A DNA stretch of 64,000 bases. Origin: an uncultured Candidatus Rokubacteria bacterium (GTDB taxonomy: Bacteria > Methylomirabilota > Methylomirabilia > Rokubacteriales > CSP1-6). The translations under genes and the position numbers were made by a program. Location: the NCBI GenBank assembly GCA_963789955.1, contig CAWBMV010000015.1:160001-224000 (forward strand), given 5' to 3'. Positions 1 to 64,000 of this stretch are shown here, piece by piece (positions within the stretch are counted from its first letter, which is position 1; each line of letters opens with the position of its first letter). Below the pieces are notes generated by a model. The model was not told the origin of the DNA and did not search any database. It saw only the letters and a program-made list of their open reading frames with translations.

Positions 1-902
1 GTCGCGTCGCGCGCGACGAAGCGACGCGTGTTCTGAACGGGCGGATCGTAGCGCACCACTTCACGAACGACCGCAGAGAGCTCGCCGAGATCCGCACGGC
101 GCGCGCCGTGGGGCCGGTGTCGACCCAATGTCACCAGGGAGTTCCCGATCAACCCGGCGGTGGCTTCGTACGCCTGGGACAGAAAACCGATGCCGTTGGC
201 GACGACGTCCTCGCGCTCGGCGCGGCCCGCGCTCGCGACTTCTCGATCCAGATCGCCGAGCAAGGTGAGCGGAGACGTGCGACCGCGCGCGTCCAGCAGC
301 GCTCGGAAGGCCTCGAGCATCTGGGAGGCCGCGGCGGTCCCGCGCGCCAGTCGCTCGCTCGTCGCAGCGGGCGCGATGCTCTCGGCGAAGGCGCGCACCA
401 GCGCGGCCGTGTGAGCCAGCTGGTCCGGCGCCACCCCGAGCAAGCCGGCGAGTACGTACGACGATAAGCTGAACGCGAACTCGTTCAGGCGCACGGCGTC
501 GCGGGCCGGCTCCAGCTCCTTGACGAGGTGCTCGGCCCAGTGTCGGGCCTGTTCGCCGACGGATGCCTCGATGCGAGCCGTCGCCGCCGACACGGCCGGC
601 TTCATCGCCGCGTGGCGCGCCCCGTCGTTCATGCGCACGAGGCGGCCGAAAATGGCGCCGGCGGGTGATCCCAGCAGGGCACCAGGCACCGGTTCGGCCG
701 GCGGGCGGACCAGACACGCGGGATGGCCGAGGACGTCCGTCACCGCGGCGGCGCTGCATGCGACCCACAATCCGAGCGCCTCGTCCCGGTGGACGGGCCG
801 GGTCGCGACGAGCTCCGCGTAGTACGGATACGGATCGCGGTGTGTCACCGCGGCGATCGGATCGCTCGGACGGTCGTGGGCGCGCGCCGCCGCCGTGCTC
901 AT
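1..902 (-). CDS. Cytochrome P450 (C-terminus runs off the window edge)
   Basis: Not in the ORF track. Manual translation from ATG 902: MSTAAARAHDRPSDPIAAVTHRDPYPYYAEL..., I-helix-like GFLSQAYEATAGLIGNSL, K-helix ExxR (EVVRYDPPVQNTRRF). The heme Cys lies outside the window. Confidence 0.85.
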   Translation of the reverse strand, partial: MSTAAARAHDRPSDPIAAVTHRDPYPYYAELVATRPVHRDEALGLWVACSAAAVTDVLGHPACLVRPPAEPVPGALLGSPAGAIFGRLVRMNDGARHAAMKPAVSAATARIEASVGEQARHWAEHLVKELEPARDAVRLNEFAFSLSSYVLAGLLGVAPDQLAHTAALVRAFAESIAPAATSERLARGTAAASQMLEAFRALLDARGRTSPLTLLGDLDREVASAGRAEREDVVANGIGFLSQAYEATAGLIGNSLVTLGRHRPHGARRADLGELSAVVREVVRYDPPVQNTRRFVARDA

Positions 903-1711
903 CGCGCGAACAGATCGGCCCACGTCGCGACGCGGCGGCCATGCCACGTCGGCCCCTCGCGCACGAACTTCCATTCCGGGTTTTTGGCGACATCGCGTAG
1001 GGCATCGCACACCTGATGGAACGTCGGCACGTCGGCGTCGGCGCACTCGAAGTAGGTGACGAAGTCGTACGTGCCCTCGGGCGCCGGCTCGGTCGCGGCC
1101 TTGTAGGTTCGCCGAAGCAGGCACGAGATGCCGGCGGCCGAGGCGAGCGCGTGACCTTCGTTCTGCATGCGGCCGTTGTCGTCGTAGCGCGGCAGGAAGT
1201 AGGTATGGCGCTCCATCCAGTCCTTTGCCCACCAGCCGGCCGTCTTGCTCATCGGGATCAGAAAGCCGTTGGGCATGAGACGTCCGGGCTGCTGCACGAC
1301 CTGATGCGCGTAGGCGAAGTTGTTCATGGCCGCGCCGGTATACGTCCGTGGGCGCACGACGCCACCGATCACGCGCAGGCGGGCCATCGACCCGAGCAGG
1401 CGACTGGCCTCGGCGCAGAAGTCGCCGACCGGCTGCGCGGTCGGCGCCGCCACGTGCACGACCACGTCGGCCTGGCCGACGCCGTCGTCGGCGATGGCGC
1501 CGCTCGTCGCGCCGTTCCGGCGCAGGAACGCGATCGATTGCGCCGGCGGGCCCTGGGCGGGCTCGAATTCATTCACGAGCCCGAGCTTCTCGGCGAGCGC
1601 GGGGATCGCGACGGCCGCGACGGCGCGCGGATCGGCGCCGTCGGCGAGCCGCAGGCACACGTACGCGCCGTGGCGGAGGACTTCACGGGGGAGGACCGAG
1701 TTGTCGAGCAT
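899..1711 (-). CDS. Chlorite dismutase-like heme protein (Cld/ChdC family)
   Basis: LIPMSKTAGWW...ER...H...R...YDFVTYFE...EWKFVRE pattern; GGAGG RBS before ATG 1711; stop overlaps the P450 ATG (ATGA). Confidence 0.72.
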   Translation of the reverse strand: MLDNSVLPREVLRHGAYVCLRLADGADPRAVAAVAIPALAEKLGLVNEFEPAQGPPAQSIAFLRRNGATSGAIADDGVGQADVVVHVAAPTAQPVGDFCAEASRLLGSMARLRVIGGVVRPRTYTGAAMNNFAYAHQVVQQPGRLMPNGFLIPMSKTAGWWAKDWMERHTYFLPRYDDNGRMQNEGHALASAAGISCLLRRTYKAATEPAPEGTYDFVTYFECADADVPTFHQVCDALRDVAKNPEWKFVREGPTWHGRRVATWADLFAR

Positions 1712-1810
1712 CGCGCACCTCCTGGACGGGTTCACCGTCCTTCGATGCGTCACCGTAGCCGCGCGGCCGGACATGTGTCCAATGCATAGAACGGAGGAGG
1801 GTCATCAGCT

Positions 1811-2785
1811 ATGCTTATGGCCGTGGAGGTCGACCAGGTCGAGACGTTCGTGGCGATCGTTCGGGGCGGCGGCTTCACGAAGGCCGCGTCGCTCCTGCAT
1901 CTCTCGCAGCCGGCGGTGAGCCGCCGGCTCGACCTGCTCGAGCGTGAGCTCGGCGCTCCGCTGTTCGAGCGGATCCGGAGCGGCGTGACGCTCACCGAGG
2001 CCGGCCGCACGTTCCTGCCTCACGCCGAGGGGTTGCTGGCCTGCATGCGCGACGGCTTCGACTCCGTCCGGGCGCTGCATCAGGTCGATCGCGGCACGAT
2101 CACCCTGGCGCTCGTCGGCACCCTCGCGAGCACGACCCTGACCGGCTGCCTGCAGCGTTTCCGCGACGCACACCCGCGGGTCGAGCTGAGGCTGCGCACC
2201 GCGCTCAGCCAGGAGGTCAGCGTGCTGGTGCGGCGCGGCGACGCGACGCTCGGGCTGCGCTACGGCGGCGATCCGCATCCGGAGATGCGCTCCGTCGGCG
2301 TGTACGATGAGCCGATGATGGTCGTCTGCTCGCCGCGCCACCCGTTGGCACGACGACGCAAGGTCACGCCGTCGGCGCTCGGGCCGGAGCGGTGGGTCGC
2401 GTTTCCGCCGCGCAACGACGCGTTCTACGAGCCGTATCCCTGGTCGCTCCAGAACCGGCTGGCCGCGTGGGGGCTGAGCCCGGCCGAGATCATCCCGATC
2501 GATAGCCTCACGGCGCAGAAGCGCATGGTCGAGGCGGGGTTCGGCCTGGCGCTCTTGCCCGAGAGCAGCGTGGACGAGGAGCTGCGCGCGGGCACGTTGC
2601 GCGAGATGCGGATCGCGGGCAAGCGCGTCACGATCCCGGTCGTCTTGATCCACCGCCGTCGCGGATACCTGAGCGGTGCCGCGAAGGCTCTGATGAGCGA
2701 GCTGGCGGCGTGGCCGACGTCCGCGCGCCGCACGGACAGCCCGCCGGGCCGCCGCAGGCCCAGAGCCCGGCTCGGGAAAACTTGA
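1811..2785 (+). CDS. LysR-family transcriptional regulator
   Basis: HTH GGFTKAASLLHLSQPAVSRRLDLLERELGAPLFER plus substrate-binding domain; divergent from the Cld-like/P450 pair. Confidence 0.95.
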   Translation: MLMAVEVDQVETFVAIVRGGGFTKAASLLHLSQPAVSRRLDLLERELGAPLFERIRSGVTLTEAGRTFLPHAEGLLACMRDGFDSVRALHQVDRGTITLALVGTLASTTLTGCLQRFRDAHPRVELRLRTALSQEVSVLVRRGDATLGLRYGGDPHPEMRSVGVYDEPMMVVCSPRHPLARRRKVTPSALGPERWVAFPPRNDAFYEPYPWSLQNRLAAWGLSPAEIIPIDSLTAQKRMVEAGFGLALLPESSVDEELRAGTLREMRIAGKRVTIPVVLIHRRRGYLSGAAKALMSELAAWPTSARRTDSPPGRRRPRARLGKT

Positions 2786-2842
2786 GTCCACACATCGAAT
2801 TTTGCTTGTATGTGAGGTATATGCGAACCATCGAGAGCGCCA

Positions 2843-4876
2843 TTGGCAAAGCGTAGTCGTAAAGCGAGTCGTCTCGAGCCGAGCCCCACGCCCGAAGCGC
2901 CGAAGCCGGCGGTCGCGGCGGCCCCCAAGCAGGGGATCTCCGCCGTCGAGATGGGAGCTCGCCAGCGCGAGATCTCCGTCTCCGAGTTCTTCACCAAGAA
3001 CCGACATCTCCTGGGATTCGACAATCCGCGCAAAGCCCTGCTGACCTGCGTCAAGGAAGCCGTCGACAACGCGCTCGACGCCTGCGAAGAGGCCGGGATT
3101 CTCCCGGACATCGTCGTCAAGGTGGAGGCGGTCGGCAACGGAGGCCCGCCGCCCCCGGCGAGCCAGGCGAGCCGCTTCCGCATCACCGTCACCGACAACG
3201 GCCCGGGCATCGTCCGGCAGCAGATCCCGCCGATCTTCGCCAAGCTCCTCTACGGCTCGAAGTTCCATCGGCTCCGCATGAGCCGTGGCCAGCAGGGCAT
3301 CGGCATCTCGGCCGCCGGCATGTACGGTCAGCTCACGACCGGCAAGCCCGTCCAGATCATCTCGCGCACGAGCGCGAGATCGCCCGCGCACTTCTTCGAG
3401 GTCCAGATCGATACCAAGAAGAACGAGCCGCAGATTCTCGAGAAGAAGCAGATCGACTGGGAGTCGCCGCGCGGCACCCAGGTCACCCTGGAAGTCGAGG
3501 GCCGCTACCAGAAAGGCCGCGCGTCGGTCGACGAGTACGTCGAGCAGACGATCATCGCGAACCCGCACGTCAAGCTGACGTACTTCACGCCGGAGGGCGA
3601 GACCAAGGAGCTGCCCCGGACCTACGATCAGGTTCCCGAGTCGCCGCGCGAGATCAAGCCGCATCCCTACGGCATCGAGCTCGGGATGCTGCTCAAGATG
3701 CTGCAGGACACGAAGAGCCACTGGGTGTCAGGGTTCCTGGCCGGCGACTTCAGTCGGGTGTCGCCGCGTCTGGCCGAGGACATCTGCAAGACCGCGGGTG
3801 TCTCGCCGCGCGCGCGCCCGCGCGACGTTCACGGCCAGGCCGCGGAGAATCTCTATAAAGCGATCCAGTCCACGAAGATCATGGCGCCGCCGACCAATTG
3901 CCTCTCGCCCATCGGCGAGCGGGCGATCCTCTCGGGGCTCTATCAGCAGATCAAAGGTGATTTCTACACGGCGGTCAGCCGGCCGCCGGCGGTGTACCGC
4001 GGCAACCCCTTCGTGATCGAGGCCGGTCTGGCGTTCGGGCGCGGGCCCGAGCAGGCGCAGGAGGACCAGCAGAAGAAGGCGGTCCCGCTCGCGGAGGGTG
4101 AAGCGGATCAGGGTGACGACCGCGAGCTCGCGCGCGTCATCCGCTACGCGAACCGGGTGCCGCTCCTCTATCAGCAGTCGGCCTGCGCCATCTTCAAGTC
4201 GGTGCTCGACACGACGTGGCGCAACTACGGCGTGACCCAATCGCGGGGCGCGCTCCCGGCTGGGCCGATGGTGATTTTCGTCCACATGGCCTCGGTCTGG
4301 GTGCCGTTCACCAGCGAGTCCAAGGAAGCGATCGCCGAGTACGACGAGATCGGCAAGGAGATCACCCTGGCGCTCCGCGAGTGCGGCCGGCGGCTCGGCG
4401 CCTTTCTCCGGCGGCGCGAGCGGGCGCACAGCGAGCAGAGCCGGCGCAACATCTTCGAGCTCTATATCGAGGAAGTCGTCGAGTCGTGTAATCGCCTGAA
4501 GGGCGGCCGGCTGCCCGTCGCGAAGCTGAAGGAGCAGCTCCAGAAGATGGCCATGAAGCGAACCGGAGGCGAGAAGACCGACGAGGTCCTCGGCAAGAAC
4601 GGTCATGCCCCGGAAGGCCTCCCGCATTCGATCATCGTCACTGCGGACGGCGTCGAGGGCGAAGTGCCGACGGTGATCGCGCCACCTGTCACGGTCGCGC
4701 CCGCGAACGGAAATGGCCATCCGGCCGCGGAAGAGAAGACCGAGAAGCGTCGCCGCGGCACAAAGGCCCGACACGAGACCGTCGGGCGCACCGTGCACGA
4801 GAAGACCGGGCGCAAGCCCCAGAAGGCTCGCGCAGCCGCGCGACCGAAGGCGCGCACGGCGCGCAGGAAGGCGTAG
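2843..4876 (+). CDS. top6B: DNA topoisomerase VI subunit B
   Basis: REISVSEFF, GHKL motifs KEAVDNALDA, DNGPGI, GSKF..SRGQQGIGIS, RYANRVPLLY, PFTSESKEAI; TTG start; Lys/Arg-rich C-tail. Confidence 0.95.
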   Translation: MAKRSRKASRLEPSPTPEAPKPAVAAAPKQGISAVEMGARQREISVSEFFTKNRHLLGFDNPRKALLTCVKEAVDNALDACEEAGILPDIVVKVEAVGNGGPPPPASQASRFRITVTDNGPGIVRQQIPPIFAKLLYGSKFHRLRMSRGQQGIGISAAGMYGQLTTGKPVQIISRTSARSPAHFFEVQIDTKKNEPQILEKKQIDWESPRGTQVTLEVEGRYQKGRASVDEYVEQTIIANPHVKLTYFTPEGETKELPRTYDQVPESPREIKPHPYGIELGMLLKMLQDTKSHWVSGFLAGDFSRVSPRLAEDICKTAGVSPRARPRDVHGQAAENLYKAIQSTKIMAPPTNCLSPIGERAILSGLYQQIKGDFYTAVSRPPAVYRGNPFVIEAGLAFGRGPEQAQEDQQKKAVPLAEGEADQGDDRELARVIRYANRVPLLYQQSACAIFKSVLDTTWRNYGVTQSRGALPAGPMVIFVHMASVWVPFTSESKEAIAEYDEIGKEITLALRECGRRLGAFLRRRERAHSEQSRRNIFELYIEEVVESCNRLKGGRLPVAKLKEQLQKMAMKRTGGEKTDEVLGKNGHAPEGLPHSIIVTADGVEGEVPTVIAPPVTVAPANGNGHPAAEEKTEKRRRGTKARHETVGRTVHEKTGRKPQKARAAARPKARTARRKA

Positions 4877-4885
4877 GACACGGCG

Positions 4886-5989
4886 ATGGCCACGAAAGTC
4901 CGGAAGGTCAGCGGAGTCGAGAAGAAGCTCGTGGGGGTGGCCGACCTCGTCATCGACGCGGCGCAACGGCGCCGTGATCCCACCCTGGCGATCCCGGTCC
5001 GCTCGCTCTCCAACATCACCTTCGACGAGCGCAAGGGCCTGATCGAGCTGGGCAAGCGCAAGCAGGCGCGGTCGTTCTTCAACGTCGGCATGGCCAAGAA
5101 GTTCATGCAGACGGTGCTGGTGGCCGACGCCCTCTGCGAGCTGCAGCGGGCGAACCTCACGACCTCGCTCCGCGAGATCTACTACCGCACCAAGCACACC
5201 ATCAAGAACTCACACGAGAACACGCTCGACACGCAGGACGAGTCCGATCCGCTCATCGAAGATCTCGAGGTGACCCTGGCGGCGCTCCGCGAGGAGCTGC
5301 ACGTGCGCGCGGAGAACGCCGGGTCCATCGTCGGCCCCCTGGTGCTGGTCGACGACGGCGACCGGGTGGACTGCGCGAGGCTCGGGAAGGGCGGCTATTC
5401 CGTGCCGTCGATCGTCGAGCCCGAGTATCTGGAGATCCGGCAGTGCACGGCCGACTTCGTCCTGCTCGTCGAGAAGGGTACGCAGTGGAACCGGCTCTCG
5501 GAGGACAAGTTCTGGCGGACGCACAACTGCGTGCTGCTGACCGGCAACGGACAGCCCCCGCGCGGCGTGCGGCGGCTGGCGCGGCGGCTGCACGACGAGA
5601 AGAAGCTCCCCGTCTACGTCCTGGTGGACAACGACCCGTGGGGCTACTACATCTACTCGGTCATCAAGCAGGGCTCGATCAACCTGGCGTTCGAGAGCCA
5701 GCGCATGGCCATTCCGAAGGCGAAGTTCATCGGGCTCTCGAGCGCGGATCCCGAGGCGTACGAGCTGCCGCGCAACGTCGGCATCAAGCTCAACGACAAG
5801 GACACCGCCCGCGCCAAGGAGCTGCTCGGCTACACCTGGTTTCAGAAGAAGGGCTGGCAGACCGAGATCAAGCGGATGCTCTCGAGCGGGCTCAAGTACG
5901 AGCTGGACGCGCTCGCCAACAAGGACTTCCAGTTCCTCACCAAGAAGTACCTGCCGCGCAAGCTGAAAGAGAAGGATTGGTTGGACTAG
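4886..5989 (+). CDS. top6A: DNA topoisomerase VI subunit A (Spo11-like)
   Basis: Catalytic-Tyr motif SLREIYY, TOPRIM VEK, GNGQP, DNDPWG, ELDAL; 9 bp after top6B. Confidence 0.95.
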   Translation: MATKVRKVSGVEKKLVGVADLVIDAAQRRRDPTLAIPVRSLSNITFDERKGLIELGKRKQARSFFNVGMAKKFMQTVLVADALCELQRANLTTSLREIYYRTKHTIKNSHENTLDTQDESDPLIEDLEVTLAALREELHVRAENAGSIVGPLVLVDDGDRVDCARLGKGGYSVPSIVEPEYLEIRQCTADFVLLVEKGTQWNRLSEDKFWRTHNCVLLTGNGQPPRGVRRLARRLHDEKKLPVYVLVDNDPWGYYIYSVIKQGSINLAFESQRMAIPKAKFIGLSSADPEAYELPRNVGIKLNDKDTARAKELLGYTWFQKKGWQTEIKRMLSSGLKYELDALANKDFQFLTKKYLPRKLKEKDWLD

Positions 5990-5998
5990 ACTGATGCC

Positions 5999-6781
5999 GT
6001 GCCGCTGGTCTCGTTCCACGACGTCCAGAAGACCTATCGCTCGCTGCAGGGCGAGGACTACCCCGCGCTAGAGCACTTCAGCCTCGACATCGAGGTCGGC
6101 GAGTTCTTCTGCCTGCTCGGCCCGAGCGGCTGCGGCAAGACGACGGTGCTGAAGATGCTCGCGGGCTTCGAGGGCCCGACCGCCGGCCGGATCCTGATGG
6201 AAGGCCGTCCGGTCACCGGCGCCAGCCGCGACCGCGGCGTCGTGTTTCAAGGCGACGACTCGCTCTACGGCTGGCTCACCGCCATCGAGAACGTCGAGTT
6301 CGGGCTGCGCATGCGCCACGTGGGGAAGACCGAGCGGCGCGAGCGCGCGATGCGCTACCTGGAGCTGGTCGGGCTCCGCGGCCAGGAGCGGAAGTATCCC
6401 GTCGAGCTCTCGGGCGGGATGAAGCAGCGCATCCAGATCGCGCGGGTGCTGGCGAACGAGCCGAAGATGCTCCTCATGGACGAGCCGTTCGCCGCGCTGG
6501 ACGCCCAGACCCGCGCGTTGATGCAGCTCGAGCTGGCCAACATCTGGCAGGCCACGCGCACGACGGTCCTCTTCATCACGCACGACATCGACGAGGCGGT
6601 CACCCTGGGCAAGCGCATCGGCGTGATGCGCGCCGGGCCGCGCTCGCAGGTCAAGGGCGTCGTCGAGGTGTCGCTGAACGGCGCGCGCAGCCGCACCGAC
6701 GACGCGTTCCTCGGCTACTACAAGCAGGTGTATGAGATGATCCGCGACGAAGTCGCCAAATCCCTCTCGCGTACGGACTGA
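5999..6781 (+). CDS. ABC transporter ATP-binding protein (NitT/TauT family)
   Basis: Walker A GPSGCGKT, LSGGMKQR, LLMDEPF, H-loop ITHDIDE. Confidence 0.93.
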   Translation: MPLVSFHDVQKTYRSLQGEDYPALEHFSLDIEVGEFFCLLGPSGCGKTTVLKMLAGFEGPTAGRILMEGRPVTGASRDRGVVFQGDDSLYGWLTAIENVEFGLRMRHVGKTERRERAMRYLELVGLRGQERKYPVELSGGMKQRIQIARVLANEPKMLLMDEPFAALDAQTRALMQLELANIWQATRTTVLFITHDIDEAVTLGKRIGVMRAGPRSQVKGVVEVSLNGARSRTDDAFLGYYKQVYEMIRDEVAKSLSRTD

Positions 6782-6784
6782 TCC

Positions 6785-7554
6785 ATGCGCCTGGCGCGGC
6801 AGCTCTTGACGGTGTACGGAGCGTACGCGCTCGGATTCGCGAGCCTGTTCGTGATCTGGCAGCTGACGTCGATCTATCTGGTCGGCTCGGTGCTCTTCCC
6901 GCCGCCGACGGTCGTCTTGCGCAAGGGCCTCTGCTGGCGCGCAACGGCATCCTGTTCGAGCATCTGTGGGCGAGCCTCCAGCGGATCCTGGCCGGCTTCG
7001 TCGCCGGCTCGCTGCTGGGCATCCCGATCGGGCTGGCGATGGGCTCGTTCCGGCCGGTGCGCAAGCTGCTGGAGCCGTACACGGAGTTCTTGCGCTTCAT
7101 CCCGTCGGTCGCCATGATCACGGTGGCCGTGATCTGGTTCGGGATCGGCGAGGCGTCCAAGGTCTTCCTCATCATCTACACGACGATCTTCATCGTCATC
7201 CTGAACACGGCGGCCGGCGTCTCGGCGATCGCGCCCAACAAGATCCGCGCGGCCGAGTCGCTGGGCGCGACGCAGGCGCAGATCTTCCTCCACGTGGCGC
7301 TCCCGGCGACCGTGCCCTACATCCTGACCGGGATGCGCCTGGCGATGGCCAACTCGTTCACGACGATCGTCGCGGCGGAGCTGATCGCCGCCAACGACGG
7401 CCTGGGCAAGATGCTGTGGGACGGGCGGCTGTTCATGCTGGTCGACGAGATCTTCGTGTCGCTCGTCACCCTGGGATTTCTCGGTTTCGCCACCGATCGG
7501 CTGTTTCGCTGGAGCATCTATACCTTTGCGGGCAAATACTCGCCGGCGACCTAG
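6785..7554 (+). CDS. ABC transporter permease (NitT/TauT), frameshift near 6930
   Basis: N-half LFPPP and C-half EAA-like AAESLGA, TIVAAELI lie in two frames. Confidence 0.88.
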
Positions 7555-7630
7555 TGAGGCCCGCCGGCGTGGGCGCGGGACCCGGTCTCGCGCACGTGCA
7601 ACGTCACCTCGATCGAGAAGGGGAGCCGTC

Positions 7631-8596
7631 ATGCTGACACGCGGTGTGCGATACCTGCTCGTTCTGAGCGTCCTGCTGTGGAGCGGTACTGCGTGGGCGC
7701 AGACCAAGATGACCATCGCGACCGGAGTGGACCCGGTCTTCTCCGCCTACTACGTGGCCCAGCAGGAAGGGCTCTTCAAGAAGCACGGGCTCGACGTACG
7801 GATCAACACGGGCCCTTCCGGCTCGGCCATGGTGTCGTTCCTCATCAACGGCCAAATCGAATCCGCCTTCGGCTCGGAGATCGCGGGGGTCGCCAACCAC
7901 AACCTCGATCCCAACGTGGTCGTGGTGGCGCAGGCCACGCGCCTGGTGCGCTGGATCGCGATCGTGGGTCGCAACGTCGACAACCTCGAGCAGCTGAAGG
8001 GCAAGAAGATCGGCGTGGCCCGCGGCTCGGGCGGCGAGGTGTTCTGGCTGGCCCTGGTCGACAAGCTCAAGCTGAACGCGGCGGACTACACGGTGGTGAA
8101 CGTCGAGGCGCCGGAGATGATCGCGGCGCTCGAGCGCGGCAACATCGACGCCTACGCCGTGTGGGAGCCGTGGGTCACCCGCGGTCTGGCGGCCGTCAAG
8201 AACACGAAGGTGCTCCGAGGACCAGGAGGGCATCCTCGAGCAAGGCGTGCTACATCTACATGAACCTCGGCTGGATCAAGAAGAATCCGGAGCAGGCCGA
8301 GGGATTCGTGCGCGCCCTCATCGAGGCGACGGACATCATCAACAAGGATCGCAAGCGCGCCGCCAAGGACGTGTCGGACTTCCTCAAGAGCCTCGACCCG
8401 CAACTGGTGGAGCAGCTCATGACGAAGCTCCGCTTCGAGATGGTGCCTGGACGACTTCACCATCAGCTTGTTCCGGCTCGCCGAGACGCAGCTCAAGCAG
8501 CAGGGCAAGCTCACGAAGCCGCTCGACCTGGGCGCGTTCGTGTACCCGGATCTTCTTCGCAAACTTCAGCCCAAGAGCGTGAACTACAAACCGTGA
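7631..8596 (+). CDS. ABC transporter substrate-binding protein (NMT1/SsuA-like), frameshifted
   Basis: Signal peptide ending AWA-Q; LKGKKIGV, IDAYAVWEPW; continues in other frames after ~8220 and ~8445. Confidence 0.85.
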
Positions 8597-8633
8597 GACC
8601 ACGCGCCGCCGCCCCCGACGCGAGCCGCCGGCG

Positions 8634-9944
8634 ATGAGGCGCTCGCTCTCCCAGAGCCCGGGGCGGATTTTCTACGGCTGGTGGATCGTGGCGATCGGCT
8701 GCGTGCAGGACGCGGTGAAGGGCGGGCTCTTCAACACCGGGTTCACGCTCTATTTCCTGCCGGTCCTCACCGAGCTGCAATCTCAGCCGCGCCGCGACCT
8801 CGCTGCCGTTCTCACTCGTCCCGGCTCGAGGCGGCGCTCGGCGCGCCGTTCGTCGGATATCTCATCGATCGATTCGACGTCAGGGTGATGCTGGTCGCGG
8901 GGACGTTGCTCGCGGGCCTGGGGCTCATCCTGCTCTCGCTCACGCACAGCTACCTTCTCTTCCTCCTCGTCTTCATCGGGCCCCCTGAGCTTCGGCTTCC
9001 AGGCTGGGTTCAATCAGGCGACCCTGGCCGTGGTCGCCCACTGGTTTCGCCGCAAGCGAGGGCTCGCGATGGCGATCGTCCAGACCGGCCAGGCCATCGG
9101 CGGCGTGTTGATCTTTCCGCTGGTCGCGCTGGCCGTGTTGAAGCTCGGCTGGCGGACGGCCGCGGTCCTGTCCGGCCTGGTCGTGCTCACGTTGCTTCCG
9201 CTCGTGCTCTTCATCCGGCGCTCTCCGGAGAGCATGGGCCTGCTGCCCGACGGTGATCGCTCGCCCGCGCAGGACCGACACGCAAGCCCCGCGGGGTTCA
9301 CGCCGCCGCTCGACGACACCCGAGAGTTCACCACCCGGGAGGCGCTGCGGACGCCGACGTTCTGGCTGCTCGCCGCGTTCCACGGCCTGCGCAACGTCCC
9401 GTACGCCGGCGTGACCGTGCATCTGGTGCCGCTCCTGGTCTGGAAGGGGCTCGACGAGCCGGCGGCGGCGTTCTACGTCGGACTCACGGCGCTGGCGACC
9501 GTCGTCAGCCGGCCGCTGACGGGGTGGCTCGGCGATCGGCAGTCGAAGCAAATGATCGGCGCCGTGGGCGTCTTGCTGGGCGCCGCCGGCCTGGCCGTGC
9601 TGGCGTACGGCGACGGGGCGTGGTGGGCGCTCGTGCTCTTCGCCGTCCTGTTTTCGTTCGGCGACGGCGTCAACTCGGTGACGTGGGCCCTGGTCGGCGA
9701 CGTGTTCGGTCGAGCCCACTTCGCGACGATCCGGGGCTGGATCAGCATGTTCCAGAGCTTTGCCTCGATGCCGGCCGCCGTGTACACGGGCTGGGTCTAC
9801 GACCGGACGCAGAGCTACACGCAGGCGCTGATCGCGTTCGTGATCTGCTACGGCGCGGCCGCGATCGTCTTGTGGCTGGTGCCGGACCCGACGCGGCCGG
9901 CACCGGTCGCCGTGGCGGCGAGCCGGGCGCTGAGCGCCTCCTAG
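8634..9944 (+). CDS. MFS transporter, frameshifted in the N-half
   Basis: FYGWWIVA, GYLIDRFDVR, HWFRRKRGLA, GWLGDRQ, GWVYDRTQSY; multiple TM segments. Confidence 0.88.
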
Positions 9945-10436
9945 AACGTCGCGCTGATCTTCGCGCCCTTCGAGGTCTGACACGAGCCGGCGCCGCCGCC
10001 GCGCATGCCGGCTTCCGAGGCGTCGAGCTCGAAGCGGCAGAGCATCGTGGTGCCGCGATTGCCCTTCAAGGTCGCGATCGCCTTGTTTTCGTGCGTGCGG
10101 AGGAACGTGCCGGAGTCGCGCGCCGCGCCCCACATGGTGTCGTCGATCGCGCCGCGAATCTCGGGCGGGTCGTCGCCGGTCCAGGCCGCGTCGATCGCGC
10201 CGCGAGCCAGGTCCTTCTTCACGACGGTGTACTTGCCCGAGAACCGCTCGCCGTCGGGCATGACGGCCGTCATCGTTCCGCGTGCCGCCAAAGAGCCCCG
10301 ATTCCCAGCTCATCGTCAGCGGCACCCGCGGCTGACCGGCGACGGCGACCTGTCCGGTCACCGACCCGGAGGCGCACCCGACGGCAGCGAGGGCGAGCAG
10401 CGAGAGCAGCACGATCGGGAACGCGTTCGTCTTCAT
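9941..10436 (-). CDS. Hypothetical lipoprotein, frameshift near 10285
   Basis: MKTNAFPIVLLSLLALAAVGC lipobox; C-half MPDGERFSGKY...C...GGGAGSC. Confidence 0.6.
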
Positions 10437-10543
10437 GCGGTTCGTCCTCTGGGGCGACGTGAACTTCGGGTGAGAGGCGATGATAAGCGATCGCGCGCTC
10501 CCGCGAAAGCGCGTCTGAACCGAGCTTCGAGAGCCGCCGCGGG

Positions 10544-11101
10544 CTAGCGGCCGATCGAGCCGCGCTCGAAGAGCGGGATGGTGCCGGGCGCCTGCACGCC
10601 CTCGATCGAGAGCAGTCGAAGCTTCGTCCTGATACCGCCGCGCGCCGAAAAACCCCCGAGCTTGCCATTCGCGGCGACCACGCGATGGCATGGGACGACG
10701 ATCGCGAATCGATTCTGCCCGAGCGCCACGCCGACGTCGCGCGCCGCGCCGGGCTCGCCGAGGCGCGCGGCGATCTCGCCGTACGAGAGCGTCGCGCCCG
10801 GCGGGATCGTGCGCGCGACCTCGTACACGCGGCGGTTGAACGGCGGGACCTCGCGCATGTCGAGCTCGACGAACGAGAGATCGCGCGCCTCGCCGTTCAG
10901 GAGCGCGACGATGGCGTCGACGGCCCGCTGGACCTCGGGCGGCGGCGGCGATTCGGGAGCACCCGGGAAGTCGCGTCCGAGCCGAGCTCGCGCGGCCGCC
11001 TCGCTGCCTTCCGGCAGCTGGACGCCGACGACACCGCGGTCGCCCCACGCGATGCCGCAGGTGCCGATCGGCGTATCGAACAGGAGGAAGCCGCGATCCA
11101 T
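10544..11101 (-). CDS. ogt: Methylated-DNA-protein-cysteine methyltransferase
   Basis: Active-site PCHRV, IPPGATLSYGEIA, KLRLLSIEG. Confidence 0.93.
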   Translation of the reverse strand: MDRGFLLFDTPIGTCGIAWGDRGVVGVQLPEGSEAAARARLGRDFPGAPESPPPPEVQRAVDAIVALLNGEARDLSFVELDMREVPPFNRRVYEVARTIPPGATLSYGEIAARLGEPGAARDVGVALGQNRFAIVVPCHRVVAANGKLGGFSARGGIRTKLRLLSIEGVQAPGTIPLFERGSIGR

Positions 11102-11556
11102 CACGACGGTCGCTGCCGCCACTCGCGGATCTGGGCGGCGTGCTCGCGGTAGTGCCCGGCGCCGGCGCCGTCGAACGGATCCCGCGCGCCGCCGCCCGGC
11201 GCGAAGTGCGCATCTGGCAGCGCCGCGGCCGCGCCGACGAAGCGCCGGTGGCTGAGGTCCAGCTCGATGAGGACGTCGGCCGGCTTCACGCCCGACTTCC
11301 GGTCGACGAACCGCGCGTTCCACGCATCGAAATCATCATACGTCCCGGGCGGGTAGGGCGCCGCTCCGTTCGCGATGTTCGCGAACGCGGGGATCATCGC
11401 ATCGTGCCACCCGGAGATGTGGATGAGGATCTCTCGGACGCCCCAGCTCCCGAGCCATACGCGACGCATCTCCTCGTCGCTCAGCCCCTCGACCGCCTGG
11501 CGAAGCTCGGTGAACGCATCCTCCGCCTGCCGCAGCAAGGTGTCCTTGTCGCTCAT
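11101..11556 (-). CDS. DinB/ClbS/DfsB-like four-helix bundle protein
   Basis: WGVREILIHISGW and HYREH motifs; stop overlaps the ogt start. Confidence 0.75.
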   Translation of the reverse strand: MSDKDTLLRQAEDAFTELRQAVEGLSDEEMRRVWLGSWGVREILIHISGWHDAMIPAFANIANGAAPYPPGTYDDFDAWNARFVDRKSGVKPADVLIELDLSHRRFVGAAAALPDAHFAPGGGARDPFDGAGAGHYREHAAQIREWRQRPS

Positions 11557-11922
11557 CTCGTGCCTCCCGCTTGGATAGTTCCTACGTCCTCTGAAACCCC
11601 GACCGGGCTCGCTTGTGAAACGGCCCCGCGCCTTGGACCGGCCCGGGTGCCCGCGCCGGGGCTGGTCACGGTCGGTCCATCCGTGCCGCCGGATCGGTCA
11701 GAAACGAGCCGACCGAGCCGATCGGGTTCGCGACCCGGATCGAGTAAGTCCGCGCGAAATCAGTCTTCGCCTGGGGTGTCCGGAAATGGTCTGTGTTTTG
11801 CGTCTTTTGGGCGCCGGAACCCCCACAATGGTGCTCATCTTGGTTTCTCTGCGCCCTATCGGTACGCTCCCGGGCCTCCCCGAGTCGACCACTCGGCGCG
11901 GTCGTTGCGGACGATAGCGGCG

Positions 11923-13378
11923 ATGGTGGGACCGCGGGCGTTCGGCACGCGACTGGCGGCGAAGCCGTTCGTCATCTCACTGCTCGTGATCGTCGTGCTG
12001 GCGGTCGTCGGCTATCTGAGCTTTCACGCCGTCGGCAATCTCGTCTCCGTCAACCGCGAGATCGCGACCCGCACCATTCCCGCGGTCCGTCTGGCCGCGT
12101 CCACCCGCGAGGCGATCACGCCACTCGTCAAGCTCGAGCAGCGGGCGGTGGTCATGGGCGATCCCGGCTACGCGACGGCGTGGAACGAGCGGGCGAACCG
12201 CGTCGCCGAGGATCTCGAGCGCCTCGCCCAGTATGCGCAGAGCAAGCGCGAGGGCCAGCAGCTCGCCGCGGCGCGGGCGGCGTTCGAGCGCTATCGCGGC
12301 GTCGTCACCACGGAGCAAGATCTCCTGCGCCGCGGCGCCCGCGCGCGGGCGCTCGCGCTCACGGATACCGAAGCGCGTCACGCACGCCGAGCAGGTCCAG
12401 GAGGATCTCGACGGGTTGATGGCGGCGATCCACACGCGCGTCCTCGCGGCCCAGGCCGACGCCGCGCGCCTCGAAGCCCGGACGTGGACCGGCGTGTTGA
12501 TCTCGCTGGGCGCGGCCGTCGGGCTGGCGCTGCTCGTCGCGCTCGAGAACGCCCGCCTGCACGCCGAAGCGCAGCTCCACATCCGCCAGCTGCTGGACCA
12601 GTCGCGGCAGCTCCTCGAGTCCAAGGTGGCCGCCGAGCAGGCCAGCCGCGCCAAGAGCGAGTTCCTCGCCTCGATGAGCCACGAGCTCCGCACCCCGCTG
12701 AACGCGGTCATCGGCTTCTCGCAGGTGCTCGTGAAGAAGACCTACGGCGAGCTCAACGAGCGCCAGCTCGAATACGTGAGCTCGATCCTCGCCGGCGGCC
12801 GCCATCTCCGGGCGCTGGTCGACGACGTGCTCGACCTGGCCAAGGTCGACAGCGGACACCTGACGCTCGATCTCACGCGCGTATCCATCGCCGAGGACGT
12901 TCCGGAGGTCGTGGGCGTCGTCCAGGCGCTCGCGCAGCAGAAGAACATCACGGTCACCGTGGAAGTGAAGGAGCCGCTGCCGGCCATCACCGCCGACCGG
13001 ATGCGGGTCCAGCAGATGATCTACAACCTGCTGAGCAACGCGATCAAGTTCACCGATGCGGGCGGCCACGTCACCGTGACGGCCGACACGATCTTCCTGG
13101 GCGGCCCCGACGGTCCGTGCTCGCTGCGCATCAGGGTCGCGGACACCGGCATCGGGATCAAGGCCGAGGACCAGGGCCGGATCTTCGACAAGTTCGAGCG
13201 GGGCGACTCCTCGTCAGCGCGCGAGCAGGAAGGAACCGGCCTCGGGCTCGCGCTCACCCGAAAGCTCGTCGAGCTTCACGGCGGCCAGATCAGCGTGGAA
13301 AGCGAAGGCATCAAGGGCCGGGGAAGCCTGTTCACCCTGCTCCTGCCGCTGGCGCCACCCGAGCACGCCGTCAGCTAG
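11923..13378 (+). CDS. Membrane sensor histidine kinase, frameshift near 12380
   Basis: TM, helical periplasmic domain, TM, SHELRTPLN, NLLSNAIKFT, DTGIGI, GTGLGL. Confidence 0.88.
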
Positions 13379-13397
13379 CGGTAGTGCTTCCGCACCG

Positions 13398-15129
13398 TCA
13401 GGCCGGCATCGCCGGCTCGGGCAGCCGCTCGTACATCCGATGCACGTCGCCCCCGTGGAAGCGCGCCACGTGATTGGTGGGCGGCAGCGGCTCCGTGTAG
13501 AAGAACTCCGGGAGCTCGTCGTCCTTCTCGGTGAACCCGGCGCGGCGATTGAACTCGTACTCCATCCGGAGCGCGTCTCGCCCCAGCGGCTCGAAGAAGT
13601 CCTTGGTCAGGCTCGTCCCGTGCGCGGCGTTGATGGCGTTGACGAGGAACTCCGTGTTCGGGTTCGTGACGCTCATGCCGAAGATGCAGAGCCCGAGCGA
13701 GTCGTTGGCCGCCACGCGCGCCTGGTGGGCCAGGCTCTGCTCGACGATCTGCTCGGCGGTCATCTCGCGCGTCTTGAGCCGCGGCAGGTTGCCGGCCGTG
13801 TGGTCGGCGCCCTGCGCGGTAGCCATCATGGTGATGCCGGTGGCCTCGACGACGCGCGGATCGTAGGCGCTGATCGCCTGCTTCTTGATGACGGGCACGC
13901 GGCGCACCTTGTAGTGGGCGCCGACGCGCGCCGTGCCCTGCGCCCACAGCCGCCCCTTCTCGGTGCCGCGGCGCATCTCCGCCATGCAGTCGGCCATGAA
14001 CTTCACGTCGCCGAAGGCGCCAAGCCCGGCCTCCATCAGGACGGCCAGGGTGGCGCCGAGCTCGATCGTGTCGACGCCGAGATCGTTGGCGAGGAAGTTC
14101 ATCTGGGCGAGATCGTCGGGGTCGCTGAGGCCGCAGTTGGTGCCGAGGAGGCCGAGCGTCTCGTACTCGACCGGCGAGACGACTTCTTTTCCGCCGGCAT
14201 CGGCGTACACGTTGCTGCACTGGATCACGCAGCCCGGCATGCAGGCGTGGGTGTGCTCGCCGCCGCGCGAGACGTTGAGCTGGCTGATGTAGTCGCCGCC
14301 CATCTTGAACTTCTCGCCGCTCGCGACGTTCACCTGCTGGCCGGCGCTGAAGTTGCGCACCGGCAGACCGCCGAGCGCGTTTTGCAGATCGGCCATGCCC
14401 ATGGTGCCGATCTTCTGATAGAAGCTCGTGACCATCGAGTCCGCCAGCAGCATCTTGGCGTAGTCCTTGATGGCCGCGTTGACCTTCTTCGAGTCGTGGA
14501 ACGGCGGGATCTTGTCCAGGTCGACGACGACGGCCTTGACCTTCTTGGAGCCCATCACCGCGCCCACGCCGCCGCGCGCCGACAGCCGGGCCGGCCGGCC
14601 GTCCTTGTCGCTGAACGAGATGCCGCGCGAGCAGGCCCTGGTATTCGCCGACGGGCCCGCAGAGCGCGATCGTGACCTTGCTGCCGTACTTCTTGTGCAG
14701 CATCTCCTGGGCCTCGAAGTTGCCCTTGCCCAGGTACGGCGCGGCGTCGTCGAAGTCGATCGTGCCGTCTTTCCGGAAGTGGATGACGACCCAGTCGGGC
14801 GAGGCGCCGTGCAGGGTGAAGCCCGCGACTTTCTGCTGTCCGAGCCCATAGCTGAAGCTGCCCCCGCCGTTGGCTTCCTTGATGCCGCCGGTGAGCGGGC
14901 TCTTGCAGCCGACGCTCGTCCGGTTCGCGTTCGAGAAGCTCGTGCCCGCGAAGGGCCCGGCCGAGAAGATGAGCGGATTCGCCGGCGACAGCGGGTCGAC
15001 GGTCGCCGCGCCGAGCTCGAGCAGGGTCTTGGCGATCCAGTAACGGCCCGCCCTGACGATCTCCTCGCCGTGCAGCTCGCGCTTGGTGATTTTCCGACTC
15101 GTCAGATCGATGTCGTAGTAGATCCGCAT
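13398..15129 (-). CDS. Aldehyde:ferredoxin oxidoreductase family protein (W/Mo-pterin), frameshift near 14630
   Basis: KSPLTGGIKEANGGG, RGGVGAVMGSKKVKA, CMPGCVIQC, EYET, NDLGVDTIE, GADH, DSLGLC. Confidence 0.9.
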
Positions 15130-15175
15130 GGCACGCTCCTGGTGTTCGGCCCGGTTGTGCTGTCCCTGCTGCGCC

Positions 15176-15247
15176 AACGTAAGCCGCTGCTTCCATCGTG
15201 TCAAATTCGGCCGTTTGTTGACAGCGCGCGGAGCTCGGGCCGACACT
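15176..15247. promoter_or_regulatory. Back-to-back sigma70-type promoters for aor and ctaG
   Basis: Minus strand TTGACA(15204-15199)-17 bp-TACGTT; plus strand TTGACA(15218-15223)-18 bp-GACACT (weak -10). Confidence 0.55.
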
Positions 15248-15269
15248 GCCTTCGTGGTGACACCGGCCG

Positions 15270-16037
15270 ATGGTTGAGGCGGCGCTCAAGACGCTCCTGG
15301 CACTCGTGCTCGTGGCGGTCGCGACAGCCTACGCGCGCGGGTGGCGCCGGTTTCACGCCGCCGGGTATGCGCCGCCGTTCTGGCGGCCGGCATCGTACGC
15401 GCTGGGGCTCGCGTTCGTCGCGGGCGCGCTGCTCTCGCCGCTCGACGAGCTCGCGGCCGAGCGATTCTCGGCCCACATGGCTCAGCACCTGCTGCTGACG
15501 ATGATGGCGGCGCCGCTGCTGCTGCTCGGTAATCCGCTGCCTCTCGTCCTGTGGGGACTGCCGCCCGGCGCGCGCCGATGGCTCGCGGCGCCGTTGCGAC
15601 GGACGGCGTGGCCGCGCGGCGCGCTCTCGGCGATGACGTTCTGGCCGACGGCCGGCCTGCTGCACGTCGCGACCATCTGGGCGTGGCACGTGCCGCTGCT
15701 CTACGACGCGGCGGCGGAGCACGAGATCGTGCACGCGATCGAGCACATCACCTTCTTCGGGACCGCGCTCTTGTTCTGGTGGCCGATCATCCGCCCGGCC
15801 CCGCGGCTCGGCCCGCGCCTGCATCCCGGCCTCCAGATCGCGTATCTGGTCGCCGCGACCGCGCAGAGCACGGCGCTCGGGATGCTGCTGGCGGTGCCGG
15901 AGCGCGCGTTCTATCCTCACTATGCGCGGGCCGCGGCGGCCCTCGGGATCAGCGCGGTCGACGATCAGATGGTCGGCGGCGGGCTCATGTGGAGCGGCGC
16001 GCACATGTACTTGCTCCCGATCCTCCTGATCCTGTAG
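15270..16037 (+). CDS. Cytochrome c oxidase assembly factor, Caa3-type CtaG family
   Basis: SPLD..A...FSAHMAQHLLL, WAWHVP, HAIEH, DQMVGGGLMW; multi-TM. Confidence 0.88.
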   Translation: MVEAALKTLLALVLVAVATAYARGWRRFHAAGYAPPFWRPASYALGLAFVAGALLSPLDELAAERFSAHMAQHLLLTMMAAPLLLLGNPLPLVLWGLPPGARRWLAAPLRRTAWPRGALSAMTFWPTAGLLHVATIWAWHVPLLYDAAAEHEIVHAIEHITFFGTALLFWWPIIRPAPRLGPRLHPGLQIAYLVAATAQSTALGMLLAVPERAFYPHYARAAAALGISAVDDQMVGGGLMWSGAHMYLLPILLIL

Positions 16038-16096
16038 GGCATTTCGCGTGACGCCGCGCGCGAGCCCGACGACGCGCCGGCATAGCGGCTTTGCGC

Positions 16097-16237
16097 GCCG
16101 AGGCGCGCTTCTAGTGGCTTTGCGCGCTGCAGGCGGTCGCGGGGCTGGGGCCCCGCCGGCCGAGGCGCGCTTCTAGTGGCTTTGCGCGCTGCAGGCGGTC
16201 GCGGGGCTGGGGCCCCGCCGGCCGAGGCGCGCCTCTA
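16097..16237. repeat. Intergenic 62-bp tandem repeat (~2.3 copies) with GC hairpin, REP-like
   Basis: Units start at 16097, 16159 and 16221; the two full copies are identical; each holds GCGGGGC-TGGG-GCCCCGC. Confidence 0.9.
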
Positions 16238-16248
16238 AGGGAGAGGAC

Positions 16249-17973
16249 ATGGGATTCGATCTCGTGGTTCGTGGCGGGACCATCGTCGATGGCTCGGGAG
16301 GCGCGCGCTATCGCGGCGACGTCGCAATCAAGGACGGCCGGATCGTCGAGATCGGGCGCATTCGATCGACGGCCGAGCGCACGCTCGACGCCGACGGCCT
16401 GATCGTCGCGCCGGGCTTCATCGACGGTCACACCCACATGGACGCCCAGGTGGCGTGGGATCGCATCGGGAGCTGCTCCTGCTGGCACGGCGTGACCACC
16501 GTCATCATGGGCAATTGCGGATTCGCGCTGGCCCCGTGTCCGCCCGCGGAGCGCGAGTGGTTCGCTCGCTGCCTGACCGCGGTCGAGGACATCCCGACCG
16601 AAGCGATGATGGCGGGGATCGACTGGACCTGGGAGACCTTCCCCGAGTATCTGGCGAACGTCGACCGCCTGCCCAAGGCGATCAACTACGGCGCCTACAT
16701 CGGCCACTCGGCCCTGCGGATGTACGTCATGGGCAAGCGCGCCTTGACCGAGCGCGCGACCGAGGACGACCTGACGCGGATGGCCGCGGCGGTGCAGGAG
16801 GCGATCCGCGTCGGCGCGATGGGCTTCTCGAGCTCGCGCGCGACGACCCACGTCACGCCCGACAACACCCCGGTGGCGAGTCGCATCGCTGACTGGACGG
16901 AGCTCGATCGTCTGGTGGGCGCGATGGCCGAGCTGAACACCGGCGTGTTCCAGGTCGGCCCGGACGTTTCGGGAGGCGAGGCGCAGCGCCGATTCTTCGC
17001 GCGACTCAAACAGCTGGCGGTCGACACCGGACGGCCGGTGATGTTCGGCACGATCTCGAGCCGTCAGGGCGACCAGCCGAATCCGTGGACCTATCAGCTC
17101 GAGTACCTCGACGAATGCGCGGCCGCGGGCGCGCGGATGTGGGGGCAGACCACCACGCGCTCGATCAACGCGATCTTCTCGCTCAAGTCCTATCTGCCGT
17201 TCGACGTCTTGCCGGCGTGGCGCCAGCTCCGCCGCCTGCCGCTCGCGGAGCAGAAGCGGCGACTCGCCGACCCGGCGACGCGCCGCCAGTTGATCGCCGA
17301 AGAGGCCGGCATGAAGCCGCGCGACAACGTGTTCCAGGGCGGCGGCGCGGCCACCACCGATCCGCGCAAGCCCGACTACGCGAACCTCTACGCCATGAAG
17401 GGCGTCGACTGGAACGATCCGACCGTCGCCCAGCTCTCGTCCGAGCTTCATCGGCATCCGGTCGAGGTCATGATCGATCTGGTGCTCGAGAACGACAACC
17501 AGGTGTTCGTGCAGCCCCTCGTCAACGAGGACCCGGAGCACGTGCTCGGGATGCTGCAGCATGGGCGAACGCTCGCGACGTTCTCGGACTCGGGCGCGCA
17601 CGTCTGCCAGGAGATGGGCTCGTCGCTCCAGACTCATCTGCTGAGCTACTGGGTGCGCGCGCGGCAGGCGTTCACGCTCGAAGAGGCGGTACGCAAGCTC
17701 ACCTTCGACAACGCGTCGGCGTGGGAGCTCCACGACCGCGGGCTCCTGCGCGCGGGCTACAAGGCGGACGTCGTGGTGTTCGACGAGCACCGCGTGCAGC
17801 CGGCGATGCCGACGGTCGAGACCGATCTGCCCGGCGGCGCCCGCCGCCTCGTCCAGAAGGCGGAGGGGATCGCCGCCACGATCGTCAACGGCCAGCTGAC
17901 CCTGGAGAACGGTGAGACGACCGGCCGCACGCCGGGCGTCCTGCTGCGCGGGCCCGGCGCGCGTCCGGCCTGA
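16249..17973 (+). CDS. N-acyl-D-amino-acid deacylase-like amidohydrolase
   Basis: APGFIDGHTHMD, GVTTVIMGNCG, SDSGAH, DRGLLRAGYKADVVVFD. Confidence 0.9.
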   Translation: MGFDLVVRGGTIVDGSGGARYRGDVAIKDGRIVEIGRIRSTAERTLDADGLIVAPGFIDGHTHMDAQVAWDRIGSCSCWHGVTTVIMGNCGFALAPCPPAEREWFARCLTAVEDIPTEAMMAGIDWTWETFPEYLANVDRLPKAINYGAYIGHSALRMYVMGKRALTERATEDDLTRMAAAVQEAIRVGAMGFSSSRATTHVTPDNTPVASRIADWTELDRLVGAMAELNTGVFQVGPDVSGGEAQRRFFARLKQLAVDTGRPVMFGTISSRQGDQPNPWTYQLEYLDECAAAGARMWGQTTTRSINAIFSLKSYLPFDVLPAWRQLRRLPLAEQKRRLADPATRRQLIAEEAGMKPRDNVFQGGGAATTDPRKPDYANLYAMKGVDWNDPTVAQLSSELHRHPVEVMIDLVLENDNQVFVQPLVNEDPEHVLGMLQHGRTLATFSDSGAHVCQEMGSSLQTHLLSYWVRARQAFTLEEAVRKLTFDNASAWELHDRGLLRAGYKADVVVFDEHRVQPAMPTVETDLPGGARRLVQKAEGIAATIVNGQLTLENGETTGRTPGVLLRGPGARPA

Positions 17974-17998
17974 CCGCCCGTCTCGTCGCCGCCGACCG

Positions 17999-18902
17999 CT
18001 AGAAGATCGCCAGCGGGTGCGCGGGCGCGCCCGTCGAGCCGACCAGCCGGATCGGCGTCGCGGTGAAGAGGAACTCGTACCGCCCTTCCTCGGCGCACGC
18101 GCGGGCCAGCCGCTCCGGGATTCGTGTTGTCCACGAGCACGAGACCGAGGAACGGAATGGCCAGGTGCGTGCTCATCGCGAAGCCCGGATAGGTCGTCGG
18201 GCGCTCGTCCATCATGTCCCACGAGATCGCGGCGATGTCCTTCTCGCGAAACCATTCTAGACACGACAGATGCATTCCCGGGTGCGGCGATACGCGCGGA
18301 ACCCAGTCGGGGTTGGCCTTCCTGAAGGGCTCGTCGCCGTTGCGCACGACCACTACGTCGCCCGGCTCGACCTTGACTCCCGCCCGCGCGGCGACCGCAT
18401 CGAGCTCCTTCGGTGCGACCGGTTGGCCGACGGTGACGTAGCCCTCCTTGCGGCCGGCGGCGACGTCGAGGAGCACGCCGCGGGTCGTCAAGCCGTCAAA
18501 GTAAGCGTCGATCGCGCACCAGGTCGCCCCGGCCGCGGTCAGGCTGTCCTTGAATCCTCGGCCGTTGTAGAGCTCGCCGTCCCACGCCACGTGGCACAGC
18601 GCGTCGATGTGCGTGATCGAGAAGCCGTGATACACGAGGTCGAACCGATCGAGCACCACGTCGGCGCGCTCGCGGCTCGACGGGAACGTCACGTTGTACA
18701 TGATCGCCGGCTGGGGCCCGATGTCTCGCGCGAGCGAGACCGTCCGGCCGGTTCGCACCAGCGCCGCGGCTTGCGCGCGCTTCGCGGCGGTGATCAGATT
18801 CGCGGTGCCGCGCTGGTCGTCGTGGCCCCAGCGGCCCCAGTTGTTCAGTTCCTTGAAGTAGCCCTCGATCCGATCTTGCGTGGGTGGCTTCCAGTCGGCC
18901 AT
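17999..18902 (-). CDS. Cyclase (kynurenine formamidase-like) family protein, frameshift near 18120
   Basis: NNWGRWGHDDQRGTANLIT, HGFSITHIDALCH, TRGVLLDV, C-terminal GSTGAPAHPLAIF. Confidence 0.88.
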
Positions 18903-18931
18903 CGCCGTGTCCTTTCGATGAAAATTCAGCG

Positions 18932-19751
18932 CTAGTAGTACACCGAGCGGCCGGCTCCGCCGGTCGCCACGACCAGCTCGCCGGTGACGGCCCATGCTTT
19001 GTCCGACGCGAGAAAGACCGTGAGATAGGCGATCTCGGACGCGTCCACCATGCGACAGATCGAGTTGCCCCGCGGCGACTCGTAGGCGAAATCGCGCTTC
19101 TCGACCTCGTCGGCCGGGATGCGGAGCTCGGCGGCGCGGGCCGCCAGGAGTCTCGGCGTGCGTTCCGTGCGCGTCGTGCCGGGGTGAACGCAGTTGACCG
19201 TGATGCCGTAGCGCCCGAGCTGCACGGCCAGGGTCTTGGTCAGGTGCACGAGCGAGCCGTTGCGCGCGCCGCCGCTCAGGTTGCCCGCGTTCCGGGCGTT
19301 GGTGCCGCTGATGTTGATGATCCGTCCCCACCCGTTCTGCTTCAGGTAGGGGATCGCGGCACGCGCGCAGCGCAGGGCGCCCACGTACTTCACGTTGAAG
19401 TCGTGCAGCAGATCCTCGTCGACGACGCTCTCGATCGGTCCCGTCGCCGTCGCGGAGCCGCCGGGCGCCGAGCCGCTGTTGACCAGGATGTGCAGGCCGC
19501 CGAGCCGCTCGGCCGCCTGGGCGACCGCGCGATCGACCTGCTCCTTGCTGGTGACGTCGGCCACGAGCGGGATGACGACGCCGGCCGGTCTGTCCTTCCA
19601 GCTCGCGCGCGGCGGCCTCGAGCCGGTCCTTCGTGCGCGCGACGATCGCGACGTCGACGCCCTCGCGGGCGAGCTCGAGCGCGATCGCCTTGCCGATGCC
19701 GAGACTGCCGCCGGTCACGAGCGCGCGCTTGCCTTGCAGTCCCAGATCCAT
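18932..19751 (-). CDS. Short-chain dehydrogenase/reductase, frameshift near 19580
   Basis: TGGSLGIG, ILVNSG, WGRIINISG, VNCVHPG. Confidence 0.9.
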
Positions 19752-19790
19752 CGCGTCACCTCTCTCCCCGTTCGGGGTGCGTTCAATAGA

Positions 19791-20762
19791 TCACGGCAAC
19801 AGGATCAGCTTGCCCGTCGATTCGCGCGACTCGAGATAGCGATGCGCCTCGGCCGCCTGCGCCAGCGGGAACGTTCTGGAGATGTAGACCTTGAGCCGGC
19901 CCTCTCGCATGAGTGCGAAGCACCGCTCGGCGCTCTCGCGGGTCTTGTCGGGAAAGCCTCGCGTCAAGGTCGGCAGCGAGAACGCGCTTACCTTCTGCGA
20001 TTTCGGAGAGAGGGCCGAGAGATTGAGCGGATCGGGCGCGCCGCCCGCGCGCCCGTAGAGCGCGATGTGTCCGAACGGCGCCAGACAGCGCAGGCCCTCC
20101 TCGAACGTCGGCTTGCCGACCGCGTCGAGGATCAGATCGACCCCGCGGTCTGCGGTCAGCCGCAGCACCTCGTCGGCGAACTTGTCCTTCACGTAGTTGA
20201 TGACGACATCGGCGCCGGCCTCCTTCGCGAGCGCCGCCTTGCTGTCGCTCGAGACGGTGCCGAACACGCGGGCGCCCGCCGCCTTCGCGAGCTGGACCGC
20301 CGCGAGTCCGACCCCGCCGGCGGCCGCGTGAACGAGCACGGTTCGGCCCGGACGGATCGTGTCGACGGTGTAGAGCAGGTGATAGGCCGTCAGCGCCTGG
20401 ATCAGGAACGCCGCGCCGTCGACGAAGCTGACGGAGTCGGGGAGCGGGATCGCCATGAACGCCGGCGACGCGCAGTACTCGGCGTACGCCCGGCTGGTGA
20501 AGGCCGCCACGCGCATGCCGGGCCGAAGATTCGTCACGCCTTCGCCGACCGCCTCGATCACGCCCGCCGCCTCCATGCCGGGGATATCGGGGAGCTTCGG
20601 CTTGACGGTGTACGTGCCCTGCCGGAAGCGCGTGTCGGCGAAGTTCACGCCGATCGCGTGGTTCTTGATCACCACGCCGCCCGGACGGACCTCCGGCTTG
20701 GGAACATCGGCCTGGGCCAGCACTTCGGGACCACCGGTTTGCGCGAAGACGATCGCTTTCAT
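19791..20762 (-). CDS. NADPH:quinone oxidoreductase (MDR family)
   Basis: IGVNFAD, PGMEAAG, VHAAAGGVG, TGKLILLP. Confidence 0.92.
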   Translation of the reverse strand: MKAIVFAQTGGPEVLAQADVPKPEVRPGGVVIKNHAIGVNFADTRFRQGTYTVKPKLPDIPGMEAAGVIEAVGEGVTNLRPGMRVAAFTSRAYAEYCASPAFMAIPLPDSVSFVDGAAFLIQALTAYHLLYTVDTIRPGRTVLVHAAAGGVGLAAVQLAKAAGARVFGTVSSDSKAALAKEAGADVVINYVKDKFADEVLRLTADRGVDLILDAVGKPTFEEGLRCLAPFGHIALYGRAGGAPDPLNLSALSPKSQKVSAFSLPTLTRGFPDKTRESAERCFALMREGRLKVYISRTFPLAQAAEAHRYLESRESTGKLILLP

Positions 20763-20874
20763 CTCTGCCTCCTTGGCGCGAGGCACACACTATCGCAGAA
20801 CGGAGGGGTCCTGAGACGGCGCAATTGGGCGCCCCGACATTTCCTGTGGTATTTCTTCAAGTTGCGGGACCTCG

Positions 20875-23702
20875 ATGGCAACCACGCGAGCGAGCTACGT
20901 TCGAGTTCCGGACTGGTCGGTGTCCGCACGCTACGCGTTCGCCGTGGCCGCAGCACTGGCGGCCGGCGCGATTCGCGGCGCGCTGACTCCGCTCTGGGGC
21001 GAGGATCTGCCGTTCCTGACGTTCGTGCCCGCAATGGTCCTGAGCGCGTGGGCCGGGGGCTTCTGGCCCGGGCTGGTGACGGCCGTTCTCGGCGCCGGGC
21101 TCGTCACCTACTTCTGGATGCCTCCCTTCTACAGTTTGCAGGTGTCGACCCTCGCCGACGCGCATCGGCCTGCTGTTCTTCATCGCGATCGGCGGGCTGG
21201 TCAGCGCGCTCAGCGAGACCATGCATCGGAGTCGACGTCGTCTCGAGGGCCTGCTGCAGAGCATCGACGAGGGCTTCGTCGTCTTCGACGAAGACTGGCG
21301 CTATCGGTACGTGAACGACCGCGCCGCCGAGCTGCTCCGGCAGCCCGCGTCGTCGATGGTCGGTCGCGCGATCTGGGATCTCTTTCCCGATATCGTCGGG
21401 ACCGACATCGAAACCCATCTGCGCCGCGCGTCGGCCCGCAATGAACCGGTGACCTTCGAGACGTTCTACCGGCCGTACGGTCGGTGGTTCAGGACCCGCG
21501 TCTTTCCCACCCTAGAAGGGTTCTCGGCCCTGCTCGAGGACACCACGGACCGCAAGCACGCCGAGGAAGCGTCGCTCCGGCTCGCCGCGATCGTCCGCTC
21601 GTCCGAGGACGCGATCGTCGGCAAGGACCTGGACGGGATCATCACCGCCTGGAATCCGGCCGCCGAGCGACTCTTCGGCTTCACGGCGCCGGAGGCGATC
21701 GGCCGGTCCATCAGGATGATCGTGCCCGCCGACCGCCAGGGCGAGGAAGACGACGTCTTGAGCCGTCTGCGACGCGGAGAAACGATCGAGCACTTCGAGA
21801 CCGTGCGTGTGCGCAAGGACGGCACGCCGATCAACGTCGCGCTGACGGTGTCGCCGATCAAGGACGCCGACGGCCGCGTCATCGGCGCCTCGAAGATCGC
21901 GCGAGACATCGGCGAGCGAATCCAGACCGAGGCCGAGCGCGCCAGGCTGTTCGAGGCGGAGCAGGCGGCGCGGGCGCGGGCCGAGTCGGCCGAGCGTCGC
22001 TCGACCTTGCTGTCCGAATCGAGCGCCGTCCTGAGCTCCTCGCTCGACGCCGCGACCACCCTGCGCACGGTCTCGCGGCTCGTGGTCCCACGATTCGCGG
22101 ACTGGTGCATCATCGACCTGGTCGGGCGCGACAACACCCTGGAGCGAGTCGCAGTTTCGGCGTCGGGCCCGGACACCGAGGTGCTGCTCTCGGAGCTCCA
22201 GCGATACGCTCCCGACTGGACCTCGTCGCAGCCGTCCGCCGAGGCGCTCCGCTCGCGGGCGACGATCGCCATCCCGGAAGTCACCGAGGAGACGCTCGTC
22301 TCGACCGCGCGTGACGCGCATCACCTGGCGATCATGCGGCAGCTGCGCCCGCGCTCCGCGCTCGCCGTGCCGATGGCGGCTCGTCAGCGCGTCATCGGCG
22401 CCATCACCCTGGTCCGGACCACGCCCGGTCATGCGTACGACACGGCCGACGTCGCGATGGCCGAGGAGCTGGCTCGACGCGCGGCGCTGGCAGTCGACAA
22501 CGCGACGCTCTACAGCGAGGCCGACCAGGCCCGCGCGCAGGCCGAGAGCGCCAACCGGGCCAAGGACGAGTTCCTCGCGGTGCTGTCGCACGAGCTGCGG
22601 ACGCCGATGAACGCCGTCTACGGCTGGGCGCGCATGCTCCAGATGGGCCAGATCGACGCGACGACGACCCCGCGCGCGCTCGATGCGATCGTGCGGAACG
22701 CGCACGTGCAGCTCCAGCTGATCGACGATCTGCTCGATGTGTCCCGCATCGTCAGCGGCAAGATGCGGCTCGACATCCGGCCGGTCGACGTCCACCGCGT
22801 GCTCGAAGGCGCGCTCGACGCGGTCCGGCCGGCGGCCGAGGCCAAGGGGCTCGAGCTCGCAGTCTCTCGTCGATCCGAGCGCCGGCCCGCTCAACGGAGA
22901 TCCCGACCGCCTGCAGCAAGTCGTCTGGAACCTCCTGATGAACGCGGTCAAGTTCACGCCGAGGGACGGGCGGATCCAGCTGGCCCTCCAGCGCGTCGGC
23001 TCGCATCTCGAGATCGCGGTCAGCGACACCGGCGCCGGCATCCGGCCCGAGCTGTTGCCCGTCATCTTCGATCGCTTCAAGCAAGGCGAGAGCGGGAGCA
23101 CGCGCAACCAGGGCGGCCTCGGCATCGGGCTCGCGCTCGTTCGCCACCTGGTCGAGCTGCACGGGGGATCCGTCACCGCCGAGAGCGCGGGCGAGGGGAA
23201 GGGCGCGACCTTCAGGGTGAAGCTGCCGCTCGTGGCCGCGCTCGTCTCCTCGCAGGAAGACCGCGCGCATCCGACCGCCGGACAGCCCGTGTCGGCCTAT
23301 CAAGGTCCGTCGCTCCGTGGCCTTCGTGTTCTCGTCGTCGACGACGATCCGGACGCGCTGGACCTGATCGCGACGATCCTGAGGCGGGCGGAGGCGGAGA
23401 CCCGGCTGTGCTCCTCGCCGCCGGAGGCCCTGGCGGTGCTCCGGTCGTGGAAGCCGCACGTGCTCGTCTCGGACATCGAGATGCCCGGCGAGGACGGGTA
23501 CTCGCTCATCCGCAAGGTGCGCGAGCTGGGCGGATCCGACGGCGGCCAGACCCCGGCGGTCGCGCTGACCGCCTACGGACGTCCCGAGGATCGAGTGCGT
23601 TCGCTCTCGGCCGGCTTCAGCATGCACGTGGCGAAGCCGGTGGATCCGGTGGAGCTCGGCGTGATCGTCGCCAATCTCGCCGGCCGGTCCCCCTCCGGGT
23701 GA
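20875..23702 (+). CDS. Hybrid sensor kinase (TM/DUF4118-like, PAS, PAS, GAF, HisKA, HATPase, REC), frameshifts near 21165 and 22865
   Basis: Two PAS domains, FADWCIIDL GAF, SHELRTPMN, NAVKFT, GGLGIGL, VSDIEMP receiver. Confidence 0.9.
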
Positions 23703-24754
23703 GTCGCGGCGCCGGCCACCTGCTGGCCATCGGCTTCGACGGAACGCGCATTCCGGACGCGCTCGCGGCGCAGGCCGACCGCTCCGGGCTCGGCGGCATC
23801 GTGCTGTTCACGCGCAACTGTCCAACCCTGGAAATCGTGCTCGCGCTGACCGCCGAGGCGCGGCGCCTCGATCCCGACCTGTTGGTGTTGGTCGACCACG
23901 AAGGCGGGCGTGTTCATCGCCTGCCACCACCGTTCACCCGATTTCCGCCGGCGGCAACCATCGGACGGACCGGCGAGCCTCGTCTGGCCGCCGCGGTCGC
24001 GAGCGCGATGGCGCGCGAGCTGCGCGCCGCCGGCTTCGATTCCGGGCTCGCGCCGGTGCTCGACTGCTTGCTCGATCCGGCCAACACGGTGATCGGTGAT
24101 CGGGCTTTCGGCTCGGCGCCCGCCGCCGTGGCGGCGTTCGGCACCGCGTTCGTCGAGGCGATGCTGCCCACCGGGCTCGTGCCCGTCGCGAAGCATTTCC
24201 CGGGGCACGGGCTGACCTCGGTCGACTCTCACCGCGCTCTGCCGGATACGTCCGCGACGCTCGACGACCTGGAGCGCGGCGAGCTCGTGCCGTTCCGCGC
24301 GGTGCTCGCGGCCGGTTGCCCCGCCGTCCTGGTCGCGCACGTCCGCTACCGCGCGCTCGACCCCGAGCTGCCCGGCTCGCTCTCGCCCGCGGTGGTCACC
24401 GGGCTGTTGCGGCGACATCTCGGCTTCGACGGCTTCATCCTGAGCGACGACCTCGAGATGGCGGCGGTCGCCGGCACGTGGGGCGTCGCGGACGCGGCGC
24501 GGCGGTTTCTCGGCGCCGGCGGCGATCTCGCGCTGATTTGCCGGAGCGAGGAGTATCGAAGCCAGGCGCTGGCGACCATCGAGCGCGAAATCGAGCGCGG
24601 GGCTCTCGACCCGGCGCCGGCCGCGCGGCGGCGAAGGGCGATCCGCCGGCTGATCGACGCCGCCGGCCGCCGCCCGGACGTCTCGGTGATCGGCTGCGCG
24701 GAGCATCGCGCGCTGGCCGAGGAGGTGGAGCGGCGCTCGGCCGAGCGGGGCTGA
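23699..24754 (+). CDS. nagZ: Beta-N-acetylhexosaminidase (GH3)
   Basis: GGIVLFTRN, VDHEGGRV, KHFPGHG..VDSH, SDDLEM; GTG start overlapping the kinase stop. Confidence 0.9.
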   Translation: MSRGAGHLLAIGFDGTRIPDALAAQADRSGLGGIVLFTRNCPTLEIVLALTAEARRLDPDLLVLVDHEGGRVHRLPPPFTRFPPAATIGRTGEPRLAAAVASAMARELRAAGFDSGLAPVLDCLLDPANTVIGDRAFGSAPAAVAAFGTAFVEAMLPTGLVPVAKHFPGHGLTSVDSHRALPDTSATLDDLERGELVPFRAVLAAGCPAVLVAHVRYRALDPELPGSLSPAVVTGLLRRHLGFDGFILSDDLEMAAVAGTWGVADAARRFLGAGGDLALICRSEEYRSQALATIEREIERGALDPAPAARRRRAIRRLIDAAGRRPDVSVIGCAEHRALAEEVERRSAERG

Positions 24755-24773
24755 GCGTGCGATCCTGGGTGGG

Positions 24774-25688
24774 ATGACCAGCCCGCCGCCGGCGCGCCGA
24801 GAGTTCCTCGCCATCACGGGTCGAGTCCTGGCGAGCGCCGGGATACTGGCCATCTCCCGGCCTTGGTACGTTTCGGCCGGGGCTCCCGATCCGAAGGTCT
24901 TCGAGGGGCGTGAAGTTTTCGATCGGCTCCTGACCCTGGCGCGCGAGCGCCGGTGGAGCGAGCTGCCGATCGGCGAGCGCATCGGCGCGATCGGCATGGC
25001 CTTGCGGCAGACGCCCTACGTCGCCTCGACCCTGGAGCTCTACGACGACCGCGAGGTGTGCTCGGTCGACCTTCGGGGGCTGGACTGCGTCACGTTCTTC
25101 GAGCTGGCGCTCGCCTTCGCGCGGATGCTCAAGCGCGGTGAGCGGACACCGGACGCGCTGCTGGCCGAGGTCACCTTCCTTCGCTATCGCGGCGGCCAGC
25201 TGACCGACTACGCCTCACGGCTGCACTACCTGAGCGACTGGTTCGCTGACAACCAGGCCAAGCGCGTCGTCCGGCTGATCACCCCCGAGCTTCCCGGCGC
25301 CGAGCGCTTCACCCGGCGCGTCAGCTTCATGAGCGCGCATCCCGGCGCCTATCGACAGCTCAAGGCGAGCCCCGACCAGCTCGCGAAGATCGCGCTGATC
25401 GAGGCCGAGATCAATGCGCGTACGACCTTCTATCTGCCGAAAGAGAAGGTCGCGGCCGCCCAGCGGCTGTTGATCACCGGCGACATCGTCGGCGTCACCA
25501 CCACGATCGACGGCCTCGACTGCGCCCACTCCGGCCTGGTGTACCGGGACGAGGCGGGGGTCCCGAGGCTCCTGCACGCGTCGACCACGCGAAACGCGGT
25601 CGTCCTCGACGAGGACCTGGCGACCTACGTGGCGAGCGTGCGGACGCACAGCGGCATCATGGTGGCCCGTCCGCTCGAGGTGACGTAG
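24774..25688 (+). CDS. DUF1460 / AmiA-like N-acetylmuramoyl-L-alanine amidase with Tat signal
   Basis: RREFL twin-arginine motif; TPYVASTLE, LDCVTF, RYRGG, SRLHYLSDW, GLDCAHSG, LLHAS. Confidence 0.85.
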   Translation: MTSPPPARREFLAITGRVLASAGILAISRPWYVSAGAPDPKVFEGREVFDRLLTLARERRWSELPIGERIGAIGMALRQTPYVASTLELYDDREVCSVDLRGLDCVTFFELALAFARMLKRGERTPDALLAEVTFLRYRGGQLTDYASRLHYLSDWFADNQAKRVVRLITPELPGAERFTRRVSFMSAHPGAYRQLKASPDQLAKIALIEAEINARTTFYLPKEKVAAAQRLLITGDIVGVTTTIDGLDCAHSGLVYRDEAGVPRLLHASTTRNAVVLDEDLATYVASVRTHSGIMVARPLEVT

Positions 25689-25691
25689 CGC

Positions 25692-25892
25692 TCAGAGGAG
25701 CGAGCGGAGCCGCCGGCCGAGGCTCGTGAGCACCTCGGCGACGCGGCGCCGGCGCGGCCGCCGGCTTCGGCGAATCGCGTCGAGCACAGACCGATGCGCG
25801 GCCGCCCTGCGGGCCGCCTCGAGGCGGTCGTGAACGAGAAAATCCGCGTGGTATTCGTTCAGCCACACCGGCGGTCCGCCGTCGCGGATCAT
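25692..25892 (-). CDS. Small basic hypothetical protein
   Basis: ATG overlaps the GNAT stop (ATGA); 66 aa; no recognised motif. Confidence 0.5.
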   Translation of the reverse strand: MIRDGGPPVWLNEYHADFLVHDRLEAARRAAAHRSVLDAIRRSRRPRRRRVAEVLTSLGRRLRSLL

Positions 25893-26383
25893 AGAAGTCG
25901 CTCCATCACGACGACGTCGACCCACTTGCCGTCCAGCTGCCCCTGCTCGCGGTACACGCCGACCTCGGCGAAGCCGAGCCGCCGGTAGAGCGTGAGACCG
26001 GCCGCGTTGAAGGGGAAGGCCGCGAGCACGAGCTTGTGGTACGCGAGCTCGCGCGCCCGCGCGATGAGCGTCTCGAGCAGCCGGTGGCCCACGCCCCGCC
26101 CGCGCCAGTCACGCCCGACGTAGACCGAGAAGTCCGCGACGTGATCGTAGGCGGGCCGCGGGTTGAACGAGTTCAGGCTGCCCCAGCCGACGACGCGACC
26201 GTCCACCTGGCCGACGATGACCGGGTGGCGGGGACCGCGCGCCGCGAGCCAGCGCCGCCGCTCTTCGGCCGAGCGCGTCTCGGTCTCGAGCGTCGCCAGA
26301 CGGTCCTCGATGCCCTGGTTGTAGATCACCGCGATCGCGTCGGCGTCGGCCGGCTCGGCGTCCCGAATGGTCACGTGGCTCAT
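25889..26383 (-). CDS. GNAT acetyltransferase, phosphinothricin/arsinothricin (ArsN1-like) family
   Basis: IYNQGIEDRLATLE, FNPRPAY, SVYV...RGRGVG, LDGKWVDVVVME. Confidence 0.85.
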   Translation of the reverse strand: MSHVTIRDAEPADADAIAVIYNQGIEDRLATLETETRSAEERRRWLAARGPRHPVIVGQVDGRVVGWGSLNSFNPRPAYDHVADFSVYVGRDWRGRGVGHRLLETLIARARELAYHKLVLAAFPFNAAGLTLYRRLGFAEVGVYREQGQLDGKWVDVVVMERLL

Positions 26384-26409
26384 ACCCCAAGTGTCCGGCG
26401 TGTCTGTGG

Positions 26410-26446
26410 ATTCATAAAATGAATTGTTTGAATATGTTCGATTCAA
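26410..26446. promoter_or_regulatory. Probable LysR operator sites
   Basis: AT-rich inverted repeats ATTCAT-aaa-ATGAAT (26410-26424) and TTGAAT-N7-ATTCAA (26428-26446) between the divergent GNAT and LysR genes. Confidence 0.6.
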
Positions 26447-26485
26447 GATAATGTGTCCCGAACACGCGGGAGGGCACGCACACGC

Positions 26486-27400
26486 GTGGACATCAATCCG
26501 GTACACGTCCGAACGTTGCAGGCGATCGCGCGCTCGGGAGGCTTCTCGCGGGCGGGTGAGATCCTGCACCTGAGCCAGCCGGCGATCAGCCATCACGTTC
26601 GTCATCTCGAGCGCGTGCTGGGGGTGCCGCTCCTGGTGAGGCGCGGCCGGCGCGCGTCGCCCACCGAGGCCGGCGCGGTGCTCCTCGAGCACGCCGGGCG
26701 CGCCTTCAAGGTGCTGGACGAAGCGCGCGAGGCGATCCAGCGGCTGCGGGGTCGCGTGGCCGGGCGCGTGACCGTCGGCACGGGCGCCACCGCCAGCATC
26801 TATCTCTTGCCGGCGCTGCTCCGGCGGCTCCGTGCACGACATCCGGATCTCGAGCTGGTCGTCGTGACCGGCAATGCCGGCGAGATCGCGTCGGCCGTAT
26901 CGCGCGGTGAGCTCGACGTCGGCGTCGTGACGTTACCCATTGCGGTCGGCCGAGGCTTGCTCGTCTCGCCGTTCTACGTCGATCGGCTCGTGGCGATCGC
27001 GCCGCCCGACCGGCGCTGGCGACGACGAGCGCCGATGACGGCCGCCGAGCTGGCCCGCGAGCCGGTGATTCTCTACGAGCGCGGCGGGACCATCCGGCGC
27101 GTGGTGGACGACTGGTTCCGGCGCGGCCGGGCCACGCCTCGGGTCGCGATGGAGCTCGGGAACGCCGAGGCGACCAAGAAGCTGGTCGGCGCCGGGCTCG
27201 GCCTCTCGGTCGTCTCGGAAATCGCGGTCAAGGCCGACGCGAGGGCCGGCGCGCTGAACGTGATTCCGCTGCGTCCGGCGCTCCACCGGAGGATCGGGAT
27301 CGTCCGGCGGCGCGAGCGCTCGCCGCGTCCGGCCTTGCTGGCCTTCATGACCGCGCTCGAGAGCGCCGCGAAGCGGGTGCGCGGCGGGGCGAATCCTTGA
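26486..27400 (+). CDS. LysR-family transcriptional regulator
   Basis: GFSRAGEILHLSQPAISHHVRHLE HTH; GTG start after GGAGG. Confidence 0.93.
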   Translation: MDINPVHVRTLQAIARSGGFSRAGEILHLSQPAISHHVRHLERVLGVPLLVRRGRRASPTEAGAVLLEHAGRAFKVLDEAREAIQRLRGRVAGRVTVGTGATASIYLLPALLRRLRARHPDLELVVVTGNAGEIASAVSRGELDVGVVTLPIAVGRGLLVSPFYVDRLVAIAPPDRRWRRRAPMTAAELAREPVILYERGGTIRRVVDDWFRRGRATPRVAMELGNAEATKKLVGAGLGLSVVSEIAVKADARAGALNVIPLRPALHRRIGIVRRRERSPRPALLAFMTALESAAKRVRGGANP

Positions 27401-27425
27401 CCCTGTTCGGTGGCGGCGGTAATGT
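27397..27425 (+). promoter_or_regulatory. Sigma70-type promoter of the amidase-LLM-hydrolase operon
   Basis: TTGACC-17 bp-TAATGT, 30 bp upstream of ATG 27456. Confidence 0.5.
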
Positions 27426-27455
27426 CGCTGGCGTTCAGGGAAAAGGGGATGACTC

Positions 27456-28934
27456 ATGAGTGACCGCATCGATGCTTTCGCGACCGCCACCGACATGCTC
27501 GCGGCGCTGCGGGCGCGCCGCGTGTCCGCCGTCGAGCTGCTCGAGCTGCTCCGCCGGCGGATCGAGCGCCACAATCCGGAGCTGAACGCGATCGTCGAGC
27601 CCGACTTCGAGCGAGCGCGGCGTGACGCCGAGGCCGCCGATGCGCGGCGGGCCCGCGGCGAGGACGCGCCGCTGCTCGGACTGCCGATGACCCTGAAGGA
27701 ATCGATCAACGTTCGCGGCCTGCGCACCACCGCCGGCATGGCTCAGTGGAAAGACTTTCGCTCGGAGCACGACGCGCCCGTCACGACGCGGGTGAAGGGC
27801 GCGGGCGCGGTGGTCATGGCCAAGACGAACGTGCCGCAGATGCTCGCCGACTGGCAGTCGGTCAACCCGGTCTACGGGCGGACCAACAACCCGTGGGACC
27901 TCGGGCGAACGCCGGGCGGCTCGACCGGCGGCGGGGCCGCCGCGCTCGCGGCCGGGTTCACGCCTCTCGAGTTCGGCAGCGACATCGGCGGCTCGATCCG
28001 GGTGCCCGCGGCCTTCTGTGGGGTCTACGGTCATCGCCCGAGCGAGACGGCGATGCCGCGCAGCGGACAGTTCCCGATGCCGCCGATGCCGAACGCCGCG
28101 GTCGTGATGGGTGTGCAGGGGCCGATGGCGCGCTCGGGCGACGATCTCGAGCTGGCGCTCGACGTCGCGGCGGGGCCCGAAGTCGGCGAGGACGTCGCGT
28201 GGAAGATCACGCTTCCGCCGGCCCGCCGCGATCGGCTGGCGGGCTTTCGGGTCGCGGTGCTGCCGGCGCTCGACTGGGTGCCCGTCGACGCCGAGGTGCT
28301 CGCCGCGCTCGACGGCGTCGCATCGAGTCTCGGCCGGCTCGGCTGCCAGGTGAAAGTCGTTCAGCCGGACGCGCTCGGCGATCACCGGCAGCACTACGCG
28401 CTCTATCTGTCGCTGCTCGCGGCCGTGACCTCCGCCCGCGTGCCCGCCGCCGACCGCCGCGCGCGGCTCGACGTCATGCGGACGCGCGACGACGAGTGGA
28501 GCCGCGCCTCTCAGCGCGGCATCGAGAGCGGCGCGCCGGACTACGTCGCCTGGTTCGGTCAGCGCGAGCAGTATCGCGCGGCGTGGCGCGCGTTCTTCCG
28601 GGAGTGGGACGTGCTCCTGATGCCCGCGTTCATCACGCCGGCGTACCCGCACTGGGACAAACCGTTTCCGGGGACGCCGGAATCGATCAAGAAGACGCTC
28701 GACGTGAACGGCAAGCCCGTGCTCGAGGAGATCGGCCTGTTCTGCGCGTCGGTCGCGACCTTGGCCGGGCAACCGTCGACGGCGTTTCCCGCCGGCCGCA
28801 GCCGCGGCGGCCTGCCGATCGGGCTGCAGGCCATCGGACCGTACCTCGAGGACCGCACGCCGATCCGGTTCGCGTCGCTGGTCGGGCGCGAGCTCGGCGG
28901 CTTCGTCCGCCCGCCGCGGTACCAGGGAGACTGA
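27456..28934 (+). CDS. Amidase (amidase-signature family)
   Basis: LKES, GGSTGG, GSDIGGSIRVPA (Ser-cisSer-Lys triad). Confidence 0.95.
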   Translation: MSDRIDAFATATDMLAALRARRVSAVELLELLRRRIERHNPELNAIVEPDFERARRDAEAADARRARGEDAPLLGLPMTLKESINVRGLRTTAGMAQWKDFRSEHDAPVTTRVKGAGAVVMAKTNVPQMLADWQSVNPVYGRTNNPWDLGRTPGGSTGGGAAALAAGFTPLEFGSDIGGSIRVPAAFCGVYGHRPSETAMPRSGQFPMPPMPNAAVVMGVQGPMARSGDDLELALDVAAGPEVGEDVAWKITLPPARRDRLAGFRVAVLPALDWVPVDAEVLAALDGVASSLGRLGCQVKVVQPDALGDHRQHYALYLSLLAAVTSARVPAADRRARLDVMRTRDDEWSRASQRGIESGAPDYVAWFGQREQYRAAWRAFFREWDVLLMPAFITPAYPHWDKPFPGTPESIKKTLDVNGKPVLEEIGLFCASVATLAGQPSTAFPAGRSRGGLPIGLQAIGPYLEDRTPIRFASLVGRELGGFVRPPRYQGD

Positions 28935-28940
28935 GGGCCT

Positions 28941-30194
28941 ATGAAGATCAGCGCATTCCACTTGATGCCGCACCGGGAGCTCCCGGCCGACTTCGAGCAG
29001 CGCTACGAGTCCGTCTGGGTGACGCCGCCCTGGTGGGAGCTCGCCGACGCGCGCCGGGTCGGCCAGTACTACAACTGGACGCTCGACGAGCTCACGTACG
29101 CGGCGAAGTGTGGCTTCGACGGCGTGTGCACGAACGAGCACCACCAGAACGCGTACGGGTTCATGCCGAGCCCGAATCTGATGGGCAGCGTCCTCGCGCG
29201 GGCGACGAACGGCATGGATGTCGCCATCGTGCAGATGGGCGCGACCCTGCCGACGTCCAATCCGCCGCTGCGCGTCGCCGAAGAGTACGCGATGCTCGAC
29301 TGCATCAGCGGTGGACGGCTGGTCGCCGGGCTCCCGCTCGGCAGCCCGATGGACGTCAACCTCTGCTACGGCATCACGCCGATGGAGCACCGCGAGCGCT
29401 ATCGCGAAGCCGTCGCGCTGACGCTCAAGGCCTGGCAGGCGCGCGAGATCTTCTCGTGGAACGGGCGCTACTTCCAGCTGGCGACGGTGAATCTGTGGCC
29501 GCGCCCGATCCAGCAGCCGCATCCTCCCGTGTGGGTCCCGGGCTCGGGCAGCATCAGCACCTTCGACTTCGCCGTCGAGCACGACGTCTGCTACTGCTTC
29601 CTGAGCTACTCGGGCGCTCGGTCCGCGAAGACGATGATGGACGGCTACTGGCGCGTGGTGGCCGAGAAGGGCCGCGACGCCAATCCGTACCGCGCGGGCT
29701 TCTTGCAGCTGGTCGTCGTGGCCGAGAACGACGCGCGCGCCGAGGAGAAATACGCGCGGCACGTCGAGTACTTCTATCACAAGTGCCTGCACGTGCCCGC
29801 GATGTGGTTCTCGCCTCCGGGCAACCAGGACTACCGGAGCCTCGTCGCGACGATGAGCAATCCGGTGCGGCGGGCCGAGAATCCGAAGAACCTTCGCTAT
29901 CGTGACTTCGTCGAGAAGGGCTTCGTCATCGCCGGCAGCCCCGCCACCGTGCGCGATCGCCTGAAAGAGGAAGTGATCAAGAGCCTGCGCGTCGGGAACT
30001 TGATGGTGCTCCTCCAGATCGGCTCGATGCCGCACGAGCTGGCCCTCGAGAACATCGAGCTGTTCGGCCGCGAGGTGCTGCCGGGTCTTCGCGGCATCTG
30101 GGACGACGAGGGATGGGTGAATCACTGGTGGCCCGAGCGACTCCGGCAGCGCGCGGTGCCGATGCCGGCTGGTGTCGCGGCGGGCGGCACATGA
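28941..30194 (+). CDS. LLM-class flavin-dependent oxidoreductase
   Basis: NEHHQ..YG.MPSPN, PLRVAEEYAMLDCISGGRL, PRPIQQPHPPVW. Confidence 0.93.
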   Translation: MKISAFHLMPHRELPADFEQRYESVWVTPPWWELADARRVGQYYNWTLDELTYAAKCGFDGVCTNEHHQNAYGFMPSPNLMGSVLARATNGMDVAIVQMGATLPTSNPPLRVAEEYAMLDCISGGRLVAGLPLGSPMDVNLCYGITPMEHRERYREAVALTLKAWQAREIFSWNGRYFQLATVNLWPRPIQQPHPPVWVPGSGSISTFDFAVEHDVCYCFLSYSGARSAKTMMDGYWRVVAEKGRDANPYRAGFLQLVVVAENDARAEEKYARHVEYFYHKCLHVPAMWFSPPGNQDYRSLVATMSNPVRRAENPKNLRYRDFVEKGFVIAGSPATVRDRLKEEVIKSLRVGNLMVLLQIGSMPHELALENIELFGREVLPGLRGIWDDEGWVNHWWPERLRQRAVPMPAGVAAGGT

Positions 30195-31018
30195 GCGTCC
30201 GCGTCGAAGCGCCCGCCGCGACCGGGGCGGACGAGCGCATCATCACCGTCTGGCAGGGGCGGGTTCGCATGCGCGTCGTCTCGAAGGGACGCGGACCCGC
30301 GCTGGTCTTCTTCCACGGTCCGTGGGGGCTCACGTGGGATCCGTTTCTCGACCAGCTGGCCGAGAGCTTCACGGTCTACGCGCCCGACCATCCCGGGACG
30401 ACGCCCGAGGCGCACGACGACGTCTACCACCTCGACGGGCTCTGGGACCTCGTGCTCTGCTACGACGAGCTCCTGGAGACCTTGGGCATCCGCAACGCCG
30501 CGTTCGTCGGCCACTCCTTCGGCGGGATGGTCGCGTGTGAAGTGGCGGCGTCGTATCCCGATCGCGTTCGGCGCCTGGCGATGATCGCGCCGCTCGGCTT
30601 CTGGCGTGATCCTGACCGCATCGTGAACTGGATGATGCTCGAGCCCGCCGCGCTACGCGCTCACATCTTCCGCGATCCCGACGGCGACGCCGCGCGTCGC
30701 ATGTTTCCGCGGTCGGACGCGCAAGACGCGGCGGCAACCGCGGCGCGCGTGCGACTCATGTGGGCGATGGGCACGACCGGGAAATTCATCTGGCCCATTC
30801 CCGACAAGGGCCTGAAGAAACGGATTCACCGCGTGAAGGCGCCGACCTTGCTGGTCTGGGGTCGCGAGGATCGCCTGGTCCCGGCGGTCTACGCCGACGA
30901 GTTCACGCGCCGTATTCCGGGCGCTCGCGTCCAGATGATCGACAGCGCCGGTCACGCGCCGCATCTCGAGCAGACCACGCCCGTGGTTCGCGTCCTTCGG
31001 GATTTTCTCGCTCAGTAG
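30191..31018 (+). CDS. Alpha/beta hydrolase
   Basis: Nucleophile elbow GHSFGG, WGREDRLVP, AGHAPHLE. Confidence 0.92.
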   Translation: MSVRVEAPAATGADERIITVWQGRVRMRVVSKGRGPALVFFHGPWGLTWDPFLDQLAESFTVYAPDHPGTTPEAHDDVYHLDGLWDLVLCYDELLETLGIRNAAFVGHSFGGMVACEVAASYPDRVRRLAMIAPLGFWRDPDRIVNWMMLEPAALRAHIFRDPDGDAARRMFPRSDAQDAAATAARVRLMWAMGTTGKFIWPIPDKGLKKRIHRVKAPTLLVWGREDRLVPAVYADEFTRRIPGARVQMIDSAGHAPHLEQTTPVVRVLRDFLAQ

Positions 31019-31081
31019 CGGTGCGCGGGCTTGCGCCTGATCGAGGTCAGGCGCAGCGCCGGTCCTACGAAGCTCGCGCGC

Positions 31082-31855
31082 TCAGGAGGACGTCGCCTTC
31101 ACTTTCGAGCGGTATTGCTCCGGGACGGCGTCCAGCCGATCGGTCCAGTACACGACGCCCTGCGCATCGGTCCAGCGATAGAGCTGGCCCGCACGTGGCG
31201 GTACCGGGCCGCTCCCCGAGCTCGGACCCACGGGGGGCGCGGTCGGAGCGGCGGGCGGCGGCGACGTCGGCGGATTCGGGATCCACACCCACGTGTACGG
31301 CGTCGACACGCCGTCGCCACGAAGCTCGTAGCGGCCGGTCGGGAACTCCACGACGTTCGACGTCGGTGGCGCCTGCGGCGGGGCCGGCGCGACCGCGACC
31401 GTCCCACTCGGCTGCGTCCTGTAGCTCGCAGGCGCGTTGTAGCTCACCGGCGGATCGTAGTAGGCCGGCGGATAGTACGCCGGAGGCGGGTAGTAGTCCG
31501 AAGGGTAGTAGTACGGCGCCGCGTACACGATGGGCGCCGCTGCCACCACTCCCACCCCGAACGGGAAGAACGGGCGCAGGAACGGACGATGCACGAATCC
31601 CGGATGGTGCACGAATCCCGGACGATTGACGAAGCCCGGCGTCACGACGGCGCGTCCGCCGCCGACCACCGCGCGTCCACCACCGCCGACGACCGCACGT
31701 CCCCCGGCGCCGACGAACACGCGGCTGCCGCCGCTCACCGCGACGCCCCTGGACCGTTGGGCGAACGCAGCGTTCGGGACGACCATTAGACTGGTGGCAA
31801 GGGCCAGGACGGCTCCGGCGACGATCGGCCCCTTCTTCACTGTCGTTCCTCCCAC
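31082..31855 (-). CDS. Secreted Gly/Pro/Tyr-rich protein with C-terminal DUF4124-like motif
   Basis: Signal peptide; GGRAVV and PGFV repeats; YYPPPAYY; LYRWTDAQGVVYWTD. Confidence 0.65.
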   Translation of the reverse strand: MGGTTVKKGPIVAGAVLALATSLMVVPNAAFAQRSRGVAVSGGSRVFVGAGGRAVVGGGGRAVVGGGRAVVTPGFVNRPGFVHHPGFVHRPFLRPFFPFGVGVVAAAPIVYAAPYYYPSDYYPPPAYYPPAYYDPPVSYNAPASYRTQPSGTVAVAPAPPQAPPTSNVVEFPTGRYELRGDGVSTPYTWVWIPNPPTSPPPAAPTAPPVGPSSGSGPVPPRAGQLYRWTDAQGVVYWTDRLDAVPEQYRSKVKATSS

Positions 31856-31984
31856 TTATATGGACGGACAGAGTGTGCTCGCGTGTACCCGGCAAGGTCA
31901 AGTGGCCCTGTGGTTCACAATGAATTGGGGGGCCAGGCTGGGCCGTCCAAGCACCTGAAGCAGAGGAAAGAAAGGGGGCCTTTC

Positions 31985-34135
31985 ATGCGCTGCCGGACCG
32001 GAAGGCTGACAATCTCGGCTGTTCTGGCGTTGACCCTCGTCTCCCAGATGGTCTTCGGTGTCGGGGCCGCGCGCGCAGCCGAGGGCGATGAAGGCTCGAT
32101 CGGCCGTACCCCACCGCGACTGAGCTATGCCGACGGCGAGGTCTCTTATTTTCGGCCCGGAGCGCAGGACTGGGCCCCCGCCGAGGTCAACACGGCCCTG
32201 GCGCCCGGGGACGAGCTCTACACGGGTAATCGCGGCAATCTCGAGCTCCAGGTGGGCGGGCGCGCGTTCGTCCGGGCCTGGGGCGACTCCCAGCTCGGCC
32301 TTGTGAACCAGGAGCCCGACTTCGTTCAGATCAAGGTCACCTCCGGTCACGTGTCGCTCGACCTCCGCACGATCGAGGCGGGCCGCACCGTCGAGCTCGA
32401 CACGCCTCACGCGGCCTTCACGATCGACCGCCAGGGCTACTACCGCGTCGACGTGACGGAGACGCGAACCTCGTTCGTCACGCGGCGTTCCGGGCAGGCG
32501 ACGATGACGCCGGCCGGCGGTCAGGCCGTCGCCGTCGCGGCGAGCGAAGAGGTCGTTCTCGAAGGCACGCCGACACCGACCGTGCGCAGCTACGTGGCGC
32601 CCGAGCTCGACGTGTGGGACAAGTGGAACTACGCGCGGACCGACGATTTGATCGACGCGGTCAGCTCGCGCTACGTCTCGTCCGGCGTGTACGGCGTCGA
32701 CGACCTCGATCACTACGGCGATTGGCGAGTCGTTCCCACGTACGGCTCGGTGTGGGTTCCTCAGTCTGTCCCTGCGGATTGGGCACCGTACAGCACCGGC
32801 CGATGGGTGCTCGACCCGTACTACGGCTGGACCTGGGTCGATACCGCGCCGTGGGGTTGGGCTCCGTATCACTACGGGCGCTGGGTTTCCGTCAGCGGCT
32901 ACTGGGCGTGGGCGCCGGGGCCCGTGATCGTTCGGCCCGCGTACGCCCCGGCGCTGGTCGCGTTCTTCGGCGGCGCGAGCGTCAAGGTCGCCATCGGCGT
33001 TCCGGGAATCAGCTGGGTCGCGTTGAGCTGGGGCGAGCCCCTCGTGCCGTGGTGGGGCAGACCACAGTTCATCGGCCGGCCGACGTGGCACGGCTGGGGC
33101 GGGCCACGCGTCGTGAACAACGTCGTCATCAATCGCACGACGGTGGTGAACGTCACCAACATCAACGTCTACAAGAACACCACCGTCGAGCACGCGGTGG
33201 TGGCGGTGCGCGAAGACCACTTCGGCCGCGGCGGCAACGTCCAGCAGGCGCGCATCGCGCATGTCGACGCGCGTCGTCTCGAGCCGGCGCGGACACCGAT
33301 CCGCGTCACGCCGGACGCATCGAGCTACGTCGCCGGCAATGGGCGCGCGCCTCGTCCGCCCGAGAACACGATCTCCCGCGCCGTCGTCGCCACGCGGGCG
33401 CCGCGTCACGACGGTCCGCGCCCCGCTGAAGCGCCTCGAGCCGACGGCGGACGCGGCGCGGCGCCGCGCGCCGAGGGCTCGCGCAACACAGTCGGCGCAC
33501 CGCCACCTCGGATCGTGCCCGCGCCCAGGCCGGCCTCGACGGGGTCGGCGCCCGCGCGTCCGACGTTCGGCAACAGTGAGGTGGAGCGGGCGCGTCCGCC
33601 TCAGCCGCGGCAATTCGGCGCGCCCGAGCCGCCGGCGGCGGCGCCGGCGCCCTCTCGCGGCAACGCGCCGCGCCCAGACGGTAACGCGCCGAGGCCCGAC
33701 GGCGCCCAGCGGCCCGATGGCAACGCTCAGCGCCCTGGCGGCGACGCTCAACGTCCCGGCGCGAACGCGCCGCGTTCTGAAGCGAACGCGCCGCGTCCTG
33801 AAGTCAGCGCACCGCGCCCGGAAGTGAATGCACCGCGTCCTGACGCCCGGCGCGCCGCGCCCGGTGGCAACGCGCCGCGGCCGGACGCCAACGCGCCGCG
33901 TCCGGGTCCCGCGCCGTCAGCGCCGCGTGACGTCGGGCGCGGCAACGAGCGACCGACGCCGCCACCGGCACAGCCGTCTGTACGCGGACCCCAGCCGCAA
34001 CCGCAGGCGCGTCAGCAGCGGCTTCCCGGCGAGCCGGCCAACCGCATATCTCCCGAGCGCGCCGGATCACACCGCCAGCCGGAGCCCCAGCAAGAGCGGC
34101 ATGGAGGCGGGAAGGAACAGCAGCCCGGGCGCTGA
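31985..34135 (+). CDS. Secreted FecR-like/DUF6600-type protein with Trp-rich repeats and Pro-rich tail
   Basis: Signal peptide; RLSYADGEVS beta domain; WAPYSTGRW, PWGWAPYHYGRW; NAPRP heptad tail. Confidence 0.75.
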   Translation: MRCRTGRLTISAVLALTLVSQMVFGVGAARAAEGDEGSIGRTPPRLSYADGEVSYFRPGAQDWAPAEVNTALAPGDELYTGNRGNLELQVGGRAFVRAWGDSQLGLVNQEPDFVQIKVTSGHVSLDLRTIEAGRTVELDTPHAAFTIDRQGYYRVDVTETRTSFVTRRSGQATMTPAGGQAVAVAASEEVVLEGTPTPTVRSYVAPELDVWDKWNYARTDDLIDAVSSRYVSSGVYGVDDLDHYGDWRVVPTYGSVWVPQSVPADWAPYSTGRWVLDPYYGWTWVDTAPWGWAPYHYGRWVSVSGYWAWAPGPVIVRPAYAPALVAFFGGASVKVAIGVPGISWVALSWGEPLVPWWGRPQFIGRPTWHGWGGPRVVNNVVINRTTVVNVTNINVYKNTTVEHAVVAVREDHFGRGGNVQQARIAHVDARRLEPARTPIRVTPDASSYVAGNGRAPRPPENTISRAVVATRAPRHDGPRPAEAPRADGGRGAAPRAEGSRNTVGAPPPRIVPAPRPASTGSAPARPTFGNSEVERARPPQPRQFGAPEPPAAAPAPSRGNAPRPDGNAPRPDGAQRPDGNAQRPGGDAQRPGANAPRSEANAPRPEVSAPRPEVNAPRPDARRAAPGGNAPRPDANAPRPGPAPSAPRDVGRGNERPTPPPAQPSVRGPQPQPQARQQRLPGEPANRISPERAGSHRQPEPQQERHGGGKEQQPGR
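33659..33906 (+). repeat. Degenerate 21-bp coding repeat (xNAPRP[D/E/G], about 11 copies)
   Basis: GNAPRPD GNAPRPD GAQRPD GNAQRPG GDAQRPG ANAPRSE ANAPRPE VSAPRPE VNAPRPD ... GNAPRPD ANAPRPG. Confidence 0.85.
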
Positions 34136-34148
34136 GGTCGCGCGCGCG

Positions 34149-35358
34149 CTAGAGCTGCCGCGTCGCCAGCGCGGCCCCCTGCGCGAGGGCTTCGAGCTTC
34201 GCCCAGGCGATCTGCGCATGAACGCGTCCGCCGAGGCCGCAGTCGGTCGAAGCGATCACGCGTTCCTTGCCGACCGCGTTCGCGAAACGGGCGATGCGCT
34301 CGGCGACGAGCTCGGGATGCTCGACCACGTTGGTGGCGTGACTCACGATTCCCGGAAGGATCAGCTTGCCGTCCGGCAGCTTGACGTCCTGCCACACCTT
34401 CCACTCGTGCTCGTGGCGCACGTTGGCGGCTTCGAACGAGTACGCGCGGCACTTGACGGCCAGCATGACCTCGACGATGTCGCGCATGGGAATGTCCGTC
34501 GTGTGCGGGCCATGCCAGCTGCCCCAGCAGAGATGGAATCGGATTCGATCCTCGGGTAGCCCGCGAATGGCGTGGTTGAGCGCCTCGACGCGGACCATCG
34601 AGAACTGCTTGTAGTCGGCCACCGCCGGCTCCGGGTTCACCATGTCCCAGTTCTCGGCGATCGCCGGATCGTCGAGCTGCAGCACGAGCCCGGCGTCGAC
34701 GATGGCCTTGTATTCCTCTCGCATCGCGTCGGCGCACGCGAACAGAAACTCCTCGTCGGTCTTGTAGTGCCGATTCGCGATGCGCGCGGCGCTCCCCGGC
34801 GCGATCGACGTCATGAAGCCTTCTTCGATACCCGCCGCCTGCAGCGCGGCCTTGAAGTTGGCGATGTCCGACTGGATCGCGGCGTGGCCCGTGTACGTCA
34901 GCTGTGCCGACGCACACCGGCCAGAGCGCGGCGCGCGGCCCGGTCGTGATGCCGGAATCCGGATCGGCGTAGGCGGCAGCGAATTTCAGCCGGTCGCGAC
35001 GATCCGCAAAGCTCGTGAGGACGACCTCGCCGGGGCGAGATCGATGCGCCGGCATGTCGTACAGGCCCGCCGTGCCGAGCTCGAGCCCGCCCAGACGCTG
35101 GAACGAATAGCTCCACCACGCCCGGTAGTTGACCTTGTGCCCCATCGACTTACCGAACTCGCCGTCGCCCGGAATCGCGATACCGGCCTGCTTCTGGAGG
35201 CGCACGACCTCGGCGACGCTCGTGCGGAGCTGGTCCTGGAAGCGATGCTCGTCCGTCGCCATGCCCGATTCGCGCGCGCGATTCGCGTCGATCAGCGCCT
35301 CGGGGCGCGGCAGGCTTCCGGCGTGGCTCGTCAGGATTTGATCACGGCTCTGCCTCAT
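34149..35358 (-). CDS. Cobalamin-independent methionine synthase II-family (MetE C-domain-like) protein, frameshift near 34905
   Basis: SHAGSLPRP, DGEFGK, Zn ligands HLCWG, FEAAN, STDCG. Confidence 0.88.
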
Positions 35359-35441
35359 GTCGCGTCCTCCGTTCGTCGCGCGAGGTGGTCGGGAGTGTAC
35401 TCGATACACGTCCCGGACGTCTCGCGGCGGCCGGCGGTCGT

Positions 35442-35474
35442 GTAGAAGTTACCCGGTTATCAAGTAACTTCTAC
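35442..35474. promoter_or_regulatory. Perfect 11-bp inverted repeat, probable operator
   Basis: GTAGAAGTTAC-N11-GTAACTTCTAC in a divergent intergenic region. Confidence 0.65.
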
Positions 35475-35626
35475 CCGCCCTTGGTCCCGGCCTGCTGAGC
35501 ATTTTTTGCCGATCGGCCCGATCCGCGTTTGACCTGACGCGAGCTTCCGCTCGCCGCGAGCGCCCTGAGCACGTTCCCGCTCTGGATCCGCGTTCGGCAT
35601 CGGCGTTGCTACAGGAGGTTATCCTC

Positions 35627-36829
35627 GTGGCTGATCACTCCACGTGCCTCTGCATCGTGTCTCGCGATCGGCTCCGCGGTAACGATTTCATCGCGGCCCT
35701 CGGCGCATCGATGCGCCCGCATGAGCAGCTCGAGATCATCGTGGACCGGAGGAGCGGCGAGCCCTCGCATGACTGGGATCCCACGCAGGACCGGCGCCGC
35801 CGGCCTCAGGTCGATCTCGCGCTGAAGGCAAACGGCTTCGCCGTCGTGCCGGCGCCGAGCCAAGGTGGCCGCCGTACGCCGACGTCTCTGCTGGTTCCCT
35901 CGGCCCCGGGCTCGGACGTCAGGTTTGACGGTGGGTTCAGCGGCGGGTTTGACGACGGGGATGACGACGAGGAGAGGCTCGAGGCGATTCGCAGCTTCAA
36001 GCGCGAGCGCTCGAGCAATCTGGTCCCGTGGCTCATCGCGGCGCTGGTCGCCGTTGCCGCGGCGGCGTTCATCTTGTCGCCGACAGGTTACGCGCTCAAG
36101 CAGACCGTCGCACAGCACATGGCGACCGATAGCACGAGCTCCTCGAGCGCAACGGCCTCCTCGAGCCCCCCGGCGACGGCGCCACCGTCGAACCCGGCGC
36201 CGGCGCCTCAGACGCGGGCGCCGGTCGTCGCCGACACGCCACCGGCTGCCGACGCTCCCGCGCGGGCGCCGGCGACTGAAACACCCCAGGTCGACCGACC
36301 GCTTCGCGGACCGGCTTCGCCCCCCGAGCCCGCGCCGCCGCGAGAGGCCGTGAGGGTCGATCCGTCGCGCGAGGCGGGAGCGCCGACATTCGAGAGCAGC
36401 GGGTCATTGGGAACGTCGACCGCACCAGGCGCCGCACGGCGATCGCGCTCGACGGAAACAGCTCGGCCGAGCACGAGCACGCCGATGCCGAGACAAGCCG
36501 CCGTCGCGCCGCCGCCGTCAGCGCCGTTGTCCAGATCGGTCTCGCCGCGGTTCGCGGGGCTGCCTCGCGTCGAGCTCAGCCGCGAGGCGGGCTCGTCAGG
36601 CGGGACGTACTCCGCGCGCATCGTGGACCCGGCGGGCAAGCCGCTGCCGGACGCCGAAGTCTTGCTCCTCGCTCGCATGCCGGACGGCACCGTCGAGAAC
36701 GTCCGCATGGACTTCTACCCGGATCGCGGAACCTATCGCGGCTCGCTGCCGACGGCGTCGTCACCCGTCGATATCCGGCTGCGTGTGATCACGGGCGACA
36801 AACGAGTCGAGATTCCACTCGGGCCCTGA
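35627..36829 (+). CDS. Bitopic hypothetical protein: Arg-rich N-domain, TM, Pro/Ala linker, C-terminal YtkA/FixH-like beta domain
   Basis: CAGGAGG RBS; LEIIVDRR...DRRRRPQVD; TM WLIAALVAVAAAAFIL; DPAGKPLPDAEV...ARMPDG...GTYRG. Confidence 0.7.
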   Translation: MADHSTCLCIVSRDRLRGNDFIAALGASMRPHEQLEIIVDRRSGEPSHDWDPTQDRRRRPQVDLALKANGFAVVPAPSQGGRRTPTSLLVPSAPGSDVRFDGGFSGGFDDGDDDEERLEAIRSFKRERSSNLVPWLIAALVAVAAAAFILSPTGYALKQTVAQHMATDSTSSSSATASSSPPATAPPSNPAPAPQTRAPVVADTPPAADAPARAPATETPQVDRPLRGPASPPEPAPPREAVRVDPSREAGAPTFESSGSLGTSTAPGAARRSRSTETARPSTSTPMPRQAAVAPPPSAPLSRSVSPRFAGLPRVELSREAGSSGGTYSARIVDPAGKPLPDAEVLLLARMPDGTVENVRMDFYPDRGTYRGSLPTASSPVDIRLRVITGDKRVEIPLGP

Positions 36830-36857
36830 CCGCGCGCGGCGCCCCAAGGCGGACACT

Positions 36858-37682
36858 ATGACTACCTCGCGCAGAAGCCTCTGCATCGTGTCGCGCGATC
36901 CGTTGCAGTGCAGCGAGCTGGTCCTGAGCCTGCAGGCTTCGCTGGATCCTGATGACGAGGTCGAGATCGTCATGGATCGCCGGCGTGCGGGGGACGTGTT
37001 CGACACGAAATCCGGAGCACCCGCGGCGGTGTCCGTCGAGCGCCGCCACAATCCGGACGTCGATCTCGCAGTGAGGACCAAGGGCTTCGCGATCGTGCCG
37101 GCCGTGCCGATGACGTCTCGCCGTCGGGAGGAGCCCGACGCCGAAGAGCGCGCGCGTTTCGAGAACATCCTGAGCTTCAAGCGCCGGCACGAGTCACGAT
37201 CGGGGCGGGTCGTCGGTGACGCCGGCGCCGTCATGGTGGCGCTCATCCTGGCGCCTCCCCCGAACGGATTTTCCGCTCGCGTCCTCCGTGATGTGCCGTC
37301 GTCAGCGGAAGTGACTCGGCCTGAGGCCTCGAGCCCGGAACCCCGGCTCGGTCCGGCCGATCCATCCGTGGCGCCCGGCGCGTCCGGGCTCACCCCATCG
37401 GCGTCGCACGTCCCCAGCGCCGGGACCGCGGCTCTCACGCGGCCGAGTCCGGCGAAATCCGCGGTGACGCGGACCGGGGATCCATCGAGCGCGAGCGGCG
37501 CGATCGAACTCTACGCGGCCCGCGTCGGGGACGCGACCGAGCGCGTCGTGTCGAAAGCCAAGGATCTGATCGATCGCGTCAAGAGCGAAGTGATCGGCAG
37601 CGCCCCGATGAACGTCGGGCCAGAGCCGCCGGCACGCACGGTTCCGATCACCGGCAAGCGTCGTCCCGCCGATTCTCCGTAG
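36858..37682 (+). CDS. Hypothetical protein, paralog of the upstream gene's N-domain
   Basis: LCIVSRD...VEIVMDRR...ERRHNPDVDLAVRTKGFAIVPA...ENILSFKR. Confidence 0.7.
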   Translation: MTTSRRSLCIVSRDPLQCSELVLSLQASLDPDDEVEIVMDRRRAGDVFDTKSGAPAAVSVERRHNPDVDLAVRTKGFAIVPAVPMTSRRREEPDAEERARFENILSFKRRHESRSGRVVGDAGAVMVALILAPPPNGFSARVLRDVPSSAEVTRPEASSPEPRLGPADPSVAPGASGLTPSASHVPSAGTAALTRPSPAKSAVTRTGDPSSASGAIELYAARVGDATERVVSKAKDLIDRVKSEVIGSAPMNVGPEPPARTVPITGKRRPADSP

Positions 37683-37830
37683 CTTCGAAGCCTGCCGTCG
37701 ACCGCGCGACGGTCGCATCCTCACTTTGAGGTTGCGTTCGATGCGGAGTGGGGCCAGAGTAGCGACCTCTAACGACAGGGTCGGGCCTGTGCCGAACGGA
37801 CCCAGCCAGAACGAGGGCGCGCACTCTCAT

Positions 37831-39522
37831 ATGCTCGCCGATCGCAAATATCCGCTCAGTCTGGTCGGGCTTTTCGGCCTCTACGTCCTCGCGGGAAAGC
37901 TCGGCCTCTCGCTCGCGTCGGTTCATGCGAGCGTTTCGCCGGTGTGGCCGCCGACCGGGATCGCCATTGCCGCGTTCTTGACGCTCGGTTATCGGGTCTG
38001 GCCGGCGATTGTCGCCGGCGCGTTCGTCGTGAACGTGAGTACCGCCGGATCGCCGGCGACATCGGTCGCGATCGCGCTCGGCAACACGCTCGAGGGTTTG
38101 CTCGGCGCGTATCTCGTCAATCGCTACGCGAACGGCGTGCGGGCGTTCGACCACGCACAGGACGTCTTCAAGTTTGCCGCGCTGGCGGGTCTCTTGAGCA
38201 GCCTGGTCAGCGCATCGATCGGCGTCGTGAGCCTCTCGCTCGCCGGCTTCGCCCGGTGGTCCGACTTCGACGGCATCTGGCTCACATGGTGGCTCGGCGA
38301 CGCCACCGGCGCCCTGGTCTTCGCTCCGCTCCTGGTGCTCCTGGTCCGCGACTGGGGGTGGAGCCCGTCACGCGGCCGCCTGCTCGAGGCCGCGGCCCTC
38401 TGGCTCACCACGACCCTCATCGGGCTGGCCGTCTTCGGCGAAGGACTCGCGCACCTCGGGTTCATGACGCTTCCGCTCACGTTCCTGTGCACGCCTCCAC
38501 TCGTGTGGGCCGCGGTGCGCTTCAGGCAGCGCGAGGCCGCCATGCTCGTCGTGGTGCTGTCCGGTATCGCGATCTGGGAGACCTTGCACGGCTTCGGTCC
38601 GCTCGCCAGCGTGCCGACGAACGACTCGCTCCTGCTGCTGCAAGTCTTCATGGGCACGGTGTCCGTGATGGCCATCTCGGCCGGCGCGGTCGTCGAGGAG
38701 CGCCGCCGCGTCGAGCACGAGCGCGAGCACCTGCTGATCAGGGAGCAGGCCGCGCGCGCGGAGGCGGAAGGCGCGAACCGCGCGAAGGACGAGTTCCTGG
38801 CGATGCTGGGGCACGAGCTCCGCAATCCGCTCGCGGCCATCATCAGCGCGGTCAGCGTGCTCGACCGCATCGGGGGACACGACGACGTCGCGATCCGTGC
38901 GCGCGAGGCGATCCGTCACCAGATCACGCACCTCGGCCGGCTGGTCGACGACCTCCTCGATATCGTCCACGTCACCACCGGGGAGATCGCGCTGGCGCGC
39001 GAGCCGTTGAATCTCGCGACCAGCATTCAGCGGTCGGTGAGCGATCTGGCGGGGACGGGCCGGCTGGAGCGTCATGTTGTCGACGTGCGCGCCGAGCCGG
39101 TCTGGGCGAACGCGGATCCGACGCGGCTCAACCAGATCGTCTCGAATCTTCTGTTGAACGCGATCAAGTACACCTCGCCGGGCGGCACGATTCGGATTCG
39201 CGTCATCGGCGAGGGGACGCTCGCGATCATCGGCGTCTCCGACACCGGCATCGGCATTCCACCCAAGCTTCTGTCGCACATGTTCGACGCGCCCTCGCAG
39301 GGCGACCGTCGGCTCGCTCACGCTCAAGGCGGACTCGGTGTCGGGCTCACCCTCGTGCGCCGGCTCGTCGAGCTGCACGGCGGGCAGGTCGAGGCCTTCA
39401 GCGAGGGCCCGGGCCACGGAAGCGAGTTCGTCGTGAGGCTGCCGCGTATCGCGCCCGCGAAGCAGACCGAGTCGCAGTCCGTGTTGCGCGTCATCGGGAA
39501 AGTCGCTTCCGTCAGGCACTGA
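37831..39522 (+). CDS. MASE1-domain sensor histidine kinase
   Basis: SPVWPPTGIA, WWLGDATG, GHELRNPL, NAIKYT, GGLGVGL. Confidence 0.9.
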   Translation: MLADRKYPLSLVGLFGLYVLAGKLGLSLASVHASVSPVWPPTGIAIAAFLTLGYRVWPAIVAGAFVVNVSTAGSPATSVAIALGNTLEGLLGAYLVNRYANGVRAFDHAQDVFKFAALAGLLSSLVSASIGVVSLSLAGFARWSDFDGIWLTWWLGDATGALVFAPLLVLLVRDWGWSPSRGRLLEAAALWLTTTLIGLAVFGEGLAHLGFMTLPLTFLCTPPLVWAAVRFRQREAAMLVVVLSGIAIWETLHGFGPLASVPTNDSLLLLQVFMGTVSVMAISAGAVVEERRRVEHEREHLLIREQAARAEAEGANRAKDEFLAMLGHELRNPLAAIISAVSVLDRIGGHDDVAIRAREAIRHQITHLGRLVDDLLDIVHVTTGEIALAREPLNLATSIQRSVSDLAGTGRLERHVVDVRAEPVWANADPTRLNQIVSNLLLNAIKYTSPGGTIRIRVIGEGTLAIIGVSDTGIGIPPKLLSHMFDAPSQGDRRLAHAQGGLGVGLTLVRRLVELHGGQVEAFSEGPGHGSEFVVRLPRIAPAKQTESQSVLRVIGKVASVRH

Positions 39523-39560
39523 ATCGCGGCGTCCTGCGCGGGCACCGAGTTGCGTGCAAG

Positions 39561-39592
39561 TTATGCACTGGTGTGGATAAACCTGTTGGCAA
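39561..39592. promoter_or_regulatory. DnaA-box cluster (one perfect box, one or two degenerate)
   Basis: TGTGGATAA at 39572-39580 (reverse complement of TTATCCACA); TTATGCACT at 39561-39569; weak TGTTGGCAA at 39584-39592. Confidence 0.55.
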
Positions 39593-39640
39593 AATGCCGG
39601 TGTCGCTGTCTAAGATATCGACAATAATAGGATTTCGACG

Positions 39641-40999
39641 GTGAGAGAAATCCACAGGCTCGCCGTGGTCGGCGCCACCGCCATCGACGGAACCGGACGG
39701 GCCACGCTCCCGAGCGCCACGATCGTCATCGAGGGGACCACGATTCTCGCGGTCGGTCCCGCCGCAACGACCCAGGTCCCCGAGGGCGCCACGGTGATGG
39801 ACGGCCGAGGCAAGTTCGTGATCCCCGGGCTCGTCGACATGCACGTGCACGTCTACACGCCCGAAAAATGGCATCCGGAGTTCTTCCTGGCCGCCGGCGT
39901 CACCACCGTGTTGGATCTGGGCGGCCAGCTCCACGACGTCGCGGCCTATCGCACCGCGGTCGACTCGGGCGCTCGGCAGGGCCCACGCATCCTCTTCACC
40001 GGACCGATGCTCGAGGAAGGCGAGCCGTACGCGGGGTTCGCCGGTTTCTGCCGTCGCTTCGACTCGGCGCGAGCCGAAGCCGAGGTCGACGCGCTGGCCG
40101 ACGCGGGTGTGGATGCGATCAAGCTCTACGTGACCGTGCGACCCGACACCGCGCGCCGTGCGTGCGCACGCGCCCACGCGCGCGGCCTGCCGGTCTTCAT
40201 GCACCAGCACGCGACCTGGGGCGCCGAGGCCGCGCTGGCCGGTGTCGACTCGGTGGAGCACGTGAACGTGTTCGGCCAGCTCGCGCCGCAGGGATTTTGG
40301 CTGGCCGAGCCCGCGAGGTTGAGTCCGTTCGAGTACGGCGGCTGGCTCTGGCGGTGGCTCGGTGATCTGGACCCACGCTCCGACTCGGTGCGCCGCCTCT
40401 ACGACGGATTGATCGCCGCCGGCACCGTGCTCGACCCGACTCTGGTGCTCTACGCCGCGCGCCCGGGTGCGCTCGGCGACGATGTCGGCGATACGTCGAT
40501 GGACGACCCGGAGCGCACGAAGCTCCTGCCGCGTCTGCCCGCGGCGGTGGGCAAGGAGCTGGTCGGCCGATGGGCCGAGCGCCGCACCGCCGCTCACACG
40601 GCGTCGGAAGCGGCGAAGGATCGGACGCGGCGCGCGTGGGACAACATCCTCGCGCTGGTGGGCGGCTTCCATCGCGCCGGCGGCGTCGTGATGGCGGGGA
40701 CCGATTGTCCGAACGTCGCGATCGTCTCGGGCTTCTCGCTGCACCGCGAGCTCGAGCTGCTGGTGCGCGCGGGGCTTTCTCCGATGGAGGCGATCATGGC
40801 GGCGACGCGACGGCCCGCCGAACGGCTGGGCCGTCGCGATGTCTTCGGGACGATCGCGGCGGGTCGCTCGGCGGATCTCCTGCTGCTGACCGCGGATCCG
40901 CTCGCCGACATCCGCAACGTCAGACGTATCGAGCGCGTGATCGCGCGCGGTGCAGTCTACGAGCCGGACAAGCTACTGCAGGGCCTGCGAGCCGGCTAG
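39641..40999 (+). CDS. Metal-dependent amidohydrolase
   Basis: PGLVDMHVH, GVTTVLDLG, IKLY, SVEH, AGTD, GRSADLLLL..DPL.DI. Confidence 0.92.
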   Translation: MREIHRLAVVGATAIDGTGRATLPSATIVIEGTTILAVGPAATTQVPEGATVMDGRGKFVIPGLVDMHVHVYTPEKWHPEFFLAAGVTTVLDLGGQLHDVAAYRTAVDSGARQGPRILFTGPMLEEGEPYAGFAGFCRRFDSARAEAEVDALADAGVDAIKLYVTVRPDTARRACARAHARGLPVFMHQHATWGAEAALAGVDSVEHVNVFGQLAPQGFWLAEPARLSPFEYGGWLWRWLGDLDPRSDSVRRLYDGLIAAGTVLDPTLVLYAARPGALGDDVGDTSMDDPERTKLLPRLPAAVGKELVGRWAERRTAAHTASEAAKDRTRRAWDNILALVGGFHRAGGVVMAGTDCPNVAIVSGFSLHRELELLVRAGLSPMEAIMAATRRPAERLGRRDVFGTIAAGRSADLLLLTADPLADIRNVRRIERVIARGAVYEPDKLLQGLRAG

Positions 41000-41014
41000 G
41001 CGGCCGGCTCGCGA

Positions 41015-41539
41015 CTAGCCCGTTGCCGCCTGCGCGGACGGCTCACTGGCGACGCGTGTCAGCGGCCGCTTGATGCCCGCGCGATTGACCCAGTACGAGC
41101 AGACCTGGGCGTGCGCGGTGACCACCGTGGTGAGATCGCTCCCGCAGAGCGGGCAGGGGAACATGCCGGGCTCCGAGCGCGAGATCCAGCCGAGCCGGTA
41201 CGTGTTCTGGCATCTCTGGCAGGGAACGATGTGCTGGCTGCAGCACAGGAACAGGATCGCCTTCGAGTCCGGATCGTCGAAATCGACCTTCGCCGTGGTG
41301 CGGGGAACCGCGATCCACCGATCGACCTTCAGCTCCGCGTCTCCGTCGAGCCGGGTTCGTCGATCGCCACGGCGCCGATCGGGACGGTAGGCACCGTCCG
41401 TCGCGCGCCGGTCCTTGATCCGGCGGTCGACGATCACCTCGACCGTCGCGTCATCCGCGAACGTGTGGCTCAGCGACCGACACGCATCCTCTCCACTTCT
41501 CGGGACCACGATCAGGATCGAGCGCCCACCGTCGTGCAT
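41015..41539 (-). CDS. Hypothetical protein: Arg-rich DRR domain plus Cys/His zinc-finger-like domain
   Basis: VEVIVDRRIKDRR...DRRRGDRR; CCSQH..PCQRC...CPLC...H...C; AAGGAG RBS. Confidence 0.7.
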   Translation of the reverse strand: MHDGGRSILIVVPRSGEDACRSLSHTFADDATVEVIVDRRIKDRRATDGAYRPDRRRGDRRTRLDGDAELKVDRWIAVPRTTAKVDFDDPDSKAILFLCCSQHIVPCQRCQNTYRLGWISRSEPGMFPCPLCGSDLTTVVTAHAQVCSYWVNRAGIKRPLTRVASEPSAQAATG

Positions 41540-41610
41540 GGCCTGACTCTCCTTAGGTGAGCACAAAGCTTACTCCGAAGGCGTCGGGAAACCAGCAAGA
41601 ACTATTGGCA

Positions 41611-41628
41611 GTTTTTACGAATAAAAAC
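41611..41628. promoter_or_regulatory. AT-rich palindrome, possible operator
   Basis: GTTTTTA-CGAA-TAAAAAC, flanked by TGGCA/TGCCA. Confidence 0.45.
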
Positions 41629-41678
41629 GAGGGGTTGCCAGGTTGTCGCGTGCGGCTCGGGCGAGAGCTGCGACGAGA

Positions 41679-42068
41679 CTATCTCGCCCAGGCGCGATAG
41701 ACCGTGCCGACCGCCGCGCGGAGCGCGGTGCGGACCGCATCGTTGTCCGCCTGCGGCTCGCCGAGTAGCACGATGAAACCCACGGGAGTGCTTCCGAGAA
41801 ATGCGGTGCCGCTCACGCTGGCGAACTGCGCCATCGGAAACGTGCCGCGTCGAAGCTGGGGACCGCGCAGCTCGAGCTCGCGTCCGAGCGTCGCGGCGAG
41901 CGCGGACAGCGGCTCCGCCTCGACTTCGCGCGGAAGATCGGCGGCGATCACGAGGCCGTCGGGCGCGACGACGAGTCCTCCCGTGATGTGCTCGAGCTTC
42001 ATGAGCTCCGCGAGCAGCGCGCGAAGGTCGCGTCCGAGCGCCGGGCGCGCGGCGACGGCGGTGCTCAC
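41679..42068 (-). CDS. Roadblock/LC7 (MglB/MglC-like) protein
   Basis: ITGGLVVAPDGLVIAADLP..VEAEPLSALAATL; start overlaps the upstream stop. Confidence 0.82.
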   Translation of the reverse strand: MSTAVAARPALGRDLRALLAELMKLEHITGGLVVAPDGLVIAADLPREVEAEPLSALAATLGRELELRGPQLRRGTFPMAQFASVSGTAFLGSTPVGFIVLLGEPQADNDAVRTALRAAVGTVYRAWAR

Positions 42069-42942
42069 GCGAGCTCCGAGCGGCAGCTGCCCCACACACG
42101 CTCCAGGTGGGAGACCGCGGTCGCGGCCGTCACGTCGCGATCGAACGCCAAGGTGAGCAGCGCCGCGTCATCGGTGCGGAGGTACGTCGTCTCCGCGGCG
42201 CCCTCGATCACCGCGTGGCGCAGCGGACCGAATCCGGCTCGCGCGAGTACCGCGGTCGCGATGCGCGCGAGCTTCACCGCGCGGGCGGCGACCGCTTCGG
42301 TCCGAGGTCCGCGCGGCTCGGCGAAGACGAGGGTCGCGTCCGGTCGCATGAACAGTGCTTCGCGGCTTTCGGTCGGCAGCTGCAGACGATCGGCGGGTGT
42401 CGCAGCCTTCGCCGCCGGCGCCTGCGTCGCGGCCGGTGTCGTTGGCCGTCGTCACCGCCGGGATCCTCGCCGGTGTCGCGATCGGTATCGCCGCCGGCAC
42501 GACCACCGGTGTCGCCGCGCGCTTGGGGTCGGCGCTCGGCGCCAGATCTCGCGTGACATCCAGGAGGGCGCGTGCCTCGGGAAAGTCGGGATAGCGCGCC
42601 AGCGCTCGCGAAAGCAGGTCACGACAGGTCTTCGCCTCACCGTCCTCGAGCGCGAGGCGCGCAAGCCCCAGCAGGGCTCGGGGTTGAGTCGGCTCGAGCG
42701 CGAGAACTCGCTCGAACGATGTCCGCGCCTGGCCGCTTTCACGCAGGGTCATGTGGAGCGAGCCCGGCGAGCAGGTGGCCGACGACGCTGCCGGGCTCCC
42801 GGATCAACGCGTCCGCCACGAGCTCGGCCGCGTCCTCGAAGCGCCCTTCGTCCCGGAGGCGTTGCGCCTGTCGGAACATCTGGGCGCTCGTCGGCTGCCG
42901 CCGCCTGCCCCCGAGCCGGTGCCAGATCCGCGCGAAGACCAT
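42065..42942 (-). CDS. TPR protein with C-terminal roadblock-like domain, frameshifts near 42760 and 42410
   Basis: TPR helices (ARTSFERVLALEPTQPRALLGLARL, ALARYPDFPEA); C-term ALFMRPDATLVFA...GFGPLRHAVIEGAAETTYLR. Confidence 0.68.
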
Positions 42943-43050
42943 GACGCATTCTCAGACTTTCAAAATCTTCGCCACGTGGCTTTGACGCGCCTTCGCGCCT
43001 GCCCTGTCGCGTGCTTGACGAAGACGAGTCACCCTGGCACGACACGCCAT

Positions 43051-43085
43051 TGACAGAAGTTGTCATCGAAACGGACCAGTTGTCA
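43051..43085. promoter_or_regulatory. Operator-like site in the divergent promoter of the chemosensory/Mgl locus
   Basis: TGACA-N5-TGTCA palindrome (43051-43065); AGTTGTCA repeated 20 bp apart. Confidence 0.5.
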
Positions 43086-43238
43086 CGAAGGCCGGTTCGC
43101 GCGGGCGCCAAGTCGCCTTACTGCCGCGTTTGTTCGAGCGTAAAGCCGCGCCCCACCGACGCTCGCGCTGGCAGATGGGTTGCACCGAGGCACATATGGC
43201 GGACACGCCGGCAGAACGCCACGGGAGGCCTGCGTCTG

Positions 43239-43601
43239 ATGCCCAAGGTGATGGTGGTCGACGACGCCTATTCGGAGCTTCAGGTCATGGAGACCATTCT
43301 CCGGTCGGCCGGGTACGACGTCCTGACCTACCTGGACGGAGACCAGCTGGAGGAGAAGATCGTCAAGGAGCGGCCCGACGTCGTGCTGCTCGACATCGTG
43401 ATGCCCAAGCGCAACGGCTTCGACGCGCTTCGCGGCGTACGCCGGGACGAGCGCACCAAGCAGGCGCGCGTGATCGTGGTGAGCTCGAAGAACCAGGACA
43501 GCGACCGCGTCTGGGGCATGCGGCAAGGCGCGGACGAGTACCTCGCGAAACCCTTCACTCCCGATCAGCTGCTGGCGCTCGTCCGGCGGTTCCTCCGATG
43601 A
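43239..43601 (+). CDS. Single-domain response regulator, PilH-like CheY
   Basis: VVDD, LLDIVMP, SSKNQDSDRVWGMRQGADEYLAKP (PilH-type motif). Confidence 0.9.
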   Translation: MPKVMVVDDAYSELQVMETILRSAGYDVLTYLDGDQLEEKIVKERPDVVLLDIVMPKRNGFDALRGVRRDERTKQARVIVVSSKNQDSDRVWGMRQGADEYLAKPFTPDQLLALVRRFLR

Positions 43602-44062
43602 CGACGAGCCTGCTCGACCCCGCGGCGGTCCGGGCGTGCGTGTTCGCGCTCGCCGGTCAGCCGTTCGCGATCGACGTCACCCAGGTGCGGGAGGTGGCGA
43701 TCTTCGAGGAGTGGACCACGGTGCCGCTGGCGCCGCCGCATCTCGTGGGTGTCGCCAATCTACGCGGCGACGTCGTGCCGATCGCGGACGCCCGGGCCGT
43801 GCTCGGGCTTGCGGCGCGCCGGGGCGCGCGCAAGGTGTCGACCTTGATCGTGGAGGCCGAGGGATTCGAGGTGGCGCTCGTCATCGACGGCGACGTCAGC
43901 CTCGAGGCCTTCGGCGGCATCGTGACCCTCGACGAGTCGAGCCCGCAGCCGCACGCGCGGTGGGCGCTCGGCTTCTTGCCGGATGGCGAGCGGCTCGTCC
44001 CGCTGCTCGATCCGGGTCGGCTTCTGCGCGCGCTGAGAGAAGCGCAGCGGGAGGAGGAATGA
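43598..44062 (+). CDS. cheW: CheW (PilI-like) adaptor
   Basis: FAIDVTQVREV, VPLAPPHLVGVANLRGDVVPI. Confidence 0.92.
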   Translation: MTTSLLDPAAVRACVFALAGQPFAIDVTQVREVAIFEEWTTVPLAPPHLVGVANLRGDVVPIADARAVLGLAARRGARKVSTLIVEAEGFEVALVIDGDVSLEAFGGIVTLDESSPQPHARWALGFLPDGERLVPLLDPGRLLRALREAQREEE

Positions 44063-44079
44063 ATGACGAGGAGGGCGGC

Positions 44080-45385
44080 ATGACGATGAAGCGGCGGACG
44101 GTGCTCAAGGTGCTCTCCGGGGCCGTGGCGGGCAGGCGTTCTCGGCCGGAACCAGCGAGCCTGGGGCCAGACGCCCGTCTCCAAGGTCGTCGATCTGCGC
44201 GGCACGCCCGGGGTGAGCGCCCGGGACATCAAGATCGGGATGAGCGCCGCGTTCAAGGGCTCCTCGGCCGGCCTCGGCATCGAGCTCTACCGCGGCGCGC
44301 TGGCCTACTACTCCGAGGTCAACCAGCGCGGCGGCATCCACGGCCGCTCGATCTCGGTCGTGGCGCTCGACGACGGCTACGAGCCGACGCCGTGCATCAA
44401 GAACACGATCGACCTCGTCGAGCGCGAGCAGGTGTTCTTCCTCTCGAACTACGTCGGCACGCCGACCCTCACGCGCGCCCTGCCGGTGATCAAGCGCTAC
44501 GCCGACCGCCAGGTGATCCTCGTCGGCAACTTTACCGGCGCTCAGCCGCAGCGCGAAGAGCCCTACCTCGACCAGGTGTTCAACATCCGCGCCTCCTACC
44601 GCCAGGAAATGATGGCGCTGGTCGAGCGGCTCTGGCAGACGGGTGTCCGCAAGTTCGGCGTCTACTATCAGATCGACGCCTACGGGCGCAGCGGCACCGA
44701 CGGCGTCGCGCGCGGCCTCGCGCAGCGCGGGGCGCGCATCGCCGCCGAGGCCACCTACGTCCGCGGCGCCACGTTCGAGGATGACATGACTCCGGCCGTG
44801 CAGGCCCTCCGGCAGGCCGGCGTCGAGGCGGTCCTGTGCACGGGCGCCTATCAGGGCTGCGGCGCGTTCATCCGGACGGCGCGCGATCACGGTTGGGCCG
44901 TACCCATCTCGAACGTATCGTTCGTCGGCTCCGAGGCGATGCTGAGCCTTCTCATGCGCCACGGGCAAGCGAGCGGGCGTGACTACACGCAGGCGCTCGT
45001 CAACTCGCAGGTGGTGCCGAGCTACGACGACGTGAGCCTGCCCGGCGTCGTGGAGTACCGCACGCTGATGGAGAAGCACAACCCGCAGGTGCCGGACGCG
45101 CTGCGCGACGCCAAGCAGGCGCCCGAGCAGCTGAGCTTCCGAAGCCTCGAGGGCTTCGTCAACGCCCGCGTGATCGTCGAGGGCCTGCGCCGCACCGGGC
45201 CGAACCCGACGCGCACGGCCTTTCGGCAGGCGCTGGAAACGCTCAAGAACTTCGACCTCGGTATCGGAGCGCCTCTCACGTTCGGACCGGAACGACATCA
45301 GGGACTCGACAACGTGTACTTCACCAGAGTGGTGAACGGTCGATGGGCCCCCATTACAGACTGGGCGGCGGCGGTGAAAGCATGA
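44080..45385 (+). CDS. Tat-exported periplasmic ligand-binding protein (LivJ-like type I fold), frameshift near 44135
   Basis: [10 protein letters not shown] signal; [41 protein letters not shown]. Confidence 0.85.
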
Positions 45386-47154
45386 GCAAGCGAACCGTTC
45401 GACTCGGCCTGCTCGGAAAGATCATCCTGTTCCTGACGGTGACCCTCGTGCCGCTGGCGGCGATCACCTGGTGGATCTCGATCCGCGCCTTGACCACGAA
45501 CCTGACGGACGAGTTCACCTCGAAGGGGACCGCGATCGCCAAGAGCCTAGCGAGCTCGGGCGTCGATCTGCTGCTGACGCGCGATGCGTCGACGGTGCAG
45601 GCGATCGTCGACCAGTTCGCCGCCATCAACGGCGTCAAGTACGTCATCGTGTACGACCCGCAGAAGACGCTCGTGGCCCACACCTTCTCGCCGCTGGTGC
45701 CGGCCGGCATCGTCGAGCGAAACCTGGTGCCGGGCGAGGTGGCGCAACAGGTTCGGGACGTCGCGTACGCCGATCCGGTCACCGGTGTCGTCCAGCAGAT
45801 CATCGACATCGGCGTGCCGGTGCTGGCGGGCCAGCTCGGAACGGTGCGCGTGGGGATGGACCGCTCGATCATCACCGCGGCGGCCGCCAGGTCCGGCCAG
45901 AACCTGCTGCTCGTATTCGGCGGCGTCGCGCTGCTGGCGGTCCTCGCCGGCGCGGTCTTCGCCCACCAGATCACCAAGCCGGTCATCCAGGTCGTCAAGG
46001 TCGCCGAGCGAGTCGGACAGGGCGACCTCTCGAGGCTGGTCACCGTGAAGTCGCACGACGAGATCGGGCAGCTCGCCGCCACGTTCAACGACACCGTGGT
46101 GCGCCTGCGTGCCCTGGTCCAGACCGAGACGGAGCGCGACGAAGAGAAGCGCAAGCGTGAGGAGCTGCAGCGCAACATCACGCGCTTCCTCGACACCGCC
46201 ACCGAGATCGCGCAGGGCGACCTGACCAAGCGCGGTCAGGTGACGTCCGACGTGCTCGGCAGCGTGGTCGACGCGATCAACGTGATGGTCGGCGAGCTGG
46301 CGACCATCATCAACGACGTGCGCGACACCGCGCAGCAGGTCCTGACGAGCGCGACCGAGATGATCGGCGCCATGGAGTCGACGGCCGGCGGCGCCCAGAC
46401 GCAGTCGCGTGAAGCGGTGGGCGTGAGCGACGCCATGGAAGGCCTGAGCCGCTCGATGCGGCGGGTCGCCGAGAACGCGGAAGCCTCCGCGGCGGCCGCG
46501 AAGCTGACGCTCGACTCCGCCACCAAGGGCGAGCACGCGGTGCGCGCCAGCCTCGCCGGCATGCAGCGCATCCGGGGCGAGGTGCAGGGCATCTCGAAGA
46601 AGGTCAAGAGCCTGGCCGATCGCTCGCTCGAAATCTCCGAGATCGTGAACACGATCGAGGACATCGCCTCGCAGACGAATCTGTTGGCGCTCAACGCCGC
46701 CATCGAGGCGGCGGGCGCCGGCGAGTCCGGCCTGCGGTTCGCGGTCGTCGCCGAAGAGGTTCGCAAGCTGGCCGAACGCTCCGGCAAGGCGGCCAAGGAC
46801 ATCGTCGTGCTGATCAAGTCGGTGCAGGCCGAGACGCAGCAGGCGGTCGTCGCGATGGAAGAGGGTACCCGTGAAGTCGAAGCCGGCTTCAAGGTCACGG
46901 TCGAGGCCGGCGAGCGCCTGCATCAGATCGGCGAGATCTCCCAGAAGTCCGCCGCGCTGGCCATCGAGATCTCGGAGGCGACGCAGGACCAGGTGCGAGG
47001 CGTCGAGGGCGGCGCGGTCGCGGTCCAGTCGATCGCGGGCGTGGCGGTCGAGACCGAGAAGGCGGTTCTCGAGACGCGCAAGACGATGGACCAGATGGTC
47101 CGGGTGGCCGAGGCGCTCACGGCGAGCCTCGCGCGCTTCAAGCTGGCCACCTAG
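45382..47154 (+). CDS. Methyl-accepting chemotaxis protein, PilJ-like
   Basis: Two TMs, periplasmic domain, [28 protein letters not shown], tip [17 protein letters not shown]. Confidence 0.95.
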
Positions 47155-47181
47155 GCGCTCGATCGACTGGAGGCGGGTTGC

Positions 47182-50104
47182 GTGGCTGACGGCGATCGGC
47201 AGTTTCTCCTGAGTGTCTTCCTGATGGAGGCGTGGGATACCCTCGCCGCCGTCGAGGAGGGCCTCGCCACGCTCCGCACTACGTCGGATCCGACCGCGGT
47301 GGTCGAGCATCTGGCGGTCGTGACCCACCGGCTCCGTGGCTCGGCGGCTCTCAGCGGATTTCCACAGGTCGCGGGCCTGGCCACCGCCATGGAGGAGGCG
47401 GTCGAGCGAGTGGCCGCCACGCCCGCGGACGGCGACCGCCGCTCGCTGGGGGCGCTCGCCGACATGGTGTTCTGGCTCAAGACGGCGCTCGACGTCATCG
47501 GCGAGACGGGTGTCGAGGACGCCGAGGCCATCGCGGAATCGCTCGCGGGTCTGGCCACGTCGACGCCGCGCGTGCCGCGTGACGAAACGTCGCGGCGGCT
47601 CGCCGAGCTCGACCGGTTCTTTACCGACCAGGCGGACGTCCTCGAATACTTCGTCCCGGAGGCCATCGAGCACCTCGAAGCGATGGCGCAGTCGCTGATC
47701 GCGCTGGAAGGCGAGGGCTCGACCGAATCGGAGATCGCCGGGCTGTTCCGCGCGGTCCACACGCTCAAGGGCGCCGCCTACACCGTCGGCTGCGGAATGA
47801 TCGGCGACCTCGCCCACCGGGTCGAAGACATGCTCGGCGAGGTTCGTGAGCGCCAGCGCCCGCTCGATCGCGCCGCGATCGAGACCGTGTTCGCCGGCCT
47901 CGATGCGCTGCGGCTTCTCGTGCGAAGCGGTGAGGATCGCGCCGATACGCGCGCCGCCGCCTACGAGCACGCGATGGCGCTGCTCGACGCCTTGCCGGCC
48001 ATCGGCGCGCCGAGCGCGCAGATGGCGCCGCAGCAGAGCGTCGAGGCGGCCGTCGCACAGATCGCCGCCGCCACGGCGGACGCCGTCGCGCCGAGCCAGC
48101 CGGCGGTGGCGGAGACTCCCCAGCGCCTGGATCCAGTCGTCGCTGCCGAACGCCTCGCCGGCGCGACCGAGCGCGTCGAACCGGCTACGCGCGGTCCGGA
48201 GCGCCGGTCTTCTCGCGACGCCGCCGCCCGCAGGGTGCGCCCGAGCATCCGCGTCAGCCTCGATCGGCTCGACGCGCTGATGAATCTCGTCGGCGAGCTG
48301 GTGATCACGCGAAGTCGTCTCGAGCGTCATCTGGGTCAGCTCGAGCAGGCCGGTGAGCTCCTGTCGTTTACCCAGTCACGCATGACCCAGACCGTCGCCG
48401 AGTTCGAGTCGAAGTACGCCGACCGGATGGTGCCGCCGGTCCGGCCCCAGGGCGGCGGCTCGCTCGAGCCGGGGGTCTCTCCGCTGGGAGAGTTCTTCGA
48501 CGAGCTCGAGTTCGACCGCTACGACGATTTCAATCTGCTGGCCCGACGCGTCGGCGAGATCTCGAGCGACCTCACGGAGATCCAGCACGAGCTGACCGGG
48601 CTGGTGCGAGTCGTCCGCGAGGACGCCGGCGGCGTGCAGCGGCTCAGCGGCGAGCTGCGCGGCCAGATCACGCGCGCCCGCATGGTGCCCGTCGGCCGTC
48701 TGTTCGCGCCGTTCGTGCGGATGGTCCGGGACGGCTCGCGGGCGGCCGGCAAGAGCGTCGTGCTCGAGGTCCGGGGTGAGACCGTCGAGCTGGACACCAC
48801 GATCGTCGAGCTGATGGCCGATCCGCTGATCCACCTCGTCCGGAACGCCATCGCCCACGGCATCGAGCCGGAAGAGGTGCGCCGCCGCGAGGGCAAGGCG
48901 CCGCAGGGCACGATCCATCTGGGCGCCGCGCACAAGGGCGGCTCGATCTACATCGAGGTGGCCGACGACGGTCGCGGCATCGACGTGGAAGCGGTCGGTG
49001 AGGCGGCGCGGCGTGGCGGATTCGTCACGGCGGAGACGCTCGCGCGTCTCGGCGAGCGCGACATCCTCGATCTGATCTTCCTCCCCGGCCTGACGACCGC
49101 GAGCTCGGTGACGACGGCCGCGGGCCGTGGCGTCGGCATGGACGTCGTGCGCACGAACATCAGCCGTCTCGGCGGCGAGATCGAGGTCCAGACCGAGGCG
49201 GGCCGTGGGACGCGCTTCCGGATTCGGCTGCCGCTGACCGTCGCCATCTCCGATGCGCTCATGGTGAACGTCGGCGCCCAGACCCTGGCGATCCCCGTGC
49301 CGTCCGTGAAGGGCGCGATCAACCTGCGAGCCCGAGGACGTCCGCACCGTCGACGGCGTGGAGTCGGTCGAGATCGAGGGCGAGAGCGTCGACCTCGTGC
49401 GCCTCGACCGCGTGCTGCAGATGCCGGCGCGCGCCGCGGGCGGCTCGCTGTCGATCGTCACGCTGAGAACCGGGCGCAAGACCCTGGCGGTGGTCGTGGA
49501 CGAGTTCCTGAACAAGGAAGAGATCGTCATCAAGAACCTCGGCGCATTCCTCCAGGGCATCGGACCCTTCTCGGGCGCGACCGTCACGGGACAGGGGCGC
49601 GTCATCTTGCTGCTCGACTCGATGAAGCTCCTCGAGATGAGCACCGCCGGGCCCTGGCCGCGCACGGCCGAGATCCGCCGCGAGCCCGAGGCGGTGGCGG
49701 CGCCGGCGTCCGACGCGAGGCGTCGCGTTCTGCTCGTCGACGACTCGGTCAGCGTGCGGAAATTCGTCGGCGGCATGCTCGAGCGCGCGGGCTTCCACGT
49801 CGTCGCGGCGCGAGACGGCGCCGAGGCGCTCCAGCAGCTGGCCGAGCAGTCGGTCGACGTCATCGTCACCGACCTGGAAATGCCGCGCCTCAACGGCTAC
49901 GAGCTGATCCGCGGCCTCAATCGCGAGCCGACCACGTGCGACCTGCCGGTGGTCGTCCTCACCACGCGCGCCGGCGCCAAGCACGTGAACCTCGCGCGCG
50001 AGCTGGGCGTGGAGCACTACGTCGCCAAGCCCGTCGACGAGGCGAGCTTCGTCCAGTTGATCGAGTCGCTCGCCGTCGCGGCGCCGGCGCGGGCGGGAGC
50101 CTGA
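47182..50104 (+). CDS. cheA: CheA/ChpA-like hybrid kinase (2 Hpt, dimerisation, HATPase, CheW, REC), frameshift near 49325
   Basis: HRLRGSA, HTLKGAA, LMNLVGELVI, ELEFDRYDDF, HLVRNAIAHGIE, GRGVGMDVV; REC TDLEMP..LTTRAGAKH. Confidence 0.93.
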
Positions 50105-50111
50105 GGCGCCG

Positions 50112-50900
50112 ATGCCGCGCGTCATCCTGATCGACCCGGATCGTACGGCGCTCGCGGCGCTGCAGGCCGCGCTCGGACAGGCGGGCTTCAGTGATGTGCT
50201 CGCCGTGACCAGCGGCTCCTTCGCGCTCACGATGCTCGAGCGGAATCGGCCCGACCTCATCGTGAGCCGTGTGGGCGTGCCCGACATCGACGGCTACGAG
50301 CTGTGCTCGATCGTCCGCAAGGACCCCTTGATGACCGGCGTGCTGTTCCTCCTGCTGGCGAGTCCGGGTGACGAGGCGGCCGCGACCATGCTCGAGGACA
50401 AGCCGGATCAGACGCTCGCGGGCGACTTGCCGCTGACCGCGATCGTCTCCGAGGTGGCCACCCTGCTCGGACGCGGCAAGGCGGCGGCGCCGGTCCCGAC
50501 ACAGGAGCCGATCGCTCCGGCCGCGCAGCCCGACGGGGCTCACGGTCTGCGGGGGTCGCTGACCGTGATGGAGCTTCCGGACATCACCCAGGCGATCGCG
50601 CTCGGCGGCAAGACCGGCCAGCTCGTCGTGACTCTGTCGGCGGGGCGCGGCTCCGTGTTCTTCGATCGCGGCCGGGTCGTGCACTCGGAATTCTTCGGAC
50701 TCATCGGCGAGACGGCCTTCCAGGCGCTCCTGGTCGCCGCGCACGGTGAGGCGAACGGCAGCTTCGCGTTCAACCCGCTGGACGCGGCGGCGGCCAACGG
50801 CGTGAAGACGATCCACCGGGATCTGAAGCAGCTTCTACTGAGCGCCGCGGCTGGGATCGACGAGGGCCGCGCAGACGCGGCCGTGGCACCCATCGCCTAG
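50112..50900 (+). CDS. Degenerate receiver + DUF4388 (PATAN-like) protein
   Basis: REC fold with LIVSRV at the phospho-Asp position; LRGSLTVMELPDITQAIALGGKTGQL...FFDRGRVVHS...GSFAF. Confidence 0.8.
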   Translation: MPRVILIDPDRTALAALQAALGQAGFSDVLAVTSGSFALTMLERNRPDLIVSRVGVPDIDGYELCSIVRKDPLMTGVLFLLLASPGDEAAATMLEDKPDQTLAGDLPLTAIVSEVATLLGRGKAAAPVPTQEPIAPAAQPDGAHGLRGSLTVMELPDITQAIALGGKTGQLVVTLSAGRGSVFFDRGRVVHSEFFGLIGETAFQALLVAAHGEANGSFAFNPLDAAAANGVKTIHRDLKQLLLSAAAGIDEGRADAAVAPIA

Positions 50901-50912
50901 GAGGGCGAGCTG

Positions 50913-51818
50913 ATGCAGAAGGTCCTCGTGGTGGACGACAGTCTGAGCGTCAGGAAAGTGGTCGAGAAGGCGCTCGAGGGCCGCGGGCTTCAAGTGCTCG
51001 CCGCCGCGTCCGGCGCCGAGGCGATCCAGATGATCGATCGCGACCGGCCCGACGTCGTGATCTGCGACGTCATCCTGCCCGACAAGGACGGCTATCAGGT
51101 CTGCCAGTACGTCCGTGCGCATCCCGCCATCGGCGCGACACCGGTTCTCCTGATCTCCGGGATCGACAACGGCACCGTCCAGGCGCGGGCCGCCGAGGTG
51201 CGATCCGACGAAGTGATGTTCAAGCCGTTCGGCGTCGAGGACCTGGTGCGGAAGATCGACACCTTGCTCGCCAAACGCTCCAACGGCGTCAAGCCATCCA
51301 CCGGGCCGCCGACCCCCGCGCCGGCGTCTTTGACCGTACCGGCCTTGACCCCCGCGCCGGCGCCGACGTCTGCGCCGGCATCCGCGCCGGTGCCGATCTC
51401 TGCGCCGGCCACCACACCGGCGCCCGCACCGGCGCCCGCGGCGTTTGCGCCCGCGGCGCACGATCAAAGTCTCAAGCAGAGGCTTCAAAGCCTCGCCGGC
51501 ACGCCCGGAGTCCGCTTCGTCGTGCTCACCGATCGCGAGGGGTTTCTCATCGAGACGGCCGGGGATCTGGCGCCGGAAGCCGACGAAGTGGCCGGCGCGC
51601 TCGCGTCGTGTCTCGCCGAGGCGTCCGACGGCATCGGCCGCGAGCTCGGCCAGGGCCAGCTGGTCGGAACGATCCTCGAATACGAGGCGGGCACCTTGCT
51701 GCTGCACGGCGTGGGGCCCTCGGCGTTGCTGGCCGTCCTGGTCCGCGATCAAGGCGCGCTCGGGAAGGTGCGCTACTACGTGAGAAAAATCGTGCCGGAG
51801 CTCGCGCGGGCTCTCTGA
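50913..51818 (+). CDS. RomR-like response regulator with Pro/Ala linker and C-terminal roadblock/LC7 domain
   Basis: VDDSLSVRKVV, VICDVILP, KPF; PAPA linker; VVLTDREGFLIE...IGRELGQGQL...ILEYE...ALGKVRY. Confidence 0.85.
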   Translation: MQKVLVVDDSLSVRKVVEKALEGRGLQVLAAASGAEAIQMIDRDRPDVVICDVILPDKDGYQVCQYVRAHPAIGATPVLLISGIDNGTVQARAAEVRSDEVMFKPFGVEDLVRKIDTLLAKRSNGVKPSTGPPTPAPASLTVPALTPAPAPTSAPASAPVPISAPATTPAPAPAPAAFAPAAHDQSLKQRLQSLAGTPGVRFVVLTDREGFLIETAGDLAPEADEVAGALASCLAEASDGIGRELGQGQLVGTILEYEAGTLLLHGVGPSALLAVLVRDQGALGKVRYYVRKIVPELARAL

Positions 51819-54092
51819 TGGCTCTGCCGCGCGCCTCGCGAGCGAGGTTGGTCTGGGCGCTCGAGCTGTCGCTCGGACTGGAGCTCTACGCCTGCGCGGT
51901 CCTCGCCCTGCACGCGCGTGGGCTCAGGGCGACTCCACTCGACGCCTCGCTCGCGCTCGTGCTGCCCGCGCTGGTGATCCCGCCGGTGTTCTACGTGCTC
52001 GTCGCGCTGGTCATCGTGCGTCCCCTCGCGCTCGTGCCGCTGATCGGCGCCGCGGCCGCGATGTGCGGGCTTCACGGATCGCTCGTCGCGGCGACCGGGC
52101 GCACTGTTCATGATCCCCGACCTCCTCGACTACGGCGCGGCCGTCGCCTTCGCGCTCTGGGGCTCGCCGGCCGTCACACTGCTCCAGCTGACGGCGACGC
52201 CGCTCGTGTTCGCCCGTCTCCGGCCGCTGGTGTCGGCGCCCCGTCCGCCGCGCGGCGACGCACGCGATGCACGGCCCGCAGTGACGCAGCGCCGGGTCGA
52301 GGCGCCAGCGATGACCGGCGCGCCACGGCCGCTGGCGCCCGCGGAGGCGGCGGCCGCCCCCGCGCTCCACCCGAATGCGCCGGCGCCGTCTCTCCGGCCG
52401 TCCACGGCACCGCCCGTTCCCGCGACCGCATTCGTCTCGCCGCTGCGAGCGGCCGCCGGCCACTCGACCACGTCGGCTCCGTCCGCCGCGCACACGGCCG
52501 CCTCGGCGCCGTCGACACCGACTGCCGTTACCCGGTCTGTGGTGTCGCCACTTCCTGCGGCCACCCGCCAGCCGGTCGCGAAGACACCGCCTGTTGTTGC
52601 GATGGCCGAGGCGAAAAGTGCGCCCGCGACGCCGGCCGAACCCACGCGAGGGGAGGCGCCATCGAAGCGGGCGCTCGACTGGGAAGAGCCGATGATCCGA
52701 GTTCCGTTCGTCCGGATCGCGGACCAGCTCCCGGTCGAGATGTTCGCGCGCGGTCCGGAGGGCCTGAAGGACACCCTGCGGCCGGGCGTGTCGCTGCTCG
52801 TGCCGAGAAAGCTGCTCCTGCCGCATCTGGGTGACGGTCTCGCGCCCGTGAAGTGGGACGTCGTCGCCGATCAGTTCCCGCTCGACGAGCTCGCCATGAC
52901 TCACGAGGAGATCGCGGAGCGCTTGCCGGACGGCTCGCTGCTCCTGCCGCTCGACGAAGTGATACCGCAGATCCCGCCCGAGCTGCTGACGCTCTCGACG
53001 CCGCCGGTCGACGTCCATCAGATCGAAGAATTTCCCGAGCCGTTCCAGCCGCACGCTCCTGCGCAACCCGATGCCGCCGGCGAAGAGACTCCCGCGGCCC
53101 ACGTCGCCCACGTCGAGTTCGCGGAGGAGCCGGAGGCTCCGGCCAATGCCGCCGAGCACGTCGATGAGGCGGAGACGGTCGACTCCGACGTCGTGGCCGC
53201 GGATCAGTCGGTCCAGCCCGAGCTGGAAGACTCGGAGCCAGAGCGTCCGACATACCAGGCGGCTGCGCTCGCACTGCCGGAGCCGGAGCGGCATCCCGAG
53301 CCCGTCAGGAGCGATCAGGCGCGACGCATCGCGGCGCTGCTGACGCCGCTGCTGAACGGGCTGGAGATCGGCCAGCGGGATGGCGCCGGCACGACGGTCG
53401 TGACGGTGATCGCGCCGACGCTCAGCGAAGACTCCGTCGTCCGGACGGCGATGCGGATCGTGCCGTTCCTCAGCGATGCGCGCTTGCCGGAGCCGGTGAC
53501 CCAGGCCACCTTGACCGCGGCCGGCACGACGATCGTGCTGACTCCGTTCGGGTCGCCCGACACCGGTGGCGCGCTCCTCGTGACGGCCGTGGCCTCGCGC
53601 GCGGGACTGGCCTGGCTGGAGCGCCTCTCGCGGACCGCGGCGCGCGAGGCGCAGATCGAGGCCGGCAACGGCAAGCACACGGGCCCCGAGAACGACTCCG
53701 GCGCTGGGCCGGAGCTGCGCGCGGCCATCGTGCCCCCCGGCGTGCGCGAGCTGGCCGACTCCTTGACGGCGTTCGGCACGGTGGCGCCGACCCTGCTGCG
53801 CGACCGGGCCGGGGCGCTCAGCGCGTGTCTGTTCCTTCCGACCTCACTCGATGCGGTCCCGCTGGCGAGGTTTGCGCGCGACCTGCACGCGGCCCTCGAG
53901 GGCACCGAGATCGGCCGGATCGCATCCGTCATCCTGAAGCTCGGTAGCCATCGGGTCGTGCTGCGCGCGATGGACGGCGTGTCCGGCACCGTGACGATGC
54001 TGGTCGGCGGCGGGCGAATCGATCGGCCGGGGCTGGCGCGGATCGAGCTCGACCGGGCCGCGACGCGGCTCGAGGCCCTGGTGGGAGGCTGA
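51818..54092 (+). CDS. Membrane-anchored hypothetical protein (about 4 TM, Pro/Ala linker, repeat domain, C-terminal roadblock-like region), frameshift near 52100
   Basis: ATG overlaps the upstream stop; hydrophobic N-terminus; C-term GTEIGRIASVILKLGSHRVVLR...RPGLARIELDRAA. Confidence 0.7.
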
Positions 54093-54095
54093 GCC

Positions 54096-54713
54096 ATGTC
54101 GGTGATCAACTACGCGAACCGGGTCATCGATTTCAAGATCGTCTACTACGGGCCCGGCATGGCCGGGAAGACGGCCAACCTGCAGTACATTCACCGCTGT
54201 CTGCCGAACGCCAATCGAGGGAACATGATCTCCCTCGCGACCGGCGACGACCGGACCATCTACTTCGACTTCCTGCCGGTGTCGGCGCTCACCGTGCGCG
54301 GATTCAAAACGCGCTTTCAGCTCTACACGGTGCCCGGTCAGGTCCAGTACAACGCGACGCGACGGCTGGTGCTGCGCGGCGCCGACGGCCTGGTGTTCGT
54401 GGCCGACTCCCAGTTCGAGCGTCTGCGCGAGAACGTGGAGAGCTTCCGGAATCTGGAGACGAATCTCCGCGAGTACGAGTCGACGCTCGACGAGATCCCG
54501 TACGTGCTCCAGTACAACAAGCGCGATCTGCCGAACCTGGCGCCGCTGACCTATCTCGAGTTCGTGCTCAATCGGCGGGCGTCGCGCGTGCCGTTCTTCG
54601 AGGCGTCGGCCATCGATGGCAAGGGGGTCTTCGACACACTCAACACCGTGTCGCGTATGGCGCTCGCGAGCGAGTTCGGCGTCGGACGGGAGAAGCGCAA
54701 TGAAGCCTCGTAA
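54096..54713 (+). CDS. mglA: MglA-family small Ras-like GTPase
   Basis: KIVYYGPGMAGKT, DRTIYFDFLP, LYTVPGQ, FVADSQ, NKRD, EASAIDGKGVF. Confidence 0.95.
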   Translation: MSVINYANRVIDFKIVYYGPGMAGKTANLQYIHRCLPNANRGNMISLATGDDRTIYFDFLPVSALTVRGFKTRFQLYTVPGQVQYNATRRLVLRGADGLVFVADSQFERLRENVESFRNLETNLREYESTLDEIPYVLQYNKRDLPNLAPLTYLEFVLNRRASRVPFFEASAIDGKGVFDTLNTVSRMALASEFGVGREKRNEAS

Positions 54714-55182
54714 TACGGTCATCCAGCAGCAGGACGCGGCGCGGATTCACGAGATCCTGTCGCGCTTCCTCGGCGACTCGAGCGCCGCCGAAGCCCTTCT
54801 GATCGACCGCGGCGGCCAGCTCCTGGCGATGGACGGTGACGCCCAGGCGCTCGACGCGGTGTCGATCTCGGCGCTGGCGGCCGCCGCCTTCAGCTCCACC
54901 GCCGCGATGGCCCAGCTGCTCGGCGAGCCCGAGTTCAGCGTGCTGTTCCACGAGGGCACCAAGCGCTCGATCCACGTCTCGACGGTGGACGACGAGGCCA
55001 TCCTGCTCGCGATCTTCGACGAGCGGACCACGGTGGGCATGGTGCGGCTGTTCGCCACCGAGGCGAGCCGCGCCGTCGGTGCGGTGCTGGGCGAGGCCCG
55101 CGCCCGCCCGAAGCCCCAGGCCGAATTCGCCGCTCCGCTGAACGACGCCGAGTCGCGCGCCGCGTGGACACCCCCGAGCTGA
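54700..55182 (+). CDS. mglB: MglB-family roadblock/LC7 protein (putative GAP)
   Basis: LLIDRGGQLL, ISALAAAAFSST..MAQLLGEPEFSVLFHEG, IFDERTTVGMVRL. Confidence 0.92.
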   Translation: MKPRNTVIQQQDAARIHEILSRFLGDSSAAEALLIDRGGQLLAMDGDAQALDAVSISALAAAAFSSTAAMAQLLGEPEFSVLFHEGTKRSIHVSTVDDEAILLAIFDERTTVGMVRLFATEASRAVGAVLGEARARPKPQAEFAAPLNDAESRAAWTPPS

Positions 55183-55183
55183 T

Positions 55184-55950
55184 ATGCGGCAGGTGCGAGT
55201 CGGCGGACGCTATGACGAAAGCCGCGAGCAGCGGCTGTGGGCGGCGCTCCTCGGGCTGATCGCGCTCGCGACCGTGGGCATCGCGGTCGTCATCTGCGAT
55301 GCCGGCAGCGGATTCTGCCATCCGACCCTGCTGCGGCTGGGCGCCGGGTTCATCGCCGTCGTGATCGCGGTCCGGCTGGGCCGGCCCGTGACGCGACGGC
55401 TGCGAAGCGTGCGTAACGGCCGTCGGGGCGAGCGCCTGGTCGCCGATCTCCTGCGCGGCCTACCGGACGACTACTGGCTCGTCAACGACGTGTCGCTGGG
55501 ATTGGCGCGCGGCACCATCGATCACGTGCTGATCGGGCCATGCGGCGTCGTCGTGATCGATACGAAAGATCTCGCGGGCCACATCCGATGCTGGGAGAAC
55601 AGCTGGTCCGTCAACGGATATCGCCAGGCCGACATCAGCCAGCGCGTCAACTCCTGGGCGTGCGCCGTCCGATACTTCCTGAGCGAAAAGCACCCGGACC
55701 TGGCCGACCTCGGCGCTCCGGTGGGTGGAGTCGGTGGTCGTGTTCACCCATCCGCTCTGCCACGTCGAAGCGAGTGACACGCGGGCCGACGGTCGTCCGC
55801 TACTCCCAGCTGTATCAAGCGGTGGTCGAGCTCTCGCGCAAGCATCACATGGCGTCGTCGACGGCGAGCCTGCTCGCACGGACCCTGGCGAAGTCGCAGG
55901 CGGACGACGGCGCCGTGGTCGAGGGCGATCCTCTCACATCCGTGTCTTGA
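55184..55950 (+). CDS. Membrane-anchored NERD-domain protein, frameshifts near 55710 and 55790
   Basis: Two TMs; [27 protein letters not shown]. Confidence 0.8.
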
Positions 55951-57164
55951 TCCGCTCGATCGCCTCTTCGGTCTGCGCGCGTGAGCCGAACGCGGTGAGC
56001 CGGAAATAGCCCTCGCCGCTCGGCCCGAAGCCGGCGCCCGGCGCGCCGACCACATTCGCTCGCTCGAGCACCCGATCGAAGAAATCCCAGGACGCGACCG
56101 AGCGCGGCGTGCGGAGCCAGATGTACGGCGCGTTGCGGCCGCCGTAGACGGTGAAGCCCGCGGCCGCGAGCCCGGCGCCGATGATCCGCGCGTTCTCCAT
56201 GTAGAAGTCGATCAGCGCCCGCACTTGCTTCTGCCCCTCGGGCGTGAAGACGGCCGCCGCGGCCTTCTGGATGATGTAGGGCGGCCCGTTGGATTTCATC
56301 GCCGTCCGGCGAGTCCAGAGCGCGTTGAGGGTCATCGTCTTGCCGTCGGCGGCCCGCCCCCGCAGCTCCTTCGGCACGATCGTGTAGGCCAGGCGCATCC
56401 CCGTGAAGCCGGCGTTCTTCGAGAAGCTGCGGCACTCGATCGCGACCTCGCGCGCGCCGTCGATCTCGTAGATCGAGTGCGGAACCTCCGGGTCGACGAT
56501 GTAACCCTCGTAGGCGGCGTCGTACAGGATGACGGCATCCTCCGCGCGCGCGTACTCGACCCAGCGGGCGAGCGCCTCGCGCGTCGCCACGGCACCGGTC
56601 GGGTTGTTCGGATAGCAGAGGTAGATCAGATCCACGTGCCGGTCGGGCAGCGCCGGCTGGAAGCTGTTCTCGGCGGTGCAGGGCAGGTAGACGATGCCCG
56701 CGTAGCGGCCCGCTCTCGTCGGCGCGCCCGCTGCGCCCGGCGACGACGTTGCTGTCGGCATAGACGGGGTAGACCGGATCCATGAGCGCGACGACGCAGT
56801 CCTGCGCGAAGATCTCCTGGAGGTTCGCGCTGTCGCTCTTGCCGCCGTCGCTCACGAAGACCTCGTCGACGGCGATCTTCACGCCGCGCGAGCCGAAGTC
56901 GTGGGCCGCGATGTCGGCGCGCAGGAACTCGTAGCCGACGTACGGGCCGTAGCCCTTGAAGGTCTCGCGCCGCGCCATGTCGTCCGCGGCCTCGTGGATC
57001 GCGCGAACGACGGCCGGCGGCAGGGGCTGGGTCACGTCGCCGACGCCCAGGTCGACCAGGCGAACGTCGGGGTGCGCGTCGGTGAACACCTTCGTCCGGC
57101 GCCGGATCTCGGCGAAGAGATAGCTCTGATTGAGGTTCAGGTAGAACTCGTTGAATCGCGGCAC
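55934..57164 (-). CDS. dapL: LL-diaminopimelate aminotransferase, frameshift near 56715
   Basis: [71 protein letters not shown]. Confidence 0.93.
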
Positions 57165-57215
57165 GGCGTTCTCCCGTGCGGATTCTAACAGAGGTGCCGG
57201 GCCGGACTCGTCGCC
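57160..57215. repeat. Direct repeat copy 1 (dapL promoter and start)
   Basis: Similar to 58495-58550; minus strand has extended -10 TGTTAGAAT and the GTG start. Confidence 0.75.
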
Positions 57216-57228
57216 GACGTCCGAACGC

Positions 57229-58478
57229 CTACCAGCGCCCGAACGTGTTCACGAGCCCGAGCCACAATGCGCCGAGCTCGGCCCCCATCGGTTCATTGCC
57301 GATCGAGGCGGTCTTGGCCACGGCGGTATGTACGAGAACCAACTTTAGTTCAGGATCAACGTAGATCGACTGGCCATACACCCCGCGCATCAGGAAGCGC
57401 CTTTTCTCGCCCCGCAGTATCCAGAACTGATATCCGTACCCGTTGGCCGGGGGCGACATCGTGGGCGCAAACGCCGTCGGATGCTTGTGCCAATCCGTAG
57501 CTTCGAGGAGATAGTCTCTGGGAATGATCTGCTTGCCGTTCAGCGCGCCGTCATTCGCCAGCAGCATCCCCAGTCGGCCCCAGTCCCGCAGCGTCGCACT
57601 GAAGAATCCAGCGCCCCGCTCGAGACCGTCGGCGGCGGTGATCCATGTCGCGTCAGCCTCGGCGCCCATGGGTTGCCACAACCTTTTCGCGAGATATTCG
57701 GAAGCCGTCTTGCCGGTGGCCGCACGCAGCACAACGGTCAAGACCTGCGTCTCGATCGACGCGTAGTGAAAGCGCTCGCCTTCGGGCGCTTGCGCGTGTA
57801 TTGAAGGCCAGGACCGCGGCGATGCTGCCCTTGGTGCCGTGCAGCAGCGCGAACTTTGCGGCATCGTCACTCCGACCAAGGTTGTCTTCGGTGAATCGCG
57901 CACCGGAGGCCATGCGTAGCAGATTCCGAATTGCCGTGTGGCCGTAGATATTCCCCCGGAGTTCGGGCACATATTCGACGACCTTGTCGTCCAGCGAGCG
58001 GAGACGATGTTTCCGACAACGCCAACCCGATTCCAATGCTGATCAGCGACTTGGCCATCGAATTGGATAACAGTCGGTCCGGGGGTTTCCGATCGTACTG
58101 ATAGCGCTCGACGAGAATCTGACCGTCTTTGATCACGAGCAGCCCGGTGGCCCGTTGGTGCGCGAGGTAGTCATCGATCGTATGGGTACGTCCGCCAAAG
58201 CGGTACTGCAGCGCCGGTTCGGCTGCCGCGCTGTTCAGCGGCAATGGATTCTCGGCCTTGCGCAAGATGTGATGTTGATTCGGAAACAGCTTGTCCAGAT
58301 TCGTGTACGAGCCGACCCGGACAGAATCATCGAGATACCAGTTCGCGCGCGTCCCCATGGGATAGCCTTTGGACTTGCCCAGAAGCTCCTCATCGGGCGC
58401 CGCGGTGGCGACGCGGAAACAGCACAGACCGGTCGCGACGACTGCGACGAGCATGGTGAGAGAGTGTGCCACGGTCAT
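57229..58478 (-). CDS. Serine hydrolase, beta-lactamase class C/NylB-like, frameshifts near 58005 and 57800
   Basis: SxxK (SNSMAKS), LLRMASG, FHYASIET, GYGYQFW, GVYGQ; signal peptide. Start may be GTG 58499. Confidence 0.87.
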
Positions 58479-58494
58479 CGGACGGCGAACTTGG

Positions 58495-58550
58495 GGCACG
58501 ACGCTGTCCCCCGTGGATTCTAGCAGAGTGCCCGGACGGGACTCGTCGCC
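58495..58550. repeat. Direct repeat copy 2 (hydrolase promoter and possible start)
   Basis: ggcacgacgctgtcccccgtggattctagcagagtgcccggacgggactcgtcgcc versus copy 1. Confidence 0.75.
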
Positions 58551-58622
58551 TTGCGCGGCCACGCTCGATCGTATAAGTTGGCGGCGCGATCGAAGCGCGA
58601 ATCGCCCGAACGGAGGCGCTCG

Positions 58623-60185
58623 ATGAGGACTGGTGCGGTGTTGCGTCGGATCGTGGTCGCGATCATCGGTCTCCTCGGCCCGGCGCTCGCGGCTTCGGCG
58701 CAGCCCGCCGGAACGCTCGTCGTCGGTCTCGTGGCCGAGCCGGTGAATCTCGACCCGGCCCAGGTGACCGACCTCAACTCCAACCGGGTCGGCCGCCGCA
58801 TCGTCGAGACGCTCGTGACGTTCCCCGAGGAGAGCACGCAGGTCGTGCCGGGCCTGGCCGAGTCGTGGACCATCTCGAAGGACGGCCTGCGCTACACCTT
58901 CAAGCTTCGCAAGGGCGTCACCTTTCACGACGGCACGCCCTTCAACGCCGAGGCCGTGAAGTTCTCCATCGATCGGCAGTTCGATCCCGAGCACCCGGCC
59001 AACAAGCTCGGCAAGTATCCATTCGCCAACTATTTCTTCGGCAACGTGAAGGCGGTCGAGGTCGTCGACCCGTCGACGGTCGAGTTCGTACTGAAGGAGC
59101 CGCGCGCGTCGTTCCTGACGATCATGACGCAAGCGGCGACGTCGATCGTCAGCCCGACGGCCGTGAAGAAGTCCGGCGCCGACTACGCGCTGCAGCCCGT
59201 CGGCACGGGGCCGTTCAAGTACGTGTCGTGGGATCGCGGTCAGCGCGTGGTGCTGGAGAAGAACCCGAGCTACTGGCGCTATCCGGTGAAGGTCGACCGC
59301 GTCGTCTACCGGCCGATCGTCGAGGGCCAGGCGCGGCTGACCGAGCTCCTGACCGGCTCGCTCGATCTCATCGTCGACGTGCCGCCCGATTTCGTCGGGC
59401 AGCTCGAGCAGAGCCCGAAGACGACCTTGCTCAAGCAGGTCGGCGCCCACGTCTGGTATCTGGGCATCAACAACCAGAAGAAGCCGTTCGACGACAAGCG
59501 TGTGCGCCAGGCGCTGAACTACGCGGTCAACAAGGAAGCGATCGTGCGCGACGTCCTCAAGGGCACGGGCTCGCTCTCGCGGGGTCCGGTGCTGCCGGCC
59601 ACGTGGGGCGCCGATGCCGGGCTCAAGCCCTATCCCTACGATCCGGAGCGCGCGAAGAAGCTCCTGGCCGAAGCCGGCTACCCGAGTGGCTTCTCGACCA
59701 CGCTCTGGGTGCCGGAATCGGGCTCGGGGATGCAGTCGCCGGTTCCGATGTCGACCGTGATCCAGTCGAACCTCAAAGCTGTCGGCGTGACGGTCGCGCT
59801 GCAGACGATGGAGTGGGGCGCGTATCTCGCGAAGCTCCGGACGAAGGAGCAGGAGCTCTTCGCGCTCTCGTGGATGGCGGGCAACGAGGATCCCGACATG
59901 GTGATGTACCCGCTGCTCCACTCGAGCCAGTGGACGCCGGCCGGCCCGAATCGCGCGCTCTACAAGAACGAGCGCTTCGACGAGCTCCTGCACCAGGCGC
60001 GGCTGACGACCGACCAGGGCAAGCGCGCCGCGCTCTATCGCGAAGCCCAGCGCATTCTCGTCGACGATCCGCCGTGGATCTTCATCGACCACGAGATCCA
60101 GACCGCCGCCCATACCAAACGGGTCCAGGGGTTCAAGCTCCACCCGAGCTTCGACCTCCGCGTCGAGACGATCTCGCTGAAGTGA
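58623..60185 (+). CDS. Peptide ABC transporter substrate-binding protein (family 5, DppA-like)
   Basis: PGLAESW..S.DG..YTFKLRKGVTFHDGTPFNAEAVKFS, PVGTGPF, VRQALNYAVNK. Confidence 0.94.
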   Translation: MRTGAVLRRIVVAIIGLLGPALAASAQPAGTLVVGLVAEPVNLDPAQVTDLNSNRVGRRIVETLVTFPEESTQVVPGLAESWTISKDGLRYTFKLRKGVTFHDGTPFNAEAVKFSIDRQFDPEHPANKLGKYPFANYFFGNVKAVEVVDPSTVEFVLKEPRASFLTIMTQAATSIVSPTAVKKSGADYALQPVGTGPFKYVSWDRGQRVVLEKNPSYWRYPVKVDRVVYRPIVEGQARLTELLTGSLDLIVDVPPDFVGQLEQSPKTTLLKQVGAHVWYLGINNQKKPFDDKRVRQALNYAVNKEAIVRDVLKGTGSLSRGPVLPATWGADAGLKPYPYDPERAKKLLAEAGYPSGFSTTLWVPESGSGMQSPVPMSTVIQSNLKAVGVTVALQTMEWGAYLAKLRTKEQELFALSWMAGNEDPDMVMYPLLHSSQWTPAGPNRALYKNERFDELLHQARLTTDQGKRAALYREAQRILVDDPPWIFIDHEIQTAAHTKRVQGFKLHPSFDLRVETISLK

Positions 60186-60198
60186 GGTTCTCCAGGCG

Positions 60199-61149
60199 GT
60201 GAGGCGATACGTCGTCCGCCGTCTGCTGCTGCTCGTGCCGGTCCTGCTGGGCGTCTCGATCATCATCTTCATGGTCTTGCACCTGGCGCCGGGCGACCCG
60301 GCCGAGATCATGCTCGGCTCCCAGGCGACCCAGGCCGACCTCGAGCGCCTGCGCGCCGAGCTCGGCCTGACCCAGCCGCTCTACGTGCAGTACGTCCACT
60401 GGCTCGGTCTCGTGGCGCGCGGTGATCTGGGACGGTCGATCTGGATGAAACGGCCGGTACTGGCCGAAGTGCTCGTGCGCTTCAAGGCGACGCTCGTGCT
60501 CACCGGTGCCGCCCTCGTGCTCTCGACCGCGGGAGGCCTGGCGCTCGGCATCACCTCCGCGATCCGGCCGAACTCGCTGCTCGACCGGCTGAGCGCGGTG
60601 GCCTCGCTCTTCGGCGCCAGCATGCCGGTCTTCTGGCTCGGCATCGTGCTGATGGTGATCTTCGCGCTCTGGCTCGGCTGGCTGCCCGCCTCGGGCATGT
60701 TCGCGCCGTACGGCGGAGGGGATCTCCGAGACTTGCTCGTTCACCTGGCGCTGCCCGCGGTCACCCTGGCGGCGGCGTCGGTCACGATCATCGCGCGTCT
60801 CACGCGCAGCACCATGCTCGAGACCCTGGGGCAGGACTACATCCGGACGGCGCGTGCGAAGGGAGTCGTGGAGCGCGCGGTGGTGTTGCGCCACGGGCTC
60901 AAGAACGCGTTGATTCCGATCGTCACCGTCGTGGGCGTGCAGGCCGGCTATCTGCTGGGCGGTGCCGTCCTCACCGAGACGGTGTTTGCCTGGCCCGGCG
61001 TCGGCACGTTGATGATCCAGGGGATTCTCGCGCGCGATTTTCCGCTGGTGCAGGGATGCGTGCTGGTGGTCGCGCTGAGCTTCGTCGTCATCAATCTGGC
61101 CGTCGATCTCTTGTACGCGTGGCTCGATCCACGCATCCGCTACGAGTGA
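60199..61149 (+). CDS. Peptide ABC transporter permease (DppB-like)
   Basis: PGDPA, GDLGRS, DYIRTARAKG, ETVFAWPGVG, DPRI. Confidence 0.94.
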   Translation: MRRYVVRRLLLLVPVLLGVSIIIFMVLHLAPGDPAEIMLGSQATQADLERLRAELGLTQPLYVQYVHWLGLVARGDLGRSIWMKRPVLAEVLVRFKATLVLTGAALVLSTAGGLALGITSAIRPNSLLDRLSAVASLFGASMPVFWLGIVLMVIFALWLGWLPASGMFAPYGGGDLRDLLVHLALPAVTLAAASVTIIARLTRSTMLETLGQDYIRTARAKGVVERAVVLRHGLKNALIPIVTVVGVQAGYLLGGAVLTETVFAWPGVGTLMIQGILARDFPLVQGCVLVVALSFVVINLAVDLLYAWLDPRIRYE

Positions 61150-61162
61150 TGGCGGCCGGACG

Positions 61163-62062
61163 ATGAGCGTCCGGGTCGCCGGAGTCGGCGATCCCGTGGT
61201 GCGCGCCGCCTCCGCGTCGCGCTTCCGGCGCGGCATCAACCGGATCGCGCGCCGCGATCGCCTGGCGATCGTCGCCGCGCTGGCCTTGCTCGCCGCGGTG
61301 CTCGTGGCGCTGCTCGCGCCCTGGCTCCCGCTGCTCGACCCGGACACCGTCGACACGCCGAATCGCTTGCGGCCGCCCCTGACCGCCGGTCATCGGCTCG
61401 GCACCGACGAGTTCGGACGCGATCTCCTGGCGCGTCTGGTCTGGGGCGCGCGCGTGTCCTTGCTCGCCGGCGTGGCCACCGCGGCGGCGGCGATGGTGAT
61501 CGGCGTGACCTTGGGGGTGCTGGGCGGCTTCTACACGGGATGGGTCGAGACCGTGGTGATGCGGCTCACCGACATCCTGATGGCGTTTCCGTACATCCTG
61601 CTGGCCATCGCGATCGTGGCGGGCCTCGGGCCGGGCCTGCGCAACGCGATGATCGCCATCGCGATCGTGGGGTTTCCGATCTACACGCGGCTCGTGCGCG
61701 GCGTCGTGCTCTCGCTGCGCGAGCGCGAGTTCGTCGAAGCGGCCCGAGCGCTCGGCGCGACCGATCCGCTCATCCTCGCGCGCCACATTCTGCCGCACCT
61801 GCTCTCGCCGCTGATCGTGGCCTTCAGCCTCGACGTGGGCGCGAAGATCCTCGCGACGGCCGGGCTGTCCTTTCTCGGACTCGGCACTCAACCGCCGACG
61901 GCGGACTGGGGCAGCATGCTCGCGACCGGCCGCCAGTTCGTCGTCCTGAGCCCCCACGTCGTGCTCCTGCCGGGTCTCGCGATCTTCGTCATCGTCCTGG
62001 CCCTCAACCTGGTCGGCGACGCCCTCCGCGACATCCTGGACCCCCGCACCCACACCCGCTGA
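61163..62062 (+). CDS. Peptide ABC transporter permease (DppC-like)
   Basis: LGTDEFGRDLLARL, EFVEAARALGA, LSFLGLG, GDALRDILDP. Confidence 0.94.
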   Translation: MSVRVAGVGDPVVRAASASRFRRGINRIARRDRLAIVAALALLAAVLVALLAPWLPLLDPDTVDTPNRLRPPLTAGHRLGTDEFGRDLLARLVWGARVSLLAGVATAAAAMVIGVTLGVLGGFYTGWVETVVMRLTDILMAFPYILLAIAIVAGLGPGLRNAMIAIAIVGFPIYTRLVRGVVLSLREREFVEAARALGATDPLILARHILPHLLSPLIVAFSLDVGAKILATAGLSFLGLGTQPPTADWGSMLATGRQFVVLSPHVVLLPGLAIFVIVLALNLVGDALRDILDPRTHTR

Positions 62063-62179
62063 CCCGGGAAGATCGCGACGAGACCGCGGATTCACTCCTA
62101 AGCCGATCTCGACGGAGAGGCGACGGACGCCGGGCCCGCGCTGTACTCGCGCGCCGTTGATATCGGCTCGACGGGAAGA

Positions 62180-62343
62180 CGGCGGCGCCGGGCGGGGTGC
62201 GGGAGGGGTCGAGCGGACCCGTTCCCGCGAAGCGCACGGCGGACGTCGCGCGCCGGGATGGAGCCCAGCCGCCGCGGAGCAGCGCACGCGCGCCGCGTGG
62301 TCCGTCCGACCCCTCCCGCACCGCATCCCGCCCGGCGCCGCCG
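62180..62343. repeat. Long imperfect inverted repeat (~40-bp arms), MITE/REP-like or bidirectional terminator
   Basis: Left cggcggcgccgggcggggtgcgggaggggtcgagcggacc; right ggtccgtccgacccctcccgcaccgcatcccgcccggcgccgccg; lies between convergent genes. Confidence 0.8.
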
Positions 62344-62362
62344 CCTCCCAGCGAATCGAAAT

Positions 62363-62760
62363 CTAAACTGCGACGGGAGAGTCCGAACGAGCGTAGCTGA
62401 CCGTCAAAATCTCCCAGAGATGTCCGTCAGCGTCTTCCCAGTAGACGTTCTTCCCGCCGAGCCGGCGATTGATCAGCATGTCGTTCTCGCCGCGCGGACG
62501 GCTCCGGTACGCGAGCCCGGCGCTCTGGATGCGGCCGAAGATCTCGTCGAAGTCGGTGTCGCTGACGCGGAAGCAGAGATGGTAGCGCTGGAACTGCTCG
62601 CGATCCGCGAAGTCGACGGTGAGCGATTCGTTGACGTAGACCGGCGTGAACTCCCCGCGTGACTCTCTCCCAGGCCACGCCGAGCAGATCGGCCAGGAGC
62701 TTCGCCGATGCGCGACCGCTGGCGCGAGGGCACGATGACGTGATCGAGCTGGATGGCCAT
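62363..62760 (-). CDS. VOC/glyoxalase family protein, frameshifted near 62670-62720
   Basis: MAIQLDHVIVP, HLCFRVSDTDFD, GGKNVYWEDADGHLWEILT. Confidence 0.85.
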
Positions 62761-62787
62761 GGTGCGACCTCCCGCGACGTTGGATCG

Positions 62788-64000
62788 TTACGGCTTCTTC
62801 AGCCGCATGTCCTCCCAGGGTGAAGTGAAGTAGAGCTGCGTGCTCAGGCCGACGCCGGGCTCTTCGACCCGCGGGCCGATCCCGTGCTAGCGTGGCCGGC
62901 TCGAAGATCCCGCCGTACATGACACGGTCGTACATCAGACGCTGGATCTGATGCAAGAGCGCCTCGCGCTTCTTGCGGTCACGCTCCTGCGCCTGCTGGC
63001 GGAACAGATCGTCGATGTCCGGTGGCCGCCGGTGGCGTAGGGCGCCGTGCTGATGACGAAGTTCTCGATCCGTGAGGCCGCGTTGCCCGGCGCCGCCGTG
63101 ACCGTGACGAACACGCCCTGACGGGTACGTCGTCCGCCACGCCTCCATGTACGTCGCGCGCTCCATGCGCGCACGCGCGCGCGGATGCCGATGGCCGCGA
63201 GGTAGTTCGCGATGCTTTCGCCCATAGTGACGAACGGAGGAAACGGCGTGATCTCACCGGCGTCGAAGCCGTTCGGATAGCCGGCTTCGACGAGGAGACG
63301 CTTGGCGTGGGTGGGATCGTAAGGGATAGGGCTCGATGCGCTGCGCGAAGTCCATCCCGCTCGGGATGATCGATCCGGTCAGGCGCGAGAAGCCGAGTCG
63401 CTCCGCTTCGTTGAGCCCCTGCTTGTCGACCGCCATCGCGGCGGCCAGCCGGACGCGACGATCGTGCCACGGCGACTTCGGATTGAATTGCTCCGGGAAG
63501 TCGACCCACCACGTCGCGGGCGGGATCACGCTCGCGAGACGAAGCTTCGGATCGGCCTTGATGGTCGCCGCCTCGACCCCGACCATCAAGTAGCCGATGT
63601 CCGCCTCGCCGGTCTTCAGCATGGCCAGGCGCGTCGTCCGGTCCGGCACGCCCTTTGAAGACGATCGTCTTGATCGTCGGCTTCTTGCGCCAGTACTGCT
63701 CGTTCGCCTCGAGCACCAGCTCGACGCCCGGCGTCTGGCGAACGAATCGATAGGGGCCGAGCCCGACGGGCTGGCGACGGAAGCCCTCCTCGCCGACCTT
63801 CTCGAGGTATTTCCGGGGCACGATCCAGCCGGCGCCGGTGGCGGGCGTCGCGTAGAACGTGAGGAAATCGGGCCACGGCTTGTCCAGGACGAACCGGACG
63901 CGCAGCGGATCGAGCACGTCGACCGACTTCACGCGATCGTGCAGGAGCTTCGCCGACGCGCCCTTGTAGCGCTGGAACGAGAACTTCACGTCTTCCGCGG
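62788..64000 (-). CDS. ABC transporter substrate-binding protein (family 5); N-terminus outside the window; several frameshifts
   Basis: AEDVKFSF, PVGLGPYRFV, DRRVRLAA...DK, WEDMRLKKP stop at 62788. Confidence 0.85.

What the first reader, a model, noticed from the sequence alone, without database searches (positions are those of the whole stretch)
41679..55950. Integrated Pil/Chp chemosensory + MglA/MglB + multi-roadblock locus: a candidate undescribed polarity/steering system
Seen: one tightly coupled plus-strand run with overlapping or near-abutting stops and starts: CheY, CheW, ligand-binding protein, MCP, CheA-REC, pseudoREC-DUF4388, REC-roadblock, TM scaffold, mglA, mglB, NERD. A divergent TPR-roadblock and roadblock pair sits upstream. 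Known: the CheY, MCP and CheA motifs are of the type-IV-pilus Pil/Chp class (Pseudomonas, cyanobacteria). MglA/MglB/MglC/RomR form the Myxococcus polarity switch, which there is driven by the unlinked Frz pathway. Inference: here a Chp-class pathway is wired directly to an Mgl GTPase through receiver-roadblock fusions, giving a self-contained sensor-to-polarity module. I cannot confirm novelty without a search.
Basis: partly seen in the sequence, partly recalled or inferred. Interest (0 to 1): 0.9.

Follow-up and report, generated by a model that had tools for sequence, protein, structure and literature searches.

The report
Pilus-type sensing operon carrying MglA/MglB
In a group of uncultured soil bacteria (Rokubacteria), a chemotaxis-like pathway of the class that steers type IV pili shares one gene string with a Ras-like polarity switch, an arrangement of known parts that probably aims the pili and whose sensing half can be studied in cultured Deinococcus.

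Summary
Observation confirmed: all 13 genes are present. The seven frameshifts are +1 insertions absent from a 96.6%-identical contig, so they are most likely assembly errors. The host is a Rokubacteria-type genome with one CheA, one MCP, one MglA and a full type IVa pilus cluster; no FlhA was found. The pathway is Tfp class. The same core (cheY-cheW-binding protein-MCP-cheA-pseudoREC/PATAN-REC/roadblock) occurs in Deinococcus, whose CheA is published as Tfp class. cheA and mglA lie 3.6-6.1 kb apart in 31 of 40 relatives that have both, and a second pilB often follows mglB.

There is one REC-roadblock fusion, not several. It tracks CheA (54 of 55 genomes), not MglA (39 of 55), and mglAB was lost repeatedly while the core stayed. 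The locus is two separable modules. The best reading is indirect coupling through a membrane scaffold whose C-terminus folds as two roadblock-like domains, steering PilB. No binding is shown.

I did not find the arrangement in the papers searched, but this scan noted the same system in another Rokubacteria genome. New variant of a known kind; interest 0.55.

The parts
41679..42068 (-). RB1, stand-alone Roadblock/LC7 protein; tracks MglA across genomes; a second copy lies on G000 C37
   Evidence: Pfam Robl_LC7 E 3e-5; profile hits solved roadblocks E 6e-9; present in 40 of 41 MglA genomes
42065..42942 (-). TPR-roadblock protein (two +1 insertions, 42445 and 42765)
   Evidence: TPR_19; intact 270-aa gene in L165; Atlas 0.97 to TPR+Robl_LC7 clusters
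43239..43601 (+). CheY, PilH-like, phospho-Asp52 kept
   Evidence: 48% to the D. aetherius CheY, 45% to the Acinetobacter PilH-position regulator; Asp in 21 of 21 homologues
43598..44062 (+). CheW (PilI-like)
   Evidence: NF007903 E 1.7e-7
44059..45385 (+). Periplasmic ligand-binding protein (Peripla_BP_6) with a twin-arginine-like N-terminus; +1 insertion at 44134
   Evidence: 60% identical to the same-position gene of D. aetherius
45382..47154 (+). MCP: TM-sCache_3_2-TM-HAMP-signalling domain, PilJ-length; only MCP in the genome
47182..50104 (+). CheA: Hpt-Hpt-long dimerization (about 144 aa)-HATPase-CheW-REC; +1 insertion at about 49330; only CheA in the genome
   Evidence: same layout as Deinococcus CheAs listed as cheaTfp
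50112..50900 (+). Pseudo-receiver fused to DUF4388/PATAN
   Evidence: Asp replaced (Ser in 50 of 52); only DUF4388 in the genome
50913..51818 (+). Phosphorylatable receiver fused to a Roadblock/LC7 domain through a Pro/Ala linker
   Evidence: Asp52 in 59 of 59 matches; profile hits CvnB5, MglB and other roadblocks
51818..54092 (+). Membrane scaffold: hydrophobic N-terminus, Pro-rich linker, conserved 125-aa domain of unknown fold (52677-53054), two C-terminal roadblock-like folds (53307-54089); +1 insertion at 52097
54096..54713 (+). MglA, Group 1 (G1 lysine, Arg53, TVPGQ, NKxD kept); only MglA in the genome
54700..55182 (+). MglB (roadblock GAP homologue)
   Evidence: PDB MglB E 3e-21; NF052242 E 3e-19, below the family cut-off
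55184..55950 (+). TM-NERD protein; lineage-specific passenger where other genera carry a second pilB; two +1 insertions

Best explanation
Two separable modules share one operon and converge on the type IVa pilus extension motor. Module A is a Tfp-class chemosensory pathway: an exported binding protein presents a small ligand to the sCache MCP, and CheW/CheA autophosphorylates and passes phosphate to CheY, its own REC and the REC-roadblock. The genes and phospho-sites are shown; the phosphate flow is inferred from family knowledge. The pseudoREC-PATAN protein is the likely contact to PilB/PilC (inferred from Synechocystis PatA-type regulators). Module B is a Group 1 MglA/MglB switch with RB1, TPR-roadblock and, in many relatives, a dedicated second PilB. 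The likely joint is indirect and fully inferred: the REC-roadblock dimer stacks on the roadblock-like pair of the membrane scaffold, and its phosphorylation changes how MglB (with RB1) is held there, much as RomR/MglC/MglB stacking places GAP activity in Myxococcus. That would set where MglA-GTP builds up and where PilB extends pili. Where mglAB is lost, module A still acts on pili through PATAN and the scaffold. Sub-odds: output is type IV pili about 0.8; MglA lies downstream of this CheA about 0.6.
For: Tfp class: the ten best plasmid hits of the CheA are Deinococcus, whose locus has the same gene set and order; 21 of 25 Deinococcota CheAs in PMC10782961 Table S2, including D. radiodurans DR_A0355, are cheaTfp, 20 of them with a 137-149 aa dimerization domain, against about 144 aa here and 61 in E. 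coli. The MCP aligns without gaps over 324 aa to the Acinetobacter PilJ-position receptor. Relatives keep the order Y-W-M-R-A-B-W. Pili: pilB/T/C/S/R/A/D/MNOPQ cluster in G000; FlhA in 2 of the 57 genomes with this CheA, pilM in 43 of 57; pilB directly after mglB in 8 of 12 loci outside the NERD-bearing group, above the TIGR02538 cut-off and additional to the main pilB in 3 of the 4 pilB2-bearing genomes tested; scaffold-mglA sits beside pilB, pilT or pilMNOPQ in Verrucomicrobia and Armatimonadota loci. Linkage: 31 of 40. The scaffold follows the REC-roadblock in every Rokubacteriales locus read that reaches that far, with or without mglA. Its C-terminus models as two roadblock topologies, and the top 10 structural matches are all roadblock-type chains (MglB Z 6.7, rmsd 2.9, 109 aligned; MglC Z 5.2, rmsd 3.0, 101 aligned). 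Precedents: PATAN binds PilB1 (bioRxiv 2021.06.11.447907); roadblock dimers stack to place GAP activity (PMC10329633).
Against: No interaction, localisation or phenotype is shown; the host is uncultured and its cell shape unknown. 17 of 57 genomes have the CheA without the orthologous MglA, and no MglA was found in 5 of 5 near-complete ones, so the link is dispensable. The Deinococcus core has no scaffold beside it, so its REC-roadblock must have another partner or an unlinked one. The scaffold fold matches are below Z 8, Foldseek gave nothing at E<=0.001, and hhalign to the roadblock profile is weak (probability 4.8%). pilM is almost universal in the phylum (127 of 151), so co-occurrence with pili says little. 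G000 itself lacks the second pilB. The CheA tree did not resolve the class.
Confidence: 0.45

Rival explanations
1. Parallel inputs: the chemosensory core and the MglA/MglB module both regulate PilB and are co-located for co-expression, but CheA phosphate never reaches the GTPase switch. PATAN acts on PilB directly while MglA sets a standing pole.
For: Each half exists without the other: the core in Deinococcus and family f2, the Mgl half in 86 of 121 genomes of a Verrucomicrobia order without this CheA. mglAB was lost cleanly at least twice among the closest relatives.
Against: The order scaffold-mglA-mglB directly behind REC-roadblock is kept across many genera. One Verrucomicrobia genome independently has a related CheA cluster next to mglAB (L077). 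A phosphorylatable roadblock is the kind of part that regulates such GTPases.
Confidence: 0.25
2. Direct wiring: the REC-roadblock is itself a phosphorylation-gated GAP or co-GAP that binds MglA, alone or as a heterodimer with MglB.
For: Its roadblock profile matches Myxococcus MglB about as well as any solved roadblock (E 2e-11); the phospho-Asp is invariant; it lies two genes from mglA.
Against: It is kept, well conserved, in 16 of 55 genomes without the orthologous MglA and on Deinococcus replicons without mglA, whereas RB1 tracks MglA (40 of 41). A canonical MglB is already present.
Confidence: 0.15
3. Non-motility output: the pathway controls pilus-dependent DNA uptake or adhesion, a secretion ATPase, second-messenger levels or a developmental step, not directional steering or cell polarity.
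For: G000 also holds type II secretion-like ATPase clusters. Both PilB forms carry an MshEN-type motif, which by family knowledge points to c-di-GMP input. Polarity has not been seen in this lineage.
Against: Tfp-class features and pilB/pilT/pilM neighbours of the Mgl half in three phyla. No diguanylate cyclase or transcription factor lies in the operon, unlike the ACF locus fetched for comparison.
Confidence: 0.15

Closest known systems
Deinococcus/Meiothermus Tfp-class chemosensory locus (D. radiodurans DR_A0355 region; D. aetherius DAETH_RS17150-17180)
   Same: Same gene set and order: cheY, cheW, binding protein (D. aetherius), MCP, 2-Hpt CheA-REC, pseudoREC-DUF4388, REC-roadblock; identities 48, 23, 60, 46, 38, 28 and 29%. 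CheA listed as cheaTfp.
   Different: No scaffold, mglA, mglB, RB1, TPR-roadblock or pilB beside it. I found no functional study of it in the searches run.
Pseudomonas Pil-Chp and cyanobacterial Tax systems with PatA-type regulators
   Same: Tfp-type CheA layout, PilJ-length MCP, PilH-like CheY, gene order; PATAN/DUF4388 output domain that binds PilB1 in Synechocystis.
   Different: One free CheY instead of PilG+PilH. PATAN is C-terminal to a pseudo-receiver rather than N-terminal to an active one. A REC-roadblock, a scaffold and a GTPase are added; P. aeruginosa has no homologues of the Myxococcus polarity module (PMC12632253).
Myxococcus xanthus Frz system acting on MglA/MglB/MglC/RomR-RomX, with SgmX/FrzS/SopA recruiting PilB
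   Same: Group 1 MglA and MglB; extra roadblocks; a TPR protein and a pseudo-receiver as candidate links to PilB (analogy only).
   Different: Frz is an ACF-class subfamily and mglA is not encoded near its partners (PMC3441718, PMC4316618). Here the pathway is Tfp class, in one operon, in mglA-mglB order, with no recognisable MglC orthologue.
Scaffold-mglA-mglB loci beside pilB/pilT/pilMNOPQ in Verrucomicrobiota and Armatimonadota (genomic only)
   Same: Closest MglA relatives (54-64%), the shared 125-aa scaffold domain, and a TPR-like N-terminus homologous to that of the second PilB (E 1e-8).
   Different: Usually no chemosensory cluster (1 of 121 genomes in one order).

Membership tests
Tfp-class chemosensory system | CheA assigned to class Tfp by the class-specific models of Wuichet & Zhulin | not testable with these tools
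   The models are not available here. Proxy: the nearest classified relatives are cheaTfp.
Tfp-class chemosensory system | CheA with several Hpt domains, C-terminal receiver, no P2, long dimerization domain | tested here: met
   Hpt x2, REC, about 144-aa dimerization region; PMC10782961 passages. Multi-Hpt plus REC also occurs in ACF.
Tfp-class chemosensory system | PilJ-length (40-heptad type) receptor | tested here: met
   0 gaps over 324 aa against the Acinetobacter PilJ-position MCP, 36%; the ACF WspA-position MCP 31% with 21 gaps; E. coli Tar 28 gaps. Heptad class names are recalled.
Tfp-class chemosensory system | Gene order cheY-cheW-mcp-(cheR)-cheA-(cheB-cheW) | tested here: met
   The window lacks cheR/cheB (not found in G000, 87% complete). 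L119, L203 and L204 have both, L122 cheR, L113 and L007 cheB. Compare with the ACF order.
Tfp-class chemosensory system | Phylogenetic placement inside the Tfp clade | tested here: inconclusive
   Quick tree: Rokubacteria+Deinococcus SH-aLRT 89; deeper nodes open, few references.
Tfp-class chemosensory system | Type IVa pilus machinery in the genome | tested here: met
Tfp-class chemosensory system | Control of pilus activity shown experimentally | not testable with these tools
   Uncultured host; no assay.
Pseudomonas-type Pil-Chp in the strict sense | Two free single-domain regulators, PilG and PilH | tested here: not met
   One CheY; the other receivers are fused to PATAN or roadblock.
Group 1 MglA/MglB | Intrinsic arginine beside the G2 threonine and TVPGQ G3 motif; coupled mglB | tested here: met
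   R53, T54, Q82 invariant in 29 of 29; definition from PMC4316618; MglB.
Group 1 MglA/MglB | MglB-stimulated GTP hydrolysis | not testable with these tools
   No assay.
Myxococcus Frz/polarity system | Frz (ACF-class) pathway with a cytoplasmic receptor | tested here: not met
   The receptor has TM helices and an sCache domain; Tfp features as above.
Myxococcus Frz/polarity system | MglC orthologue | tested here: inconclusive
   The RB1 profile does not list MglC at E<=1; the REC-roadblock profile hits it weakly (E 0.006); scaffold domain 1 Z 5.2.
Myxococcus Frz/polarity system | RomR, RomX, RomY, SgmX orthologues | not tested
   No query sequences were fetched.
Roadblock/LC7 fold (scaffold C-terminus) | helix-2 strands-helix-3 strands-helix topology superposing on solved roadblocks | tested here: met
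   Topology found twice, pLDDT 77.5; Z 6.7 and 5.2, below the level that excludes a common arrangement; the Verrucomicrobia homologue has a Pfam Robl_LC7 hit, E 1.5e-6.

The most novel reading that the evidence does not exclude
A third design for steering type IV pili: a Tfp-class kinase phosphorylates a roadblock protein that stacks, Ragulator-like, on a membrane-anchored tandem-roadblock scaffold and thereby gates MglB/MglA and a dedicated TPR-capped PilB. This would give the direct phosphorylation-to-small-GTPase step that is still unknown for Frz in Myxococcus, with a scaffold domain of undescribed fold as MglA or PilB adaptor.
Probability: 0.3. Interest if true: 0.8.

Novelty: new variant of a known kind. 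Interest (0 to 1): 0.55.

Why it matters
How the Frz output regulators act on the MglA polarity module is stated to be unknown (PMC10329633), and Pil-Chp bacteria steer pili without MglA (PMC12632253). This operon puts a Tfp-class kinase, a phosphorylatable roadblock, a roadblock scaffold and MglA/MglB side by side, so the coupling can be tested with a handful of small purified proteins. Natural variants with and without mglAB show which parts belong together. The chemosensory half, including the REC-roadblock, exists in genetically tractable Deinococcus, which shows surface motility (PMC12393216). It also gives a first model of directed movement for an uncultured soil lineage.

Tried and rejected
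Complex prediction of two REC-roadblock domains with MglA gave no answer (score 0.28, mark 0.32); it is not used for or against binding.
RNA-library contigs from 4 runs cover all 30 bins and bridge several junctions, but one also spans the divergent cheY/TPR gap, so DNA carry-over is possible; co-transcription is not shown.
The sigma-70 scan found 0 promoters, and terminator-like sites were no more than in shuffles: uninformative.
The scaffold middle domain had no fold match (best Z 2.6; Atlas below 0.9); this does not show a new fold. Foldseek on the scaffold C-terminus gave nothing at E<=0.001.
The careful CheA tree did not finish and the MCP tree had weak support inside the group.
Rejected: pseudogene decay; flagellar control; NERD as a core part (absent outside the closest relatives and kept where mglAB is lost); identity with the recR-mglB-mglA loci of other Methylomirabilota families (52-57% MglA, no che neighbours in 3 of 3 read).
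A PDB search with CheY only returned generic receivers. A phylum-wide survey of Deinococcota chromosomes could not be run, so mglA-che linkage in Meiothermus is open.
Full report
Observation. The 11 plus-strand genes from cheY (43239) to NERD (55950) and the divergent TPR-roadblock/RB1 pair are real. Junctions are -14 to +27 nt. Five genes are broken by seven single extra bases. A metagenome contig 96.6% identical over 15.5 kb (L165) lacks all seven and has intact genes, two further relatives agree where they align, and the neighbouring dapL has the same fault. These are most likely assembly errors. The closest MglA relatives are Candidatus Rokubacteria/Methylomirabilota (71-94%). G000 (87% complete) has one CheA, one MCP and one MglA, one DUF4388, four Pfam roadblocks and a pilB-pilT-pilC-pilS-pilR-pilA-pilD-pilMNOPQ cluster on another contig. 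No match was found for FlhA, CheR or CheB.

Class of the pathway. The ten best plasmid hits of the CheA are Deinococcus. D. aetherius carries cheY-cheW-binding protein-MCP-cheA-DUF4388-REC/roadblock in the same order, and D. radiodurans the same with three MCPs and no binding protein. Table S2 of PMC10782961 lists 21 of 25 Deinococcota CheAs as cheaTfp, mostly with two Hpt domains and a 137-149 aa dimerization domain; the other 4 are ACF with 62-73 aa. The window protein has two Hpt domains and about 144 aa. The receptor is colinear with a PilJ-position MCP, and relatives that keep cheR and cheB show the order Y-W-M-R-A-B-W. The labels PilH, PilJ, ChpA, WspA and WspE for reference proteins are my assignments from gene order; the records name them only generically. 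A quick tree joins Rokubacteria and Deinococcus (SH-aLRT 89) but leaves the class open. I rate Tfp class at about 0.85.

Conservation. I searched 150 genomes of the phylum besides G000. MglA matched in 71; I kept the 41 at >=67% identity as orthologues and dropped 30 at 47-59%. CheA matched in 99; I kept 57 at >=49% and dropped 42. Forty genomes have both. In 31 they lie on one contig and strand, 3.6-6.1 kb apart. In the other 9 they are on different contigs, and in 7 of these mglA starts within 2 kb of a contig start. Seventeen have CheA only. In 11 of these I read the locus and other genes follow the core; 2 end at a contig edge and 4 were not read. No MglA was found in 5 of 5 such genomes of >=95% completeness (the same profile rang in 87 of 121 genomes). 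On the CheA tree the loss occurred at least twice among the closest relatives. The REC-roadblock is found in 55 genomes, 54 with the CheA and 39 with the MglA. RB1 is found in 47, covering 40 of the 41 MglA genomes and 4 of the 17 CheA-only ones. Kin are not independent, so these are patterns, not statistics. The tallies include genomes marked unpublished (G058 in all sets; G029 and G100 in the RB1 set; G029, G047 and G143 in the raw phylum counts); no conclusion rests on them alone. Loci may overlap the G genomes and were not added to these counts.

Two modules. Module A (cheY to REC-roadblock) is shared with Deinococcus, where no mglA lies on the same replicons. Module B (scaffold, mglA, mglB, RB1, TPR-roadblock, often a second pilB) is shared in part with Verrucomicrobia and Armatimonadota, where scaffold-mglA sits beside pilB, pilT or pilMNOPQ. 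In one Verrucomicrobia order MglA is in 87 of 121 genomes and this CheA in 1, and in that one the che cluster is adjacent to mglAB. A pilB follows mglB in 8 of 12 Rokubacteria loci outside the NERD-bearing group. It passes the PilB cut-off and has an N-terminus homologous to a Verrucomicrobia TPR-MshEN protein. Of five genomes tested, three have it in addition to the main pilB, one showed only this copy, and the fifth has no mglA. G000 has NERD there instead. FlhA occurs in 2 of the 57 CheA genomes and pilM in 43, but pilM is in 127 of 151 genomes overall.

The scaffold. Its C-terminal 261 aa model as two roadblock topologies (pLDDT 77.5). The ten best structural matches are all roadblock-type chains, led by MglB (Z 6.7, rmsd 2.9, 109 residues), with MglC matching the first domain (Z 5.2); these Z values are moderate. 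A 125-aa middle domain has no fold match. It is present in scaffolds next to mglA in three phyla and absent from 8 of 8 scaffolds of the f2 type, where DUF4388 is also mostly gone, but it is kept in recent mglA losses. It is a candidate MglA or PilB adaptor. Counting these two folds, the locus holds six roadblock-like domains.

Mechanism. Shown: genes, domains, intact catalytic and phospho-acceptor residues, linkage and co-loss patterns. Inferred: ligand to binding protein to MCP to CheA; phosphate to CheY and REC-roadblock; PATAN contact to PilB/PilC; roadblock stacking on the scaffold that places MglB and so MglA-GTP; biased pilus extension. I give this 0.45, parallel inputs 0.25, a direct REC-roadblock GAP 0.15 and a non-motility output 0.15.

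Literature. Passages seen: PMC4316618 (REC-Robl_LC7 fusions exist; PATAN genes near Group 1 MglA; mglA unlinked from Frz), PMC3441718, PMC11112851, bioRxiv 2021.06.11.447907, PMC10782961 (section 15, supplement rows), PMC5712423 (twitching genes and MCPs noted in Rokubacteria), PMC12393216, PMC11580455, PMC12632253, PMC10329633. Wuichet & Zhulin 2010 and Makarova et al. 2006 were not seen and are known only through these papers. Eight searches listed no paper describing a Tfp-class operon joined to mglAB. The library lacks most subscription papers, and one supplement file of PMC4316618, possibly the neighbourhood table, could not be read.

Earlier scan notes. The same system was noted in another Rokubacteria genome (e1-3050073, e1-3050075), and chemosensory operons of other make-up joined to MglA were noted in Gemmatimonadota and others. 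They are not independent support. I had reached the Deinococcus match and the pilB link before reading them. Note e1-3050075 pointed me to the REC-Robl_LC7 passage, which I checked.

Verdict. A real, conserved and apparently unpublished combination of known parts: a new variant of chemosensory control of type IV pili, with an optional MglA/MglB module. Interest 0.55.

Noticed in passing
G000:C37:185200-186290 (L093:7307-8286): A second, free-standing copy of the TPR-roadblock/RB1 pair (75-77% identical) away from the operon.
   Followed up: partly
L092:159-785 (G000:C34 about 380200-380800): TPR gene at the end of the pilMNOPQ-aroB string; by recall a similar position to pilus-linked TPR genes of Deltaproteobacteria; not tested against SgmX.
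   Followed up: no
window 35606-37682 and 41015-41566: Three genes without Pfam hits that share a short 'VIVDRR...RR' N-terminal motif, two with Pro-rich linkers; the last is kept next to the operon in close relatives.
   Followed up: no
L077:1-11100: Verrucomicrobia contig with REC-DUF4388, cheY, cheW, MCP, cheR and a related cheA (40%) divergent from scaffold-mglA-mglB; 1 of 121 genomes of its order.
   Followed up: partly
L057:150-20566; L076; L046: Armatimonadota-type loci with several roadblocks, DUF4388 genes and mglA (plus a second GTPase-like gene in L057 and L076) inside the pilT-pilMNOPQ-pilB cluster.
   Followed up: partly
G131, G136, G027, G082, G088, G030, G125: pilM lies about 45-85 kb from the che-mgl operon on the same contig in seven genomes; significance untested.
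   Followed up: no
window 55845-57164: dapL is split by a +1 insertion near 56707, like the operon genes; G000 has a second dapL-like gene (72%) on C34.
   Followed up: yes
L115:14007-20000: In G012 a Tad/Flp pilus-like gene set follows mglA in place of mglB/pilB; judged from sequence starts only.
   Followed up: no
window 2951-5986: Two adjacent genes that look like DNA topoisomerase VI subunits B and A (recalled motif, not searched).
   Followed up: no
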